Below, piece by piece: positions 1 to 64,000 of a DNA stretch of 64,000 nucleotides. A program made the position numbers and the translations under genes. Numbering within the stretch: the first letter of the stretch is position 1; the number at the start of each line of letters is the position of its first letter. The stretch lies in the NCBI GenBank assembly GCA_022340905.1, contig JAJDNB010000014.1, positions 1,227 through 65,226 on the forward strand, given 5' to 3'. The notes beneath the pieces are model-generated. The model was given only the letters and a program-made list of their open reading frames with translations. It was not told the DNA's origin and did not search any database. The stretch comes from Deltaproteobacteria bacterium (GTDB taxonomy: Bacteria > Desulfobacterota > Syntrophobacteria > BM002).

Positions 1-186
1 AACCTTCTCGATGTCTTTTTCAAGGTGTTGTCGAACCTTTGCTGCGAAAAACCAAGCGATCAAGTAACTGACTGCAATGGCCCCCACTTCCATAAAGCCG
101 ACAGGAGTAAGGAGATTTGTTTGGAACCATGTAACCAGAGATGTCATGGACATCGAAATGTTAGTGAAGTGTGCTGAATTCGCCAT
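1..186 (-). CDS. Partial CDS running off the window start; the N-terminus reads MANSAHFTNISMSMTSLVTWFQTNLLTPVGFMEVGAIAVSYLIAWFFAAKVRQHLEKDIEKV... (hypothetical membrane protein)
   Basis: Manual minus-strand translation gives ATG at 186..184, preceded by an AAGGAAA Shine-Dalgarno-like motif. A hydrophobic TM-like segment follows and the ORF stays open to position 1. It is absent from the track because it is incomplete. Track ORF 144..329(-) is the competing alternative. Confidence 0.3.
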   Translation of the reverse strand, partial: MANSAHFTNISMSMTSLVTWFQTNLLTPVGFMEVGAIAVSYLIAWFFAAKVRQHLEKDIEKV

Positions 187-850
187 GGCTCATTTCCTTT
201 GGGGAATTTTATGATGAGGGGGTCTTTAATCCTGCATCCTCCATCATTTTCTTTATCATATCTAGCTGATTCTGCTGAAGTAGCAACTGTTGCCAGTGCG
301 GAGAAACCTTTCATGTTAGGTCCTCTCATGTGATCCTCCAGGAGTTTGTTAGGATAGCATGATTAACTCTTTGGCTTGGCCAGGTTTCACCTTCTGAGAT
401 GGGATTATATGATTTTTCCGTAATTTGTACAAATTCTCCTGCAGGCTAATATCCGGATGCTATTTACCAGTTAATATCAAGGGAATCACTAGACCTGACC
501 ACAGGATCGCAATGAAGCAATGCTCAGCACCTCGATGCGAACTGCCAAATATGGGGGCAATATGTTGAGGATTGAAAGTTCACATCTCTTGCCAGTATGC
601 TAACATCAGGGCAATTCAAGATATGAAAAGAAGATCTGACTTCGATTAAGATCGAGTTATATGAAGTTTCCTATTGGTTCGCTAGGACTGAACATAACAT
701 CCCTTAATTTACACTTTGCTGAGATTTAGACTGGTACAACGTGTTGAGACTAAAAAAGTGGAACCAGATATTCCGCTCTGATTTTTTACCAAGTGAACAG
801 AAGTGCCAATGAAGAAATGGGGAGAGCCTCTTTTGTCCCTAGCTTTGCTG

Positions 851-1225
851 TTAGAGCTTATCTAATGTTCGTTCTATTGTACCGAGCACGGCAGATTTAT
901 CGACATGTTCTTTGGATGCCATTTTTTTCGAAGAGTAGGCGAATACTTTGAGGTTGAGTTCGTTACCAAACTTGACAATGTACTCGTCATTTAGCTCAGC
1001 TAACTGCACTTTTTGGCCGTTCACAAATGTGCCATTTCTGCTTGCTTTATCTAGGACAGTGAGTTTTTCTCCTATTCTTTCTATAATCGCATGGTGTTTA
1101 GAAACGGCTGCATCTTTGGGTACAATGTCATTGTCAGGATCCCGACCAATTCTTAGTCTATCTCCTTCCCTGAGAGTGTATTCTTTTAGCACGAGTTCTT
1201 TAAACCGCAATTCTAGTATGACCAT
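851..1225 (-). CDS. FHA (forkhead-associated) domain protein
   Basis: Carries the motif GRDPDNDIVPKDAAVSKHHAII...NGTFVNGQKV, typical of an FHA phosphopeptide-binding fold. Length is 124 aa. Confidence 0.8.
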   Translation of the reverse strand: MVILELRFKELVLKEYTLREGDRLRIGRDPDNDIVPKDAAVSKHHAIIERIGEKLTVLDKASRNGTFVNGQKVQLAELNDEYIVKFGNELNLKVFAYSSKKMASKEHVDKSAVLGTIERTLDKL

Positions 1226-1384
1226 GTTTTCCTCAGTCGATCCTAATTATCTCAGGTAAAGGCATCTGCATTGCTCCAGTTAAGTTTGTAGACTCTTCTG
1301 GAGAGTAAGTCACCGTTCGTTCAAGTATGCAGGAAATATGCCCGCTGATTTTTGATCTAATTTAAAAGTAGAAACACCGCCTAG

Positions 1385-1430
1385 AAATAAAAAAGCCCCC
1401 ACTGACTTGGGCATTGAAGTCAATGGGGGC
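1385..1430 (-). terminator. Putative Rho-independent terminator on the minus strand
   Basis: A roughly 14-bp GC-rich stem (gcccccactgactt / gaagtcaatgggggc, one mismatch) is followed on the minus strand by a T-run (aaataaaaaa on the plus strand). It lies downstream of the GYD gene on the minus strand. Confidence 0.45.
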
Positions 1431-1862
1431 GGGGGTTAGGGGCAGCAGGGCTTACCTATTGAAAAAACCCACCATATGAGAAGAGATAATAGGAGCAAAG
1501 CCCTACCAAGCTTTTAAGTGGCAAACACCGTGCCAGTTTGTTTAAAGATGACTTTTTCATTTGTTTTTAGCTTGTTAGGCCTCATGGACTAACCAGCAAC
1601 CTCTCTAAGACATGGTAAATGAGGTAATAGATGGAGAAAATAAATGCCCACTATTGTGAAATATCGTAACAAGTGCTTCTTGAGGTGGGCGGCTTGTAGG
1701 GGTAGGAGCGGAATGTGGACTACATCCCTTAATTCACACTGTTACCCTGAAAATTTTCGCACAAAATGTTAGGCTGATTCGCTAAGGCGCTGCGATTTTT
1801 CTACCGCACCACCTTAGCCGAACCAGCTGGCCTGATTAGAAGCCACGGTTTAGTTTTTTTGA

Positions 1863-2156
1863 CTACGGCAATTTCTTCACAATTTCTGCAAACTCCTCCT
1901 TTGTGAATGCCTTGAGTGTTCTTGTCCTGACAAATCCCTCAACTCCCAGGGCCAGAAAGAAGGCCACATGCGCCTCATCACTGGGTGCTTCACCAATTGC
2001 TACATAGTCATACTCCCCTAAGACAACGTAAAAAGCGATAAACTTGCCCCCCATAGCTTCATAGGCCTTAATGCCATTTTCAATCCGTTGCGGGGCTTCC
2101 TTGATGTTCTTAATCCCATGATCAGTCAGTTTCAATAAGCCGATATAAGTTGGCAT
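1863..2156 (-). CDS. GYD domain protein
   Basis: A 97-aa protein with conserved GYD-family blocks (GEYDYV..., FTKEEF). The 3' end lies roughly 430 nt upstream of the putative terminator at 1385..1430. Confidence 0.65.
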   Translation of the reverse strand: MPTYIGLLKLTDHGIKNIKEAPQRIENGIKAYEAMGGKFIAFYVVLGEYDYVAIGEAPSDEAHVAFFLALGVEGFVRTRTLKAFTKEEFAEIVKKLP

Positions 2157-2644
2157 AACACTAGCCTCCTTTCTCCTCTCTAAGAATGTTTCAGGTAGAT
2201 CACTGCTCTAGCAAATTACATGGAAGACAAAACGCAGAGGCCTCCAAGGAGTTGACAAACCCCTTAGAGGCTTCATATCGGCATCTTCTGGCAAACCCTC
2301 GACACGACTCCCTCCTAGAGGCTGAGGGCAATGTTTGCAGTAAGACAGAGATAGTCTGGTCCGAAAGAGGGCAGAACTGAAAGTATGATCTTTCTGAGAT
2401 GAGTTAGAAAAGGAGATAGAACTGGCTTTAGATTAAGCGAGGGAAGCCCTTGCTGTCAAGCAAAAGCACTATCCTCAGGCTATTTGGTCGTGTGATAAAA
2501 ACGGAGAGATCAGAGTGGAGATTACATCTCTTCGTTTACACTTTCGCCCTGGGACAACAACTACTAGGTGCGATCATGTGTTAGGAAAGGTGAAGGCTTG
2601 GGTTAAAGAGCAGAAATTAGATTGGGGATTGCAGAACGCGAAGC

Positions 2645-2795
2645 GCATGGCGCATAGCGATCAGCGAGAGATGTGTGAAAAGCGGGAAAGGCGAGAAAGG
2701 CAACCACTACTCTAGGCTGGGTATCCTTTCTCGCTTGTCCTGAGCAAAGTCGAAGGGCTTTTCTCGCCTGTCTAGCCTTTCTCGCACAATGCTAG
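2645..2795. repeat. Copy 1 of a palindromic intergenic element built on gcgagaaagg / cctttctcgc arms
   Basis: Near-identical to 13310..13425 (gcgatcagcgaga-atg-g-aaaagcgggaaaggcgagaaagg ... cctttctcgctt-tc...ctcgcctgtctagcctttctcgc). The internal inverted symmetry can fold into a hairpin. Track ORF 2515..2715 lies inside it and is likely spurious. Confidence 0.6.
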
Positions 2796-2871
2796 GTTAC
2801 GGCTTATGGCTCACTGCTTACGGTTTACTGGGCGAAGTCGAATGGGTCGAAGGACTCACCTTTTTCCTTTT

Positions 2872-3459
2872 TCACCTGTCCGAGTTGCAAAGAGAAAGGA
2901 AGTAGTGGTGCAGTGCAGGCGACTCGGAGAGTTCGGGATGGAAGGTAGTGACAAGGTGGTGGCGGTACTGCAAAGCCACTGGTTTGTCTTCATACTTCGC
3001 CAATACAGCGACATTGTCTTCCCATTCCACCACTTGCGGTGCCCGGATAAAAACACCTTCCTGTCGAATCGGCGACCCGCCAGGCAGGTTGAGCCCGAAT
3101 ACGGCTATGAAACTCTCGTTCTGGCGGCCATAGGCATTTCGACGCACACGGATCGGCACCAGGCTAAGGCTTTCCTGCGGTGGGTTCTCCACCTCCTTGG
3201 CCATGAGAATGGAGCCGGCGCACACACCCCAGACAGATTGCCTCTCGGCAAATGTGAGGATAGGCTGCAATAGATTATTTTCGTGAATGAGCTTCAGAAA
3301 GGTTGTGCTTTCTCCGCCGGGGATGATCAAGCCTTGGCAGTTTCGAAGTTCCTCGGCAGTGCGGACGCTCACTGCTTCCACACCCATGCTTTTAAGCTTA
3401 AGGTGGTGGGGCTCCACCGCTCCTTGCAGTGCTAGAATACCGATGGGCATTATTACCAT
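2872..3459 (-). CDS. pdxT: Pyridoxal 5'-phosphate synthase glutaminase subunit PdxT
   Basis: Class I glutamine amidotransferase with the motifs [16 protein letters not shown] and a catalytic His-containing C-terminus. It overlaps pdxS by 7 nt, the classic pdxST operon arrangement. Confidence 0.9.
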
Positions 3460-4352
3460 CCCCTTACTGCAAGACGTTGACCTTCTGCCAGCTCACCGAC
3501 GGACAAACCGGACATGGCCGAGCCCAGTCCGCTGGAGATCTTAAGCAGCTCTGCGGGCTTGTCATAGTAGGTTACCGCCTTGACGATCGCCTTGGCCCTT
3601 CTGGCGGGATCTTCCGACTTAAAGATACCAGAACCTACAAAGACTGATTCAGCCCCCATTTGCATGAGCATGGATGCATCTGCCGGCGTGGCGATGCCGC
3701 CGGCTGTAAACTTGGGAACTGGCAGCTTACCGTGCTCATGGACAAAACACACCAGCTCGTAGGGTGCCTGAAGACGCTTGGCCTCTGCCATCAATTCCGT
3801 GTCGTCAAGCTGAGTAACCGTCGCCATCTCCTTGTTAATGGCGCGCAGGTGGCGCACAGCCTCAATTACATCGCCAGTTCCAGCCTCACCCTTGGTGCGG
3901 ATCAGAGCTGCGCCTTCACCTATTCTCCGCAGGGCTTCACCCAGGTTCGTAGCACCACAGACGAAGGGAGTCTTAAAGGCAAACTTGTACACGTGATTGT
4001 GAGGATCGGCAGGGGTGAGGACCTCACTCTCGTCAATAAAATCCACCCCTAACTCCTGAATGATCTGGGCCTCGGCGAAGTGGCCGATGCGCACCTTCGC
4101 CATTACCGGTATGGAAACAGCCTTCATGATGCGGTCGATCATTTCCGGATCGGACATGCGGGCCACACCGCCGTCACGGCGGATGTCAGCCGGAACACGC
4201 TCCAGAGCCATTACCGCGCAGGCGCCTGCATCTTCTGCGATCTTTGCCTGGTCGGCATCGACCACATCCATGATAACCCCACCCTTCAACATTTCAGCCA
4301 GTCCTACCTTGAGCCGGAAGCTCTCACTGTTCCAGTACGTCTCTTTATGCAT
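3453..4352 (-). CDS. pdxS: Pyridoxal 5'-phosphate synthase lyase subunit PdxS
   Basis: Highly conserved PdxS/SNZ sequence, including [14 protein letters not shown] and GEAGTG. Length is 299 aa. Confidence 0.95.
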
Positions 4353-4489
4353 GACTTCCTCCTGTCATGACCTTGTCCTGATCAGAGGACATTTGATGGT
4401 GATCTGCAGCCGCAGACTGCCATATACGTTCAATACAGTTATTTTAACTCTTTCGAACCCTTGAATCTTTATTATTACCACGAATGGGC

Positions 4490-5030
4490 AACGCAGCATA
4501 GGGCACAATTCAGCAGACAGCTTGCAGCTGACAGCAGGCAGTCAGCGCTGCGCGTCATTTGCCTTCGGCGTCATTAGGTCACTACGCTGCGCTGTCATTG
4601 GTTGTAAAAGGTAGGATCAGGTTTCAGGTGTCAGGTGTCACATGACATTAGAAGCTCACGGCTCATAGCTCACAGAAGTTGGTCAATCGGTCGATTGGTC
4701 AAAAGGTTAATTCGTAGAAATCGTAGAAGGCGTAGAAGGTAAGCGGTCAATTACTTGCCCATTTGACCAATTTCCTATTCGACTAATTGACTAAACGTTA
4801 GGGATTGTGGATTGCGGATTTAAAATCAAGGAGACAGGAGACAGGGGTCGGAGGTCAGAGGTCGGAGGTCAGAGGACAGCAAGACAAATCGTCAAAAGGT
4901 CAAATGGTTAATTCGTAGAAACCGTAGAAGTCGTAGAAGGTAAATGGTGAACGGTCAATTACTTGCCTATTTGACCAAGTTCCTATTCGACTATTTGACT
5001 AATTTCCTAATTGACCGGCTACTGGATTAT
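4490..5030. repeat. Mosaic intergenic repeat block between pdxS and glgP
   Basis: A roughly 100-bp unit (ggtcaaa-ggttaattcgtagaaa-cgtagaag...cggtcaattacttgcc-atttgaccaa-ttcctattcgacta-ttgactaa) is internally duplicated around a core gggattgtggattgcggatttaaaatcaaggagacaggagacag-ggtcggaggtcagagg...gacagcaagacaaatcgtc. The block also contains the gcgtcatttgccttcggcgtcatta element at 4509..4615. Confidence 0.6.
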
Positions 5031-5170
5031 TTGATTTATTTTCCATTTTTTTCTCTAACCAAAAACTAACGATGGCCTGAAAGGGAATTACCGTATATAT
5101 TTTCCCCAGCTGAGTAGACAGGGTTCGACACCGCTTATTTTGGGTAAACCTGGCAGGGAGAAGAATAGCC

Positions 5171-7678
5171 ATGGCAACAGCAAAAAAAGCAAGGGCTAAG
5201 AAGCCGACAGTCGAGACGAGCCGCATCGGGCTCGAGGTGGAAACGCTAAAGCGAGCTTTCGAAGAGAACCTCTTTTACACTCAATTCAGAATTGCCGAGG
5301 TGGCAACACCCAACGACCTCTACATGGCTCTGGCTTATACTCTGCGCGACCGCTTGGCACACCGCTGGATCAACACGGTTGAAACCTATCTAAAAGAAGA
5401 CGTCAAGGTTGTCTGCTATCTGTCGGCAGAGTTCCTCCTGGGACCCCATCTGGGGAACAATCTGATCAACCTCGGCGTGTATGACAGAGCGCGCCAGGCT
5501 TTAGAGGAGATGAGGTTTGACCTCACTGAGCTCATTGACCAGGAGGAGGAGCCCGGCCTGGGCAATGGTGGTTTGGGGAGACTGGCCGCCTGTTATCTTG
5601 ACTCTCTGGCTACGCTGGAAATACCGGCTGTTGGATACGGTATACGTTACGAGTTCGGCATCTTTGACCAGGAAATCCGCGGCGGCTGGCAGGCAGAAGT
5701 TACCGACAAGTGGCTGCGCTTTGGCAACCCTTGGGAGATACCCCGATCAGAGATCACTTTTGATGTCAACTTTGGCGGACACACGGAAAATTACTACGAC
5801 GCGGACGGTCGCCTTCGGGTCCGCTGGTATCCCGACAGAGTCGTCAAGGGCGTTGCCTATGATACGCCCATTTTGGGTTACAAAGTAAACACCTGCAACA
5901 CCCTGCGTCTTTGGAAGGCAGAAGCATGTGAGTCCTTTGACTTTGAGGCTTTTAACGTAGGCGATTACTACGGTGCAGTGCACGAAAAGCTCTTTTCCGA
6001 AAACATCACCAAGGTCCTTTACCCCAACGATGAACCCATTGCAGGCAAGCAACTTCGCCTCGAGCAGCAATACTTCTTCGTGTCCTGTTCTCTCCAGGAC
6101 CTGATCCGCATGCACCTTCTCAGAGGGAATAGACTGGATACCTTCCATGAGAAGTATGCAGTGCAATTGAATGATACCCACCCTTCGGTGGGCGTAGCCG
6201 AATTGATGCGTCTTCTGGTGGATGAGCACGAGATGGATTGGGACAAGGCCTGGGAGGTGACCCGCAACACCTTTGCTTACACCAACCACACATTGTTGCC
6301 GGAAGCTCTGGAGAAGTGGCCTCTGCATTTGTTTCAAAGCCTTTTACCGAGACACCTGGAGATTATCTACGAAATCAACCGCCGGTTTCTCAATGAAGTT
6401 CGAGTGAAATATCCTCGCGACGGGGGTATAGTCTCACGCTTATCGCTCATTGAAGAAGGCGGGGAACAGTATGTGAGAATGGCCAATTTGGCATGCCTGG
6501 GCAGCCGAGCCATCAACGGAGTTGCAGCACTTCACACAGAGCTCCTCAAACAGGATGTTTTGAGAGACTTCTACGCACTCTGGCCCGAAAAATTCAGCAA
6601 CAAAACCAACGGGGTCACGCCGCGAAGATTTATGGTCTTGAGCAACCCCCACCTCAGCAAACTCATCTCCGATAGGATTGGTGACACCTGGATCAAGCAC
6701 CTGGATGAACTCAGGAAACTTGAGGCCTTCGCGGACAACAAAGAATTCCTCAACACATGGCAGAAGGTGAAACTCGAGAACAAGCGAACCCTTGCCAATA
6801 TCATCAAGGACCGCACAAACATTCTGGTCAACCCCGACTCCCTTTTTGACATCCTGGTGAAGAGGATTCATGAATACAAGCGACAACACCTGAAGGTGCT
6901 GCACATTATTACCCTTTTCAACCGGATCAAGGAGGACCCATCACTCCAGATTACCCCCAGGACCTTCATCTTCGGCGGCAAAGCAGCACCAGGCTATTTT
7001 ATGGCAAAGCTGATCATCAAGCTCATCACTTCGGTAGCGGCTGTGGTAAACAGGGACCCTGATGTGGCAGATCGACTGAAGGTGGTCTTCTTCCCTGACT
7101 TCAACGTGAAAAACGCCCAGCGCATCTATCCGGCCGCCGATCTTTCAGAGCAGATCTCCACTGCCGGCAAAGAGGCCTCGGGTACCGGCAACATGAAGTT
7201 TTCCATGAATGGTGCCTTGACCATCGGGACGCTCGATGGCGCCAACGTCGAGATCAGAGAGGAAGTTGGAGAGGAGAATTTCTTCCTTTTCGGGCTAACA
7301 GCCTCGGAGGTTCAGAAAGTAAAATCTCAGGGCTACAATCCCCAGAAATACTACAATTCCAACCGCGAGCTCAAAAAGGCGATCGATCTCATTTCCTCGG
7401 GCTACTTCTCTCGAGGTGACGGTACTCTGTTCAAAGCGCTGGTAGATTCGCTCCTCCACCACGATGAATATCTGGTCCTTGCCGACTATCAATCCTATGT
7501 TGAATGTCAGGAAAGGGTAAGCCAAGCTTATCTGGACAAGGAGCGGTGGAACAGGATGTCTGTCCTAAACGTGGCTCGCATGGGAAAATTTTCATCGGAC
7601 AGATCCATAAGTGAATACTGTGACGACATCTGGAAGGCGAAGCCCGTTCCGGTAACCCTACATGAGGATGAGCTATAG
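5171..7678 (+). CDS. glgP: Glycogen/alpha-glucan phosphorylase
   Basis: An 835-aa protein with the PLP-lysine motif EASGTGNMKFSMNGALTIGTLDGANVEI and full-length GT35 conservation. Confidence 0.95.
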   Translation: MATAKKARAKKPTVETSRIGLEVETLKRAFEENLFYTQFRIAEVATPNDLYMALAYTLRDRLAHRWINTVETYLKEDVKVVCYLSAEFLLGPHLGNNLINLGVYDRARQALEEMRFDLTELIDQEEEPGLGNGGLGRLAACYLDSLATLEIPAVGYGIRYEFGIFDQEIRGGWQAEVTDKWLRFGNPWEIPRSEITFDVNFGGHTENYYDADGRLRVRWYPDRVVKGVAYDTPILGYKVNTCNTLRLWKAEACESFDFEAFNVGDYYGAVHEKLFSENITKVLYPNDEPIAGKQLRLEQQYFFVSCSLQDLIRMHLLRGNRLDTFHEKYAVQLNDTHPSVGVAELMRLLVDEHEMDWDKAWEVTRNTFAYTNHTLLPEALEKWPLHLFQSLLPRHLEIIYEINRRFLNEVRVKYPRDGGIVSRLSLIEEGGEQYVRMANLACLGSRAINGVAALHTELLKQDVLRDFYALWPEKFSNKTNGVTPRRFMVLSNPHLSKLISDRIGDTWIKHLDELRKLEAFADNKEFLNTWQKVKLENKRTLANIIKDRTNILVNPDSLFDILVKRIHEYKRQHLKVLHIITLFNRIKEDPSLQITPRTFIFGGKAAPGYFMAKLIIKLITSVAAVVNRDPDVADRLKVVFFPDFNVKNAQRIYPAADLSEQISTAGKEASGTGNMKFSMNGALTIGTLDGANVEIREEVGEENFFLFGLTASEVQKVKSQGYNPQKYYNSNRELKKAIDLISSGYFSRGDGTLFKALVDSLLHHDEYLVLADYQSYVECQERVSQAYLDKERWNRMSVLNVARMGKFSSDRSISEYCDDIWKAKPVPVTLHEDEL

Positions 7679-7679
7679 G

Positions 7680-8010
7680 CATGGGGCATGGGGAAGAGAT
7701 TTCGAATTTCGAATTGCGGATTGGGAATTTAAAATCAAGGAGACAGCCCTTCGACCCATTCGACAAGCTCAGAGCTGGCAAGCTCAGGACAGGTAGGGCA
7801 TAGAGCATAGAGCATAGGGCATAGGGTCGGCCGACAGACGACAGAGGACAGACGACAGCAAGCAGAACTCAGAGGTCAGATATCAGAGGTCTGAGGTCAG
7901 GTATAAAGCTGATCTCTGATCTCCGACTTCTGACCTCTGCGATAAACGGTTTCCACGATTTGAACGATTTTAACGGTTTGAACGGTTTCAACGAATCACC
8001 GTTTACCTCA
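7680..8010. repeat. Mosaic intergenic repeat block
   Basis: Word runs include ttcgaatttcgaattgcggattgggaatttaaaatcaaggagacag, ccattcgac, catagagcatagagcatagggcatagggtc, gacagacgacagaggacagacgacagcaag, ggtcagat-tcagaggtctgaggtcagg with its inverted complement tctgatctccgacttctgacctctg, and gaacggtttcaacga. Confidence 0.6.
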
Positions 8011-8015
8011 GCTTC

Positions 8016-8444
8016 CTACCGCAAGAGTGCGTTTTGCACGATGCCGAGACCTGTATACACTTGTATAGCGGCCAGGATCAACAGGATAACATTGTTGACC
8101 AGATGCACTACAGGCAGGATATTTGATTGATCCCGGCGGCGGTCCAGTCGTCTACCGGTAAGGTAGGTTATGAGAAGAACTGGAAACATGATCATGCCGA
8201 TTCTGAAATGCAGACTACCCGTAAAAATCTTTCCGTAGGTCAGGTAGGTCACAGTCAGTCCACCAAGCGCACCCAGGGCCCAGACGGCGACAACCACCTT
8301 GCCGAGCATGACGTGGCGGTTCCACTTGAAGACAGTGTGCTTGCCAAGATGTCTCGAGGCAAACCTTGACAGCCCGAGTGTCAAAACGTAAAGCGCAAGA
8401 AGTGCTGTCAGTGCTTGTGCGATGGGATGAATCCAGAGTAGCAT
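8016..8444 (-). CDS. Hypothetical integral membrane protein (about 4 TM)
   Basis: A 142-aa protein with four hydrophobic segments. No family was recognised with confidence. Confidence 0.5.
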   Translation of the reverse strand: MLLWIHPIAQALTALLALYVLTLGLSRFASRHLGKHTVFKWNRHVMLGKVVVAVWALGALGGLTVTYLTYGKIFTGSLHFRIGMIMFPVLLITYLTGRRLDRRRDQSNILPVVHLVNNVILLILAAIQVYTGLGIVQNALLR

Positions 8445-8559
8445 GATATCTCCTTTTCTTGTGTCCTTTCATGGGAAAACGGGGCACGTCGTTAAATAAC
8501 TATATAACTTCAATTTCGGATCATGTAGCATTTTTTTAATTGGTTGCTCAGAAAATTAG

Positions 8560-8830
8560 AAAATTATTAGAAACCTTAGAAGTCGTCCAGTCCGAAGGTC
8601 AGAGATCAGGCGTCAGACGACAGCAAGTCAAATCCCGTGAGCATAGGGCATGGAGCATGGAGTTTAAAAACAAAAAAAGTTCCACTTCCCCTGGAATCGC
8701 GGCTAAAAGCCGCTCCCACAGTAATTAGTCGATTGGAGAATGAGATAATTGGTCAAAAGGTCAAAAGGTTAATTCGTAGAAGGTTAACGGTAGACGCTGA
8801 ATGGTCAAAGCGGCCAAGTAGGTACTACCC
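8560..8830. repeat. Mosaic intergenic repeat block
   Basis: Contains gaagtcgtccagtccgaaggtcagagatcaggcgtcagacgacagcaagtcaaatc, then catagggcatggagcatgg, then ggtcaaaaggtcaaaaggttaattcgtagaagg. The same module order is seen at 39540..39630 (inverted) and 17900..17965. Confidence 0.6.
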
Positions 8831-8949
8831 CCTTTCTCCTGCGGCGAATGGTCCCAATTTTGCATTTCTTTGCGGCCATACTGACAGCATCGCTTTGTAA
8901 CGATGGTTGATGAAGTGGTTTTTCATCTGACGGGCACCAAGATTTAACA

Positions 8950-9552
8950 ATGAAGGAGTGGGTTATGAATGATGTGCTGAATAGGAACCTTTTCCTCGTC
9001 AAAGAGCATGTTGGAATGTTCAAGGCAGCAAATAACTATGACATCTATGATCCCGACACCGGCAATATTATCATGGAATGCCGAGAAGAGCGCTTGGGAA
9101 CCTTAACGAAACTGTGCAGGTTTACCGACCTCAAGCGAATGACTCCTTTTGACATCCAGATAAGAAGCCCAGAAGGAAACCAGGTGGTTCGAGTCACACG
9201 AGGTATTGCGGTTCTCCTGTCAAAAGTCAACGTACTTGACCAACATGATCGCCCCCTGGGAGGTTTCAAACAGAAGTTCTTCTCCTTAGGCGGCGCTTTC
9301 AATGTCCTTGATGCAGACGACAACCCCATTTGTCAGTTGAAGGGCAAATGGACTGGCTGGAATTTCAGATTTATGGCCAACGGGGTCGAATTTGCCCATG
9401 TCACCAAAAAATGGGCGGGCATAGGCAAGGAATTCTTCACCAGTGCAGACAACTACGTGCTGAAGATATCCGAATCAGTCCCTAAAGACCATGTTGCTCG
9501 TCAGCTCATACTGGCTGCAGTCATGTGCATCGATATGGTGCTCAAGGAGTAG
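8950..9552 (+). CDS. LURP-one-related / DUF567 (YxjI, tubby-like) family protein
   Basis: A 200-aa protein. The block pattern FFSLGGAFNVLD...GKWTGWNFRF...VTKKW resembles the bacterial tubby-like DUF567 family. Confidence 0.5.
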   Translation: MKEWVMNDVLNRNLFLVKEHVGMFKAANNYDIYDPDTGNIIMECREERLGTLTKLCRFTDLKRMTPFDIQIRSPEGNQVVRVTRGIAVLLSKVNVLDQHDRPLGGFKQKFFSLGGAFNVLDADDNPICQLKGKWTGWNFRFMANGVEFAHVTKKWAGIGKEFFTSADNYVLKISESVPKDHVARQLILAAVMCIDMVLKE

Positions 9553-9559
9553 AGGAAGC

Positions 9560-9890
9560 GAGACGGGAGGTCGGGCCCTTCGACCCATTCGACCCATTCG
9601 ACTTCGCTCAGGGCAGGCGAGACGAGCTTAGAACTTAGAGGTCAGAGGTCTGAAGTCAGAGGTCCGAGGGCAGCAGTTCAAGGTTCCAAGTTTCAAGTTT
9701 CAAGTTAGGACAGGTTATGAAATGGAGTTGCCGTATAACGAATAACGGATAACGAATAACATCTCGTACTGTTTACCGTTTACCGCTCACCGTTTACGCC
9801 TTGACGATTTAACTAATTCCCTAATTCTCTAATTTTCTAATTACCTACCGGTTCACCATTTACCGCTCACCCCATATTTTGAAAATCTGT
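9560..9890. repeat. Mosaic intergenic repeat block
   Basis: Contains ccattcgacccattcgac, ggtcagaggtctgaagtcagaggtccgagg, caaggttccaagtttcaagtttcaagtt, ataacgaataacggataacgaataac, tttaccgtttaccgctcaccgtttac and ctaattctctaattttctaattacc. Confidence 0.6.
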
Positions 9891-9896
9891 GAATTT

Positions 9897-10571
9897 TTAA
9901 AAACGGAATGACACTCCAGTCAAGAAATAATGTGTGCTCAGAGGAGTCTCCACTTTCACCCTGGTGCGGGGTTCAAACCCAAGAATCCATTCCTCCGTTT
10001 CGTCTTTATACTTAATTTTATAGTGTGTATAGCGATACTCCCCAAACACACCGAAATTTTCGTGGAATTGCCACAAAAGACCCGCCCGAAAGTCCCATCC
10101 ATTTTCGAAACCCCAATCGGAGATTTTCTCCGATACTGTCGGTCTAAAATCTACGTCCATATCATAGTAGATTAGGCTCGGACCAACAGCCAGGTAGGGC
10201 TGAATCTTGCCGTCTGGATAACTATCACTAATCAGTAAAGGGTATCGGAGCATAAGTAAGAATGAAAAGGGAACTATGGAGAAGTCAACTTTTTCGGAAT
10301 CTGCTTGGAAATAGGACACATCACACGCCACGCCCAGATAGGGAAAAAGATATGGATAGTAGCCAAGTCGACCTCCAAAGGTAAATGAGGTATCGTAGCT
10401 TGTTTTGCCTGAAGCGCTTTCGTCAGGAAAGTGACTCTCAACCTCTATCTTTGAACCGTCAGTAATTGCTGCCCCGAGGTAGAGATCCGTGAAGAACTCG
10501 GCTCGTAAAATGGCAGGGAACGCGCACAAGAGAGCGAACACAGTAACTGACAGGAGCAGTTTGTATCTCAC
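9897..10571 (-). CDS. Outer-membrane beta-barrel protein (OmpW/OmpA-like porin family)
   Basis: Has a signal peptide (MRYKLLLSVTVFALLCAFPAILRA). Alternating aromatic/hydrophobic beta-strands run through the protein, and the C-terminus ...GVSFRF ends in Phe, an OMP signature. Confidence 0.6.
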   Translation of the reverse strand: MRYKLLLSVTVFALLCAFPAILRAEFFTDLYLGAAITDGSKIEVESHFPDESASGKTSYDTSFTFGGRLGYYPYLFPYLGVACDVSYFQADSEKVDFSIVPFSFLLMLRYPLLISDSYPDGKIQPYLAVGPSLIYYDMDVDFRPTVSEKISDWGFENGWDFRAGLLWQFHENFGVFGEYRYTHYKIKYKDETEEWILGFEPRTRVKVETPLSTHYFLTGVSFRF

Positions 10572-10612
10572 CTGCCACCCTCCGTTTATCCTTTAACGCG
10601 CACCGCCCCGGC

Positions 10613-11863
10613 TTATTGTTTAAGTTTTAGCATAGCGGCGATACCGGCATGGTCAGAGGGCCAGAGGCCGGAGGGTGTCTTGTCGCTCTGTCGATTTCCC
10701 GTCAACCACATCGGAGAGGGCAGGAACTGTGTATCTGACGCCGGACGCGTGAGTATCAAGTCGATACGCTTGAAGAGTTCTGACTCGAAATTGCTCAGAT
10801 CTGCTGCTTGACAGCAGGTGTCATCGGGACGCGCGCCGATCTGGGTCCAGACATCCGTGTAACCGGCACTGAGCATAAGCTCATAGGACAGAGTGACGTC
10901 CGCAGGGTCCGGGGACGAGTTGAAGTCTCCTGCCACCACCAGGGGCAAGGTTTCGGAGGCCAACGCCCCAATCAACTCCTGAGCCTGAGCGGCCTGAATG
11001 AGGTTGACAAAAGACCCTGGATTACTCTGGTCATCCACCTCCAGATGCGTGTTTACAAACCGGTAGGTGCGTCCTTGGTACGTCAGTTCCGTGGAACCGT
11101 AACCACGTACGATAAGTACCTGCACAAAGGGGTGGAGAGGATCGTCCGTAGAAATCCTAAATGGCAGCAGAACACTGTACTTGTGACTCTCTGCATCCTT
11201 CCCTATCTCAACATCCGATCTCACCAGGATCACGTCACGATCTTGTGCACGGACATCGGTGGGCAGAGCACCATCTGCGGGAACACAACCAAGTCCCGGG
11301 ACCATTACGAGATTCCATGAGGGGAACTCGAAGTCCGACTCGTTGGCAACAGCAGCCTCGACTACTCTGTATCGTAGACCTCTTACTTCCAAGGCAGCAA
11401 GCAGAAGATCCAGGTAGTCGAACGTAACGTCTTCAGCATCTGTGATAAAAGTTATACTGCCGTCATCATTTTCAGTAAAGTTAACGAACTCGCATCCAGA
11501 CTGATCACATGCCAGAGAGTTCGATAGCTCCGTCTTGATGAGATATACTTCTTGAAGGGCGATCACCTCGGGCTGCTTCTGCATGATTTCATCAGCAATG
11601 GCCTCCATCCTCTCTGGGGGGTTGGAGGCAATGATATCTTCAAAAAGCTCGTGCACCGCCTGCAGGGGCCCGCAGGGTGACACATCAGTGACCTTGAGGA
11701 TGTCTGCGCCTATATAGAGGTTTTTGGTCATTACCCGGAGTTGGTCCACCCGTCCTTTGTTTGCACCTTTGCCAGCTGCCCATACTCCACTCGCGAGTAC
11801 AACGCAGAGTAACGAGATAAACAAAAAAAGTAGAGATTTTCGCATCTTTTCCTCCTTTCTCAC
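10613..11863 (-). CDS. Secreted endonuclease/exonuclease/phosphatase (EEP) family protein
   Basis: Has a signal peptide and the EEP motifs ALQEV, VAGDFNS and PSDHAGIAAML. Length is 416 aa. Confidence 0.75.
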   Translation of the reverse strand: MRKEEKMRKSLLFLFISLLCVVLASGVWAAGKGANKGRVDQLRVMTKNLYIGADILKVTDVSPCGPLQAVHELFEDIIASNPPERMEAIADEIMQKQPEVIALQEVYLIKTELSNSLACDQSGCEFVNFTENDDGSITFITDAEDVTFDYLDLLLAALEVRGLRYRVVEAAVANESDFEFPSWNLVMVPGLGCVPADGALPTDVRAQDRDVILVRSDVEIGKDAESHKYSVLLPFRISTDDPLHPFVQVLIVRGYGSTELTYQGRTYRFVNTHLEVDDQSNPGSFVNLIQAAQAQELIGALASETLPLVVAGDFNSSPDPADVTLSYELMLSAGYTDVWTQIGARPDDTCCQAADLSNFESELFKRIDLILTRPASDTQFLPSPMWLTGNRQSDKTPSGLWPSDHAGIAAMLKLKQ

Positions 11864-12339
11864 TAGGGCTATAGAGCTTTAGGTTGATAATTTACAACTT
11901 TGTCTACAAAGCACATTGAGTGACCTGTATGGATAGTGAAATGCCATGATCAGAGCTTTCTGTTTTTCCCTGATTACGCAAGTGCCATTCCAAACAGGGC
12001 AACGGGCCTCCCTTTTAGCATCACACCATGGATGACAAGTCGAATTCGACCTGGAATCACTAAACATAGTTGAGCAATATTAAATACTTAAACGAGGAAC
12101 TTTTGGTAACGAGCGCAGGCTAAATATTCATGTATAGTCTCTAAGTAAGGAGATAATCGGTAGAGATATGCGGCTTGAAAGGGTGCAAAAAAACTTGACG
12201 ATTTCCTTGGCGGCTCCAGTTAAATTTGAAAAGTCAATTACTTATGGAGAAGCAAGCTATGTTTACAATGCAAGAAAGATTGCAGTGTCATTGTGCGGTT
12301 TGTTTTTTTGGCTTATCTTCTTTGAACATTGGAAGAGAT

Positions 12340-12625
12340 CCGCTAAGGAGACAGGGGTCAGGAGTCAGAGGTCAGAGGTCGGAAGTCAGAGATCAAATGA
12401 AGGATGGAAGTTGTATTTTACTCTTTGCGCTATGCTCTTTGCGCTATGCGAATGTCTACCGGCCACTGGCTACTGGATTCTTTGACTTCGAAATGCGGGC
12501 TGATGATGTGAAGGGGGGTAGGACATAATAAAAGGGCATAGAGTGAAGGATTGCACTTTCCTTCATGCTCTATGCCCTGTGCTATACTGCCTGCAAGCCC
12601 TGAGCGGAGTCGAAGGGCTGCTTGC
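12340..12625. repeat. Mosaic intergenic repeat block
   Basis: Contains ggtcaggagtcagaggtcagaggtcggaagtcagagatc, ctttgcgctatgctctttgcgctatgcg, catgctctatgccctgtgctatac and cctgagcggagtcgaagggc. Track ORFs 12168..12485 and 12226..12528 are translations of this repeat and are likely spurious. Confidence 0.55.
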
Positions 12626-12631
12626 TGTACC

Positions 12632-13165
12632 TTACGGTGTAACTTCGAAATCGAGACTCTTCAGGACCTTGCCGTCTGCGTCCAGTACATCCACACGCCA
12701 GGCACCAAGTTCATGTGCCTGAATGATCTTTGAGCTGAAGGTTCGCCAGCTGGCTGCATTCACCGCCAGCTCCACTCTGGCCCGCTCCGTCCCGTCAAAG
12801 TACCACACATGGGTTACATGTGTCGGAGACTCGGCACCCATGATTTGGGTGAAACAGTATAGTTTGCCCACATCGACCGTGAAACTGTTGCCGGAGTCCA
12901 CAGGTTCCCGATCCACCACATCTTTACAGATAGCTGCCACAGAAACCGTTAGCTCTGGGGCCATCTGCTCCTGCATTGCAGGTTCTTGCATCTCCCCAGT
13001 GGGTTGCTCTGACTTCATGGCGGGTTCTTGCATCTGGCCTGTGGGTTGTTCTGCCTTCATGGCAGGTTCTTGCATCTGGCCACTAGACTCCTGGGCCTGA
13101 CACACACCGTACAAACCGATAAACATGACTGCCAGGATTAAAACGGGAATAATTAGCTTCTTCAT
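12632..13165 (-). CDS. Secreted protein with three 15-aa tandem repeats and a C-terminal DUF2914-like domain
   Basis: Has a signal peptide. Three repeats of QMQEPAMK(A/S)EQPTG follow, then a conserved C-terminal domain (HVWYFDG...AW). The DUF2914 assignment is tentative. Confidence 0.6.
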   Translation of the reverse strand: MKKLIIPVLILAVMFIGLYGVCQAQESSGQMQEPAMKAEQPTGQMQEPAMKSEQPTGEMQEPAMQEQMAPELTVSVAAICKDVVDREPVDSGNSFTVDVGKLYCFTQIMGAESPTHVTHVWYFDGTERARVELAVNAASWRTFSSKIIQAHELGAWRVDVLDADGKVLKSLDFEVTP

Positions 13166-13309
13166 TTTGGTGACCTCCTTGTTTTGGAAGTTTACCTATA
13201 ACAATTCGGGGCAAAATAGCACAAGTTGGAATAAGTTTGCAAATCATTAGGCACAGGTCAGTTAATGATTGGTCAAATGACGTGAGCATAGGGCATGGAG
13301 CATGGGGCA

Positions 13310-13425
13310 TAACGCGCAGCGATCAGCGAGAAATGCGGGAAAAGCGGGAAAGGCGAGAAAGGTAAATGACTTTCCTGGCTAGGCACCCTTTCTCGCTTTT
13401 CTCGCCTGTCTAGCCTTTCTCGCGT
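13310..13425. repeat. Copy 2 of the palindromic gcgagaaagg element
   Basis: Near-identical to 2645..2795. It is preceded by catagggcatggagcatggggcat. A partial third copy lies at 45170..45245. Confidence 0.6.
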
Positions 13426-13445
13426 ACTGGCATCGCTGTCGGCTG

Positions 13446-14546
13446 CTAGTTGGCTCCTGGTTCGGATGGGAAAAGGTGGATGTGGGAAGAATCGAAGAGG
13501 AGGTGAACGGTGTCACCAAGGCGGAGTTCCTCGTCACTGCTCAGCACCAGCACGTTGCCGGCCCCGGTGCGCACATGATACAGCAGTTCCCGACCGAGAG
13601 GCTCGATGGTCTCTATATTGCCTGCCAGAGAGATTGATTCGCTTGTGGTAACCATGGAAATATGTTCCGGCCGAATACCCATGAGAGCCTTCCGGTCGAC
13701 CAGCCGCTCCAGCATCCATGCCTTGTCTTTTGGAAGCTCTGATTTTCCGTCTGCGTAAGTAATTACGGCAGCGTCACCCTCTTTATTTATTTCCGAGGGT
13801 ATCACGTTCATCGGTGGCGAACCAATAAAGGTGGCAGCAAAAGGGGTCTGAGGGCGGTTGTACAGATCATCGGGAGTACCCACCTGAACGAGACTACCGT
13901 CTCTAAACAGACCTATTCGGTCACCCAGAGTCATGGCCTCAGTCTGGTCATGGGTGACGTAGATGGTGGTAATTCCAGTATCTCTTTGTAACCGTTTAAT
14001 TTCAGACCGCATATTGGTGCGCAGTTGGGCGTCCAAATTGGAGAGAGGTTCATCCAGCAAAAACAGGTCGGGATTGCGCACCAGGGCCCGCGCAATGGCG
14101 ACCCTTTGACGCTGACCGCCGGAGAGTTCTGCTGGCTTCCGCTCAAGAAGATCATCTATGCCGAGCATGTCCGCAGTATTTCTCACCGGCTCATCGATCT
14201 CCCTCTCCCTCGCTATTCTCAGAGGAAAGGCAATATTCTCGAACACATTGAGGTGGGGGTAGAGGGCGTAGCTCTGGAAGACCATGGCAACATTTCGCTC
14301 TTTTGGAGAAAGGAATATCTTCCTCTCGGGAGACGATACGATCCTGTCGGCGAAACGGATTTCCCCCGCGGTAGGCCGCTCCAGGCCTGCAGTCAGGTTC
14401 AATGTGGTTGATTTACCACAACCACTCGGCCCGAGGAGAATGAAAAACTCGCCCTGTCCAATTTCCAGGTCAATGGACTTGAGGGCCTCCACCTTTCCGC
14501 GAAGGGTATAGAAAGTTTTCTGCAGTCTCCTGAAGGTAACATTCAT
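13446..14546 (-). CDS. ABC transporter ATP-binding protein (MalK/UgpC-type carbohydrate importer ATPase)
   Basis: Has Walker A (GPSGCGKST), the signature LSGGQRQRVAIARAL and Walker B (LLDEPLSNLD), plus a C-terminal TOBE-like domain. It overlaps the upstream permease by 4 nt. Confidence 0.9.
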   Translation of the reverse strand: MNVTFRRLQKTFYTLRGKVEALKSIDLEIGQGEFFILLGPSGCGKSTTLNLTAGLERPTAGEIRFADRIVSSPERKIFLSPKERNVAMVFQSYALYPHLNVFENIAFPLRIAREREIDEPVRNTADMLGIDDLLERKPAELSGGQRQRVAIARALVRNPDLFLLDEPLSNLDAQLRTNMRSEIKRLQRDTGITTIYVTHDQTEAMTLGDRIGLFRDGSLVQVGTPDDLYNRPQTPFAATFIGSPPMNVIPSEINKEGDAAVITYADGKSELPKDKAWMLERLVDRKALMGIRPEHISMVTTSESISLAGNIETIEPLGRELLYHVRTGAGNVLVLSSDEELRLGDTVHLLFDSSHIHLFPSEPGAN

Positions 14547-15373
14547 TGCTTGACCGCTCCCCGGGTTAGCCCCTGAACAATCCTTTTTTGGAAGATAAGG
14601 GTCAGAATGACCACTGGTATGGTAGTGATGGTTGCCGCCGCCATAATCTCTCCCCAGGGAATCTGACCGTGGATACCCTCAAAAAGCGCTATTCCCACTG
14701 GAATTGTCCGGGAGCGATAGTCCACGGTTAGCATCAAGGCGAAGAGAAACTCATTGAAGGCGAAAATAAATACGAGAAGCGCGGTGGAAAAGACCCCAGG
14801 GGCTGCCACTGGGAGAATTATTTTTATGAGCGTTTGAAATCTGGAAGCACCGTCAATTCGCGCCGATCTGTCCAAATCCATGGGCACCTGGGCAAAATAA
14901 CTCACCAGTATCCACAGGGACAAAGGCATGGTCCAGGCGATATAGGGCAGGATCAGGCCGGCATATGTGTTCACCCAACCCAAACCTGACATGATTTTGA
15001 AGAGATAGCTGATCAAACTTATGGGGGGAAACATGGACAAGGCCAGAATGGAGAGGAGCAGGACCGTTTTGCCCGGCAGAGGCAGCCGGGTCAAGGAATA
15101 GGCGGCAAGAGAAGCAAGAAAGACACTGGCTACAGCGGTAACCGCTGAAATGATCAGGCTGTTTCTAAGATAGGCCATAAAGTGGGCAGACTCCGAGAAA
15201 ATGACCGCCGTGAAGTTTGCCAGAGTTAGAGTAAAAGATTTTGTGGGCAGCAAGAAGTCAGGGTTGCCGCTCAGCGAGGTAAGGACCATGTAGATAAATG
15301 GAGCCAGACAAAATATACTGGTGAGGCCTGCAGCCGCTGCTAAAAGTATTTTTTTGAGTCTCTCTTCTCTCAT
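14543..15373 (-). CDS. Carbohydrate ABC transporter permease (MalG/UgpE-like)
   Basis: Six TM segments, with an EAA-like loop (...RIDGASRFQTLIKIILP...). Confidence 0.85.
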   Translation of the reverse strand: MREERLKKILLAAAAGLTSIFCLAPFIYMVLTSLSGNPDFLLPTKSFTLTLANFTAVIFSESAHFMAYLRNSLIISAVTAVASVFLASLAAYSLTRLPLPGKTVLLLSILALSMFPPISLISYLFKIMSGLGWVNTYAGLILPYIAWTMPLSLWILVSYFAQVPMDLDRSARIDGASRFQTLIKIILPVAAPGVFSTALLVFIFAFNEFLFALMLTVDYRSRTIPVGIALFEGIHGQIPWGEIMAAATITTIPVVILTLIFQKRIVQGLTRGAVKQ

Positions 15374-16293
15374 TTCAGTTCTTCACCGAAGCGAGCCATT
15401 TTGATGTAAGCCAGGGAAAATCCCAGGGCGACAAAAAAGAGCAGCACACTGATGGTAGCGCCATAGCCGAAGTCCCCGGCAGCATAATAGGTGTAGGCAA
15501 ACAAGGAAACGGCATCGGTACTGCCTCCAGGGCCGCCCCCGGTAAGAACAAAGATAACGTCAAACACCCGAAGCGCATCTACGGTCCTGAATAGAAGCGT
15601 CACCACCACCACCGGCTTAAGAACTGGCAGGGTGATCTTGAAAAACCTTTGCACGAAGTTGGCCCGATCCACCTGGGCCTGACGGTGGAGATCCTCATCA
15701 ATCGCCGCAAGACCGGCAAGCAGAATTATGGCAGCAAATGGGGTGGTCTTCCAAACATCGGCTAAGACAACAGCAGCAAATGCACCCAGGTCCGTGCCCA
15801 ACCAATTAACCGGCCCTACCCCCAATAGATGGGTAACATAATTGGCAACACCGTAGCTGTAATTGTAGATGAGCTCGAAAATACGACCGGAAACAGCGGC
15901 GGGAATGGCCCAGGGAATGAGAACCATTGCTCGCAGTGCTGCCCTCCCGGGAAATGTTTCATTGAGAACCAGGGCGATTATCATGCCGAGGGTGACCTCC
16001 AGAGGCACCGAGACGAGTACAAAGAGAGTGGTAAAGCGCACAGAATCCCAAAAACCACCGTCCCGAAAAATCGCCAGGTAGTTATCGAGGCCAACAAATG
16101 CAGTGGGGAGATAGGGGAGATCCCGCTGCAGGCTGTCCAAGAAAGTGCCTAAAACCGGCAGCAGGATCAGGGCAGAAATAAAGATTACAAGTGGGAGTAG
16201 AAAAGCGCAACCACTCAGAAACTCTCTGTCCAAAAATGACATTTTGGACACACGATCGAGGGCTGATTGTCGAGAGCCATTTCTAGTTGTCAT
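15370..16293 (-). CDS. Carbohydrate ABC transporter permease (MalF/UgpA-like)
   Basis: Polytopic membrane protein with an EAA loop (VDRANFVQRFFKITLP). It overlaps the neighbouring gene by 4 nt. Confidence 0.85.
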   Translation of the reverse strand: MTTRNGSRQSALDRVSKMSFLDREFLSGCAFLLPLVIFISALILLPVLGTFLDSLQRDLPYLPTAFVGLDNYLAIFRDGGFWDSVRFTTLFVLVSVPLEVTLGMIIALVLNETFPGRAALRAMVLIPWAIPAAVSGRIFELIYNYSYGVANYVTHLLGVGPVNWLGTDLGAFAAVVLADVWKTTPFAAIILLAGLAAIDEDLHRQAQVDRANFVQRFFKITLPVLKPVVVVTLLFRTVDALRVFDVIFVLTGGGPGGSTDAVSLFAYTYYAAGDFGYGATISVLLFFVALGFSLAYIKMARFGEELK

Positions 16294-16339
16294 GCGATTT
16301 CTTTAAGCGGCTACAATGGCATCACTCGTAAAGATAGCC

Positions 16340-16470
16340 ATCTGCATCAGAATATCAGAAATTCCAAATCACAAATCACAAAGATCAAACAAATCACAAT
16401 GACCAAAATCTGAAATTCCAAACATTTTTGGTGTCTTGGTAATTGAATATTGGAATTTGAAATTTGTTTG
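16340..16470. repeat. Intra-operon imperfect inverted repeat between the SBP and permease genes
   Basis: gaaattccaaatcacaaatcacaaagatcaaacaaatcacaatg ... ttgtaatttggtgcttggagtttgggatttaa. The (aaatcacaa)n words and their complement tttgtaattt / tttgggattt can fold as a hairpin. Confidence 0.5.
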
Positions 16471-16564
16471 TAATTTGGTGCTTGGAGTTTGGGATTTAAT
16501 TTTTTCTATCTTCCACCATTCTTATGTTTTCTCCTGGCTCCTGTCTCCCGGCTCCTTCGATTCT

Positions 16565-17839
16565 TTACCTCAGCTGATAGCGCGACAGCAATGCCTCTAT
16601 TTCTCTATCGGCTTCTGCAAGACCCATTTGAGGTGTAATTTTGTCGGCCAGGACAGCGTTTATCTGCTTCTGAGCGATGGCCGAAATTTGACTGTAATAG
16701 GGTACGAGGGGCCGCGGCCGCGAATTCTGAAAAACCGTCGTGAGCTCTTGAAGATGTGGCGCTTTTTTCAACACCTCCTCGTCTCTGTACAGATCCTGCC
16801 TCCCTGGATTCCAGCCCAGGGTGAGAACCATCTCCTTTTGGGCAGCGAAGGAGGTGACAAACCTGACGAATTCTTTGGCCGCACCTTTCATATCAGAAAA
16901 AACAGATACCCCTATGTGAAAACCTCCCAAGGTAGACGCGCTTGTGGTCTTCTGAGGACCCGGAACCGGGGCCACCCCTGTTTTGCCTCTGACCTTGGAG
17001 TCCTCTGCCTCATGCAATGACCAGGCGTAAGGCCAGTTTCTTTCGTACAGGGCTTTCCCTTCTTGGAAATAAGTGCGCACTTCCTCCTCCCGCATGGTCG
17101 TGTATGTGTTGGGTGGCGAGATCTTGTCTTTCCAAATCAGATCGTGCATGAAGGAAAGAGCTGATTGGTTCTCCGGCGAGGTGAGGTGAATTCCGGATCC
17201 ATCTCGAATGAAACCACCTTTGCTGCCGGCGAACTCCATAAAAACGGTAATGAGACCCTCGTATTGGGCGCCGGTCCAGACGAATCCATAGAAGTTCGGG
17301 TTTGTCGTGCGCATCTGCTCCTGGACCTTGTTCGCAGAGGCAAGGAGCTCACCCCAGGTTTTGGGTGGGCCATAAAGCCCGGCCTGTTTTAAGAGGTCCT
17401 TGCGATAGTAGAGAACCCCGCCGTCCATGTACACCGGCAAGGCAATGAGTTTGCCGTTTACGGTGTCAACCGACTGGATTACCGTTTGGAAGAAGGGAGT
17501 GGGATCAAAGTCCCCTCCAAGAGGTTCCAGCCAGTCTGCATCGGCAAAGAGTCCTACCCAGGCAACATCCATGAGAAATACGTCAGGATCGCTCATCCCA
17601 GCCTTCAGGGAGATAATGAGACTCTGACGCTGGTCGTCGGTATTGCTGGGTTTGCGGAGCATCTCCACCCGAATGTTGCTCTGTCGCTCAAATTCACCGA
17701 TGACCTTTTCCCAGTAAACCAATTCATTGGGAGCCCCGCCCACGGCGAATGTGAGTTTTGCTTTTTCTCCCTGGTTGCACCCAACGAGAAGGGACCACGC
17801 GAGAAGGAGGTAAATTGCTTTTTTTCGAAGGTTCATCAC
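16565..17839 (-). CDS. ABC transporter substrate-binding lipoprotein (extracellular solute-binding family 1, carbohydrate)
   Basis: Has a lipoprotein signal (LLVGC) and an SBP_bac_1-like sequence. It sits at the head of the permease-permease-ATPase operon. Confidence 0.85.
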   Translation of the reverse strand: MMNLRKKAIYLLLAWSLLVGCNQGEKAKLTFAVGGAPNELVYWEKVIGEFERQSNIRVEMLRKPSNTDDQRQSLIISLKAGMSDPDVFLMDVAWVGLFADADWLEPLGGDFDPTPFFQTVIQSVDTVNGKLIALPVYMDGGVLYYRKDLLKQAGLYGPPKTWGELLASANKVQEQMRTTNPNFYGFVWTGAQYEGLITVFMEFAGSKGGFIRDGSGIHLTSPENQSALSFMHDLIWKDKISPPNTYTTMREEEVRTYFQEGKALYERNWPYAWSLHEAEDSKVRGKTGVAPVPGPQKTTSASTLGGFHIGVSVFSDMKGAAKEFVRFVTSFAAQKEMVLTLGWNPGRQDLYRDEEVLKKAPHLQELTTVFQNSRPRPLVPYYSQISAIAQKQINAVLADKITPQMGLAEADREIEALLSRYQLR

Positions 17840-17844
17840 TACGG

Positions 17845-18055
17845 GTATTCTATCAAAGGAGGGAAGATGGTTGAAGTCGTTGAAATCGTTGAACTCGTTA
17901 AAATCGTAGAAACCGTAGAAGTCGTCCGGCCCAGATGTCAGAGGTCGGAGATCAGAGGTCAGAGAAAAGCGATTTATAGGCTGGGCTTCACCGTATAACG
18001 TATAACAAGTAACGGATAACGTTATATACCATTCACCGCTATCGGTTCACCCTAC
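17845..18055. repeat. Mosaic intergenic repeat block
   Basis: Contains gtcgttgaaatcgttgaactcgttaaaatcgtagaaaccgtagaagtcgtccggcccagatgtcagaggtcggagatcagaggtcagag ... cgtataacgtataacaagtaacggataacg. Confidence 0.55.
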
Positions 18056-18379
18056 CTACGGTATTTCCTCTCCGCCGCGGAAGATGAAGACATATGCCTG
18101 GTAATTTATGTCAACAGTGAAATCTCCTCCCCGTGATCGTGCGTATTCGACCCAGCCAGGTTTGCCCTCTACGCAGCAGTCAACATCCTGCGGGGAGTAT
18201 CTTTCTGCGCTCCTGTCGAACCAACTCAGAAGCATGGGCTCATGGTAAAGCTTCTTGGCAAGGTTTCTGGCAGCATCATGAGCACGCTCGAAGTCCAGCC
18301 CCGATTCATCAAGCAGCACATAAACCGGATTGGGCAGCATCTCCCCCTTTGGGATTTCACATGCTTCCATGGACTTCAC
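18056..18379 (-). CDS. Hypothetical protein
   Basis: A 107-aa ORF immediately downstream of the ABC operon. No confident family was assigned. Confidence 0.4.
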   Translation of the reverse strand: MKSMEACEIPKGEMLPNPVYVLLDESGLDFERAHDAARNLAKKLYHEPMLLSWFDRSAERYSPQDVDCCVEGKPGWVEYARSRGGDFTVDINYQAYVFIFRGGEEIP

Positions 18380-18797
18380 CCCCCTTTTATCCGCAATTTA
18401 GGACAAATAAGCATAACACCCACTTGGGATGAGGACAACACTCTCTTCCTGTCATTAGCAAGCCTCATCTAGATAACTACTACATAAGCTAGTAGAATTT
18501 CAAACAGAAAATGGACGCTTTGCCAGTAGTCTACATGTGTGTCGATTAAAGTATAGAGTATCAAATGCAGGTGGGAACCATCGGGGGGTGGTAAAACTCG
18601 TCAGGCAGCCTCCCCAAATGGCCGATAAAAGGACAATGAATCATCTACAGAGACGAATTTTCCATCACAGCGCTCGCTGATAGTATTTGCTTTTGGGTAT
18701 AAGACACATCCAGATACTACGCCTTATTCTGTATCTTTCAACGCTCTCGCATTTTGGACATTTCTTGTTAATGACCAATATCGACATTTCTGCACCA

Positions 18798-18971
18798 TTA
18801 AGCAGGAGTTAGTTCTTCTGGTGCGGACTCCTTATCTGGAATGAGGGGAAAAACCCATTTGTCTCTGCAATCTTTACTGCAAAACAGATGGATTGCACTA
18901 TCTGTACAGTGCGTCATGTTTTCTTCGATTCCTTCGAATACTTCCATGCAGTTCATACAGGCAAATCTCAT
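18798..18971 (-). CDS. Small (57 aa) FCS/TRASH-type zinc-finger protein, not in the ORF track
   Basis: Manual translation gives MRFACMNCMEVFEGIEENMTHCTDSAIHLFCSKDCRDKWVFPLIPDKESAPEELTPA. The pattern CxxC...(19)...FCSxxC matches the TRASH/FCS metal-binding motif. GGAGG sits 10 nt upstream of the ATG. Confidence 0.4.
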   Translation of the reverse strand: MRFACMNCMEVFEGIEENMTHCTDSAIHLFCSKDCRDKWVFPLIPDKESAPEELTPA

Positions 18972-19391
18972 GGCAATGAAGCCTCCGTCTGAGGAGTCCT
19001 ACCAGTTAATAGTTCGATATGCCTAGAGGAGCAAAGGCCATGCCATAAAAATAAATTTCATATTATTATTGAAATTACCGGTGGTTATCTCGATGCTCAG
19101 AAAAGCAAACCCAGGACAATGTGAAAGACACTTCCCCAAATAAGGGAAAAAAATTTCCACTTCCGACTAAAAAGACAAAAACAGCAAGGGAGAAAGCGAG
19201 GTGGGTAGCATGGAGGATGGGGGCGAACTATGCATCCCATCCCGTAATACACACTCTGCACCCTGCGACCCTAACCCAACATGTGGGAGATATTCCGAAG
19301 TATCCATAGGTGGATTAAGGTTTATTCACTCCGTGTCAGAAAACCAACGAAACTGTTTGCCCCGTCATCTGTAGCGGCGACTTAGCCAACG

Positions 19392-19730
19392 CTACGCCCA
19401 CTTCTTGCCCAGTTCGTCGAGTCCAGAGCGCCCTAGTTCATCAGGGGTCATTACAATATGGAACTGCACGTCAGCGTTGAACGAGAGAAACCAGGGTTCC
19501 GCATAGACTGGAACCTGCGAAGGCTCCCCCACGTCCACGATCATGATGGCCCCCCGCTGGCCGTTATACTCTGTGAAATAGACTGACTCGGGCTTTGTCT
19601 CTTCCAGAATACGCCTTATCTTTTTCCCAACACTGCCGTCCCTGACGGCTGCATTGAACTCGCGATGAGGAAGTTTTACATGTAGAAGCATTCTCATTTT
19701 GATCTCCCTGTATTGTTGGCCCTTTCTCAT
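19392..19730 (-). CDS. Hypothetical small protein (possibly an alpha/beta-barrel, Dabb/DUF3303-like)
   Basis: A 112-aa ORF. Its likely true start is the internal MRMLLHVKLPHREF. Fold assignment is tentative. Confidence 0.4.
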   Translation of the reverse strand: MRKGQQYREIKMRMLLHVKLPHREFNAAVRDGSVGKKIRRILEETKPESVYFTEYNGQRGAIMIVDVGEPSQVPVYAEPWFLSFNADVQFHIVMTPDELGRSGLDELGKKWA

Positions 19731-20006
19731 CCAATAGAAAGTGTAATCTTATTAACTTCCAGTAACAAACGGGCAATCCACGGTCAATACGAAAAACCAC
19801 TATTGCTGTGGGAATTTCGTACAAAAGAAGTGAAGGCAATCCTTCTAAATACCTCCTTTAATTTGTGCTTGGATGGATTTCATTATGGCGGCAGGGAATG
19901 CTGAACATCTGTGTCCTGAGAAGGGAACCAGAACACTTGCCACATTGGGTTTAGGTTGGGAGGCGGTCCACCCCTTGAAAGAGAGGACCTGCCTCCCAAC
20001 CTCACG

Positions 20007-20576
20007 TTAGGCTTTTTCGACTCGGAGCGACACAGGTGTTCCGTGGCGCACTACATCTAGAACCGCTGAAAACTCTGCCAGTTCCCTAATCTCCTCAGGC
20101 GAGGCATCTGATTTAACCTTGAAGGTTACACTGATGTTCTGATAGCCCTTACGCTCCTCGTCGCTCACTTCGAGAAAAGCACGGGCGTCAAGCTCACCCT
20201 CTAGTGTCGATTCTAATGACTCAATGGTGATGCCTCTGATAGCGGCTTTGTAGATAATGGTACTCGTCAAACAGCCCGCCAGTGAGTGGAGCAGATACTC
20301 CACCGGATTGGGGGCCCGATCCTCTCCCAACAGAACAGGCGGTTCATCGGCATCCACTACAAAGGTTCGATCTTCCGCTCCATGTTCCTCGCCAGCACCG
20401 TAGAACCCTTTGATTGTCGTCCGGTTGTAACCACCCCAATCCCAGCGATTGCTGGCACGGAATTGAAATTTTGCCAGTTCCGCCTCTTCCTTCACCGCCT
20501 GAATGGTCTCCTCATATTCGGTCACATTGATCCCGTTGGTGAACATCGCTTCAGTTGCTTTTGCTTGCTCTTTCAT
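20007..20576 (-). CDS. OsmC/Ohr family protein (organic hydroperoxide / osmotically inducible peroxiredoxin-like)
   Basis: A 189-aa protein with the OsmC-fold conserved region LAGCLTSTIIYKA. Confidence 0.75.
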   Translation of the reverse strand: MKEQAKATEAMFTNGINVTEYEETIQAVKEEAELAKFQFRASNRWDWGGYNRTTIKGFYGAGEEHGAEDRTFVVDADEPPVLLGEDRAPNPVEYLLHSLAGCLTSTIIYKAAIRGITIESLESTLEGELDARAFLEVSDEERKGYQNISVTFKVKSDASPEEIRELAEFSAVLDVVRHGTPVSLRVEKA

Positions 20577-20702
20577 GACGTTCCTCCTTGTTTTTATGAC
20601 CAGCCACTTTTGCGGCCGACGAGTTAATCACTCTCTTGCCCTATAGACTAATATTTGCCCCGGCCTACCGTAAGAGCTAGAATGGCCAAAATAGGTTGAT
20701 TC

Positions 20703-21788
20703 GTGCCAGGGGAGAATAAAATGACCAGTAACAAAAAGCCCATTCACGTTAGTCTGCTAGCGATTCCTGATGCCATGCTCTCAACGCTGAGCAGCCTCTA
20801 CGATGTGCTCAACTGCTTTGAGCTACTGGGCACCTTTGCTGACGGTGTGCCCAACGAGAACCCTTTCCGGCCCGAAATTGTCGCACCCACCCGGGAGCAA
20901 ACCTCCACAGCAAGCGGCTTGCCTGTCACTGCCCATCGCAGCGTGGACAAAATAGACCGCACGGACATCATCATCATTCCTTCTATAATGGTAGAGGGCG
21001 GTGAGTGGCATTCCGGGCGCTACCCGAAAGTGGTAAGCTGGCTGTCGGAGATGCACGCCCAAGGCGCCATGTTGTGTTCAGCCTGTTCTGGGGTTCTGCT
21101 GCTTGCAGAGACAGGTCTCCTCGACGGCGGCGAAGCCACAATTCACTGGGCCTACGCCCGGACCTTCCGGCGGAACTTTCCCAACGTCCGCCTTCGCCTC
21201 GAGAAGGTCCTGGTGGTCACGGGGGAGCGTCAGCAGTTTGTCATGTCGGGTGCATCGGCGTCATGGCACGACCTGGTGCTCTACCTGGTTGCCAGGCATG
21301 TGGGTCCGCCGGCGGCACAAGCGATTGCCAAGTTCATGCTTTTGCAGTGGCATCTGGAAGGACAGGCACCTTACGTCGTATTCGAGAGACCAACAGACCA
21401 CGGAGATGCTGTTGTTCTTGATGTCCAGCAATGGTTGGACGATCATTTCTCTGTTGCATCTCCAGTCGATGAAATGGTCAAGCGGTCTGGCCTGGCGGAG
21501 AGAAGCTTTAAGCGCCGTTTCAAGAAAGCAACGGGTAATACTCCCATAGCATACGTCCAGTCCCTGCGGGTTGAGGAAGCCAAGCGGAGGCTAGAGAGAA
21601 CCGGCGCGCCGATCGACGAGATCGGCTGGAATGTGGGCTACGAGGATCCGGCCTTTTTTCGTCGTTTATTCAAGCGGATCACAGGGATTACCCCGGGTGC
21701 TTACAGAAGGAAATTTCGGCTGCCGGACTTTGCTGTCAATGCAGCCAGTGATGTACAGCAGGCAGCGGGCAGCGAGCAGTTTTTATAG
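20703..21788 (+). CDS. GlxA-type transcriptional regulator: DJ-1/PfpI domain fused to an AraC-family HTH
   Basis: The N-terminus is class-I glutamine amidotransferase-like (DJ-1/PfpI). The C-terminus carries a double HTH (IAYVQSLRVEEAKRRL...VGYEDPAFFRRLFKRITGITPGAYRR). It is divergent from osmC across a 126-bp shared promoter region. Confidence 0.85.
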   Translation: MPGENKMTSNKKPIHVSLLAIPDAMLSTLSSLYDVLNCFELLGTFADGVPNENPFRPEIVAPTREQTSTASGLPVTAHRSVDKIDRTDIIIIPSIMVEGGEWHSGRYPKVVSWLSEMHAQGAMLCSACSGVLLLAETGLLDGGEATIHWAYARTFRRNFPNVRLRLEKVLVVTGERQQFVMSGASASWHDLVLYLVARHVGPPAAQAIAKFMLLQWHLEGQAPYVVFERPTDHGDAVVLDVQQWLDDHFSVASPVDEMVKRSGLAERSFKRRFKKATGNTPIAYVQSLRVEEAKRRLERTGAPIDEIGWNVGYEDPAFFRRLFKRITGITPGAYRRKFRLPDFAVNAASDVQQAAGSEQFL

Positions 21789-21789
21789 G

Positions 21790-22130
21790 ACACAGATTTA
21801 CACAGATATTTATCTAAACAACAAGCCACAATCTCAGGTCGATTCGTCGATTGGTCAAATCACGCAAGCATAGAGCATAGGGTCAGACGACTGAGGACAG
21901 CAGGGTTACGCGGCGAAAAAGGCGGAGATCGGAGGTCAGAGGTCGGAGGTCAGAGGGCAGAAGACAGAGGACAGACGACAGAAGGTCAAATCGTCAATAT
22001 GTCAAATAGTCAAATGGTTATGAATGACCACGATGACTAATTAACTATTTGCCTAATTTCCCAATTGACCAATCGACCATTTGACTAATTCTCTCATTCC
22101 CTAATTCCCTACCTGCTTGTCGCTTACTGT
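21790..22130. repeat. Mosaic intergenic repeat block including an inverted copy of the roughly 100-bp conserved element
   Basis: Contains catagagcatagggtcagacgac, ggtcagaggtcggaggtcagagggcagaagacagaggacagacgacagaaggtcaaatcgtcaatatgtcaaatagtcaaatggtta-tgaatgaccacgatgac-aatt...gcctaatttcccaattgaccaatcgacc. That last run is the reverse complement of 39471..39570 and 57137..57240. Confidence 0.65.
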
Positions 22131-22140
22131 TTGAGCAGCA

Positions 22141-22464
22141 TCAGAAGCCGAATCCAATATGGATTTGGGTTCCGTAGGGAGAAACAGAAAGCCCAAAGAG
22201 AGAGTAGTGGCCATAGCCGTAATAGTTTGGTCTGTAGTTATATCTATAACGGTAATAGGGGTGCCTCGCATAAGGGTGATTGTAGCCGTAGAATCTGTGG
22301 TTTCTGTAAACCCTTTGGTAGTGACTTCTGTTGGCCTTTTTGTACACACCACTGTGACCGGAGCGATAGTGGCCATCCCGTGCCTTCGCAGGAGACCCCC
22401 AAGCGACCAGAGAGATTGCCAAAAGAGCGGCTATTATAATCTTAGTAATGTTTTTCATTTTCAT
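22141..22464 (-). CDS. Small secreted Tyr/Arg/His/Asn-rich low-complexity protein
   Basis: Has a signal peptide (MKMKNITKIIIAALLAISLVAWGSPAKA). The mature region of about 79 aa carries roughly 17 Tyr plus many Arg, His, Asn, Gly and Pro (HPYYRYRYNYRPNYYGYGHY). The C-terminus ends ...IHIGFGF. Confidence 0.5.
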   Translation of the reverse strand: MKMKNITKIIIAALLAISLVAWGSPAKARDGHYRSGHSGVYKKANRSHYQRVYRNHRFYGYNHPYARHPYYRYRYNYRPNYYGYGHYSLFGLSVSPYGTQIHIGFGF

Positions 22465-22650
22465 CCCCCTTTCATAACTATTAATCGGATGAACAACGAA
22501 AAAGGTTACACCTTGATCAAGAAATTTTACCCAGCTCTAAGCCAGGATATTGCAGCTCGACCTTGAAGGAAAAAGTAGGGATAGAAGTATAATATATGGA
22601 TTTTTGGGAGATGAATGCGGATTTACTATAGTGACGAATAACCGATTTAA

Positions 22651-23073
22651 TTATTTATTTTCAGCCTTCTCAAAATGCCTGAGGGGCCTTGAAAATTTTA
22701 CTGCAACTCCTTCGTTATCCCCAGTGAGTCTGACGATTCGTGCTGAACCTTGAAGGCCAATAGTCTCCTCTTGGCCCGAGAAACTGGGTGGAATAAATAG
22801 GGTTAGGATTATCTGATCGTGGAGTTGGAAGGCATGCAAGTCATTGAGCCTGATAAAAGCTCCACAGGGCCCAATGTTTTCGGTGACTCCGTCGATTGGA
22901 AAATACACCCCCACCTTGCAAAACTTTGCCGAAAAGTGGCGGTTCAATCTCACAGTTTTTCTACGTTCAGCGAATTCCCCTTGAAGCTGGGTACTATCTT
23001 GGGCTGCATCAGGAGCGGCACAATAGCCTTGCTCTTTATCTTTATGGGCCTTAGCTTTCATAATCCATCTCAA
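22651..23073 (-). CDS. PilZ domain protein (putative c-di-GMP receptor)
   Basis: Has an RRKTVRL (RxxxR) motif followed by a D-x-S-x-x-G-like motif (DGVTENIGPCG), typical of PilZ. Length is 140 aa. Confidence 0.6.
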   Translation of the reverse strand: MRWIMKAKAHKDKEQGYCAAPDAAQDSTQLQGEFAERRKTVRLNRHFSAKFCKVGVYFPIDGVTENIGPCGAFIRLNDLHAFQLHDQIILTLFIPPSFSGQEETIGLQGSARIVRLTGDNEGVAVKFSRPLRHFEKAENK

Positions 23074-23395
23074 GAAAAGAATGAAAAAGATTTCAGGTTC
23101 TCTTTACTAAGAATAGTCAAAATGGCTTCAAAAAAGTTCCATCTCGCCAAAGAAAGCTCCCACTTACCCGCCCAGTGAAAGCCGATTGGAGTCATCGCTA
23201 ACATTCAGATGACATCCCTTGCTTCACTATTTGTTCTAAAATTTCAACTCAAAATATAGCTGGTTGGTCTCAGGTGGCCAACTGTTCAAATGATATCATG
23301 CTTAGACTTCTCAGAGAGCAGTGCGGATTCTAATTTGGTGACCCACCTGGACGAAAGGCCCATTCCAACTTCTTCTCTTTTCTTTTGATTCTGTC

Positions 23396-23647
23396 TTACC
23401 GCAACTGAAAGGTGGTTATGCACGTCTTGCTGTCATTGAACGTTTCGATCGTACCCTTCGCACTTCGATTCAATCCTTTGATTTCCAGTTCGATCTTGCG
23501 GTCCCTCGGCAGCCACAGTTCAAAAAAACCATTTCGCATGGTTGAAATTGTCCTATCGACCAAAACATTTCCCTTTTGATCAACAGCTTTTACCTGAAAC
23601 TTCTTCTGGACCAATTCCCCCTGACAGGAGGACATGTAATGAATCAT
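23396..23647 (-). CDS. Hypothetical protein: C-terminal half of the split gene, or a translationally coupled small ORF
   Basis: Starts MIHYMSSCQGE... directly after the upstream TGA, in the same frame, with no Shine-Dalgarno motif. Length is 83 aa. Confidence 0.4.
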   Translation of the reverse strand: MIHYMSSCQGELVQKKFQVKAVDQKGNVLVDRTISTMRNGFFELWLPRDRKIELEIKGLNRSAKGTIETFNDSKTCITTFQLR

Positions 23648-23941
23648 TCAGCGATGCGTTTGATTTATGTAGGGAGCCACCGCCACTACCATTCTGTCTT
23701 TTGGCAGGGGAATCCCTTTGACTCTCTTGTCAGGGAAAATAAATATTACCCCCTGCGGGGTAACGTAGCTCTTGACCTCCTTTCTGGTCCACTTCCATTG
23801 GTTAGCGATTTCCATTGCTTGAACGGCATCAATGTTATCCAGTGAAACATATGCTGATTTTTCATCGCCTTTTACGGCATACGCCGGAAGCGACACGCTC
23901 ATTCCCCAAAAAACAACAAGGAGTATCATCGAATATCTCAT
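23648..23941 (-). CDS. Secreted hypothetical protein: N-terminal half of a gene split by an in-frame TGA
   Basis: Has a signal peptide (MRYSMILLVVFWGMSVSLPAYA). The ORF ends ...NQTHR at a TGA codon at 23648..23650, immediately followed in the same frame by the ATG at 23645..23647. Confidence 0.45.
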   Translation of the reverse strand: MRYSMILLVVFWGMSVSLPAYAVKGDEKSAYVSLDNIDAVQAMEIANQWKWTRKEVKSYVTPQGVIFIFPDKRVKGIPLPKDRMVVAVAPYINQTHR

Positions 23942-24305
23942 CTTTCTCCTCCAAATCTTTTGACCATTCAGTTTTGCCCTAGAGGTGATCAGCAGAACAT
24001 TAACATAGTTAACCTTCGTGGTTAAATGTAGAGGCTAAAAAACCTCATATCATCAGCGCATTTTAAGAAAATTCACTTGAGCTTCTTAGTCAAGGTGAAC
24101 ACAGCAGAATTCCCTAGTTAGTCGATTGCATGAGAAGGTACAGATCCGCTTTGAGCCAGATTCCCTGCCGGTTTGGCACAGATGGTTGAAGACTGACCGT
24201 TGAACTCTGCACCTCAATGCTTACATTGATCGGAAAACAGGGTCAGATAAAGAAGTATTTGTTTGAATCCCAAAAGGACGACGAGCAGCTCAAAGGAGAA
24301 ATGTC

Positions 24306-25043
24306 ATGAAGTATGCTTTCACCCTTTTTTTTATACTGGCTATGGTGTCCACTGCAGATGGTGCCGGGGAGTTCGTCTCTTATGAAGTGGAGGGAAAACC
24401 CTATGAGGGATATTTTATCAGTCCTTCTGCCGATGCCCCACTGGTACTGCTTATCCATGACTGGGACGGTCTGACTGATTATGAGGTGAAGCGTGCCAAC
24501 ATGTTGGCCAAAATGGGGTATACGGTTTTTGCCGCCGATTTGTTTGGCGCCGGAGTTAGACCGACCGAGGTTCAGGACAAACGTCAGCACACGGGTGAGC
24601 TGTACCAAGACCGTGCTAAAATGCGCGCCTTGATACAAGCTGCACTGGCAACTGCCGAGTCCAAAGGCGGTAATGTCCACAATGGAGTGGCAATGGGATA
24701 CTGCTTTGGTGGAGCTGCCGTACTCGAGTTCGCCAGGTCAGGGGCAAACATGAAAGGGTTTGTCACCTTTCATGGTGGACTGAGCACACCAGCAGGCCAG
24801 GATTACTCGAAGACGAAGGGAAAACTGCTCATTCTGCACGGCACAGCAGACAAAAACGTCACCATGGATCAGTTTGCCAAGCTTGCCGTCGAGTTAGAAG
24901 AAGCAGGTGTTTCACACGAAATGATTACCTACGGCGGAGCACCACACGCCTTCACTGTGTTTGGACAGGAGCGGTATCGAGAAGATGCCGACAAAAAATC
25001 ATGGAAACGTTTTTCGGAATTTCTTACGGAGACACTTGATTGA
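24306..25043 (+). CDS. Dienelactone hydrolase family protein (secreted)
   Basis: Has a signal peptide and a DLH-fold alpha/beta hydrolase with the nucleophile motif GYCFGG and a His-containing C-terminus (GAPHAF). Confidence 0.85.
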   Translation: MKYAFTLFFILAMVSTADGAGEFVSYEVEGKPYEGYFISPSADAPLVLLIHDWDGLTDYEVKRANMLAKMGYTVFAADLFGAGVRPTEVQDKRQHTGELYQDRAKMRALIQAALATAESKGGNVHNGVAMGYCFGGAAVLEFARSGANMKGFVTFHGGLSTPAGQDYSKTKGKLLILHGTADKNVTMDQFAKLAVELEEAGVSHEMITYGGAPHAFTVFGQERYREDADKKSWKRFSEFLTETLD

Positions 25044-25058
25044 CCACCCTGTACGTTG

Positions 25059-25901
25059 TCAATTGCTCCCTACTTCGGGACAGTGGCTGATGGCCTCGGC
25101 GACAGCTCGCATGTGTGCTTTTTCGGCCTGGGCAATGGAAAGAAAAGCACTTTTTGCCTCCTCAATCTCAGTCTGTTCAGACATGGTGCGGTAGAGATCA
25201 TAGGCGCAATACTCGATATCCAATGCCATCTCCAACAGAGTGAGGCAAACGTTTTCCTCTATTGTTTCCAGCCGCCGCAAAACATCTTCCAGACGTTCGC
25301 CCCCCTCGAGGACTTCTCCCTTGAGTTCGCTGAACAGGGAATCGAATGGTGGAGGCTGAGGCTCACTCTCCTTCCAGAACCGGTAGATAATCTTGGCGTG
25401 ATCCGTCTCTGCCTGACCCAGATGTTCTATTGTCTTTGCAAACCGTTCTCTGCCAAACTTATCTTGAACACAGGTGTAGAATCGGTAGGCACCTTTTTCC
25501 AGATCCATGGATTTGAAAAGGAGTTCTGCAAGCCCCTTCCCTTTGTCAAAAACCTCCACCTTGGGAAAACCAGGAAGCGCTTTTCCGTCCCAGGCCATAA
25601 TACCGCCGGCCAGGTTGTAGATCTTTTTGCCCGAGACTTCACCTTCGGCGGCCAGGGCAGACGCTGCTCGGGAGCGGTTGCCACTTCGGCAGTAGAAAAT
25701 CATCTCTCTATCTTCGGGCAGTTCAAGCAGCCTGGATTCAAGTCCCATGAGGGGTATGAGATTCGCTCCCGGGATGTGACCAGCAGTGTATTCCTCCGGT
25801 TGGCGAACGTCTATGAGCAAATAGTCGCTCTCCTTCTTCTTTTGCGCGTACTCTTTGAACTGCTCGGGTGAGAGTTCGGCAAACCCCCATTTGTTCTCCA
25901 T
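25059..25901 (-). CDS. Rhodanese-domain protein fused to a C-terminal ferritin-like (rubrerythrin-like) helical domain
   Basis: The N-terminus is a rhodanese fold (LIDVRQPEEYTAGHIPGANLIP...FYCRSGNRS, with a catalytic Cys). The C-terminal 150 aa carry E/H-rich helices (GQAETDHAKI, EMALDIEYCAYDLYRTM, AQAEKAHMRAV). Confidence 0.75.
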   Translation of the reverse strand: MENKWGFAELSPEQFKEYAQKKKESDYLLIDVRQPEEYTAGHIPGANLIPLMGLESRLLELPEDREMIFYCRSGNRSRAASALAAEGEVSGKKIYNLAGGIMAWDGKALPGFPKVEVFDKGKGLAELLFKSMDLEKGAYRFYTCVQDKFGRERFAKTIEHLGQAETDHAKIIYRFWKESEPQPPPFDSLFSELKGEVLEGGERLEDVLRRLETIEENVCLTLLEMALDIEYCAYDLYRTMSEQTEIEEAKSAFLSIAQAEKAHMRAVAEAISHCPEVGSN

Positions 25902-26115
25902 AAGAACTCCTCTTTAAGTGCGGGCAATGATTTTACCACAACGGTTCCAAATTAGCTCTTGGTGCTCTCTGTTTTGGAGTGATTTTCACAAGAGAGCTCT
26001 CACGGGGATGAAAAGTGGAAGGCCGTTCCGATCAAAACTGATAGGGGAGACCTGGTAAACATTTTTACGGAGCTGCTGCGAGGTCATGGGCGATTGAAAT
26101 CAGGAATTACTAGCA

Positions 26116-26298
26116 TCATTTGGGAGTTTCAGGCGGCTGCTTAAACTCTTTCTGCAGCGCCTCTTCAACAGCTTGCCGGTGGCAAACGTTGCAGAGAAAG
26201 TAAGTTCCCCACGGAATGAAATACTCTCTTCTGCCTTGCTCTACGTGAGAATAACTAACCTCACACTGGGCACACTTTGTCTGAGAGTTGGTTTTCAT
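26116..26298 (-). CDS. Small zinc-ribbon-like protein (CxxC...CxxC)
   Basis: A 60-aa protein with two CxxC pairs (CAQCE ... CNVCH). Confidence 0.4.
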   Translation of the reverse strand: MKTNSQTKCAQCEVSYSHVEQGRREYFIPWGTYFLCNVCHRQAVEEALQKEFKQPPETPK

Positions 26299-26375
26299 AT
26301 TGACTCTTCCTCACTCTCAGGTCCTTCAAGTTCTCGGACCCTTTTTAATGGAAGGGGTAATGAAAACTACTGGCC

Positions 26376-26681
26376 TCAGCCTACATCTTCAGCGCAGTCC
26401 TCGCAGATGACGATGGTCTCGCGCCCCTTGAAGCCCTCCACTTTCACTTCGTACCTCTCCAGGTAGACCGCATCACTTGAAGTCTCACCTTCAGGCTGTT
26501 CGACCTGAGCGTAGAAGGCCAATGCAGGAAGCCAGCGTTTGCACAGGTTGCAGTGAAGCCTGAGAGTGTTCAAGCTTTCGAGCTTTTCTTTCGAGACCCG
26601 GATAAGACTGCGGCTGTGGATTCCATACTTTGCAGATGACTTATTGTATTCATGAATTTTACGAGTCTTTCTAAAGGCCAT
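26376..26681 (-). CDS. Small cysteine-containing hypothetical protein (CxxC...CxxC)
   Basis: A 101-aa protein with CNLCKR ... CEDCAED, on the same strand as and adjacent to the 60-aa zinc-ribbon ORF. Confidence 0.4.
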   Translation of the reverse strand: MAFRKTRKIHEYNKSSAKYGIHSRSLIRVSKEKLESLNTLRLHCNLCKRWLPALAFYAQVEQPEGETSSDAVYLERYEVKVEGFKGRETIVICEDCAEDVG

Positions 26682-26851
26682 CAGGTTGTGTACCTCCTTT
26701 AGCGCTATCTGTAATTATCACGACAATGAAGATTCGAGCTAGTTGTGTGCCTCAAGCAAATGTTTGGTCAAATCTTTTGCCGATTCAGGCACATTGCCAA
26801 GCGGACCGGCAAGAGCAAACAGAGCGGGTTATGAACAAAAAAACCCCTCGA

Positions 26852-26880
26852 CTCGGAGGGGTACCAGGCCTTTCTTTGCT
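26852..26880 (-). terminator. Putative Rho-independent terminator on the minus strand
   Basis: The plus-strand sequence aacaaaaaaacccctcgactcggaggggtacc gives, on the minus strand, a 6-bp GC stem (cccctc/gagggg) followed by a T-run. It lies roughly 290 nt downstream of the 27166..27477 gene. Confidence 0.4.
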
Positions 26881-27165
26881 CCTTGTGAGCCGCATCGTTC
26901 CACTTTGGGTCTGGTTTTGGCACCTTGGCGGCTAGTCCAGGTTGCCGTGACAGTCATTGAGCCAGTTCTCTCGCGTCACTCTCAATGCTATGTTTGTCGA
27001 CTCCGCTGCGGAGACCTAATAACACCCTCCTACTACAATGAATAGGCCGTTGTTGGCTGACGAGCCTTTCACGTACCATAGATAAGAAGTCCATGTCAAA
27101 TAGCAATTCGGAAAGATCCTCCCAATTCTGCCCGCTGAGTTCCATTCCACAGGGTAATAGGAAAA

Positions 27166-27477
27166 TTAGGTGATCACTGAAGGGCGTTTCCCGTGCGGAT
27201 TTATGCCGTCGTTCGTTACCAAGACCTCTTTGCTCCCGAATATTTCGAGATAAGCCTTGAGATTATCAACTTTAAGGGAAATGACGATATCCTCCAGTTC
27301 ATTTTCACTGAGAAAATCACTTGCAACACCTATCAAATGTTTTGTCTCACCAGTTGGTGCTGAAACATGAAACATATATCTACCCAATGTGGCGTCCCAT
27401 ACGTTCTCGACAACGCACCCAGGAAACAACTCTGTTAAGTAGTTTTCGATTGCTGACAGTTTGTCCTTTTCGGCCAT
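27166..27477 (-). CDS. Hypothetical protein
   Basis: A 103-aa acidic ORF with coding-like composition. No family was recognised. Confidence 0.45.
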   Translation of the reverse strand: MAEKDKLSAIENYLTELFPGCVVENVWDATLGRYMFHVSAPTGETKHLIGVASDFLSENELEDIVISLKVDNLKAYLEIFGSKEVLVTNDGINPHGKRPSVIT

Positions 27478-27629
27478 CCAGTCGCCTCCTGATTTTCTGG
27501 TTACGTGGAATAATCGTCAGCGGGGCAAGCAAGACAGGTGGTGGGACTCCGCAATCCCTACCCGCCACCACGTCCGACGCCGCGCCCGCCATGCGAGCAA
27601 GGCGAGGCGGGCGGGCTCAATCCGAATCT

Positions 27630-29522
27630 CTACTTTTTTTCTATCTCTCGCATTTTCAAGCGCAAATAGCTATCCTGAGCTTCGGGGTTTTCAGGATCTA
27701 CTTCGAGCACTCTATTATAGGTAGATAATGCCTTTTCGGTCTTGCCGATCTGCTCATAAAGCCCGGCCAGGTGCATTAAATAGCTGGTATTTTTTGGCGC
27801 CAGTTTTACCAGAGCCTCAAATTGGTGAATCGCCTCCACCAGAAGATTCCGTTTTTCGTAGGAAACGGCGAGAAAATATCGAAGTTCGGGTTGCTCAGGC
27901 AGCTTGCCCACGGCGCTAGCAAGGGTCTTGGTCATCTCCTCGTAGGCCTCCAGTTGATCGTAAAGCTCAAATGCCTTCACATAGTAATGCCAATAGTTGG
28001 GGCGTAGTTTCATAAGCTCTTCTAGAACCGCCAGTGCTTTGCGGGGTTTTTTCTCCTGACGATAAATCTCCACCAAATATTCTCTGGCGTCAATGTCCTT
28101 TTTGTCCAGTTTCAATACCGCTGCGAATGCTTTAGCAGCCTGGTCGTATTGCTTCATTTCATAGTAGAGGACTCCTTTGTTGTAGTGCACTACCTTGTTG
28201 TCGGGTGCCAGTGCAGCTATGGCCTCGTAGGTAGCCGCGGCCTCCTTGTCCATTTTTAATTTCTCATAGATGTCAACCAGCGCCAGATGTGCCTTGAGCG
28301 ATTGGGGATTGTCCTTGATAATCTCCTTGAGGGTTTTTATTGCCTGTTGATCCTTTTTCCTTTTTTGGTACACCGCTGCCAGACGCATTCTCGCATCTAC
28401 ATCCTTAGGTTTTTCTTTGAGGTAGGTGAGTATGCTCTTTTCTGCCTGGCGATAATTTCCAACCCTGCTATAGGCCTCACCTAAATTCAGCTGGATGAGA
28501 GGGTTATCAACTCCACCGGCCAAGGCTCTTTTGTAAAATTCTATGGCCTTTCGCCACTCTCCCTGCTGACCATACAGCGTACCAAGGTAAGCGTAGACCT
28601 CCGGCTGGTAGGGTTTTGGAAAATCATTCAAGTTGGTGGCGAGGAAAGAGGCCGCTTGCTCTGGATTTCTTTTCGCGTTCAGATATGAAATAAATCCGTA
28701 AAATGGTACTTTGTCGTTACCGCTTGCTTCGATGAGTCTGATATAGGAAGTAAGGACTTGCTCGGTCTTGCCCGCCTTCTGGTAAGCTTCAACCAGTTTT
28801 TGCAGGATGGATGCGGTCTTGCTGGTGGCCGCAACCTTTTCATAAGTAGAAGCCGCCTTTGCCCATTCGTCCTGTTCAGCGTAAAGCTGGGCGAGATTTG
28901 TCAAAATCAAGGCATTGTGCGAGGCCAAGCGAGCGGCTCGTTCATAGTAGCGCAGCTTCTCTTGAGGACTTGTTGCCTGTTGCGCTTTGAATACCCAGTC
29001 TTTCGCTAGAAGTCGTACGACCATGTTGAAGTGACCAATGGGCTGAGATCCCGATATTACCTCCACCACAGCTTTCAAGGGTTTTTCTTGATCGAAATCG
29101 GGCCAGAATTTCCTAATCTCCCGACGGCCCTCCAGCAGTTCATTAGCCGGAAACTCGCTGGAGCTCAGTCTCAAGCCCCAGTTAAATCTGCCATCAGTGT
29201 GGATGTCATCGACTTCGACCACATCTGCCGGGTTTACCACCAGGGTGCCTTCAGCTGGCACGGTGTGTGAGACCCCGTTTACAATTAAATCAACTGAAAT
29301 GAGCTTGCCGGGCACGGGGAACATGTCTCGGAGGGCGGTGTAGGGCGCAAAGACAACAACATAAATAACCCCGGCAATAACGCCCGCGAGCATCAAGAGC
29401 ACAATGGACCATTTAACTTTGCGAGAAATTGTCCGACGCCTCTCTCTCGCCTGCAAGGCCGCGAGCCGTTCCTGCTCCAACCGTCTGATAGGAATCCTCT
29501 TTCGCGTTGTTTTATTCTGCAT
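27630..29522 (-). CDS. Membrane-anchored tetratricopeptide (TPR) repeat protein
   Basis: Has an N-terminal TM segment (WSIVLLMLAGVIAGVIYVVVF) followed by more than 10 TPR units (AxxxYxxA... patterns). Length is 630 aa. Confidence 0.8.
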   Translation of the reverse strand: MQNKTTRKRIPIRRLEQERLAALQARERRRTISRKVKWSIVLLMLAGVIAGVIYVVVFAPYTALRDMFPVPGKLISVDLIVNGVSHTVPAEGTLVVNPADVVEVDDIHTDGRFNWGLRLSSSEFPANELLEGRREIRKFWPDFDQEKPLKAVVEVISGSQPIGHFNMVVRLLAKDWVFKAQQATSPQEKLRYYERAARLASHNALILTNLAQLYAEQDEWAKAASTYEKVAATSKTASILQKLVEAYQKAGKTEQVLTSYIRLIEASGNDKVPFYGFISYLNAKRNPEQAASFLATNLNDFPKPYQPEVYAYLGTLYGQQGEWRKAIEFYKRALAGGVDNPLIQLNLGEAYSRVGNYRQAEKSILTYLKEKPKDVDARMRLAAVYQKRKKDQQAIKTLKEIIKDNPQSLKAHLALVDIYEKLKMDKEAAATYEAIAALAPDNKVVHYNKGVLYYEMKQYDQAAKAFAAVLKLDKKDIDAREYLVEIYRQEKKPRKALAVLEELMKLRPNYWHYYVKAFELYDQLEAYEEMTKTLASAVGKLPEQPELRYFLAVSYEKRNLLVEAIHQFEALVKLAPKNTSYLMHLAGLYEQIGKTEKALSTYNRVLEVDPENPEAQDSYLRLKMREIEKK

Positions 29523-29541
29523 TCGTAGATCTATTCCTCTC

Positions 29542-30279
29542 TCACATCAGCCCCACAGCCTGCCTCAGAGCTCGCACTTCGCTGGCTTTAAGTCTTCGAC
29601 TTTTGCCTGATTGCAGGTTGCCCAGGTCTATTGGGCCTATCTGAGTCCTGCGCAATTTCAGCACCGGACATCCAACAGCTGCACACATTCGTTTCACTTG
29701 ATGATTGCGCCCCTCCCTCAAGGTTAAGGTGAGCCAGGTTGCCTTGTTGTCATGTTCTAGAACACGCAACTCTGCAGGCGCGGTCACGCCGTCTTCCAGC
29801 CTAATTCCTTGCTGTAACCGGGTCAAACCGTCTTCACCTGGATGACCGCGCACCTTTACCATGTAGGTCTTGGGGACCTTATATCTTGGGTGCTGTAGCC
29901 GGTGAGCCAACTCGCCATCATTTGTCATCAACAGCAATCCTTCTACATCATAGTCCAGTCGCCCCACTGGATACACCCTCAGTGAGATACTTTTAACCAA
30001 ATCCGCCACCGTGGGTCTGCCCTGGGGATCCTGAAGGGTGGTTACATAATTTTTAGGCTTGAAAAGCGCCACAACCAACTTCTCAGTTGCGGGCTTGACT
30101 GCCTTGCCGTCCAGACAAATATCATCCTTACCCAAGACAGCTTTCGCCCCCAGTTCACTTACGACTCTCCCGTTGACAGACACCCGGCCCTGAAGTATTA
30201 GCTCCTCCGCCTTACGGCGAGAAGTAATCCCGGCTTTAGAAAGGATTTTTTGCAATCTCTCAGCCTGCATCTGACTCAT
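29542..30279 (-). CDS. rluB: RluB/RsuA-family rRNA pseudouridine synthase
   Basis: Has an N-terminal S4 RNA-binding domain (GITSRRKAEELILQGRVSVNG) and an RsuA catalytic core (VGRLDYDVEGLLLMTNDGELAHRL). It overlaps scpB by 20 nt. Confidence 0.85.
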   Translation of the reverse strand: MSQMQAERLQKILSKAGITSRRKAEELILQGRVSVNGRVVSELGAKAVLGKDDICLDGKAVKPATEKLVVALFKPKNYVTTLQDPQGRPTVADLVKSISLRVYPVGRLDYDVEGLLLMTNDGELAHRLQHPRYKVPKTYMVKVRGHPGEDGLTRLQQGIRLEDGVTAPAELRVLEHDNKATWLTLTLREGRNHQVKRMCAAVGCPVLKLRRTQIGPIDLGNLQSGKSRRLKASEVRALRQAVGLM

Positions 30280-30832
30280 GCGGTTTCCGTTGTTTTTCTC
30301 CTGGGCTTGCTTGTTCTATCAGCTCTTCCATTTCTTCCAGGGTAGGCAGTGAAGCGATGTCTTTAAGATTGAAAAACTCCAAAAACTTATGGGTAGTACC
30401 GTATATAATGGGGCGGCCTGGGACATTCTTGCGGCCTAAGATTTTGATGAGATTTTTCTCCAGAAGCAACCGCAGTATGCCACCAACATCCACTCCTCTA
30501 ATGCTTTCGATCTCCGATCTGAGAATGGGCTGCCTATAGGCAACGATAGCAAGAGTTTCCAAAGACGCCTGGCTCAACCTGGTTGGAATAATTTTCTTCA
30601 GTTTGCGAATCCAATCTCCATATTCCGGCTTAGTGCGAAACTGATATCCCTGCGCCACCTCGGCCAGGAAAAAACCGTGCCCGTGGTCAGCATACTCCTG
30701 GCGCAATTCCTCCAGTGCCTGGATTATTTCCCCGTGAGTGTGCATGGAGAGGATGGCCTTGATTTTTACCAGGCTCAGCGGAACCTCAGAGACGAAAAGA
30801 AGGCTTTCAATGATGGCACGCAGTTCTGCCAT
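30260..30832 (-). CDS. scpB: Segregation and condensation protein B
   Basis: ScpB signature: N-terminal AIIESLLFVSEVPLS, a tandem winged helix, and GRPIIYGTT. Confidence 0.9.
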   Translation of the reverse strand: MAELRAIIESLLFVSEVPLSLVKIKAILSMHTHGEIIQALEELRQEYADHGHGFFLAEVAQGYQFRTKPEYGDWIRKLKKIIPTRLSQASLETLAIVAYRQPILRSEIESIRGVDVGGILRLLLEKNLIKILGRKNVPGRPIIYGTTHKFLEFFNLKDIASLPTLEEMEELIEQASPGEKQRKPHESDAG

Positions 30833-30894
30833 ACAGCAATTCTCCTGACTTGTCTCAGAGCGGGATGTCTTTATAGCTCACAACAGCTTTGATG

Positions 30895-30990
30895 TGACCT
30901 GTGGGATTTAGCATGGGGCATAGAGCATAGGGCATAGAGTAAAAAACCTATTTCGCAATTTTAAATCTCGCATCTCAGATCTCACATCTC
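30895..30990. repeat. Left arm of an inverted repeat flanking scpA
   Basis: The sequence gcatggggcatagagcatagggcatagagtaaaaaacctatttcgcaattttaaatctcgcatctcagatctcacatctcg has its reverse complement at 31815..31900, near-perfect over about 70 bp. A third related copy lies at 44870..44975. Confidence 0.7.
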
Positions 30991-31024
30991 GTTTACCATA
31001 TCCCACATCAGATAGAAACTAGAC

Positions 31025-31771
31025 CTAGTGCGGGCCTGTCGCTATGTCACCATCAGCAGCAAGATAGAGCCGGATGATACCACTGGGTTGATGCTGAAAA
31101 GCCCGGACCATCCGCAAGCGCACCAGTTCAAGGATTGACAGAAAAGTAAGGATTATGTCCATCTTCCTAACTTTTCCCTGAAAAAGTTCGTGGAAGGTTA
31201 TACTGCTCACTCCCGACAAAACCTCCATAACTTGGGCTATTCTGTCCCTGAGCCGCATACCCTCTACATTCACTTCCATGAAATCTCCCGGTTCCGCCCT
31301 TTTTAAGACTTCTTGGAGGGCATTGACCAGGGCAAACAGGCCCACCTCCGCAATTTCCTCGCTTCCTTCCGTGCCCCACAACTCTTCGGTGGGGATGTTT
31401 CGCACATAGACATCCCGATCCAACTGCAGACTGTTTGCAAGAATTTGAGCGGCCTCTTTTATCTTGGCGTACTCCAGCAAGGGCCTCACCAATTCCATGC
31501 GCGGATCTTCCTCCAGGTCCTCTTCCTCAGAGCCAACCCGCGGCACCAGCATGCGTGATTTGATATAAGCCAAAGTGGCCGCCATTTCCAAAAACTCTCC
31601 AGCAACATCTATGTTGAGGCTTCTCATCATGTCCAGGTACTTCAGGTATTGGCCCATAATGAGTGCTATAGGGATGTCGTAGATGTCCACTTTGTTCTTT
31701 CTGATCAAATGGAGTAGCAGATCCATGGGACCTTCAAAAATTTCCAGTTTTATCTCATAATCTTGCAGCAT
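31025..31771 (-). CDS. scpA: Segregation and condensation protein A (kleisin)
   Basis: ScpA family: N-terminal FEGPMDLLLHLI and a winged-helix C-terminus. Length is 248 aa. Confidence 0.85.
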   Translation of the reverse strand: MLQDYEIKLEIFEGPMDLLLHLIRKNKVDIYDIPIALIMGQYLKYLDMMRSLNIDVAGEFLEMAATLAYIKSRMLVPRVGSEEEDLEEDPRMELVRPLLEYAKIKEAAQILANSLQLDRDVYVRNIPTEELWGTEGSEEIAEVGLFALVNALQEVLKRAEPGDFMEVNVEGMRLRDRIAQVMEVLSGVSSITFHELFQGKVRKMDIILTFLSILELVRLRMVRAFQHQPSGIIRLYLAADGDIATGPH

Positions 31772-31799
31772 GGCTCTCCGGCTTTATCTCCCTCGGGAT

Positions 31800-31915
31800 C
31801 TAAACTTATGTGTGATCTGAGATCTGAGATTTAAAATTGCGAAATAGGTTTTTTACTCTATGCCCTATGCTCTATGCCCCATGCTAAATCTCACATCTCA
31901 GATCACAGATCGGTT
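31800..31915. repeat. Right arm of the inverted repeat flanking scpA
   Basis: The sequence tgtgatctgagatctgagatttaaaattgcgaaataggttttttactctatgccctatgctctatgccccatgctaaatctcacatctcagatcacagatcg is the reverse complement of 30901..30985. Confidence 0.7.
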
Positions 31916-31957
31916 AATTCAAAATACTCAGCGCACGGGATTTTCACTTTCTCGCCT

Positions 31958-34597
31958 TCAGCTCTGACCTGCCTGCAAAAAATGCTGCTGAACAAACTCC
32001 ACCTCCTCTTCTCTGCTCGACAGCTCCCCATTCAGTCGGCCGTCCAGAAGTTGATTGAGGATCCGGCGGTAGACAGGTCCAGGTGTAATGCCCATATCCT
32101 TCAAGTCTTTACCGCGCAGTTTTGGCCGCACTTCTTTCAGATCGCGGAAATAGTGACTTATAGCACGTCGGGTTTCTTCCTGCTGGGATTTCGCCATTAT
32201 GAACAGTAACCACTCCGTACTGACGCTTTCCAATAGGTGGTAAATGTCGCTGGCTTTGAGGTCAGGTTTTCGGTAGAACACTTTGCCGACAGAAATAGCA
32301 TTTTCCCTCCCCTCTCCCAGCAAGCTTGCGAGGCGGGGCGGAAACTCCATCCTAACAATGAAATTTTCAAGCTCTGGGGGGGCCAAAGGATCAAGGAGAG
32401 CCAAAAGGTAAACCAGCCACCTGTCACAACCGTTTTTGATAAAGCTGAGATCGTACCAGGCAAGCACTGAGCCGATCTCTCTCAAAAGCCGCTCGACGGG
32501 AGGCCCGTAATGGATGTCAGGATGGAGAAAAGGCAACAGGTTATATTCATTCATTCTCTTGATCGCAGGAATGGGATCCTCCTCGCTGAGTATATACTTG
32601 AGCTCGTTTGTGAGTCGCCTGCCGCTCAACTCCACAAGCAGTTTCATCTTCACGGCGTTCTCAATCAAATTGGAGGTATGTTTCATAATGCGAAAACCCA
32701 AGCGTTGCTCATAACGGATCGCCCGGAGAACCCGCGTGGGATCCTCCACAAAGCTGTAATTGTGAAGAACCCTGATGGCCTTATCCTTGAAATCCCTCTG
32801 CGCTCCAAAATAATCTATCAGCTGACCGAACCTATCTGGATTCAACTCCACCGCCAGGGTGTTTATAGTGAAATCCCGTCGGTAAAGATCCAGTTTTAGA
32901 GAGCTCAGTTCAACTGTGGGCAAAGCCGCAGGGTATTCGTAATACTCCAGCCGGGCTGTGGCCACATCAATTTTGAAGCCGTCCGGAAAGATCACTACCG
33001 CCGTGCCGAACTTCTTATACGATCTCACCCGGGCATCATAGCTTTGAGCAAAATCCTTGGCAAAGACAATTCCGTCGCCTTCCACCACAATATCAATGTC
33101 CAGGTTGGGACGTCGCAACATGAGGTCGCGGATGAAACCTCCCACTGCGTAAGCTCTGTAATCATGCTTTGCGGCAACCCTTCCAGCTTCCTGCAATATT
33201 TCGTTTATCTGGCGGGGCAACTGTTCTCTCATTACATTAGAGACATTTTTGCGCCGTTTTTTCTCTGTCTGCTGGACCGGTTCGTAGACGTAGGTGGGAA
33301 TACGACTCGGATCGTGTAAAAGCGTGTTGAGCAGATCCTTGCGGGTAATAACTCCAACCACCTTACGATCCTCCACCACGGGAAGCAATCGCTGCTGCAG
33401 ATCCACCAAGTGCTCCTGAATTTCAATCAAAGAAGCATTAGGGGATACGCTAGTGAATTCTGTCCCCATGAACTCACTTACAGCCACGTTCTTGAAACCG
33501 TGATATATGCCTTTGTCTATCATTTGACGGGATAGTATGCCCACCAAGCGTTCCCCGTCCAGCACCGGAGCAGCGTTGATGTTGTAACGCGTTAGCAGGT
33601 CAGCGGCCTCTTGCAAGCTAAGGCTGGGTGATACGGAGATGACCGGGGACGACATCAGGTTTTTCGCCCTTTGCTTAGGATTAATCCAGCTCTGGAGAAT
33701 TCGAAAAAGTTCTTCCTCAACCTGGATCAGGGTGAGGTCTTTTATGGTTGCCGAGGCAGCACTGGAGTGGCCACCTCCGCCAAAGACCGCAGCGATCTCT
33801 CCCACGTTAACTTCAGGCAACCGGCTACGCGCCACCATGTATATACGATCTTCCATTCGGGCAAGGGCAAAGAGAACATTGAGGTTTTCCATGTCCATAA
33901 GCTTATGAACCAGTAGGGCAAAATCGCCGATGTACTTATCCACGGAAGCCCGGGCCATGCAAACGGGGATGGTGTTGATAGTGTGCGATGTGGCCGAGTG
34001 GATCAGATCATTTAGAAGCGAAATTTGCTCTGCTGTCAACTCACGAGTGAGCATATCAGATACCAAATTAAGATTTGCTCCCTGGGTGAGAAGAAAGCGG
34101 GCGGCTTCGTAGTCCTCTGGAGTAGTGGATGAAAAGGTAAATGAACCGGTATCTTCGTAAATACCCAAGGTGAGGATGGTGGCCTCATCGGGGGTGAGCT
34201 GAATGCCACGCTCCCTGATGAGTTCGGTGAGGATGGTAACCGTAGCCCCGACCGGCTTTACCACCTCAATGGATCCAGAGACATCATCTTCAGAATCGGG
34301 GTGATGATCATATATGTGGATGTCGACTTTTTTCTCTTTTACCGCCTTTTCGAATTTACCGATACGTCCCGCCTGTCTGGTATCGACCAGAATGAGACGG
34401 CTAATTTTAGTGAATTCCACATCTCTTATTTTGGCAAAATCAAAAAAGTAGAAAGTGGATTCCACCAAAAACTCTCGGAGGTTGTGTTCCTGCGAGCCTG
34501 GAAACACCATGACTGCCTCTGGATACAGTTTTTTTGCGGCAATCATGGACGCCATGGCGTCGAAGTCGGCATTTATGTGAGTGGTTATGATTTCCAC
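31958..34597 (-). CDS. Multidomain DHH/DHHA1 phosphoesterase - CBS pair - polyA-polymerase/CCA-adding tRNA nucleotidyltransferase fusion
   Basis: The N-terminus has DHH (THINADFDAMASMIAA) and DHHA1 (GGGGHSSAASAT) domains. A central CBS pair follows, then a nucleotidyltransferase head (AYAVGGFIRDLMLRRPNLDIDIVVEGDG) and a C-terminal HD-like region. Length is 879 aa. Confidence 0.8.
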   Translation of the reverse strand: MEIITTHINADFDAMASMIAAKKLYPEAVMVFPGSQEHNLREFLVESTFYFFDFAKIRDVEFTKISRLILVDTRQAGRIGKFEKAVKEKKVDIHIYDHHPDSEDDVSGSIEVVKPVGATVTILTELIRERGIQLTPDEATILTLGIYEDTGSFTFSSTTPEDYEAARFLLTQGANLNLVSDMLTRELTAEQISLLNDLIHSATSHTINTIPVCMARASVDKYIGDFALLVHKLMDMENLNVLFALARMEDRIYMVARSRLPEVNVGEIAAVFGGGGHSSAASATIKDLTLIQVEEELFRILQSWINPKQRAKNLMSSPVISVSPSLSLQEAADLLTRYNINAAPVLDGERLVGILSRQMIDKGIYHGFKNVAVSEFMGTEFTSVSPNASLIEIQEHLVDLQQRLLPVVEDRKVVGVITRKDLLNTLLHDPSRIPTYVYEPVQQTEKKRRKNVSNVMREQLPRQINEILQEAGRVAAKHDYRAYAVGGFIRDLMLRRPNLDIDIVVEGDGIVFAKDFAQSYDARVRSYKKFGTAVVIFPDGFKIDVATARLEYYEYPAALPTVELSSLKLDLYRRDFTINTLAVELNPDRFGQLIDYFGAQRDFKDKAIRVLHNYSFVEDPTRVLRAIRYEQRLGFRIMKHTSNLIENAVKMKLLVELSGRRLTNELKYILSEEDPIPAIKRMNEYNLLPFLHPDIHYGPPVERLLREIGSVLAWYDLSFIKNGCDRWLVYLLALLDPLAPPELENFIVRMEFPPRLASLLGEGRENAISVGKVFYRKPDLKASDIYHLLESVSTEWLLFIMAKSQQEETRRAISHYFRDLKEVRPKLRGKDLKDMGITPGPVYRRILNQLLDGRLNGELSSREEEVEFVQQHFLQAGQS

Positions 34598-34604
34598 CAG
34601 TTCA

Positions 34605-34800
34605 GCTCTTATTGTTTAACTAAGCATAGGGCATAGCGATAAAATTTCGAAATTCGAATTTCGAAATTCGAAATTAAAAATCCCCAATCCTCAATCCCAA
34701 ATCCCATCTTCTCCCTATTACAACAAATGGCAGCGAAGCGTAATGACCTAATGACGCCGAAGGCAAGTGACCTGCAGCGCTAGCTGCTCTACGCCCGCGG
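34605..34800. repeat. Mosaic intergenic repeat block including an inverted copy of the gcgtcatttgccttcggcgtcatta element
   Basis: Contains catagggcatagcg, aaatttcgaaattcgaatttcgaaattcgaaattaaaaatccccaatcctcaatcccaaatccc, then gcagcgaagcgtaatgacctaatgacgccgaaggcaagtgacctgcagcgc. That last run is the reverse complement of 4545..4612 and 47371..47430, and it overlaps the xerD stop. Confidence 0.6.
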
Positions 34801-35703
34801 GTGGTACTTCCTGTGCACCTCTCTCAGTCTCTCCCTGGCCACATGAGTGTAGATCTGCGTGGTGCTGATGTCGGCGTGTCCGAGCATCATTTGCACTGAA
34901 CGCAAATCGGCCCCACGCTCGAGGAGATGGGTGGCAAAAGAGTGCCTCAAGCTATGGGGGGTCAGATCTTTATTGAGACCAGCTTCACGTCCATATTTTT
35001 TGATTAACTTCCAAAACCCCTGCCTGGTCATTGACGTTCCTCGATTGGTCACAAAAAGGATCTCAGTCATCCTTCCTTTTAATAAGCGAGGGCGGGACTC
35101 CAACACATAGCGCCGCACGGCCTCCGTAGCGGCCTCACCCGCTGGAACGATGCGTTCTTTGGATCCTTTTCCCAGCACAACCAGAAAACCGACCTCGAGG
35201 TTGACCCTCCCCAACGTGAGGCTGACCAACTCTGAAACTCGCAGTCCGGTTCCGTAGAGAAGCTCGAGCATGGCAGCGTCTCTCTGACCCAACGGCAATC
35301 TGGTGTCGGGGCGAACCAGAAGTCGTTCTACTTCAGCAACACTCAACACAGACGGAAGCTGGCGCCGGAGTCGGGGAGAGGTTAAGTTTGCCACCGGACT
35401 CTCTTTCAGGTGGCTGTCCCGTACCATAAATTTAAAAAAGCCACGGAGGGCCGAAAGTAGTCTCGCCCTGCTTCTAGGGGCCAAACCCTCTTTCTGGGCG
35501 TGGGAAAGGAAACCCATGATCTCGGAGTAACCAACCTGACTCCAACTACTCATCCCCTGCTCTCTGAGGTAATTCATAAATTTTAGCAAATCAGCACTGT
35601 AGGAGGCTCGGGTATTAGAGGCAAGACCTTTTTCTACGGTGAGGTAGTCCAAGTAAAGATCAAGCTGGGTATCCATGGTCATTGGTTGTTCCGCAGTCAA
35701 CAT
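34789..35703 (-). CDS. xerD: Tyrosine recombinase XerD/XerC (chromosome dimer resolution)
   Basis: Phage-integrase fold with the catalytic block HSLRHSFATHLLERGADLRSVQMMLGHADISTTQIYTHV. Co-located with scpAB. Confidence 0.88.
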   Translation of the reverse strand: MLTAEQPMTMDTQLDLYLDYLTVEKGLASNTRASYSADLLKFMNYLREQGMSSWSQVGYSEIMGFLSHAQKEGLAPRSRARLLSALRGFFKFMVRDSHLKESPVANLTSPRLRRQLPSVLSVAEVERLLVRPDTRLPLGQRDAAMLELLYGTGLRVSELVSLTLGRVNLEVGFLVVLGKGSKERIVPAGEAATEAVRRYVLESRPRLLKGRMTEILFVTNRGTSMTRQGFWKLIKKYGREAGLNKDLTPHSLRHSFATHLLERGADLRSVQMMLGHADISTTQIYTHVARERLREVHRKYHPRA

Positions 35704-35819
35704 ATTTTGTGAAGGGGAAGTTTCTGTTTACCCTCACATAATTCTATTTTTCCTAAAATCGTCGAGAACATAGCAAATGGACCTTGCAGAGTCAACTGCT
35801 AACGGGTCTCGCAACAAGC

Positions 35820-36000
35820 GGTTCGAGGGAGAGAAGGCTCTGGTCAATTGGTCGATCTGTCAAATGGTCAAAAGGTTAAATGGTTAATTCGTAGAAATCG
35901 TAGAAATCGTTAAAACCGTTGAAATCGTTCAAGTCGTGAATGGTAGATAATAAACGGTCAATTACTTGCCTATTTGACCAATTCCCTATTTGACTACTTG
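35820..36000. repeat. Mosaic intergenic repeat block
   Basis: Contains ggtcaattggtcgatctgtcaaatggtcaaaaggttaaatggttaattcgtagaaatcgtagaaatcgttaaaaccgttgaaatcgttcaagtcgtgaatgg...cggtcaattacttgcctatttgaccaattccctatttgactacttgacgacttgac. Confidence 0.6.
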
Positions 36001-36014
36001 ACGACTTGACTTGC

Positions 36015-36183
36015 TGTCCTCTGTCCTCTGTCATCTGTCGTCTGTCATCTGTCATCTGTCATCTGTCGTCTGCCATCTGTCGTCTGTCATCTGTCATCTG
36101 TCATCTGTCATCTGTCATCTGTCGTCTGTCATCTGTCGTCTGTCATCTGTCGTCTGTCATCTGTCCTCTGTCATCTGACCTCT
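36015..36183. repeat. Microsatellite: about 21 tandem copies of the 8-mer gtc(a/g/c)tctg
   Basis: gtcctctgtcctctgtcatctgtcgtctgtcatctgtcatctgtcatctgtcgtctgccatctgtcg... located in the divergent xerD/nrnA intergenic region. Track ORF 36006..36209 (SSVICRLSSVICHL...) is its translation. Confidence 0.85.
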
Positions 36184-36312
36184 GGCCTCCATGCCCCATG
36201 CTAACATAGGAAAAATGCGCTTGACCTGGGCCCTCGCTTATGGCACTGTTGAGTAGTTGTCGACACAATCTTCAACTTGCTGATATATTTAGAAAAATAG
36301 AGAGACTACGAC

Positions 36313-37335
36313 ATGGCCGTCAACAATCCGCGACTCCGCTCCGCAAAACCTCGATCTATCAGCGAAAACCTCAACAAGCTCTTGAAACTCTTTGATTCCA
36401 AAGACCGTGTTCTCATTACTATTGATGCCGACCCTGACTCTTTGGCATCCGCCATGGCCCTAAAACGGCTCCTGTGGCGCAAAGCTCAATCAGTCACCAT
36501 TGCTCACTTCAATGAAATTGTTCGGTTCGACAACGCCACTATGGTTCGGCTTTTAAAGATCCCTTTGGTCAAGCTTCAACAGGTTGATCCCAAAGATTTC
36601 TCCAAAGTCCTTCTTGTCGATAGCCAACCCCACCATCATGAGGCCTTCGGTGATTTTACTTACGACGGCGTCATAGATCACCATCCCGTAACCATGCCTG
36701 TGGAAGCTGAATTTGTGGACATCCGGCCCAACTACGGCGCGACCGCCAGCATAATGACCGAATATTTGCGTTCTGCCAAAATTCGCCCATCCAAGAGTCT
36801 TGCCACCGCCCTTCTTTATGCCATCCGGGTGGACACTCACAATTTTGAGTTACAGGCATTGGAAGAGGACGTGAAGGCCTTTCGCTATATTTTCCCCTTG
36901 GCCAACATGAACTTGCTGCGGAAAATAGAGATGTCCGATATGGGGATCAAAGATCTTAGATATTTCCAGCAGGCTTTGGATAACAAGCGGATTACAAAAG
37001 GCAAGATCTTCTCCCATCTCGACACTGTTCACTCAACAGATATCCTCGTATTGGTTGCGGATTTTTTTATGAGATGTCACGAGGTGGCCTGGACAATAGT
37101 TTCAGGAGTTTGCAACAAAAACCTGGTGGTGGTGATACGCAACGATGGGTTTAGAAAAAACGCCGGAAACTGGGCGATTAAGGCCTTCGGCAAGCTGGGA
37201 AGTGCCGGTGGTCATCGGGCCATGGCTCGCGCTGAAATCCCTATGGCCAATCTCGATTCCCACCTCACTAAAGCCGAGGTTTCTAATCTCGGCCGCTTTG
37301 TAATCCGCCAGTTTAAGAAGAGCGTTGAGAGCTAG
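36313..37335 (+). CDS. nrnA: DHH-family phosphoesterase NrnA (bifunctional oligoribonuclease / pAp phosphatase)
   Basis: Has DHH motifs (ITIDADPDSLASAMAL; DHHP) and a DHHA1 C-terminus (GSAGGHRAMA). Length is 340 aa. Confidence 0.8.
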   Translation: MAVNNPRLRSAKPRSISENLNKLLKLFDSKDRVLITIDADPDSLASAMALKRLLWRKAQSVTIAHFNEIVRFDNATMVRLLKIPLVKLQQVDPKDFSKVLLVDSQPHHHEAFGDFTYDGVIDHHPVTMPVEAEFVDIRPNYGATASIMTEYLRSAKIRPSKSLATALLYAIRVDTHNFELQALEEDVKAFRYIFPLANMNLLRKIEMSDMGIKDLRYFQQALDNKRITKGKIFSHLDTVHSTDILVLVADFFMRCHEVAWTIVSGVCNKNLVVVIRNDGFRKNAGNWAIKAFGKLGSAGGHRAMARAEIPMANLDSHLTKAEVSNLGRFVIRQFKKSVES

Positions 37336-37396
37336 CCTGGATATTTCATGAATCAATTCAACAAATATCCAGGCCAGGAGAGGAGGAAAAAGGGGT

Positions 37397-37645
37397 TTAG
37401 TTTTTTTCCCTGTTTGCTTGGTTGGTCAAACCCGCAGCTATTTTTTCGGTGTGATACATCATCTCTTGAATATGCTTGTCCTTTTTCTCTAGCCGCTGCT
37501 TGAGAGTTCGATTTTCTTGCCGTAATTTAGTGGCTTCCGACCTGGCAAAGAAGCCGCGAATCTTTCCATAGATCAGTGTTCCAACCACCCCGACAACGGC
37601 TCCCAGAGCAGTACCTATCCAAAAATAGAAGCTGGGATTTTCCAC
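37397..37645 (-). CDS. Small membrane-anchored coiled-coil protein (hypothetical)
   Basis: A single N-terminal TM (FYFWIGTALGAVVGVVGTLIYG) precedes a charged coiled-coil tail. Length is 82 aa. Confidence 0.45.
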   Translation of the reverse strand: MENPSFYFWIGTALGAVVGVVGTLIYGKIRGFFARSEATKLRQENRTLKQRLEKKDKHIQEMMYHTEKIAAGLTNQANREKN

Positions 37646-37800
37646 CAGATATGACCCTCATTCCATATAGTTAAAGTTCAAACTGCAAGCATCAATTCCC
37701 AAGGTTTCAGCTATTCGCAGAGCGCTAAGCGCGTAGCGTTGTGTCAACTAGTCGATTCGTCGAATGGTAAAATCGTTAAAACCGTAACCGGTGATAGGAG

Positions 37801-38550
37801 TTAACCCTTTTTAGAATTACCGGCAACCATGGGCAAACGTTTGCGCAAAAGCACATACATAGCCCCGGCGCCGCCGTCACAGGGTTGCGCCGTAGCAAAT
37901 GCGAGAACCAAACGCTTTAGTTGACCACGTTTGAGCCAACTTGACATACGTTCTTTGAGAACCGGCATTTGATCCCGTGAATTGAGTCCCCGGCCGTGGA
38001 TGATGAGAACACATCGGAGCCCTTTGATCACACTGGAGAGGACAAATCGTTCCACAGCCTTCCTGGCCTCGGCTGTCGTCATACCGTGGAGATCAAAATG
38101 TGCCTGAATGGAAAAATCACCCCGCCGCAACTTCGGTAACAGCTCAGGATCAGTTCCTGCGACCGCGCCCTCGATATACTCGTCCGTATATTGAATATCA
38201 AAACTTCCATCCCCGCTAACCAGATCAACCAGCTGAGCATAGGCCTCCAGTTCTTCCTCCAGCATCGGTCGCCGACTGGGCTTGGCCAGCGGGCCAGGCT
38301 TTCTCGGTTCCACTGTGTTGCAGGTGAGAGTCTCCACACCAGTCATTGCTTCTCGGAACAAATGATCTTCTTCTTGAAGGCCGACTTTCTCTGTTTCAAC
38401 TTCATCGCTTGATGATGACGGTTGGATTTCTCCCTGTTTCAGCATTTCATCTAACCCGGCGAAAGGGGTATTGAAGTTCTCGTCGGATACCGGGTTAGAG
38501 GTAGCAGAGTTCTTCTGTTTGCGTCTCTTTTTCATCGCGAACTCGCACAA
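37801..38550 (-). CDS. Smr (MutS2 C-terminal-like) domain protein
   Basis: The C-terminal Smr domain reads LHGMTTAEARKAVERFV...LIIHGRG, as in small MutS-related nicking endonuclease domains. Confidence 0.75.
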   Translation of the reverse strand: MCEFAMKKRRKQKNSATSNPVSDENFNTPFAGLDEMLKQGEIQPSSSSDEVETEKVGLQEEDHLFREAMTGVETLTCNTVEPRKPGPLAKPSRRPMLEEELEAYAQLVDLVSGDGSFDIQYTDEYIEGAVAGTDPELLPKLRRGDFSIQAHFDLHGMTTAEARKAVERFVLSSVIKGLRCVLIIHGRGLNSRDQMPVLKERMSSWLKRGQLKRLVLAFATAQPCDGGAGAMYVLLRKRLPMVAGNSKKG

Positions 38551-38576
38551 ATATTATTCTTTTATAGCATAGGAGA

Positions 38577-39464
38577 TTGTGTTATGAAAGGCCCATGAAT
38601 TCTCCCAAACTCATTGCAGCGCAGCGTGAATTTGACAGGTTTATCGAACAGATTAGCAGGGTAAAGTATTTGGCTGTGGACTCGGAGTCAAATAGCTATT
38701 TTGCCTACAGACCGCGCATCTGCCTCATCCAAATTTCCGCAAACAACACAGACTTTATCCTCGATCCCCTGACCCTGAAAGACTTCACTGGCCTGGGTCG
38801 CATTCTCTCAGACCCTTCTGTGGAGAAAATAATTCACGCTGCTGAAAACGACATTATTGGCTTCAAAAGGGACTATCGTTTCCAGGTAATTAACATCTTC
38901 GACACCTCGGTAGCTGGTCGCCTGCTGGGTCGCAAAAGATTGGGGCTTGCCACCATTCTCTCCGAGGAATTCGGCATTACCGTGGACAAAAAATATCAGC
39001 GCTGCAATTGGGAAAAGCGTCCTCTTAACCCAGAGCAACTCTGTTACGCCCAGCAGGACACACATTTTCTCAAAAAATTGCGGGACCTACTCCACAACCA
39101 GCTCGTAGAACGCAATCTTTGGCACCAGGCAAAGCGGGATTTTGCTCGATTGGAAAAAGTTCGGGTCAGACCTCCGAGAGAGTGGGATCCAGATGGTCAC
39201 CTCCGTCTAAGGGGTGCAGAGCAATTGTCCCAAACCTCTTTGGGAGTTCTCAAAGAGCTGTTTGCCCACCGGGAGCATTTAGCCCGAAAAACCAACAAGG
39301 CTCCCTTTCGGATAATGAACAACGAATTTATGGTGAGGTTGGCTAGGGAGATGCCGGAGAGGAAAAGCGACCTGCTGAGGATTAGAGGACTGCCTGCCCC
39401 CTTCAAGGGAAAAAAGTCAGCTCAACTCCTTCGAGTCATCAAGAAGGGAAAATCGGTTAATTAG
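38577..39464 (+). CDS. rnd: Ribonuclease D (3'-5' exoribonuclease with HRDC domain)
   Basis: DEDDy exonuclease motifs (LAVDSESNSYFAYRPRICLIQIS; YAQQDTHFL) and a C-terminal HRDC domain. The start may instead be the internal ATG at 38595 (MNSPKL). Confidence 0.85.
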   Translation: MCYERPMNSPKLIAAQREFDRFIEQISRVKYLAVDSESNSYFAYRPRICLIQISANNTDFILDPLTLKDFTGLGRILSDPSVEKIIHAAENDIIGFKRDYRFQVINIFDTSVAGRLLGRKRLGLATILSEEFGITVDKKYQRCNWEKRPLNPEQLCYAQQDTHFLKKLRDLLHNQLVERNLWHQAKRDFARLEKVRVRPPREWDPDGHLRLRGAEQLSQTSLGVLKELFAHREHLARKTNKAPFRIMNNEFMVRLAREMPERKSDLLRIRGLPAPFKGKKSAQLLRVIKKGKSVN

Positions 39465-39467
39465 GAA

Positions 39468-39700
39468 ATTGGTCGATTGGTCAATTGGGAAATTAGGCAA
39501 ATCGTTATTTCGTCATCGTGGCATTCATAACCATTTGACTATTTGACATATTGACGATTTGACTTGCTGTTGTCTGACGTCTGACCTCTGACCTTTGGGC
39601 TGGACGACTTCTACGATTTCTACGACCTGCTGAATTCTCTAATTCCCTAATTCTCATTTGTCCTCCGGACTCGGGTCCGGAAGGTGGGGTCGCTTGACAT
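39468..39700. repeat. Conserved roughly 100-bp intergenic element (plus-orientation copy) with flanking mosaic
   Basis: ggtcgattggtcaattgggaaattaggcaaatcgttatttcgtcatcgtggcattcataaccatttgactatttgacatattgacgatttgacttgctgt, followed by tgtctgacgtctgacctctgacc and cgacttctacgatttctacgac. Near-identical copies are at 57137..57240 and 47584..47645. A reverse-complement copy is at 21984..22080. Confidence 0.7.
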
Positions 39701-39754
39701 CATGCCTCCCTTGGCTTATAAGCGATAATCCTACACCGCCACTAGGAAAGGAAA

Positions 39755-41482
39755 TTGATGGGTGACTGTTCTTACCTGAAAGATGCGCTCAAATCATACA
39801 CTTACGATCAGGACAAGGTGCGAACCCCGGAGGAAACGGTGGCTCATGTACGACAGAGGTTCGCCAGCGTGGACATGGACATTTTGCAACAGACAATGCG
39901 CATCGACACAGGACGCCTGGACATACCCGTATACATAAGCCTCTGCGGCTCAGATGCTGTGGTTCTCACAGGAACCAAGAAACAGATGGGCAAAGGAGGT
40001 ACGCCAATCCAAGCGGAGGCCAGCGCTTTGATGGAGCTCGCTGAACGTTTCAGCTTCTTTTCCTTTATCAAGAACACGCTCTTCCCCTTGGCCACTTACT
40101 CAGAGTTGGACGGCAACAGCCTGCCAGTAGAAATGCTCTGGCAGTCTCTCCACGACACTGTAACCGATCCGAATTTGGGCGCCGCCGTTATCAGAGGAAT
40201 GCCTTTTCGCTGGACCCGAGCCTGCAACCTAACGCGCAATGAAGAGTTATTGATTCCTATCGATTGGTTTTACACTATCAACGAGTACAACGGACCTGCA
40301 GCAGGCAATGTGCGGGAGGAGGCCATCCTCCAGAGCATCTGCGAGGTAGTCGAGCGGCACGTCTCCTCGGTGATCAGCAACGAACGCATGGTTACTCCCA
40401 GTATCGATCCAGCCAGCGTTCAAGATCCGGCAGCAAGGGAACTCCTCGACAAGTTTGCTGCACAGTCGATTCGCCTTTTCATAAAAGACTTCTCTTTGGA
40501 AACCGGCATTCCCACAGTAGGAACTCTGGCCTGGGACCCCAGAACCTTTCCCGAAAAAAGCGAGATCGTCTTCACAGCTGGCACCACACCCAATGCAGAC
40601 AAATCTCTCGTCCGAGCCCTCACCGAGATAGCTCAGTTGGCAGGAGATTTCGAACTTCGTACCAGTTATCGGCCGACTTTGCCCAAGTACAAGAGTCTCG
40701 AGGAAGCAGAGTACATTACGACCGAGGCTCCCGTAGTGTCCATAAAAAGTCTGCCCGATCTCAGCGACAACAACTTCAAGACCGAAATTGAACGATGTGT
40801 ATCCACCCTTTCTCATTTAGGCATGGAGGTCTTGGTCGTTGACGTGACCCACCCGCAGCTGGGTATCCCGGCCGTCTACACCATTATACCGGGAGCTCAT
40901 TTTAGAGATCGCACCAGGGACAGCAACGTAATCTTCCATGCGGCCAAGATTATCAGTCAGTCTGTGGAAGGGGGTCGCGCTGTTGGCGCGATCCAAAGGT
41001 TGATTGATGGTTTTCCCGGACGTTACGATCTCCATTTTTTTCTGGGCTTGGTTTTGGAATACCAAGGCGAAGCGGGTGAAGCTCTGGGGGAGTTTCAAAG
41101 GGCTCTGGACTTAAATCCCGGTCCCCTCGATATTGCCAGCGTCCACACGCACATAGGGGTCTGTCTGAAGGATCTAGAGGACTACAAGGGAGCCATCGGA
41201 GCTCTCGAACAAGCGAGGGAGTTTGATCCTAATCTCAAGGAAATCTACAATGTTCTGGGCTTTTGCTATTTCAAGCTCAAGGAGCATGAGCAATCTATCC
41301 AGCAGTTCGAAAAAGCCATAGAGATTGATCCCGGCTCTGCCATTGACTACGCCAACATCGGTTCGAATCTGAGGGAGATGGGTCACAAAAAAGAAGCAAT
41401 CCGCCTTTATCGGATAGCCCTCGAGATTGATCCCACCATTGATTTTGCCAGGGAAAGTTTGGCCAAGTTGGAGGGGAAGTGA
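39755..41482 (+). CDS. ycaO: YcaO-domain protein with C-terminal TPR repeats (E. coli YcaO-type, non-TOMM)
   Basis: YcaO ATP-binding signature (TGTKKQMGKGGTPIQAEASALMELAERFS) and a roughly 170-aa C-terminal TPR region. The 575-aa length and architecture match E. coli YcaO, which is linked to RimO-dependent S12 methylthiolation. Confidence 0.8.
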   Translation: MMGDCSYLKDALKSYTYDQDKVRTPEETVAHVRQRFASVDMDILQQTMRIDTGRLDIPVYISLCGSDAVVLTGTKKQMGKGGTPIQAEASALMELAERFSFFSFIKNTLFPLATYSELDGNSLPVEMLWQSLHDTVTDPNLGAAVIRGMPFRWTRACNLTRNEELLIPIDWFYTINEYNGPAAGNVREEAILQSICEVVERHVSSVISNERMVTPSIDPASVQDPAARELLDKFAAQSIRLFIKDFSLETGIPTVGTLAWDPRTFPEKSEIVFTAGTTPNADKSLVRALTEIAQLAGDFELRTSYRPTLPKYKSLEEAEYITTEAPVVSIKSLPDLSDNNFKTEIERCVSTLSHLGMEVLVVDVTHPQLGIPAVYTIIPGAHFRDRTRDSNVIFHAAKIISQSVEGGRAVGAIQRLIDGFPGRYDLHFFLGLVLEYQGEAGEALGEFQRALDLNPGPLDIASVHTHIGVCLKDLEDYKGAIGALEQAREFDPNLKEIYNVLGFCYFKLKEHEQSIQQFEKAIEIDPGSAIDYANIGSNLREMGHKKEAIRLYRIALEIDPTIDFARESLAKLEGK

Positions 41483-41650
41483 GAGGTCAGCAGTAAGCGG
41501 TAAACGGTACAAGATGTTATTCGTTATTTGTCATACGTTATCCCTTATACGTTACTCGGAAAACATCAGCCTATAACTCGCTGTCGTCTGTCATCTGGTC
41601 CGACGATTCCTACGAACTAACCTTTTGACCATTTGACCAATCGACTAATT
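41480..41650. repeat. Mosaic intergenic repeat block
   Basis: Contains ggtcagcagtaagcggtaaacgg, ttattcgttatttgtcatacgttatcccttatacgttac, ctgtcgtctgtcatctggtccgacgattcctacgaactaaccttttgaccatttgaccaatcgactaattgac. Confidence 0.55.
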
Positions 41651-41721
41651 GACTTGAGCCTTACGTCTTGCACCTTTCTGCCAATCCGCGATTGCCTTTC
41701 CAGCCTTTCTCGCTTCGAACA

Positions 41722-42252
41722 TCAAGCCCTTTGGGCGAAGAAGATGGCCCAGATATCCAACCCAATCATGGTCACAATCGTCGCACCCTTGAAAACCAGA
41801 GCAAAAACCCGTCCCAACAAGCCGCCCCACCCTACTCGCATTGCCTGGCTCATTTTTCTTTGCTCCAGATAGGTAACCATAAATCCACCCACGAATGCAC
41901 CGAAAAAAGCCCCCACCACAGAGCCGAACCCAAAGAGCATGGGTGTCAAAATAATTGCACCTATGAATCCGCCTATCAACGTCCCCAACATTGCTCTTCT
42001 TGAACCCCCATATCGTCGGGCTCCCCAGAGACCAGACCAAATCTCCAGAACTTCCGCCACAACCGCAAGCACTAGGAGGCCCAAAAGCATCTGATAGGTG
42101 ATTACCGAGAATCCGGTCACCCAACTATAAAAGACAGATGCGACCAGTACTAACCAGGTTCCTGGAAGACCGAGGACAACCGCGATCAAACCCACAGGCA
42201 TGGCAAGAATCAGTATGACCAGGGCCACGATCGTGAGAACTTGTGCGCTCAT
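41722..42252 (-). CDS. DUF456-family membrane protein
   Basis: Four to five TM helices with Gly-rich packing (GTLIGGFIGAI...GAFFGAFVGGF). Length is 176 aa. Confidence 0.65.
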   Translation of the reverse strand: MSAQVLTIVALVILILAMPVGLIAVVLGLPGTWLVLVASVFYSWVTGFSVITYQMLLGLLVLAVVAEVLEIWSGLWGARRYGGSRRAMLGTLIGGFIGAIILTPMLFGFGSVVGAFFGAFVGGFMVTYLEQRKMSQAMRVGWGGLLGRVFALVFKGATIVTMIGLDIWAIFFAQRA

Positions 42253-42383
42253 GTATCAACTCTCATTTTCAAGCTGTCAGGTGTCAGAAACGATAGACCA
42301 CATCGCTGAAACCTGACACCTGTTGGAGCGAAGCGGAAATCCCGTCTGCAGCGAAGCGGCAGCGGGGAACACTGAAACCTAAA

Positions 42384-43556
42384 TTAGAAACGGCTAGGCA
42401 TCCTCTGAGGCAGAAGCCGCAGTTGACACTGTCTCATGAAGAACTTATCAGTCATTCCGGCGATGAAATCACGGACCACCTCTGCAGGTGAGTGGGAGTC
42501 GATGTACTCCGCTGACATGCCATCAAGAAAACCACTGAAAAGGTCGGAGTCGCGGTTCTCTTCGGCAAAATCCTCCATGTAGATCTCAAAGAGGGTCTCG
42601 AACATGCGACCAATCTTTGCCACTTGCCCTTTAATTTTGGGGTTTTGATAAATTCTTTCGTAATTGAAAGATTTGAGCTCCCGGAGGGATTCGGAGACCT
42701 CGGGACTGAAACCAACCCCGGCTTTGTCCATGCTGTTTTTAATCACATCTTCCACGAGATTGTAAACAATTGCGCCGTTGGTGGTTCCCAAGAGAGTGCC
42801 GCAGTTCGGGGGTATTTCTTCTCGACGAATGAGATTGAGTCTGATGGCATCTTCTATGTCACGGCCAATGTAACTAATTGTGTCGGCAAGGCGCACCACG
42901 CAACCTTCTAAGGTCATGGGCGTCAACTTGGCCTCTGGATCGTCACTTTTCATTTTCATTTCTCGGTCGAGGTCAGTAAAAGTCTTGCCCGGTTGAGGCC
43001 TCAAGCTCTGCTCGTGGATCTCCCCATCGTGACAGATAATACCATCCAACACCTGGAGAGTGAGGTTCCAACCTTTGCCCTTTTTCTCTATGCGGTCCAG
43101 GAAGCGAACGCTCTGAATGTTGTGTTGAAACCCACCAATCCCATGGCGACGACAGATGTGGGAAAGATACCTCTCACCATCGTGTCCGAAGGGAGCGTGG
43201 CCGATATCATGACCGAGGGCAATGGCCTCGATGAGGTCCTCGTTCAAACGGAGAAAGCGGCCAACGTCCCTGGCTATCTTGGAAAGGAATTGGACATGCA
43301 GCACCCTGTGGGTAATGTGGTCATTGTCCACCAAATAGAAAACCTGGGTCTTGTCAATGTAGCGCGTGTAAGCCAGCGAATGGAGTATCCTGTCTCCATC
43401 AAGAGAGAAGTTTTGCCTGTGTCCTCTGTCAACCCTTTCCTCTGGTCGTCTGCGGATGGCTGCCGTACTAAGGGTGGCGTATGGGGAAAGCACACTTGCT
43501 TCACGCTCGATAAGCTCCTCTTTGGCCCCCAGCAAGGGCGAAATTCTCTTTTCCAT
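42384..43556 (-). CDS. dGTPase-like HD-domain deoxynucleoside triphosphate triphosphohydrolase
   Basis: Has the HD motif ...HDIGHAPFGH... and dGTP triphosphohydrolase-family conservation. Length is 390 aa. Confidence 0.85.
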   Translation of the reverse strand: MEKRISPLLGAKEELIEREASVLSPYATLSTAAIRRRPEERVDRGHRQNFSLDGDRILHSLAYTRYIDKTQVFYLVDNDHITHRVLHVQFLSKIARDVGRFLRLNEDLIEAIALGHDIGHAPFGHDGERYLSHICRRHGIGGFQHNIQSVRFLDRIEKKGKGWNLTLQVLDGIICHDGEIHEQSLRPQPGKTFTDLDREMKMKSDDPEAKLTPMTLEGCVVRLADTISYIGRDIEDAIRLNLIRREEIPPNCGTLLGTTNGAIVYNLVEDVIKNSMDKAGVGFSPEVSESLRELKSFNYERIYQNPKIKGQVAKIGRMFETLFEIYMEDFAEENRDSDLFSGFLDGMSAEYIDSHSPAEVVRDFIAGMTDKFFMRQCQLRLLPQRMPSRF

Positions 43557-43632
43557 GGCTCAAAAATTCCTCTGTTTTCCGGCAGAAATGGTGTCATTTG
43601 TTCATTTCGAACTTTAACACAGTCAACTGACA

Positions 43633-44025
43633 CTACAGCCGAATTTTTTCCAGGGCAGAGATCACATCCAGATCGGCCTCGACAAAAGTGTACTCATTCA
43701 TCTCTGGAACAGTCACCCAAAGAACTTGTTCATGGTCCACCAATTTCATTTTACCGCCTACAATCGAGCACCAGAAGGCGATAAGCTCGATGTTGAAGTC
43801 AGGGTACTGGTGATGTGTTGTGCAGAAGTGTTTTTCTACACTAATTTCCAGATTGAGTTCCTCTTTGATCTCCCGACGCAAACAGTCCTCAGGAGTCTCA
43901 TCCGGTCTTACCTTGCCTCCGGGAAATTCCCACTTCCAGCCAAAACGCTTGCGCCTGCCTCTCTGGGCAATTAAGATCTTATCTTCATCTCTGATCAACG
44001 CCGCGGTCACCAAGCCCATATTCAC
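43633..44025 (-). CDS. NUDIX hydrolase, MutT-like (8-oxo-dGTP diphosphatase type)
   Basis: Nudix box GGKVRPDETPEDCLRREIKEELNLEI. Length is 130 aa. Confidence 0.8.
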   Translation of the reverse strand: MNMGLVTAALIRDEDKILIAQRGRRKRFGWKWEFPGGKVRPDETPEDCLRREIKEELNLEISVEKHFCTTHHQYPDFNIELIAFWCSIVGGKMKLVDHEQVLWVTVPEMNEYTFVEADLDVISALEKIRL

Positions 44026-44034
44026 CCTATACTC

Positions 44035-44811
44035 TCATTCTTTCCCTGTACCTTGAAATTCACCAGCGCCTAGCCCGAGGGAACGAACCTTCCTGCGCAG
44101 CTCAGTCGGCAACTCATTCTGCCATGACCCAAGCTCAGGCTGGTAGCCGAGATAATTTGCCAGGCGGTAAAGACCTATCTCTGTCTTGGCGTCTTCTATC
44201 TCGCCCGAACGACACCAAGAAATCGCTTTGGAAAGTTCATGGAACTGGAAATCGCCTAGCTCTTCCATAGGATGACCATCGCCTTCCGGTTCCATTCCCT
44301 TACGGGGGTCAACCTTTACAGCCCGATAATATATTTTCTCCATGCCGAAACCCGGTGATGAGAAGGAGCCTCCACCGAGTTCCACCAGCTCTTCGGGCTC
44401 TACCTCATATCCCGCCTCTTCCTTGACTTCACGAACTGCCCTGCCGTTAATTCCTATGGTGTCCAAATCATTGTACTCGATTCCGCCTGCCACCAACTCA
44501 AGGTAAATTAAACGCGGCATACCATCCAGAGAGACCTTGGCAGGATTGTTTTTCCTCAGGTAAATTGAAGGCCTAACTCCACGTCGGAGACCAACACACA
44601 CCTTTCCGTCCTCATCGATGTAGTAGAGGACAACTGCTACGGCGTCAGCAAAATGACCTTCTATGACATCGAAGATGTAGGGCTGAGAATACAGACCGTT
44701 ATCATAACGATGTCTTAGCCGCAACCTGCGGAGCCGCACAAAGGGTGGAACTGATTCACCAGTTTCCTCTCCGACGACTTCAATATCCATTAACCGTTCA
44801 GGGCTGATCAC
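44035..44811 (-). CDS. NUDIX-like hydrolase (divergent)
   Basis: A degenerate Nudix box (GGIEYNDLDTIGINGRAVREVKEEAGY) within a 258-aa protein. It is adjacent to and on the same strand as the MutT-like gene. Confidence 0.55.
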   Translation of the reverse strand: MISPERLMDIEVVGEETGESVPPFVRLRRLRLRHRYDNGLYSQPYIFDVIEGHFADAVAVVLYYIDEDGKVCVGLRRGVRPSIYLRKNNPAKVSLDGMPRLIYLELVAGGIEYNDLDTIGINGRAVREVKEEAGYEVEPEELVELGGGSFSSPGFGMEKIYYRAVKVDPRKGMEPEGDGHPMEELGDFQFHELSKAISWCRSGEIEDAKTEIGLYRLANYLGYQPELGSWQNELPTELRRKVRSLGLGAGEFQGTGKE

Positions 44812-44859
44812 TACAGCTCCTTCTAAAAAAAGTACAAAATTTTAAGGACGAAACAAGCT

Positions 44860-45250
44860 CAAAGGGCTAATCTGAGATATGAGATACGAGATGCGAGATT
44901 TAGCATTGCGAAATAGGTTTTTACTCTATGCCCCATGCTCCATGCTAAATCTCACATCTCTGATCACACGTCAGTCGCCAAGGAGTTCGATGCTACTTGT
45001 GCCTGGACTATGCCCCAATTGTTGTGGGCAAGTCAAGAGAAGGACTGGATGCTGGATGCTGGATGCTTGATGCCGGCAAAGCTCTGGCAGACAGAGACAT
45101 CTACCCTGCTGGATGCCGGGGCAGACAAGAAGTGTATCATGCGAGAAAGGATACTCGCCCGAGATGCTTAATTCCCTTTCTCGCATTTCTCGCCCTTAAC
45201 GCTATGCGCCATGGGCTATGCTCAATGCGCAGGAGGCCATACTTCTGCGT
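44860..45250. repeat. Mosaic intergenic repeat block
   Basis: Carries a third copy of the scpA-flanking element (gagatgcgagatttagcattgcgaaataggtttttactctatgccccatgctccatgctaaatctcacatctc). It also contains ggatgctggatgctggatgcttgatgccgg and a partial gcgagaaagg element (ccctttctcgcatttctcgccc...gctatgcgccatgggctatgc). Confidence 0.6.
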
Positions 45251-45310
45251 CTGCTGGACTGAAAAGAGGCCAGCCTAGGTCACCCATTAGTTGAAGAGCG
45301 GTTGTCTGGC

Positions 45311-45640
45311 TTACCTGATGGAGCGCTTGGAAGCTTTGAGAGGATTCAGCTTCACAACCTTCTCGGCACCAAGCTTTACGTGGGTGGCGAGATTACAGGA
45401 GCCGTTTTTCCACTTGATCTGTGGTTCTGGGCAGGACTGGCAAAAAACGCCTTGCGGTAAGGTCACAGCCTTGCCGCAACCTTGGCAGGATTCGACGATG
45501 GGGTGACAGACGCCACCATTGTAGGTGCATCCTTGCTTGCCCATGAAAAAACATTCTGTGCCTACTTTGATCGTTTGACAGAGCATTGTCCGTCCCTCCT
45601 CTAATGTAAAGGATTTATCGCTTTCTTTCCAATCATGCAT
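45311..45640 (-). CDS. Cysteine-rich small protein (12 Cys), putative metal-binding
   Basis: A 109-aa protein with CxxC/CxC arrays (CQGCGKAV...CQSCPEP). Family uncertain. Confidence 0.5.
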   Translation of the reverse strand: MHDWKESDKSFTLEEGRTMLCQTIKVGTECFFMGKQGCTYNGGVCHPIVESCQGCGKAVTLPQGVFCQSCPEPQIKWKNGSCNLATHVKLGAEKVVKLNPLKASKRSIR

Positions 45641-46132
45641 CTCCCCACGCCGAGTGTTGAGACCCGCTTGGGAAGGCGAACAAAAAGCCGGGGTTTACTC
45701 AGTACCGAAGGAAACCCCGGCTTGGAACCGTAGATATATAACAAAAGTGAATCTAATTTCCAAGCTTAAATACGTTACACACGTTTACTTTTTTCTTTGA
45801 GCGAAAAATTAATTCCTCTCTGCATCGTCTTCAACCATATTCCTCTCAATTAGAACAATTACCTCTGGCTATCAGTAAACCATCCAAGCCAAGGTTTCAG
45901 TGTTCAGGTACAATTATTCAGGGTACAAGTTTGGCGTTTCTGTCTTTTTCTTCCTGACCCCTGACACCTGAAACCTCAGTCTTTCCAATACGCCGATCTC
46001 ACTTTTTTGCGCCGCCCCCACTTCAATAGAAAAGCCAAAAATGCTAGGATTGGGTATTTTTGAACTTTCAGTATGAACCCTGTCCCATTCAGTGGGTCGT
46101 AAATGATGATATAAAAGGACTGGAGTAAAAAT

Positions 46133-46429
46133 ATGGAAGTTATCAAGTCGGTTGTGGAGGATCCCAGTTTGAGCCCGGCAGAGAAGGTTCTCTTTGCTAT
46201 CATCTATTGTCACCGACAGGGAAAGGAATGCAACCTGTCCGTTCAAGACCTTATAGACCGTGTGGGCATAGAACTGGAAACAGTGCAGAAATCTTTGCAG
46301 CATTTGGAAAAGGGAGGATTCATAAGGGTGAAGGAAAATTGTCAAATAACTGACGCCAGCAGCTTTCTCAATTGCGCGGTTTTGACAGAAGAACTGAAAG
46401 GCAAAGGTCCTGATGTCCCGCGCCCATGA
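46133..46429 (+). CDS. Small winged-helix (MarR/ArsR-like) DNA-binding protein, putative regulator of the downstream transporter
   Basis: A 98-aa protein with an HTH-like stretch (LSVQDLIDRVGIELETVQKSLQHLEKGGFIRV). It overlaps the EamA gene by 4 nt (ATGA). The antisense track ORF 45914..46471 is judged spurious. Confidence 0.5.
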   Translation: MEVIKSVVEDPSLSPAEKVLFAIIYCHRQGKECNLSVQDLIDRVGIELETVQKSLQHLEKGGFIRVKENCQITDASSFLNCAVLTEELKGKGPDVPRP

Positions 46430-47346
46430 GCCCCAGGGTAAAGGTGAAAACCCCTGACAAGTCCGCTCCAACTGTTGGTGCCCTTTTGATGCTGGCTGCC
46501 GCCTTACTCTTCGCGGTCCTCGACGGTCTCATCAAGCTTCTCGGCCCACCGTTCCGGGTGTGGGATATAGCCTTCTACCGATTCGCCTGCGGTCTGGCTG
46601 TTTTACTGCCTATTTTAGGCTGGAAGGGTAATCCATTCTCGGGTCATAATCGAAGGCTATTAGTAGTCAGGGGAATAACCGGGTGCTGTGCTTTCTTGGC
46701 ACTCGTTGCAGCCATTCGTCTAATTCCAATTTCCACCGCCCTAGTCCTTTTTTTTTCTTTTCCCGCTTTCGCCGCCTTTTTCTCGCCTCTGATCTTTAAG
46801 GAGGCCATTTCCCGAGATGAAATTTTGTTTGTCCTTGCTGCTTTAGCCGGAGTAGCCGTTCTCTTCGATTTTAGTCTGCACTCGGCTCTTTTGGGGCAAG
46901 CATTGGCTGTCTTGGGCGGCAGTTTCGCAGGCCTGACCATCTCTATTATCAAAAAGTTGAGGGAGACAAACGGTTCGGCAGTAATCTATCTTTACTTCTG
47001 CCTCCTTGGTGCCGGTATCTCATTGCCGCCATTTATTGCCAACCCGCAGGTTCCCAGCGTTCCGGTGGAATGGCTCATGCTCGGTGGGATTGTCTTCTCG
47101 GCCTTGGCCGCCCAACTCCTGATGAATCAGGGATTTCACTATTGCAAGAGCTGGGAGGGCGGCCTTTTCCTCATGGCTGAAGTAGTCTTCACTTCAACGC
47201 TCGGCATACTCCTTCTCGGTGAACCGGTGACTTGGCGTTTTTGGGTGGGAGGGGCTATGGTTCTCGGCAGTGCTGTGGCTCTCAACCGAGGCAATGCCAG
47301 AAGGATTTCCTACCGGGGCGTGGGGCACAATTCAGCAGGCAGCTGA
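46426..47346 (+). CDS. DMT superfamily transporter (EamA family, 10 TM)
   Basis: Two EamA repeats, polytopic hydrophobic. Length is 306 aa. Confidence 0.8.
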   Translation: MSPRVKVKTPDKSAPTVGALLMLAAALLFAVLDGLIKLLGPPFRVWDIAFYRFACGLAVLLPILGWKGNPFSGHNRRLLVVRGITGCCAFLALVAAIRLIPISTALVLFFSFPAFAAFFSPLIFKEAISRDEILFVLAALAGVAVLFDFSLHSALLGQALAVLGGSFAGLTISIIKKLRETNGSAVIYLYFCLLGAGISLPPFIANPQVPSVPVEWLMLGGIVFSALAAQLLMNQGFHYCKSWEGGLFLMAEVVFTSTLGILLLGEPVTWRFWVGGAMVLGSAVALNRGNARRISYRGVGHNSAGS

Positions 47347-47680
47347 CAGCGGGCAGCAGGCAGATAGCACTAAGCGTCATTTGCCTTCGGCGTCATTAAG
47401 TCACTACGCTGCGCTGTCATTTATTGTAAAAGGAGGAAGCCCAAGGTCAGAGGTCAGAGGAGAGATTGCGGATTTCGGATTGTGGATTGCGGATTTAAAA
47501 TCAAGGAGACAGGAGACAGAAGTCAGAGATCAGAGGACAGCAAGTCAAATCGTCAATATGTCAAATAGTCAAATGGTTAAATGGTCAATTGGGAAATTAG
47601 GCAAATCGTTATTTCGTCATCGTGGCATTCATAACCATTTGACTAGTTATCTAATTGACTGGCTACCGGATTTTTTGATT
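47340..47680. repeat. Mosaic intergenic repeat block with copies of three conserved elements
   Basis: At 47341..47430 it carries the gcgtcatttgccttcggcgtcattaagtcactacgctgcgctgtcatt element. It then has ggtcagaggtcagagg, gattgcggatttcggattgtggattgcggatttaaaatcaaggagacaggagacag, and gacagcaagtcaaatcgtcaatatgtcaaatagtcaaatgg. It ends with the roughly 100-bp element core ggtcaattgggaaattaggcaaatcgttatttcgtcatcgtggcattcataaccatttgact. Confidence 0.65.
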
Positions 47681-47685
47681 GGGAA

Positions 47686-47928
47686 TTATTTTTCTCTATT
47701 GATCTTATTGTAGAGAGCAATCTGCTCTTGAAGAGAAAGTTTCTCTTCAGATTTCCTTCCAGTTCCTTTACAAACCTGGCAGCGAGAAGGTGAGCACTCC
47801 TGACAGAAATGGCAATCCGGGCAAGGGTGCTTCTTAGATCCTTCCCTGCAGCAGGGATCGAAGAAAAGGCCCTGATACATTGGCAGACGCTGAAATTTCT
47901 TTTCCGAGTCGGGCACCGTTTCTCCCAA
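47686..47928 (-). CDS. Small cysteine-rich protein with a DnaJ CR-type zinc-finger-like motif
   Basis: CQVCKGTG matches CxxCxGxG. Further Cys clusters are CCREG and CPDCHFCQEC. Length is 80 aa. Confidence 0.45.
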   Translation of the reverse strand: MGETVPDSEKKFQRLPMYQGLFFDPCCREGSKKHPCPDCHFCQECSPSRCQVCKGTGRKSEEKLSLQEQIALYNKINREK

Positions 47929-48088
47929 AAATCAATCTATTAGAAAATCATCTTAAGTTTATCTTATTGTCATGCAGGGGGCAACAGCTGGGGTATGGTC
48001 AATTGGCTCAGCCGTTATTGGGCAGAGAGCATAGGATCCAAATTTCGAATTGCGAAATTAAAAATCCGCAATCTGAAATCCGAAATCG

Positions 48089-49573
48089 TCAGCTAGCTTC
48101 TTGCAGGTAGAATTGTGCAGGTTGGAGTCCTAGCTTGGTCGGATGGTGACACTCCAAAACATTCCTCAAAAATGAGCCGGTTTTCTCATCCCGCTCCTCG
48201 AGGCTCAGGGTTTTGCCACCCTTGAGGCCGCCCTGGCCATCGTCTTCCAAAAGTAGTACCTCGGGTCGCGTTCTCTCATCATCCCTCGGGTAATCCACCA
48301 CAAGGCCCATTTCACCAGTATCGAGTTTCAGTATTGTCCCCACAGGATAAAGCCCCAGCATGTTGACAAACATCTTGAGCAGGATGGGATCATAATCTTC
48401 TCCCACCTTGCTCCACATCAACCTCAGCGCTTCATCCGGGCTGAAGGCTCGGGGTCGGTACTTGCGTTCTGAGGTAAGGGCGTCATAGGTATCTGCTATG
48501 CGCAGGATCTTGCCAAATAACGTCACCTTGTTCACAAAGTGGGTTTTGGGATAACCGGTTAGATTGTAGTTGAGATGATGTTCGAAAGGCCCGACGGCGG
48601 CCCTCGATTTCATTTCACGAGATGCGTGCAGGTTGAGCACCCTGTGCACTCCTATTAACGGGTGCTTCCGCATCTGATCCCACTCGCCAGTGTTCAGCAT
48701 GTCAGGTTTGAGAAGGATCTCTTTGGGCACCTCTACTTTGCCTAAATCGTGGAACATGCCACAAATGCCAAGCTGCTCGAGAAAGATCTGAGAAAGACCG
48801 ATCCTTTTGCCTAGGGCCATGGCCAGCAATGCCACATTCACCGAGTGAGTATAGGTATAATCGTCATAGTCGCGAATAGTGGTCAAACCCAGCATAAGAG
48901 ACTCATCGTCAAGCACCAGGTCCACCATGGTTTGTGCCAGACGTCTCGCTTTGCGAATTCCGGCAACACTTCGCTGGGAAACCTTCTGAGCCACCTCCTT
49001 GACTGCGACCATGGCGTGCATGTAACTTTGTCGAGCCTGTTCCTTCTTTTTCAATTCGAGCTCCGGTGGCTCCTCCATTTCCTTGAGAATCTCTACCCAA
49101 CTGATTTCATAGGCTTTAAATTGTTTCTCAAGCCAGCCTGGGGGATCTTCCCGCCCTGCCGACTCATTAAGCAACCGGGCAAAGATGACGAATTCCTTGA
49201 GTGAGCTCTGTTTAAAGTTTGGGCGGAAGATTAATCCACGGAGACCTCGCTGAGGGAAGTAGTCGAGCATCTCATTGATCAAGGAGAAAATTTCCTTGCG
49301 GTAATGGAGCTTTTCGCCCTGGATAAAGAATCTCCCCCGCCAAAGGAGCATTTCCAGTTCCATGCCACCAGAAATCTCCGAGAGGGCCTTGGCGAAATGC
49401 GTAATGGACTCCTTTATCAACTGGTTGTTTTCCTGATGAATCTTGACTGTGCTGATCATGTGGTGGAAGGCCTTGATAAACCTTCCTCCCAACACGCTCA
49501 GTTCTGCCTTTTGCTCCGTCACCTCAGTATCCTTGTCTCTGTTTTGCCTGGCCTTCCAATATTTTTCGGGCAA
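48089..49573 (-). CDS. HD-GYP domain c-di-GMP phosphodiesterase with an N-terminal DUF3391-like domain
   Basis: HD motif (MFHDLGK) and GYP motif (NLTGYPK) in the C-terminal half. Length is 494 aa. Confidence 0.8.
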   Translation of the reverse strand: MPEKYWKARQNRDKDTEVTEQKAELSVLGGRFIKAFHHMISTVKIHQENNQLIKESITHFAKALSEISGGMELEMLLWRGRFFIQGEKLHYRKEIFSLINEMLDYFPQRGLRGLIFRPNFKQSSLKEFVIFARLLNESAGREDPPGWLEKQFKAYEISWVEILKEMEEPPELELKKKEQARQSYMHAMVAVKEVAQKVSQRSVAGIRKARRLAQTMVDLVLDDESLMLGLTTIRDYDDYTYTHSVNVALLAMALGKRIGLSQIFLEQLGICGMFHDLGKVEVPKEILLKPDMLNTGEWDQMRKHPLIGVHRVLNLHASREMKSRAAVGPFEHHLNYNLTGYPKTHFVNKVTLFGKILRIADTYDALTSERKYRPRAFSPDEALRLMWSKVGEDYDPILLKMFVNMLGLYPVGTILKLDTGEMGLVVDYPRDDERTRPEVLLLEDDGQGGLKGGKTLSLEERDEKTGSFLRNVLECHHPTKLGLQPAQFYLQEAS

Positions 49574-51287
49574 TACCCTTCACGCTTGGAAAAAGGCTTT
49601 TGCTGGCCTCTTGCAACACCTCCCGAGACTCCTCTGTTCCCATGGACTGCAAGGCAAAGGCGGCGCCCTGTCTGTATGAGGTCTTCTTGAAACTTGGCAG
49701 CCAACCACGACCGAGCAGCATTTTTTTCAGAAAGGGAATCGACCGTTGTGAACCACACCTGCCGAGGGTTCTGAAGCAGGCAATAATGTGCTCGTCATCC
49801 GACCGCTTCATCTTACCCTCCTCGAGGTACTCCAACAGGAGGGTCTCTGAAACTTTGTTTCTCTCCTGTCCCATGTAACGCAGAAATAAGCGGCGAATAG
49901 CGTCGTTCTTGTCCTCGATGAGATGAAATAGCCCTTTGACGTCTATAGTTCCCCTGTTCAACAGAGGCTTCAATGCCTCGTGGCGGACCCGCGGTGAGGG
50001 ATGGTGGATCATTTTTGCTAGAATCTGTGTAGACCTCTCACCATCTATACGGCCCAGCACATAGACAAGTTTTTGTACCAACTCTTCCTCCGGCCTTGCC
50101 AGCATGGTCTCCAGGGGCTTAACATCTCGGTGGGCGAGCACAAGGATTACCTCCAGAAGCATTTTTTGCAGCGCTAAAGAGCTGGTTTCAATGAGCATTG
50201 CACCGAGAGTTTGGATGGCTTCAGGTTGAAGGAGAATCAGGACCTGCTTAATTTGGCTTATCTCGTCGGTATCCATGTCCAGCCAGGCTGTTTGTAAAGG
50301 CCTGAGGGATTTGGCGCTTGAGGCAGTGAGAAAGAAATTGTCAATCAATGGCAGAGCCCAGGTTGTCTCTGTCGCACAGGTTTTGCGAACGAAGTGTAAA
50401 CTTTTGAGAATTTTTAAGGTGACCTCGAATTGCTTGCGAGCAAGAGAATCGTGAAATACATCCTCCAGTGATTCGAGAACAGGAACAAAATTCTCCTTTT
50501 CTCGGAGCTCCATAAGGCTGTCCAAAAGGATATCCAAGTATTCGACTACGGGATCGCGCTTTTCCTCCGTGCGAACCATCTCCCGGAGTTCGGCCTCTTC
50601 CTCCGGCGTCATCTTTAGTGCTGACTGCTCTATGGGAGGAAAGCACTCCGACTTTGCACTTTCCTTGTCCTCTTCCTCCACCGCCTCACCATCTTCTTCG
50701 GCAGCACCAGGAGAAACCGTGAGGTCAAATTCCGGTTCAGCCCCCCAGAACATATCTGCAACGTAATACTGAATGTGGGGAAATTTTGCCTCCCATAGAG
50801 CGGTGACCAGGTCACCCTCAGGTTCGGCTGAAAGAACACGGTATCTATTGAGAAGCCGCAGGAACTGTTCTACCTCATCCGAGTCAATGCCTCTTTGCAG
50901 TTCCAGCCACTGAATGCCATCCCGGAAAAGGGTAAACGGGAGGTTACCTTCCTCCGGTGGCTCTGAGAGGATGACTTCACCCTGGAATATAAGTTTGTCT
51001 TTATCCAGATCGAATCGGAGATCGCCGTAGACTCTCAGGAACGTATCAAGCTGGAGCCAAAATTGCTCTAAAGCTCTTTCACAATTGACATGGTTTTCCG
51101 GATAGAGGGAATAGTTCTTTCGGGCGAGCTGCAAGCTGGTGAGCACCTTTTCGGCAGCCTGCCATTCCTCCTCACTGGGGCCGGTTAGCGTGTTATCAGA
51201 CTGTCTTTCCTCGACCGATGCCAATTGAATATCCTCTTTAGAGTCACTATCGCCCATGGGTAAGCCTTTTAAGTCCTTGCCCTGCAC
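49524..51287 (-). CDS. HEAT/PBS-lyase-like repeat protein with an acidic linker
   Basis: C-terminal HEAT-like repeats (SPRVRHEALKPL...; AIRRLFLRY...). Length is 587 aa. It overlaps the downstream HD-GYP gene by 50 nt, a likely operon. Confidence 0.6.
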   Translation of the reverse strand: MQGKDLKGLPMGDSDSKEDIQLASVEERQSDNTLTGPSEEEWQAAEKVLTSLQLARKNYSLYPENHVNCERALEQFWLQLDTFLRVYGDLRFDLDKDKLIFQGEVILSEPPEEGNLPFTLFRDGIQWLELQRGIDSDEVEQFLRLLNRYRVLSAEPEGDLVTALWEAKFPHIQYYVADMFWGAEPEFDLTVSPGAAEEDGEAVEEEDKESAKSECFPPIEQSALKMTPEEEAELREMVRTEEKRDPVVEYLDILLDSLMELREKENFVPVLESLEDVFHDSLARKQFEVTLKILKSLHFVRKTCATETTWALPLIDNFFLTASSAKSLRPLQTAWLDMDTDEISQIKQVLILLQPEAIQTLGAMLIETSSLALQKMLLEVILVLAHRDVKPLETMLARPEEELVQKLVYVLGRIDGERSTQILAKMIHHPSPRVRHEALKPLLNRGTIDVKGLFHLIEDKNDAIRRLFLRYMGQERNKVSETLLLEYLEEGKMKRSDDEHIIACFRTLGRCGSQRSIPFLKKMLLGRGWLPSFKKTSYRQGAAFALQSMGTEESREVLQEASKSLFPSVKGIARKILEGQAKQRQGY

Positions 51288-51515
51288 TCGAGGTGGAGCA
51301 AAAAATTGGCTAGAAGATTCTCTGCAAATTCCAGACCAAAGTCATTTCTCATTTCCCCATTCGGGAAATGGTGTCAGGTGTCAGGAAGAAAAAAACAGAA
51401 CCGCTAAACTTATACGCTGAATAGTCATCGCTGAACACTGAAACCTGAACCCTGAAACCTTACCGCCAAATTCATTCGCGTTTGATCTGGCCAAGGAGAT
51501 CTGGTTTCAGAGACC

Positions 51516-52802
51516 TTAAAGGGAGTGGATCAGTCCCAAAACAACCATCCAGGTCACCATAAGTGCAACCGCGGGTTTATAGATGTGCCGATAACTAGCC
51601 GCCAGGCTGGCCTTGAAATAGTCTTTTGTGACCAGCAGGCAAAGGTGAACAGGAGACAGCATCATGCCTACGTAGCCTGAAACATAGGCAAGGGACGCAT
51701 GCAGCAAAAAGTCAAGGGGTGAAAGTCCGGCAAAGAGAGGTACCAGAAGAGGGAATGTTGCGCCGACAAAACCAATGGCGATTCCGGTGATAAGACCGGA
51801 AATAAAGGGCATGCCCATAACGACCATAAGAAATGGAACTCGGTATCGGACCATTTCTTCTCTAATCTGCAACACGGCCTGGCTGTCTATGAGAGCTCCC
51901 TTAAAGGCCATAATGCCAAAAATGAGAAGAACCATCAGAAGGGTGTTACGATTCACCAAAGCTCTCCATAGGTCCATCAGGCCGAGCCTATTTGCCCCCA
52001 TGACCCAAATCGAGCACACCGCCAATCCAAGGATAAGGGGCAAGGAGTTGGGCAGATTCACTTTAATCCCTGCCCATGAAAGGCAGCTGCGCAACAAGGC
52101 CAGGAAAACGATGGACCCCACCACCAGCAAAATCGGCATGACTTCCCAGAGAAATGGAGCCAAAAGCCGTACTCCCCCGTTGCCAGCTTCATCTCTGTGG
52201 TTGTTAACTCGGAGAGGTTTCAGGAGAAAGATACTGCCCGCCGCTACAGAGAACAGGGTGAGGGGCGCCTGGATTAAAATGAAGCGCCACATTTCCACCT
52301 GCAATAGACTTACCGCCAAAACTACGCCGGGATAAAGCGGCCACCAGAACTCCCAGATATGACGAAACCAGTAATTCACCGCGGTTTTTCGATCCTGCGT
52401 CAGGGAGCACCCAGTAACAGCCGTCTCTACCATGGGAGCCGAAAAGAGCGCACCACCAGGCATGGGCAATAGCCCGATAAGGGCGGGCATGACCACACTT
52501 ACGGTGGAAGCACTTTTTACCATGGCAACAAAATTTTTGACAATACGGTCCAGCTGCCCCGAAACCTTCATCAGTTGACTCACCACCAGAATGAGACAAA
52601 TTATCGCCACCAGCTGTAGGGTCTCCATGCGGGTGAAACTTATTGCCAAACCGCGACCGATTTGTACCACCGGCTGCCCCATCCACAACCCCACCGCCAC
52701 AGCACCAACCAATAGGCTCAGGCTCAGGTGAAGCCGCAAGCGATTCAAGGTCAGGATTAGCCCGAAGCAGCAAAGAACTTTAATAAGAGCTGGAATGTGC
52801 AT
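51516..52802 (-). CDS. DUF401-family polytopic membrane protein
   Basis: A 428-aa protein with more than 10 TM segments. The DUF401 assignment is tentative. Confidence 0.55.
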   Translation of the reverse strand: MHIPALIKVLCCFGLILTLNRLRLHLSLSLLVGAVAVGLWMGQPVVQIGRGLAISFTRMETLQLVAIICLILVVSQLMKVSGQLDRIVKNFVAMVKSASTVSVVMPALIGLLPMPGGALFSAPMVETAVTGCSLTQDRKTAVNYWFRHIWEFWWPLYPGVVLAVSLLQVEMWRFILIQAPLTLFSVAAGSIFLLKPLRVNNHRDEAGNGGVRLLAPFLWEVMPILLVVGSIVFLALLRSCLSWAGIKVNLPNSLPLILGLAVCSIWVMGANRLGLMDLWRALVNRNTLLMVLLIFGIMAFKGALIDSQAVLQIREEMVRYRVPFLMVVMGMPFISGLITGIAIGFVGATFPLLVPLFAGLSPLDFLLHASLAYVSGYVGMMLSPVHLCLLVTKDYFKASLAASYRHIYKPAVALMVTWMVVLGLIHSL

Positions 52803-52887
52803 AGAAACGATTACCGCGGAACGACGAACGGGGAAGGCGGAATGTAAAAGACAGGATCCGCGTTCCCCGTTCCGAATTCCGAATTTT

Positions 52888-55800
52888 TTAGAACTTATAG
52901 CGTTCTGCCACTATCCGTTCCACTTCTTCCTCAGAGGGCATAGTGTCACGATACCCAGCCTGGTATTGATTTCTGAGCCACCTAAATAGGCTCACTGTTT
53001 CATTGACCAGGACTATTTCGGGGATATCCTCACCTTCATGGGTCTTTATATGGCGATTGTACTGCCCCAACATACTTACCACATCGTAAAAGGTTGCCGG
53101 CTCCCGCTTAATTTTCCTCTTGAAAGATCTCCCTTCGGTCGGATAAATGGACTCGGGCTCAGGGTTGGCCGAAATGTCCAGCCGATGAAATGGCCTTCGC
53201 ACTGCCACCTGCCATTTCCTCGACTCCACCATCATCCGTGACAGGAGAGGACCGGCCCAATCGTGGGTTTGGTGGCCCTGGGGACACACCGAAAAAAATT
53301 CCACCACTGATGGCCCGCTATAGGCAATGGCCTCCTTTAAAATCTTTATGGCGTAAAAGGGATTGTCAATACTCAGTTTGGCAGCATAGACATGAGAAAT
53401 TCCCATGGCCTGGCTAACAATCCTTCGATGGAGAGTGTTTTTGCCGCCATACTTCTGGCCTATGGGAGAGGTGGACCGGTCACAGCCGTAACGGGTGGCA
53501 CCGGATTTCTGAGCCCCCGTGTTCATATAGCCCTCATTATTATAGATTATCCAGGTAATATCATAATTTTCGCCAAGAGCGTAGTTGAAGGGGCCATTGC
53601 CTATATCGTAGATGGCACCGTCGCCGGCAAAGACTATTATCTTGCTCAGCACATTGTTAAAACCGTTGATGTAAGCTTGGTCCAGACTAAATTTAGCCCC
53701 CAGAGCTGCAGCAGAGGCTGTGCCGAAGCCGTAGTGGCCTGCCTGATAAATGCGGTCGTTGAAAGGATTTGCCAGCTCCGAAACTTCACTGCAGCCGGTG
53801 GCGGTAACAGTGTAAATATTGAAGCCGTAATCCAGCATGTGATCGATAGCTCGTCGGCTCTGTTCCGACAGAACCTTTATTCCCTGATAGAAGGTTGCTA
53901 TCCCCTGGGGATTATTGCGCAGGGATTCAGCGGCGAAGAAAGACAACAACCCAATTGTTCCCTCGCTGCAACCTGGACACAGGGTGTGTCTACCCGGGTA
54001 AAGTTTCGAGAATACGAAAAGAACCTGATGGTTGAGGGCCATCTGGTTCACATAAGGAGCTGCCTCGAGTGTCATGTCCAAATCTTGGTATTTTTCAGGG
54101 AGAAAATCAGCTTCGCTCGCCTGAAGCTTGTCAACCATTGTCAGTGCATCGACTGGGCACACCTGGGTACAGATGGCGCAGCCTTTACAGGCTTCGGGAA
54201 TGACGTTTATGTTCATGGCGAACCTATCCCAGGGGATTCCTCTGGGCGGTTTCTTGAATACCCGAAAGTAAGGTTTGGCACCATCTGGGATGGGCTGATC
54301 GGTAACGGTGGAATATAGTGCAGAGTCCGGGCAGGATGCAGCGCAGAGACCGCAGGAGGTACATTTTGATGGGTCGTACCTCGGAAGTTGAGTTCCTACG
54401 TGACTCATATCCCGGTACCTGCTGGTGGCAGCAGGCACCACGGAGAGAAACTTGTCCCATGGGACCTTTTTCCCTTCCACGATGGGCTGGACTATATGGT
54501 CATGGAAGGTCTGCTTGTAGTTATCTATAATGTTCACTGGTTTGATGGTGCCCATTTCATCCTTTTCTGTGAGGGAGACAGGAAGTCCAGCTGCCCTGCG
54601 CTTCTGTCCAAAGTTTTCCGGCTCTGCCACCTGATAGGGCAGGCAGGTTGTATCAACACCAACTTCGGAGGAAGAGCCGGTAGTTGCTAGAGAAGCTCCA
54701 TATCTAAGAAGAGCAATGTTGGACTCAATTACCTCTCTGCCCTTTTTAACTCCCATTTTTTCTTCAAAAACGCTTTTCAAGCGGCTCTCGAACTCGTCCT
54801 CCGGCAAAATGTTTCTTTCTTTATTGATCAATCCCAGCACGGCAGCGCCCGGCAAATTCCGATTCAAATGCTGGAGCGCTGCCCTGGTTGCATCTAGGGC
54901 TACAAGTTGGACTCGGCGATTTTTGATTAGTTTTTTCACCTGGGGAGGAAAAGAGCCCAGGATTTCCTTGGTGGTTCTGGGACTATTGATCACAAAGAGC
55001 CCGTGTGGCTTCAACCCTTCCACATTTTCCTGCAGGATGTGCCCAGAGGCAAACTTCTCGTTGAAGAAAGCCAACACGTCATACTCACTGAGTTGCGAAC
55101 TGTTACGAATGGGGTGGTTGCTTATTCGCATGTTCATGAAAACGGCAGCCCCTTTCCGCGCTGCACCATACCGTGCCCCTGACTGGATATATTTGCAACC
55201 TTCGCCCTTGTCTTGGGCGTAAACCAAGGCGGCTGTCTCCAGCGCTGTTTTCACTCCTTCGGCACCAATGCCGATAAAGTTCATCCCCAGTTCGCGCTCC
55301 TGGTAATCGGGGAGTTCAACCGGCTTCAACGTGTAAGGGCCTTTAATGCCCGCAAAAAAATCCCGGTGGAACCGGCCCCGCTTCCGGTCGAGACAGGCCC
55401 TCATATTCTCTATTACTGCTGCCGCATCATATTTGTTGAAATCTTTGCTTCCCAGACCGTAAACTCCGTGCAGAAGTGTGGGCATATCCTGGCGACCATA
55501 GGTCCGGTGTTCTTTCTTGCCCTCGCGGCCGGCCCTGTTGGAAACTTGCAGAGCGGCCTGGATATCTGCCATGAGTAGCTGATTGTGGGCCGTTCCACTC
55601 CGTTCAAGTACAGTAATAATCTTGGCGTTACGCACACCGTAAGCGAGCTCTTCGTAGCAGGGCGGAGTAAAGAGAACGGGGCGCACCAGACCCACTTTCC
55701 AGCCCTTGGTGTTTCGGTAGTAATCCACCACGTCTTTAACCACACCAGCCGCTGACCCCAAAATCAGAATGACCATGTCGGCGTCTTCGGTGCGGTAGCA

Positions 55801-56757
55801 TTCCACTACCTTGTGGTTGGTATCCAAAATCTGGTTCATCATTTCCATGGCCGCAACAAAACACCTTTTGATAAACCTGTAGGCCAGGTCCTGAGCCACC
55901 TGCCCTTCCATGGTTAGATCCATGTCGGTAAAAGTACCGGCAAGGTATCGCTGCTCAAAGTCAGGCTGGTACAAGCGATTTGCAGATCCCACAAAATAGG
56001 TGAGAAAAGAGTCAGAAAGGAGTTTGATGTTTTCCAAAGCGTGGCTTTTGATAAAACCGTCTCCAATGACCATGCAAGGGAGCATCACCTGCCTGGTCTC
56101 TGCCACTTTGAAGGCAACAGCCATAAGATCGTGCAGTTCTTGATTATCAGCCGACACCAGTTGGGCCCAGCCAGCATTTCTTACACCGTAGAAGTCTGTG
56201 TGGCCACAGTGTATGCTCAGTGAGCCTTTGTTTACCTCACGGGCCATAACGCTCATGACCACCGGCAGACGCTTTCCCGCCACAGAGAAAAGATTTTTTG
56301 TCTTGAGCACCAATCCTTGTGACGACGTATTGTCAGCGTAGCGGCCCCCCTGGCAAGCCATGGCCTCCACTGCCGCAATGGCTGACAGTTCGTCACTAGG
56401 CTGGAAATACATCAGTTCCCGGCCGAAAAGGTTCTCCTTCCCGTCTGCGGCAGCCTTGGCAAAATCTTCGGCAATGGCCGTTGACGGGGTTATGGGATAG
56501 CCGCAAAGCCCGTCTACAACCCTTTCAAACACAGACAGGGCTGCATGATTACCGTCCAACAGGACCTCCTCCCGACGCCGCATTTCCCCGAGGTCCTTTT
56601 TTGAGATGGAGGAAACGTCGAAGTTAAAGATATTTTTGGCATCAAACCTATCCCACTCATTCTTCCAATCGAATTCTCTTTTCTTGGCTTGCTCCAGCCT
56701 GATTTTGTAGAAAGGCAACTGTTTCTGCAAAGCCTCAATATCAACCCTTTGCTCCAT
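52888..56757 (-). CDS. Pyruvate:ferredoxin (flavodoxin) oxidoreductase family 2-oxoacid oxidoreductase, single-chain 1289 aa
   Basis: Domain I begins LDGNHAALSVFERVVDGLCGYPITPST. Two 4Fe-4S motifs are present (CTSCGLCAASCP; CKGCAICTQVCP). The TPP-binding motif is GDGAIYDIG. There is about 65 aa of extra N-terminus and about 200 aa of extra C-terminus relative to a typical NifJ. Confidence 0.85.
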   Translation of the reverse strand: MEQRVDIEALQKQLPFYKIRLEQAKKREFDWKNEWDRFDAKNIFNFDVSSISKKDLGEMRRREEVLLDGNHAALSVFERVVDGLCGYPITPSTAIAEDFAKAAADGKENLFGRELMYFQPSDELSAIAAVEAMACQGGRYADNTSSQGLVLKTKNLFSVAGKRLPVVMSVMAREVNKGSLSIHCGHTDFYGVRNAGWAQLVSADNQELHDLMAVAFKVAETRQVMLPCMVIGDGFIKSHALENIKLLSDSFLTYFVGSANRLYQPDFEQRYLAGTFTDMDLTMEGQVAQDLAYRFIKRCFVAAMEMMNQILDTNHKVVECYRTEDADMVILILGSAAGVVKDVVDYYRNTKGWKVGLVRPVLFTPPCYEELAYGVRNAKIITVLERSGTAHNQLLMADIQAALQVSNRAGREGKKEHRTYGRQDMPTLLHGVYGLGSKDFNKYDAAAVIENMRACLDRKRGRFHRDFFAGIKGPYTLKPVELPDYQERELGMNFIGIGAEGVKTALETAALVYAQDKGEGCKYIQSGARYGAARKGAAVFMNMRISNHPIRNSSQLSEYDVLAFFNEKFASGHILQENVEGLKPHGLFVINSPRTTKEILGSFPPQVKKLIKNRRVQLVALDATRAALQHLNRNLPGAAVLGLINKERNILPEDEFESRLKSVFEEKMGVKKGREVIESNIALLRYGASLATTGSSSEVGVDTTCLPYQVAEPENFGQKRRAAGLPVSLTEKDEMGTIKPVNIIDNYKQTFHDHIVQPIVEGKKVPWDKFLSVVPAATSRYRDMSHVGTQLPRYDPSKCTSCGLCAASCPDSALYSTVTDQPIPDGAKPYFRVFKKPPRGIPWDRFAMNINVIPEACKGCAICTQVCPVDALTMVDKLQASEADFLPEKYQDLDMTLEAAPYVNQMALNHQVLFVFSKLYPGRHTLCPGCSEGTIGLLSFFAAESLRNNPQGIATFYQGIKVLSEQSRRAIDHMLDYGFNIYTVTATGCSEVSELANPFNDRIYQAGHYGFGTASAAALGAKFSLDQAYINGFNNVLSKIIVFAGDGAIYDIGNGPFNYALGENYDITWIIYNNEGYMNTGAQKSGATRYGCDRSTSPIGQKYGGKNTLHRRIVSQAMGISHVYAAKLSIDNPFYAIKILKEAIAYSGPSVVEFFSVCPQGHQTHDWAGPLLSRMMVESRKWQVAVRRPFHRLDISANPEPESIYPTEGRSFKRKIKREPATFYDVVSMLGQYNRHIKTHEGEDIPEIVLVNETVSLFRWLRNQYQAGYRDTMPSEEEVERIVAERYKF

Positions 56758-57039
56758 GTTACTTCTCTCCTTAGCCTGTTAATCCTGCCGTAACGCTCTG
56801 ATTATTGAGAAACGAATTCACTGTGCCACCTTGACTGCAGGGTGTTTCTAACCACCCTGGGGAGTTCAAGGTCGCTTAGTCTGTGCCATGCCCTCGAGCA
56901 GGGAGGTTAATAGATCGCCCTCTTTGGAGTGGGGTAGTAGAGGGGTTGCATACACCGTGGCAAACGCCCTTGGTAAGGGAGAGGAAAATTCTAGATTAAG
57001 GACTAAGATTTGTCAACGTTCTGCCAGTGCTCAGGGTCA

Positions 57040-57265
57040 AGTGGTCAGATGGTTAAATCTTCAAACGGTGAGCGGCAAGCAGTAAGCATTTAGTTAATTA
57101 GGACATTAGAAAATTAGGGAATTAGGGCATTAGTCAAATGGTCGATTGGTCAATTGGGAAATTAGGCAAATCGTTAATTCGTCATCGTGGCCATTCATAA
57201 CCATTTGACTATTTGACATATTGACGATTTGACTTGCTGTCGTCTGTCCTCTGTTGTCTGTCTCT
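57040..57265. repeat. Mosaic intergenic repeat block containing a copy of the roughly 100-bp conserved element
   Basis: Contains ggtcagatggttaaatcttcaaacggtgagcggcaagcagtaagc, ttaggacattagaaaattagggaattagggcattag, and the core element at 57137..57240. It ends with gtcgtctgtcctctgttgtctgtc. Confidence 0.65.
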
Positions 57266-57270
57266 TGACC

Positions 57271-58158
57271 CTATGCCCCTGAATTCTGAAAGAATCTCAA
57301 CACGGTTCCATGAAAAGCCTCAGCAGACTCGAGGTAAATCAGATGACCACCGCTGAATTCCTCTAGGTCGGCGTCTGGGATTCGGTCAGCCAGAATGCGA
57401 CCATTTTCTGGCGGCACCAAAAAATCTTGCTCTGCTGTGAGAATCAGGGCCGGAGCTCTTATACGATTGAGACGGTCACAGGTTTGAAAGTCGCGGATCG
57501 CCTCGAGCTGTCTCTGTAGGGCATAGTCTGGTTGCCATGGAGCTTTAACCTGTCTTTCCCTATAGCGCTGTAACAACTCCGAACCGCTCTGCAGAAACTC
57601 AGGCGTGACCAAGAGATGGAGATTTTTATCAACGATTTCTTCTGGTGAGAGTCCTTTATTATCGGCAAACCGCCGGATCACCTCGGGAGCAGGTGGAATA
57701 CGCTCACTGCCGCCGCAATGGGTGCACCCCAACACCAGACGGGAAACTCTCTGTGGATGGTTAAGTGCCAGTTCCTGGGCAATCATACCACCCATAGATA
57801 ATCCCACCACGTAGGCCTGCTCCACCGCAGCAGCATCTAGTATGGCCGCGGCGTGATCGGCCATCTCCCCAATCCGGTAGGTTCGATCCGGCTTGGTGGA
57901 ACGGCCGGCACCTATATTATCGAAGACCATTACCCGGAAATAAGGAGACAATGCCTTGATACTTTCTTCCCAGGACCAGGTGCCGCCACTCACCCCGCTT
58001 ATCAAAAGCAACGGCTCGCCCCGGCTGTGACTCTCCCAATAGATTCGTACATCATCCACTAGTGCGTAAGGCATCACTATACTCCAGGACCGCACGGTGC
58101 ATAGGGCATAGGGCAGAGAGAAAGTAGTCAGGAGATAGTAGCCAGATTCAAGTTGCAA
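57271..58158 (-). CDS. Alpha/beta hydrolase fold protein
   Basis: Nucleophile elbow GLSMGG, preceded by HGxxGG-like and with a C-terminal His. Length is 295 aa. Confidence 0.85.
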   Translation of the reverse strand: MQLESGYYLLTTFSLPYALCTVRSWSIVMPYALVDDVRIYWESHSRGEPLLLISGVSGGTWSWEESIKALSPYFRVMVFDNIGAGRSTKPDRTYRIGEMADHAAAILDAAAVEQAYVVGLSMGGMIAQELALNHPQRVSRLVLGCTHCGGSERIPPAPEVIRRFADNKGLSPEEIVDKNLHLLVTPEFLQSGSELLQRYRERQVKAPWQPDYALQRQLEAIRDFQTCDRLNRIRAPALILTAEQDFLVPPENGRILADRIPDADLEEFSGGHLIYLESAEAFHGTVLRFFQNSGA

Positions 58159-58603
58159 GAGAATTTCAATTGACTTTATCTGAGCTACCGCCTCTTCGAA
58201 CCGCAGAATATCGAAGTAATCACTTCATCATTCTGCGGTTCCTTGTTCTGCTGTTCGATATTCAGTACTTTAGACCATCTTTGCCCGTCTCGCCCGACAT
58301 CCCTTCTCGCTGTACTCTATGCCCTGAGCTTTTGAGAGTCACAATGGCTGCCACATCTTTCCAGATTGAGAATTCACGGTCAAATAATTTTTGCCGGGCC
58401 TAGCCCGGATCTTTCATGAATGGGTGTAACAAGAATAAACCCTGGCAGACTTATGGAAAAGGTTATTTTCAACTCTCTTTTTCCGTGTCTTGACAGAAGG
58501 CCAAGAGGACGGATATTTTTAGGTGAGGACAGCATGCAATCCAGGGAAGCTCACCTACCGTTCACAGCATCTTTTACTGAGACAGTGTAACTAAGAGGTA
58601 TCG

Positions 58604-59497
58604 ATGCCGTCTACTCACAAAGGTTTTCTGTTCGTCTGGTCCCTGTACTTTTTGCTCACGTTGGGAGGTTGTATACCTACTAAGCAGGCCAGAGTTGCAG
58701 CTGTGGCCTATACTGCAGAGGACGTGCTGCGCGCAGCAGCGAAACAGTCCGACCCCGCAATCATCCGTGATGGCAGTCCTGCCTATCTCATGCTGGTGGA
58801 CGGCCTCATAGAAGCATATCCAAACAACCGCGAGTTGTTAACCTCTGGCTGCCAGGCATATACCGTTTATGCCTCATCTTTCGTGGAGGATACTGACCCA
58901 GAAAAGGCAGAGAAACTCTATGCAAAGGCCAAGATCTACGGGTTCAGGGCTCTTTCCCGAAAGCAGGACTTCCAGCAGGCCGCCTCTGGCACTCTTGATA
59001 ATTTTGCACTTTTTCTCAAGGACTACGACAAGGAGTACGTGCCTGCACTTTTCTGGACTACCAGTGCCTGGGCAAAGTGGATCAGCCTCAATCCGGACAG
59101 CTTGGAGGCCCTGGCTGATTTGCCCATGCTGGAAGCTACTATGCAAAGGGTGATAGAACTGGACGAAGGATTCTACTACGGCAGCCCCCAGCTGCATATG
59201 GCTGTATATCTGGCGGCAAAACCCTCAATTGCTGGTGGCAACCTGGATAAAGCTAAAGAGCATTTCGATAGGGCCTTTTCTCTGGGAGCAGATAAGCTTT
59301 TTTCCGCCAAAGTACTTTTTGCCAGATATTATGCAGTCAGTCGCAAGGACCGCGTCCTTTTCGTAAAAACCTTGCAAGAAGTGTTGGCAGCACCTGTGGA
59401 TGAAGTGCCAGAGCTGACCTTGTCAAACACCTTGGCCAAGGAAAAGGCCAGAGAGTTGCTGGGGAGAGCAGATGAATACTTTATGGCATCACCTTGA
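58604..59497 (+). CDS. tatT: TRAP transporter TatT component (TPR-like lipoprotein)
   Basis: Lipoprotein signal (LLTLGGC) and an all-helical TPR-like protein of TatT length (297 aa). It sits immediately upstream of dctP-dctQ-dctM. Confidence 0.65.
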   Translation: MPSTHKGFLFVWSLYFLLTLGGCIPTKQARVAAVAYTAEDVLRAAAKQSDPAIIRDGSPAYLMLVDGLIEAYPNNRELLTSGCQAYTVYASSFVEDTDPEKAEKLYAKAKIYGFRALSRKQDFQQAASGTLDNFALFLKDYDKEYVPALFWTTSAWAKWISLNPDSLEALADLPMLEATMQRVIELDEGFYYGSPQLHMAVYLAAKPSIAGGNLDKAKEHFDRAFSLGADKLFSAKVLFARYYAVSRKDRVLFVKTLQEVLAAPVDEVPELTLSNTLAKEKARELLGRADEYFMASP

Positions 59498-59519
59498 GAC
59501 GGCCGGTCATGGGAAACCG

Positions 59520-60539
59520 ATGAAACGAAGGGGAAAGTATCTTCTTGTGATCGTAGTTATCTTTCTGCTCCTACTCCTTGGTTCTTTACCCGGCGAGGCA
59601 GAGGAGCTGCAGCACGAGATCAAACTGGCCACTCTTGCTCCGGAAAACAGCTCCCTGATGGAAATCTTCCGGGAGATGGACAGGGAGCTAAGAAAAGAGA
59701 CTGAAGGCCGGGTGGGATTCAAGCTCTATTCAGGCTTTGCTCTAGGTGATGAGCAGGATATCTTCAGAAAGCTGCGGTTCGGTTTAATTCAGGCAGCGAC
59801 TTTCACTTCTACTTTTCTTGCCGATATCAACCCTGATATTCGCGCCCTTCAGATCCCCTTTCTCTTCAACAATTACCAGGAAGTCGATTACGTTCTGGGA
59901 AAAATGGTGGGTGAATTCAACCAGAGTTTTTCTAAACAGGGCTACCAAGTATTGGGCTGGTCTGAGGTCGGCTTTATTCACTTTATGAGTACCATCCCAA
60001 TTACAAAGGTTGAGGACCTCAAGGGCAAGAAGGTGTGGAGCAGGGCCAAGGCACCTCTTGCCAACGCGGTCTTCTATAAGGCTCACGCCTCTCCCGTGAC
60101 CATCGGCGCTCCGGACGTTTTGGTGGGCCTGCAAACTAACCTGGTGGAGGTAGTCTATAACTCGCCCTATTACGCTCTGGTGACTCAGTGGTACACTAAG
60201 GTAAAGTATATAAATGATCTACCCCTTGCCTACGTAGGCGGCGCTCTACTCGTGAGCAATAAGGCTTTTTCCCGTCTTTCGTCTCAAGATCAGGAGATCA
60301 CCAGAAAAGTCTGCATGGAATACACGCGACGTCTCACTGAGAAAACCAGAAAAGATAATAGTGAGGCACTGAAGATTATTCTGAGCCGCGGCGTGACAAG
60401 CATATCACATGCACCGGGAGAATTGGAAAAATTCAAGAAACTGCTTGATCAAGCACTGCTTGAAGTTGATCCGGAGAGTCTCCCTAGGGACACCTTGCAA
60501 AAGGTCAGGGATATACTCAAAGAATACCGGGCCAGATAG
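59520..60539 (+). CDS. dctP: TRAP transporter substrate-binding protein (DctP/TatP-like)
   Basis: Signal peptide from MKRRGKYLLVIVVIFLLLLLG. DctP-family conservation (GFKLYSGFALGDE...). The track ORF starts at 59472, and 59520 is the more likely start. Confidence 0.75.
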   Translation: MKRRGKYLLVIVVIFLLLLLGSLPGEAEELQHEIKLATLAPENSSLMEIFREMDRELRKETEGRVGFKLYSGFALGDEQDIFRKLRFGLIQAATFTSTFLADINPDIRALQIPFLFNNYQEVDYVLGKMVGEFNQSFSKQGYQVLGWSEVGFIHFMSTIPITKVEDLKGKKVWSRAKAPLANAVFYKAHASPVTIGAPDVLVGLQTNLVEVVYNSPYYALVTQWYTKVKYINDLPLAYVGGALLVSNKAFSRLSSQDQEITRKVCMEYTRRLTEKTRKDNSEALKIILSRGVTSISHAPGELEKFKKLLDQALLEVDPESLPRDTLQKVRDILKEYRAR

Positions 60540-60544
60540 AGGGA

Positions 60545-61060
60545 GTGTCTGTGGCTGTATCTGTCTCCAGGTATGTCAAGAAGATTGTCCAGTTCTTTGA
60601 AAATCTGGAGACATGGTTGTTTGTAATTATCTTGGGCTCCCTTGCCGCTTTCGCCGTCTTGCAAATCATTTTGCGGAATTTCTTCTCAACCGGGCTGGTC
60701 TGGGGTGATGACCTTTTGAGACACGGGGTACTCTGGATTAGCGTCTTGGGGGCATCCCGCGCCACCCTCGAGAGGAAGCACATCAGGATTGACCTTCTGC
60801 CCAGGGTCATGCCGGCCCGGATAGGCTTCATTTCAGACTTTATCTGCTGTTTCGTTTCCTTCCTTGTGTGTGTCGTTCTCTTTTGGGCCTCCTGGAACTT
60901 TGTCCGGGGAGAACGGCTCGCCGGGGATGTTGCCTTTGCCTCAATTCCCTACTGGTGTCTTGAACTAATCTTTCCTATTGGTTTTGCGCTGATGGCACTC
61001 AGATTCGGCTTTCGCATTGCCGGCGGGCTGGCCGGCAAACAGGAGGGGGTGGAGACATGA
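60545..61060 (+). CDS. dctQ: TRAP transporter small permease (DctQ)
   Basis: A 171-aa, 4-TM DctQ-like protein. It overlaps dctM by 4 nt. Confidence 0.8.
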   Translation: MSVAVSVSRYVKKIVQFFENLETWLFVIILGSLAAFAVLQIILRNFFSTGLVWGDDLLRHGVLWISVLGASRATLERKHIRIDLLPRVMPARIGFISDFICCFVSFLVCVVLFWASWNFVRGERLAGDVAFASIPYWCLELIFPIGFALMALRFGFRIAGGLAGKQEGVET

Positions 61061-62319
61061 AAGCAACACTGCTCACCCTCCTTTTTATACTGATAGCATT
61101 TTCCGGCGCTCCCCTCTTCGTGGTCATCTCTGCCGCCGCCTTATTTTGTTTCTACTTCATTGGGGTGGACCTCTCCGTTGTCATCATCGAAATGTACCGG
61201 TTGGCTGCCAATCCCCTGCTCATTGCTTTATTGTTTTTTGCCTTCGCTGGATATGTCTTGGCAGAAAGTGCTGCCGGTCAAAGGCTGGTTAAGCTATCCT
61301 CTGCAATCTTCGGCTGCGTCCGCGGCGGTCTTGCACTGGTTTCCTTACTCTCCTGCGCTTTTTTCACTGCCCTTACCGGCGCCTCAGGGATCACCATTGT
61401 CGCCCTGGGAGGGTTGCTTCTGCCTGCCCTTTTGCAAGAAAAATATGCAGAAGACTTCTCTTTAGGATTGCTTACCAGCTCGGGAAGCCTCGGTCTCCTC
61501 TTTCCTCCCAGTTTACCAATGATTATCTATGGTGTTGTCGCTGGGGTCAGTATTCCTAAACTTTTCCTTGCCGGACTTATACCGGGTATATTTTTGCTGG
61601 TCTTGCTTGGCGGATACAGCATCTATAAGGGCGTCCGCGGTGACTGCACGGTGTTGACCTTTGATTTTAAAAAACTCTTGGACACTGTTCGGGAGACAAT
61701 TTGGGAAATATTGCTTCCCGTGGTGGTGTTTGGCGGGATATACAGCGGGTTTCTTGCAGTTAGCGAGGCTGCAGTGGTTACCCTGGTTTATGTACTTGTG
61801 GTCGCACTTGCCATCAATCGCGACGTGAAGCTTCGCCAGGTGCCCACAATTGTTGGCAACACCGTGGTCATGGTTGGGAGCATCATCATCATTCTCGGCG
61901 CCGCCCTCGCCTTCAACAGTTTCTTGATTGATCAACAAATACCCAGCAGGATTCTCCTTTGGATCCAGAGTCAGGTACAGAGTAAATTCTTTTTCTTGAT
62001 TATCCTAAACGTATTCCTGCTGCTGGTGGGCTGCTTTCTCGATGTTTATTCTGCCCTAGTAGTCGTTGCACCACTTGTCATCCCTATTGCCCAAGGTTAC
62101 GACCTCAATTTATTCCATCTGGGTATTATTTTCCTAACCAACCTGCAGATCGGTTATACTACCCCACCTGTGGGAATGAACCTATTCATTGCCAGCCTAC
62201 GGTTCGAAAAGTCCGTAATCCGACTGGGTATTGCTTCCCTGCCTTTTCTGGGTATTCTCCTTGTGGCCCTCGCTATAATCACCTATGTTCCCGCCTTGAG
62301 CCTTCTTCTTGTCAGGTAA
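61057..62319 (+). CDS. dctM: TRAP transporter large permease (DctM)
   Basis: A 420-aa, roughly 12-TM DctM-family protein. Confidence 0.85.
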   Translation: MKATLLTLLFILIAFSGAPLFVVISAAALFCFYFIGVDLSVVIIEMYRLAANPLLIALLFFAFAGYVLAESAAGQRLVKLSSAIFGCVRGGLALVSLLSCAFFTALTGASGITIVALGGLLLPALLQEKYAEDFSLGLLTSSGSLGLLFPPSLPMIIYGVVAGVSIPKLFLAGLIPGIFLLVLLGGYSIYKGVRGDCTVLTFDFKKLLDTVRETIWEILLPVVVFGGIYSGFLAVSEAAVVTLVYVLVVALAINRDVKLRQVPTIVGNTVVMVGSIIIILGAALAFNSFLIDQQIPSRILLWIQSQVQSKFFFLIILNVFLLLVGCFLDVYSALVVVAPLVIPIAQGYDLNLFHLGIIFLTNLQIGYTTPPVGMNLFIASLRFEKSVIRLGIASLPFLGILLVALAIITYVPALSLLLVR

Positions 62320-62334
62320 GCTCACTTCGACAGA

Positions 62335-62600
62335 TACTTCATGGAGGTTAGAGGTCAGAGGTCAGAGGTCAGATGACAGCAGGTAGAACTCAGAGGTCAG
62401 ACATCAGAGATCAGAGGTCAGAATTCAGATTAGAGATGACAGACGATAGCAAGCGGCGTCCTTATCCGTTATTGGTTATTCGTTATTCGGGAGTTTTGCT
62501 CCTGTGAGCTTTGAGCCGTGAGCTGTGAGCTGAATTGACGGTTTCTACGAATTCTACGAATCAACCTTTTGACCATTTGACCGGAGCGTTATCGCTGCTT
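62335..62600. repeat. Mosaic intergenic repeat block
   Basis: Contains ggaggttagaggtcagaggtcagaggtcagatgacagcaggtagaactcagaggtcagacatcagagatcagaggtcagaattcagattagagatgacagacgatagcaagc, ccgttattggttattcgttattcgg, gtgagctttgagccgtgagctgtgagctg, and ctacgaattctacgaatcaaccttttgaccatttgacc. Confidence 0.6.
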
Positions 62601-62891
62601 GTCCTGAGCGACTCGACCTGAGGACTTCGTGTGAGCCTCAGTCGAACTCCTCGTCGACAGGTCTCGTCGGAGGATGGTCTCTGCGAGTTGGTCTCTCTAC
62701 TTCTATAGACAAGCTCCTCGCCACAGTCAGAGGCTTCTTGGGTTGATTCTGTGGTCCCTCCTTGCATCACATCATTCGACTCATTTTGACTAACTTCTTT
62801 CAGTTGTGGTAGGTTGATCCACCCTCGAGGGTAAGTGGGCAAGAGGGAAAGGGAGTTTCCGCATCTACCAGCAGTTAATGGAGGAGCGATT

Positions 62892-63308
62892 ATGATACGC
62901 ACACCACTTATTGTCTCAGTGATTTTGTTGGCCAGCGCTTCATTTTCCCTCGCCGGGTCAAAGCCGAACGTCAAGCCAGGCAAATGGGAAGTTACTACAA
63001 GGATGGAAATGCCAGGCATGCAGATGAACATGCCACCTATGACTCATACCCAGTGTATTACGGAAACCGACTACGTTCCCCAAACCGGCCAACCTGGGGA
63101 GGAATGCGAAGTCACCAGGACAAGGGTGTCTGGCGACACGGTAACCTGGACCATGCATTGCCTCGGCGAAGGCGGTGAAATGAATGGTACCGGTAAAGTG
63201 ACCTACCAGGGCGACAGTTTCAAAGGTGAGATCAGCATGTCTGTGGTCCCAACCGGTATGTCGATGACCATCTACACAAATGGCCGTCGTATTGGGGCCT
63301 GTGATTAA
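62892..63308 (+). CDS. DUF3617-like secreted protein
   Basis: Signal peptide MIRTPLIVSVILLASASFSLA, then KPGKWEVTTRMEMPGMQ... The pattern resembles DUF3617. GGAGG sits 7 nt upstream of the ATG at 62892. The track ORF starts earlier at a GTG. Confidence 0.6.
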   Translation: MIRTPLIVSVILLASASFSLAGSKPNVKPGKWEVTTRMEMPGMQMNMPPMTHTQCITETDYVPQTGQPGEECEVTRTRVSGDTVTWTMHCLGEGGEMNGTGKVTYQGDSFKGEISMSVVPTGMSMTIYTNGRRIGACD

Positions 63309-63381
63309 AAGTGGAATAGTGGAAGTTTGGGATGATGGAATGATGATGGGGTTTAAGCGAGAAAGGGCCCAGCCTAGATCT

Positions 63382-64000
63382 CTACCAGGGAATCGCGGAG
63401 GCAATGAAGCAACCACCTCCGCCGCCACCAGAGGATGATGAACCACCAGATGATCCCAAGCCACTGGGGTCGATAATAACACCGTTAGCTACGCCATCAG
63501 CATCGCCGTAACCGCCATCCTGTAGCTCAAGAATGACTGATCTTCTATCTGCACTGAACCAGGAATGGGCTGAATAATCCTGCCAGCCGTTAACCGAGTC
63601 GTACTTATACCACTTATCCCCTGATTTGGCAGGCTCGGACAAATACACGACTACTTCAGCTTCATCCCCGGGAGTGCCAACTGCCAGGCTGAAACTGAGA
63701 AGTCCGAAGGGCAGGGTCTCAGGTTTGTCAATTTTATCCATAATAGTATTCGGGTCTACAGACGAAAGAGAATCGATTTTGGTAACATTCTTTTTGCCCC
63801 TGATTCCTATCCGTGCTCCATCGACAACTGTGTTCACCCACTCCACTTCATCCGAAATGTGAGAGACAAACTTGCCGAAACTGTACGGGTCTGCTCCCAC
63901 AGGCACAACGTCTGTAGTAAGATTGTCTATCGTTCTAACGACTGTGACTGTGTCATCGGCGATATTTGATACATAGCAGTAGTCACCCTCGGGACTGACC
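63382..64000 (-). CDS. C-terminal part of a secreted YVTN beta-propeller repeat protein (5' end off-window), with a Gly/Ser linker and short hydrophobic C-terminal tail
   Basis: The reading frame stays open upstream of the track's GTG start through to position 64000. It translates as ...PEGDYCYVSNIADDTVTVVRTIDNLTTDVVPVGADPYSF..., a YVTN-type propeller blade. The C-terminus reads ...PSGLGSSGGSSSSGGGGGGCFIASAIPW*. Confidence 0.6.
   Translation of the reverse strand, partial: VSPEGDYCYVSNIADDTVTVVRTIDNLTTDVVPVGADPYSFGKFVSHISDEVEWVNTVVDGARIGIRGKKNVTKIDSLSSVDPNTIMDKIDKPETLPFGLLSFSLAVGTPGDEAEVVVYLSEPAKSGDKWYKYDSVNGWQDYSAHSWFSADRRSVILELQDGGYGDADGVANGVIIDPSGLGSSGGSSSSGGGGGGCFIASAIPW

What the first reader, a model, noticed from the sequence alone, without database searches (positions are those of the whole stretch)
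39471..39570. Highly conserved roughly 100-bp element present at four or more loci in both orientations
The sequence ggtcaattgggaaattaggcaaatcgtta-ttcgtcatcgtggc-attcataaccatttgactatttgacatattgacgatttgacttgctgt is near-identical at 39471..39570, 57137..57240 and 47584..47645. It is inverted at 21984..22080.

At the 47.5 kb locus the 3' arm also appears upstream as a reverse complement (gacagcaagtcaaatcgtcaatatgtcaaatagtcaaatgg), so the element carries terminal inverted repeats. That architecture is MITE-like or structured-RNA-like. Conservation this high, while the surrounding mosaics drift, suggests recent mobility or functional constraint, for example an sRNA or a protein-binding site.
Basis: seen in the sequence. 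Interest (0 to 1): 0.7.

Follow-up and report, generated by a model that had tools for sequence, protein, structure and literature searches.

The report
Dispersed frozen octamer-repeat hairpin module
The roughly 100-base repeat is real: it is a fixed run of about 13 diverged 8-base units that forms an imperfect hairpin, sits between genes as part of repeat "mosaics" that fill the intergenic DNA of an uncultured Desulfobacterota lineage, and is copied, flipped and swapped out as a block. It is not a classic jumping element, and nothing supports a folded RNA gene.

Summary
Three full copies lie at 39459-39576 (+), 57112-57254 (+) and 21964-22106 (-), and they are 93-97% identical. A fourth copy lies at 47536-47644.

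The fourth copy does not carry terminal inverted repeats. It is a minus-strand copy whose 58-nt centre is inverted between the 10-nt repeats AGTCAAATGG and CCATTTGACT. An independent assembly shows the same arrangement.

The element is non-coding. It is periodic at 8 nt and consists of about 13 octamers in one register. It sits inside tandem-repeat mosaics of 7-9-nt units that occupy about two dozen intergenic spacers. The host is a Desulfobacterota (Syntrophobacterales-like) MAG, not a cyanobacterium.

I found no target-site duplication and no sharp ends. Compensatory pairs numbered 0 of 22. There is no Rfam match and no promoter or terminator.

Seven further family members turned up in other metagenomes. 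At the orthologous rnd-ycaO spacer the element is present in one relative (86% identity at 4-fold sites) but replaced in three closer ones (about 94%). Its 3' 49 nt are identical between species, against about 7 changes expected.

Best reading: a REP/BIME/ERIC-like extragenic hairpin module built from short tandem repeat units of the cyanobacterial STRR type. It probably spreads and is lost by recombination or template switching within repeat arrays, and one half is constrained. Its function is unknown.

The parts
39459..39576 (+). Copy 1 (canonical order). It starts in the AATTAG unit that supplies the TAG stop codon of rnd (39462-39464) and lies upstream of the conserved ycaO promoter. It lacks the outer 10-nt repeat AGTCAAATGG.
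   Evidence: gene context
57112..57254 (+). Copy 2 (canonical). It lies between the stop codon of an alpha/beta hydrolase gene (minus strand, stop codon 57271-57273) and the nifJ promoter. The 5' arm is 57132-57153 and the 3' arm is 57213-57234.
57192..57240 (+). Constrained 3' half: CATTCATAACCATTTGACTATTTGACATATTGACGATTTGACTTGCTGT. It holds four TTGAC words at 8-nt spacing, each resembling a -35 hexamer. The same 49 nt occur at 39522-39570.
   Evidence: Identical in w39, w57 and the orthologous copy in L195, where 4-fold sites of the adjacent gene are 13.8% diverged. It is 88% conserved in L108, whose 5' half is only 59% identical.
21964..22106 (-). Copy 3 (canonical, minus strand), downstream of an AraC-family gene (stop at 21788).
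47536..47576 (-). Copy 4, 3' arm plus TTGCTGTC junction, on the minus strand. It ends in the 10-nt repeat AGTCAAATGG (47567-47576).
47577..47634 (+). Copy 4, the 58-nt centre. It is inverted relative to its own arm, so it reads in plus orientation.
   Evidence: The inverted-centre model aligns with score 101 against 54. The independent ENA assembly L190 is identical here.
47635..47644 (+). Copy 4, second 10-nt repeat CCATTTGACT, which bounds the inverted centre.
4872..5011 (-). Diverged relative ('B-type'). It has the same GTCAAAT / ATTTGAC arms but a different centre, a CGTAGAAN array. Further B-type copies lie at 4680-4794 and 35859-36010.
   Evidence: nhmmer E 1e-10 to 8e-23; family D11

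Best explanation
The element is a non-coding, quasi-palindromic module of a lineage-wide system of intergenic short-tandem-repeat mosaics.

Shown:
- It is a 'frozen' run of about 13 different octamers in a single register (NATTNNNN grading into NNNATTTG). Heptamer arrays flank it.
- It lies between genes, in the spacer between the neighbouring genes' coding and promoter sequences.
- It occurs in both orientations.
- Its two arms can pair into a hairpin or cruciform about 105 nt long.
- One copy has had its centre flipped between 10-nt inverted repeats.
- At orthologous spacers it is present in some close relatives and replaced by other mosaic blocks in others.
- Its 3' 49 nt change much more slowly than neutral sites.

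Inferred:
- Copies are made, inverted and replaced together with neighbouring arrays. The likely process is homologous recombination, gene conversion or replication template switching among similar repeat arrays. Cut-and-paste transposition is less likely.
- The constrained half, with four phased TTGAC words, is probably a recognition site for a protein. That protein could be a nucleoid-associated or regulatory protein, or whatever enzyme propagates the mosaics.
- In the cell the module probably behaves like other extragenic palindromes (REP/BIME/ERIC): a hairpin in DNA or in untranslated mRNA. It is not a gene.
For: - Periodicity: autocorrelation is 0.54-0.56 at lags 8 and 16, against 0.27 expected. 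The octamer register reads straight through the 'unique' core.
- Mosaic context: there are 113 arrays of period 7-9 nt (or multiples) in 64 kb. Density is 43 bp/kb in the window, 26 in 14 close relatives, 7 and 4 in more distant Desulfobacterota, and 2 in shuffled sequence.
- Host: Desulfobacterota MAGs. The source is the contig that encodes MCG6979972.1.
- Non-coding: an indel and stop codons break every frame.
- Hairpin: fold z-scores are -2.2 to -5.4 in 7 of 8 copies. The arms are 85% pairable.
- Flip.
- No TSD, and identity decays gradually into homologous flanking arrays.
- Turnover: L195-L197 carry the element at rnd-ycaO (94/99 to w39, 97/100 to w57). L191, L194 and L192/L193 are closer by rnd sequence but carry other blocks. 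The L191 replacement spans about 190 nt, with both ends inside arrays.
- Strain L001 differs from the window by a block switch at GGCTACTGGATT.
- The hydrolase-nifJ spacer of L200 holds a different hairpin mosaic between a conserved gene end and a conserved promoter.
- Constraint: 0 changes in 49 nt against 6.8 expected, P about 7e-4.
- Family members occur in two other metagenome samples, and several are cut by contig ends.
Against: - Only 4 copies of the source genome could be examined.
- Part of the apparent conservation of the 3' arm among the metagenome copies is forced by the search pattern I used. L108 and L103b are the unbiased ones.
- The identity of the 3' half between lineages could also come from recent transfer or from conversion by paralogues, not from selection.
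- A transposase that leaves no duplication and targets repeat arrays (IS200/IS605 or RAYT type) would produce much the same picture.
- No experimental data bear on hairpin formation, transcription or protein binding.
- Dyad symmetry is common but not universal among the mosaics. Mean fold z is -1.5 against -0.3 for coding controls, with several mosaics near 0.
Confidence: 0.6

Rival explanations
1. It is a non-autonomous mobile element moved in trans by a transposase encoded elsewhere in the genome. It could be MITE-like, or more plausibly REPIN-like or IS200/IS605-like, meaning hairpin-recognising with no target duplication and insertion next to a specific short word inside repeat arrays.
For: - Copies at unrelated loci are near-identical, in both orientations.
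- The hairpin anatomy and size of about 100 nt fit.
- Presence or absence at an orthologous site does not follow the flanking-gene tree.
- One half is constrained, as expected for a transposase recognition end.
- Assemblies break at the element in other samples.
Against: - There is no TSD and no common sharp termini.
- The conserved block is asymmetric about the best inverted repeat, and copy 39k lacks that repeat.
- The 'empty' allele in L191 lacks a larger block whose ends lie in arrays.
- The arms are not themselves palindromic REP units.
- No transposase, RAYT or IS is present in the 64-kb window.
- All flanks are homologous arrays, which recombination explains without a transposase.
Confidence: 0.2
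2. Its main reason for existing is as a functional protein-binding array. The four phased TTGAC words, which resemble -35 hexamers, plus the AGTCAAATGGTTA word, which resembles an IHF site, would be bound by a nucleoid-associated protein, a regulator or RNA polymerase sigma factor. The copies would then be kept by selection at each locus.
For: - The 3' half is frozen between lineages and is the best-conserved part in diverged members.
- Real promoters next to the copies use TTGACA as the -35 box: ycaO has TTGACA-17-TATAAG and nifJ has TTGACA-17-TAGAAT.
- AGTCAAATGGTTA matches WATCAANNNNTTR at 8 of 9 specified positions. This is my own reading of the sequence. The consensus is from general knowledge, and the match is weak.
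Against: - Close relatives do without the element at the same spacers.
- Orientation and distance to the neighbouring genes vary.
- No partner -10 box is present.
- The flanking genes have unrelated functions.
- The IHF-like match is expected by chance fairly often.
Confidence: 0.15
3. It encodes a small structured RNA or a cis-regulatory RNA element.
For: Single-sequence folds are more stable than shuffles. The sequence is conserved among copies.
Against: - RNAalifold gives no consensus structure, at -0.4 kcal/mol.
- 0 of 22 and 0 of 11 pairs show compensatory change, and shuffles reach the observed values.
- Both strands fold about equally, as expected for a DNA palindrome.
- There is no Rfam match, even at E = 1.
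- There is no promoter or terminator.
- Orientation relative to neighbouring genes is not constant.
Confidence: 0.03

Closest known systems
Cyanobacterial STRR (short tandemly repeated repetitive heptamers, Calothrix/Nostoc/Anabaena) and related intergenic heptamer repeats of Nostoc and Xanthomonas (PMC4692102; bioRxiv 10.1101/2022.06.06.494920)
   Same: - Head-to-tail 7-8-nt units fill intergenic DNA and are often closest to a gene end.
- Length and sequence vary widely between close relatives (PMC4692102 reports this for Xanthomonas).
- Some words are shared. GAC(C/T)AAT x8 upstream of Nostoc recO is the complement of the ATTGGTC word here. STRR2 = TTGGTCA is from my memory of Mazel et al. 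1990 and was not checked here.
   Different: - The host is a Desulfobacterota MAG lineage, not a cyanobacterium.
- The element is not an iteration of one unit. It is a fixed order of about 13 different units, copied as a block to several loci, with dyad symmetry and one constrained half.
E. coli REP/BIME and REPIN elements (PMC3116915; PMC3733652)
   Same: They are extragenic, modular ('mosaic') and hairpin-forming. They occur in both orientations, also inside operons, and leave no target duplication. REPINs are about 100-nt hairpins made of two inverted units.
   Different: - The arms here are octamer arrays, not short palindromic REPs with a GTAG or CGTC head.
- No RAYT gene is seen in the window.
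- The boundaries are graded, not sharp.
ERIC/IRU (about 127-nt imperfect palindromes of enterobacteria) and pneumococcal BOX elements (boxA-boxB(n)-boxC). This comparison is from general knowledge.
   Same: The size, the imperfect palindrome, the intergenic and possibly transcribed location, and the modular build with an internally repeated part.
   Different: No sequence relationship has been established. Those elements are not built from a continuous 8-nt periodic array, and they are not embedded in genome-wide heptamer mosaics.
Small dispersed repeats (SDR) of Nostoc punctiforme (Elhai et al. 2008, Genome Res 18:1484; cited in PMC3116915, paper not readable here)
   Same: Very small repeated units are found inside one another and inside larger repeats, in a genome rich in tandem heptamers. 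Mobility was inferred from presence/absence comparisons.
   Different: SDRs are 21-27 nt with a defined small hairpin (from memory). This module is about 100-125 nt, and I could not define an insertion-like boundary.
TAACTGA intergenic direct repeats of marine Beggiatoaceae, some Cyanobacteria and Bacteroidetes (PMC4679880)
   Same: Heptamer direct repeats are abundant in intergenic DNA of a few scattered lineages. Their origin is unexplained.
   Different: That case involves a single heptamer, mostly just upstream of start codons, with 2-6 copies per set. It has no composite, dispersed, palindromic module.

Membership tests
MITE | Terminal inverted repeats at the very ends of the repeated unit | tested here: inconclusive
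   Two 22-nt arms are 85% pairable, but conservation runs beyond them on both sides. The best 10-11-nt repeat is internal and is missing in copy 39k. The supposed TIR at 47.5 kb is an inverted centre.
MITE | Target-site duplication flanking each copy | tested here: not met
   The flanks of the three full copies (ATTA.../...TTGC, CTTC) show no direct duplication.
MITE | Sharp, shared boundaries, and empty sites that lack exactly the element | tested here: not met
   Identity decays gradually into the arrays. The allele without the element (L191) lacks about 190 nt and has about 45 nt of other sequence instead.
MITE | A related autonomous IS with the same ends in the genome | not testable with these tools
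   There is no transposase in the 64-kb window.
REP / REPIN (RAYT-mobilised) | Short palindromic REP unit with a conserved GTAG or CGTC head | tested here: not met
   The arms are direct octamer arrays (GTCAAATN) and are not individually palindromic.
REP / REPIN (RAYT-mobilised) | Two inverted units forming one hairpin of about 100 nt | tested here: inconclusive
   A long hairpin is predicted in 7 of 8 copies, but it follows from opposed arrays and has no covariation.
REP / REPIN (RAYT-mobilised) | RAYT (Y1 transposase) gene in the same genome | not testable with these tools
   None is present in the window. The whole genome was not available.
STRR / long simple sequence repeats | Head-to-tail units of 5-11 nt in intergenic DNA, many arrays per genome | tested here: met
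   Period 8 in the element, period 7 dominant in the mosaics, and 113 arrays in 64 kb.
STRR / long simple sequence repeats | Near-perfect iteration of a single unit | tested here: not met
   The element consists of about 13 different octamers in a fixed order.
STRR / long simple sequence repeats | Host is a (heterocystous) cyanobacterium | tested here: not met
   The flanking genes are closest to Desulfobacterota / Syntrophobacterales MAGs.
BIME / ERIC-type extragenic palindromic mosaic | Intergenic, in both orientations, an imperfect palindrome of about 100-130 nt, with modular variants | tested here: met
   The A-type and B-type centres sit between the same arms.
BIME / ERIC-type extragenic palindromic mosaic | Bound by IHF, gyrase or Pol I, or shown to affect mRNA stability | not testable with these tools
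   This needs experiments.
Structured sRNA / cis-regulatory RNA | Conserved secondary structure supported by covariation | tested here: not met
Structured sRNA / cis-regulatory RNA | Own promoter and terminator, or a constant position relative to a regulated gene; match to a known family | tested here: not met
   contexts

The most novel reading that the evidence does not exclude
This uncultured Desulfobacterota lineage maintains an active and so far undescribed system that writes, copies, flips and exchanges ordered 'sentences' of 7-9-nt units in its intergenic DNA. The vocabulary overlaps that of cyanobacterial STRRs (for example TTGGTC). The frozen 49-nt half of this element, with four phased TTGAC words, would be the recognition site of the protein that drives the system. 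That would give a handle on the decades-old question of how STRR-type repeats arise and what they do.
Probability: 0.15. Interest if true: 0.75.

Novelty: new variant of a known kind. Interest (0 to 1): 0.45.

Why it matters
Tandem heptamer mosaics in intergenic DNA have been known in cyanobacteria since 1990, and neither their origin nor their function has been explained. The same kind of architecture appears here in an unrelated, uncultured Desulfobacterota lineage.

One module is well defined enough to follow through evolution. It is copied between loci. It is flipped at a hairpin. It is swapped out between relatives whose neutral sites differ by about 6%. One half is frozen while the other drifts.

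That makes concrete tests possible. One is a search for a protein that binds the 49-nt half. Others are a whole-genome census and population-level tracking of block replacement.

On the practical side, these repeats break short-read assemblies of this lineage, and they shift gene ends. The rnd stop codon lies in a repeat unit.

Tried and rejected
- Exact scans for the core GTCATCGTGG..CATTCATAACC found nothing. This held in 185,579 species genomes and in the metagenome contigs. The source genome is not among the species representatives, and the cores differ slightly elsewhere.
- Exact-protein look-ups for three window ORFs failed, probably because of start-codon or strain differences.
- A protein search with the spurious ORF that runs through the 47.5-kb copy, meant to fish out other copies, returned only the same locus.
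- nhmmer with the element model found no copy in 68 related genome loci, about 1 Mb.
- A second nhmmer round drifted into generic TTGGTCAA arrays from many unrelated metagenomes and was discarded.
- Coding potential is rejected. An indel shifts the frame, and stops occur in all frames.
- The structured-RNA reading is rejected.
- A promoter or intrinsic terminator within the element is rejected.
- Integron attC site: I saw no RYYYAAC / GTTRRRY ends on reading the sequence. The neighbouring genes are syntenic housekeeping genes. The only tyrosine recombinase in the window (34789-35703) is a syntenic XerC/D-type gene.
- Assembly artefact is rejected. Independent assemblies reproduce the 47.5-kb arrangement and the rnd-ycaO copy.
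- The Elhai et al. 2008 paper on small dispersed repeats could not be read.
- The literature searches I ran found no description of such repeats in Desulfobacterota. That is not proof that none exists.

Full report

Yes. The 30-mer TTTGACTATTTGACATATTGACGATTTGAC occurs exactly four times, on both strands. None is expected in 100 dinucleotide shuffles.

Local alignments give three full copies: 39459-39597 (+), 57112-57270 (+) and 21948-22106 (-). Over a 100-nt core they match 94-97/100. They are the top-scoring dispersed repeats among the window's intergenic spacers.

The 47.5-kb locus carries 64 nt identical to 39478-39541. It also carries 43 nt that are the exact reverse complement of 39528-39570.

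More diverged relatives ('B-type') lie at 4680-4794, 4872-5011 and 35859-36010. They have the same arms and a different centre.

**2. The 47.5-kb copy is a flip, not a terminal inverted repeat.**

I read this locus on the minus strand and compared it with two models. The first was the canonical element. The second was the canonical element with the segment between AGTCAAATGG and CCATTTGACT inverted. The inverted-centre model aligns end to end with score 101. The canonical model scores 54 and matches only the arm.

An independent assembly from another sample (L190, ERZ27283286) covers 46660-47815 at 99.4%. All seven differences lie in the EamA gene and none in the 355-nt mosaic, so the arrangement is real.

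An inversion bounded by short inverted repeats is what recombination or template switching at a hairpin or cruciform produces. That mechanism is from established knowledge, and its application here is an inference.

**3. Anatomy.**

The element is periodic at 8 nt. Autocorrelation is 0.54-0.56 at lags 8 and 16, against 0.27 expected. Written in one register, copy 57k reads:

CATTAGTC AAATGGTC GATTGGTC AATTGGGA AATTAGGC AAATCGTT AATTCGTC ATCGTGGC CATTCATA ACCATTTG ACTATTTG ACATATTG ACGATTTG ACTTGCTG

After that the period changes to 7 (TCGTCTG TCCTCTG ...). The apparently unique core is therefore also part of a diverged octamer array.

The 5' units (GTCAAATG, GTCGATTG, GTCAATTG) and the 3' units (ATTTGAC ...) are the same word in opposite orientation. 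This gives two 22-nt arms. Single-strand folds form a hairpin of about 105 nt with z-scores of -2.2 to -5.4 in 7 of 8 copies. Copy 39k lacks the outer 10-nt repeat and folds poorly, with z about -1.

No reading frame is conserved. A 1-nt indel (GTGG-/C/T-CATTC) and stop codons break all frames.

No promoter-like or terminator-like site lies in any copy. Rfam gives nothing, even at E = 1.

**4. Context: a genome whose spacers are repeat mosaics.**

Tandem Repeats Finder reports 113 arrays of period 7-9 nt (or multiples) in the window. They cluster in about two dozen intergenic spacers. Lag-7 autocorrelation over all mosaics is 0.43, while coding DNA is flat.

The look is that of cyanobacterial STRRs, but the organism is not a cyanobacterium. 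The YcaO-TPR protein next to copy 39k is 80-86% identical to proteins of 'Deltaproteobacteria / Syntrophobacterales' MAGs. The rnd product is identical to MCG6979972.1 from a 67,885-nt MAG contig, evidently the source.

The window genes are ordinary chromosomal genes: pdxST, glgP, an ABC sugar transporter, scpAB, rluB, a CCA/poly(A) polymerase, xerC/D-like, rnd, ycaO, nifJ and a TRAP transporter. There is no transposase.

The mosaic habit is specific to this clade:

| Sequence set | Density of 7-9-nt arrays (bp/kb) |
|---|---|
| Window | 43 |
| 14 syntenic relatives (80-86% aa) | 26 |
| More distant Desulfobacterota (58-61% aa) | 7 |
| More distant Desulfobacterota (45-55% aa) | 4 |
| Shuffled sequence | 2 |

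Many mosaics have dyad symmetry, but not all. Mean fold z is -1.5 against -0.3 for coding controls.

**5. Boundaries and mobility signatures.**

There is no target-site duplication. Identity between copies fades gradually into flanking arrays that are of the same kinds at every locus: AATTAGG-type on the left and TTGCTG + CTGTCNT / CTGACCT-type on the right. Pairs of copies share different lengths, from 125 to 160 nt (183 nt by ungapped extension). These features fail the MITE definition.

**6. Relatives of the element.**

A model of the element found no copy in about 1 Mb of related genome loci. A degenerate arm pattern in metagenome contigs returned at least 120 loci. Most were generic octamer arrays, but seven were true family members with the core: L127 x2, L103 x2, L108 and L140 from sample Ga0316575, and L180 from Ga0209536. 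Three of them are cut by contig ends, which is expected of a multi-copy repeat.

In the 11-sequence alignment the right half is the best-conserved part: TCATAACCATTTGACT ... ATTGACNATTTGACTTGCTG. Identity is 80-89% in the core plus 3' arm, against 59-84% in the 5' arm.

Part of that is ascertainment, because my search pattern lies in the 3' arm. L108 was caught through its 5' arm and L103b was not caught by the pattern at all, and both show the same asymmetry.

**7. Structure test.**

RNAalifold finds no consensus structure, at -0.4 kcal/mol. I then tested two named helices:
- For the 22-pair outer helix, 85% of cells pair, but no pair has a compensatory change, and column shuffles reach or exceed every measure.
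- The same holds for the 11-pair inner helix.

The dyad symmetry is real. Opposed arrays of one word explain it, and nothing indicates selection on a folded RNA.

**8. Orthologous spacers: presence, absence and replacement.**

Near relatives were reached through the rnd protein cluster. The mosaic lies between the rnd stop and the conserved ycaO promoter (TTGACA-17-TATAAG, conserved). Its content is as follows:

| Genome(s) | rnd identity to window | Content of the rnd-ycaO mosaic |
|---|---|---|
| Window | - | Element present |
| L195-L197 | 92.9% nt, 86.2% at 4-fold sites | Element present |
| L191 | 97% nt, 94% at 4-fold sites | Same left and right arrays, but about 190 nt (element plus CTGAC arrays) replaced by about 45 nt |
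| L194 | 97% nt, 94% at 4-fold sites | Short, different mosaic |
| L192 / L193 | 97% aa | Wholly different mosaic |

More distant relatives (L002-L004) also have other mosaics. L002 carries the neighbouring 'sentence' (GAGAATTAG .. GAAGTCGT .. CAGAGGT) in the opposite orientation.

In the window the rnd stop codon TAG lies inside the first AATTAG unit (39462-39464). Relatives with other mosaics end the gene two codons earlier.

At the hydrolase-nifJ spacer, L200 has a different 95-nt hairpin mosaic between the conserved gene end and the conserved nifJ promoter (TTGACA-17-TAGAAT). L199 lacks nifJ altogether.

A strain 99.8% identical to the window (L001) switches to other arrays exactly at GGCTACTGGATT, near 5017.

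Turnover is therefore fast and block-wise, and the breakpoints lie inside arrays.

**9. Constraint.**

The orthologous copies in the window and in L195 match 94/99. All the differences lie in the 5' half.

The 3' 49 nt (CATTCATAA ... TTGCTGT) are identical in w39, w57 and L195. At the 4-fold-site divergence of the adjacent gene (13.8%), 6.8 changes are expected, so P(0) is about 7e-4. The L195 copy is as close to the paralogue w57 (97/100) as to its orthologue.

Either the half is under selection, or the copies are homogenised against an unchanging template, or it was transferred recently. I cannot separate these with the data at hand.

**10. Explanation.**

Shown: the element is a non-coding, 8-nt-periodic, quasi-palindromic block. 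It lies in intergenic repeat mosaics, has been copied to several loci, has been flipped once, is replaced block-wise between close relatives, and has one slowly evolving half.

Inferred: copying, inversion and replacement go through recombination, gene conversion or template switching among similar arrays. The frozen half, with its four phased TTGAC words that resemble -35 hexamers, is a recognition site. The module behaves like REP/BIME/ERIC-type extragenic palindromes.

The main rival is a hairpin-recognising transposase of the RAYT or IS200/IS605 kind acting in trans. It would leave no duplication and cannot be excluded without the whole genome.

**11. Comparison with the known.**

The element works like an extragenic palindromic mosaic element and is built like an STRR array. 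It fails the defining tests for MITE (TSD, sharp ends), for REP (palindromic unit with GTAG or CGTC head), for a pure STRR (single iterated unit, cyanobacterial host) and for a structured RNA.

The literature searches I ran found heptamer-repeat reports for cyanobacteria, Xanthomonas, Beggiatoaceae and Bacteroidetes (PMC4692102, PMC4679880, bioRxiv 10.1101/2022.06.06.494920) but none for Desulfobacterota. I file it as a new variant of a known kind.

**12. Verdict.**

The finding is real and more than chance.

Interest is moderate (0.45). The element itself is a repeat of unknown function. However, it is a tractable marker for an unexplained and apparently undescribed repeat-mosaic system in an uncultured lineage.

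Noticed in passing
whole window; e.g. 4470-5070, 7670-8020, 9550-9900, 35830-36200, 62330-62600: About two dozen intergenic spacers are mosaics of short tandem arrays (periods 7, 8, 9), with recurring ordered 'sentences' such as CGTAGAAGTCGTCC-GGCCC-(CAGAGGT)n-GACAGCAAG-(TCAAATNG)n. Array density is 43 bp/kb here, 26 in close relatives and 4-7 in more distant Desulfobacterota. Some sentences recur at non-orthologous sites in other species: window 9676-9797 matches L004 10264-10385 at 74%.
   Followed up: partly
4538-4614 (+), 47349-47439 (+), 34711-34787 (-): A second dispersed family of about 60 nt: GCGTCATTTGCCTTCGGCGTCATTAGGTCANTACGCTNCGCTGTCATTNGTTGTAAAAGG. It also reads in an octamer register. 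It is 87-95% identical to copies in other species at non-orthologous sites (L002 x2, L010), although genes of those species are only about 75-83% identical. Across species it is better conserved than the element under study.
   Followed up: partly
30887-30987 and 31808-31908: The scpA gene (31025-31771, minus strand) is bracketed by 101-nt mosaics that are 92% reverse-complementary to each other. One lies inside the scpA-scpB operon spacer.
   Followed up: no
36014-36177: The longest pure array in the window is (CTGTCAT)23, 89% matches. It sits next to a B-type relative of the element, in the divergent xerC/D-like / DHH-family gene (36313-37335) spacer.
   Followed up: no
26889-26991 (-): A SAM riboswitch (RF00162) scores 45.2 bits against a gathering score of 44.4, E 4e-7. 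It is the only Rfam match in the window.
   Followed up: no
39462-39464; L192 6860-6864: The rnd stop codon lies inside the first AATTAG repeat unit. Relatives with a different mosaic end the protein two residues earlier (...KGKS* against ...KGKSVN*). The mosaic has therefore overwritten the end of the gene.
   Followed up: partly
52888-56757; L199 703-3053: The 3.9-kb nifJ (pyruvate:ferredoxin oxidoreductase) gene lies between the hydrolase and DUF401 genes in the window and apparently in L200 (a 642-aa ORF cut by the contig end, with a conserved nifJ promoter and start region). It is absent in L199, where hydrolase is followed directly by DUF401. This is a gene-sized indel bordered by mosaics.
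   Followed up: no
around 5017; L001 1-34: A strain 99.8% identical to the window has (CTACTGG / CTACTGA) arrays where the window has the end of a B-type element. The switch point is exactly at GGCTACTGGATT.
   Followed up: partly
12970-13082: A 42-nt tandem repeat (2.7 copies, 84% matches) lies inside the DUF2914 ORF (12632-13165, minus strand). It is a coding repeat, unlike the intergenic arrays.
   Followed up: no
L160 2400-2520 (Ga0207667 contig) and many of L070-L189: Opposed arrays of (AATTGGTC)n and (AATTGACC)n around a short loop occur in contigs from many unrelated metagenomes. The TTGGTC-type octamer or heptamer hairpin is therefore widespread beyond this lineage. The organisms were not identified.
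   Followed up: no
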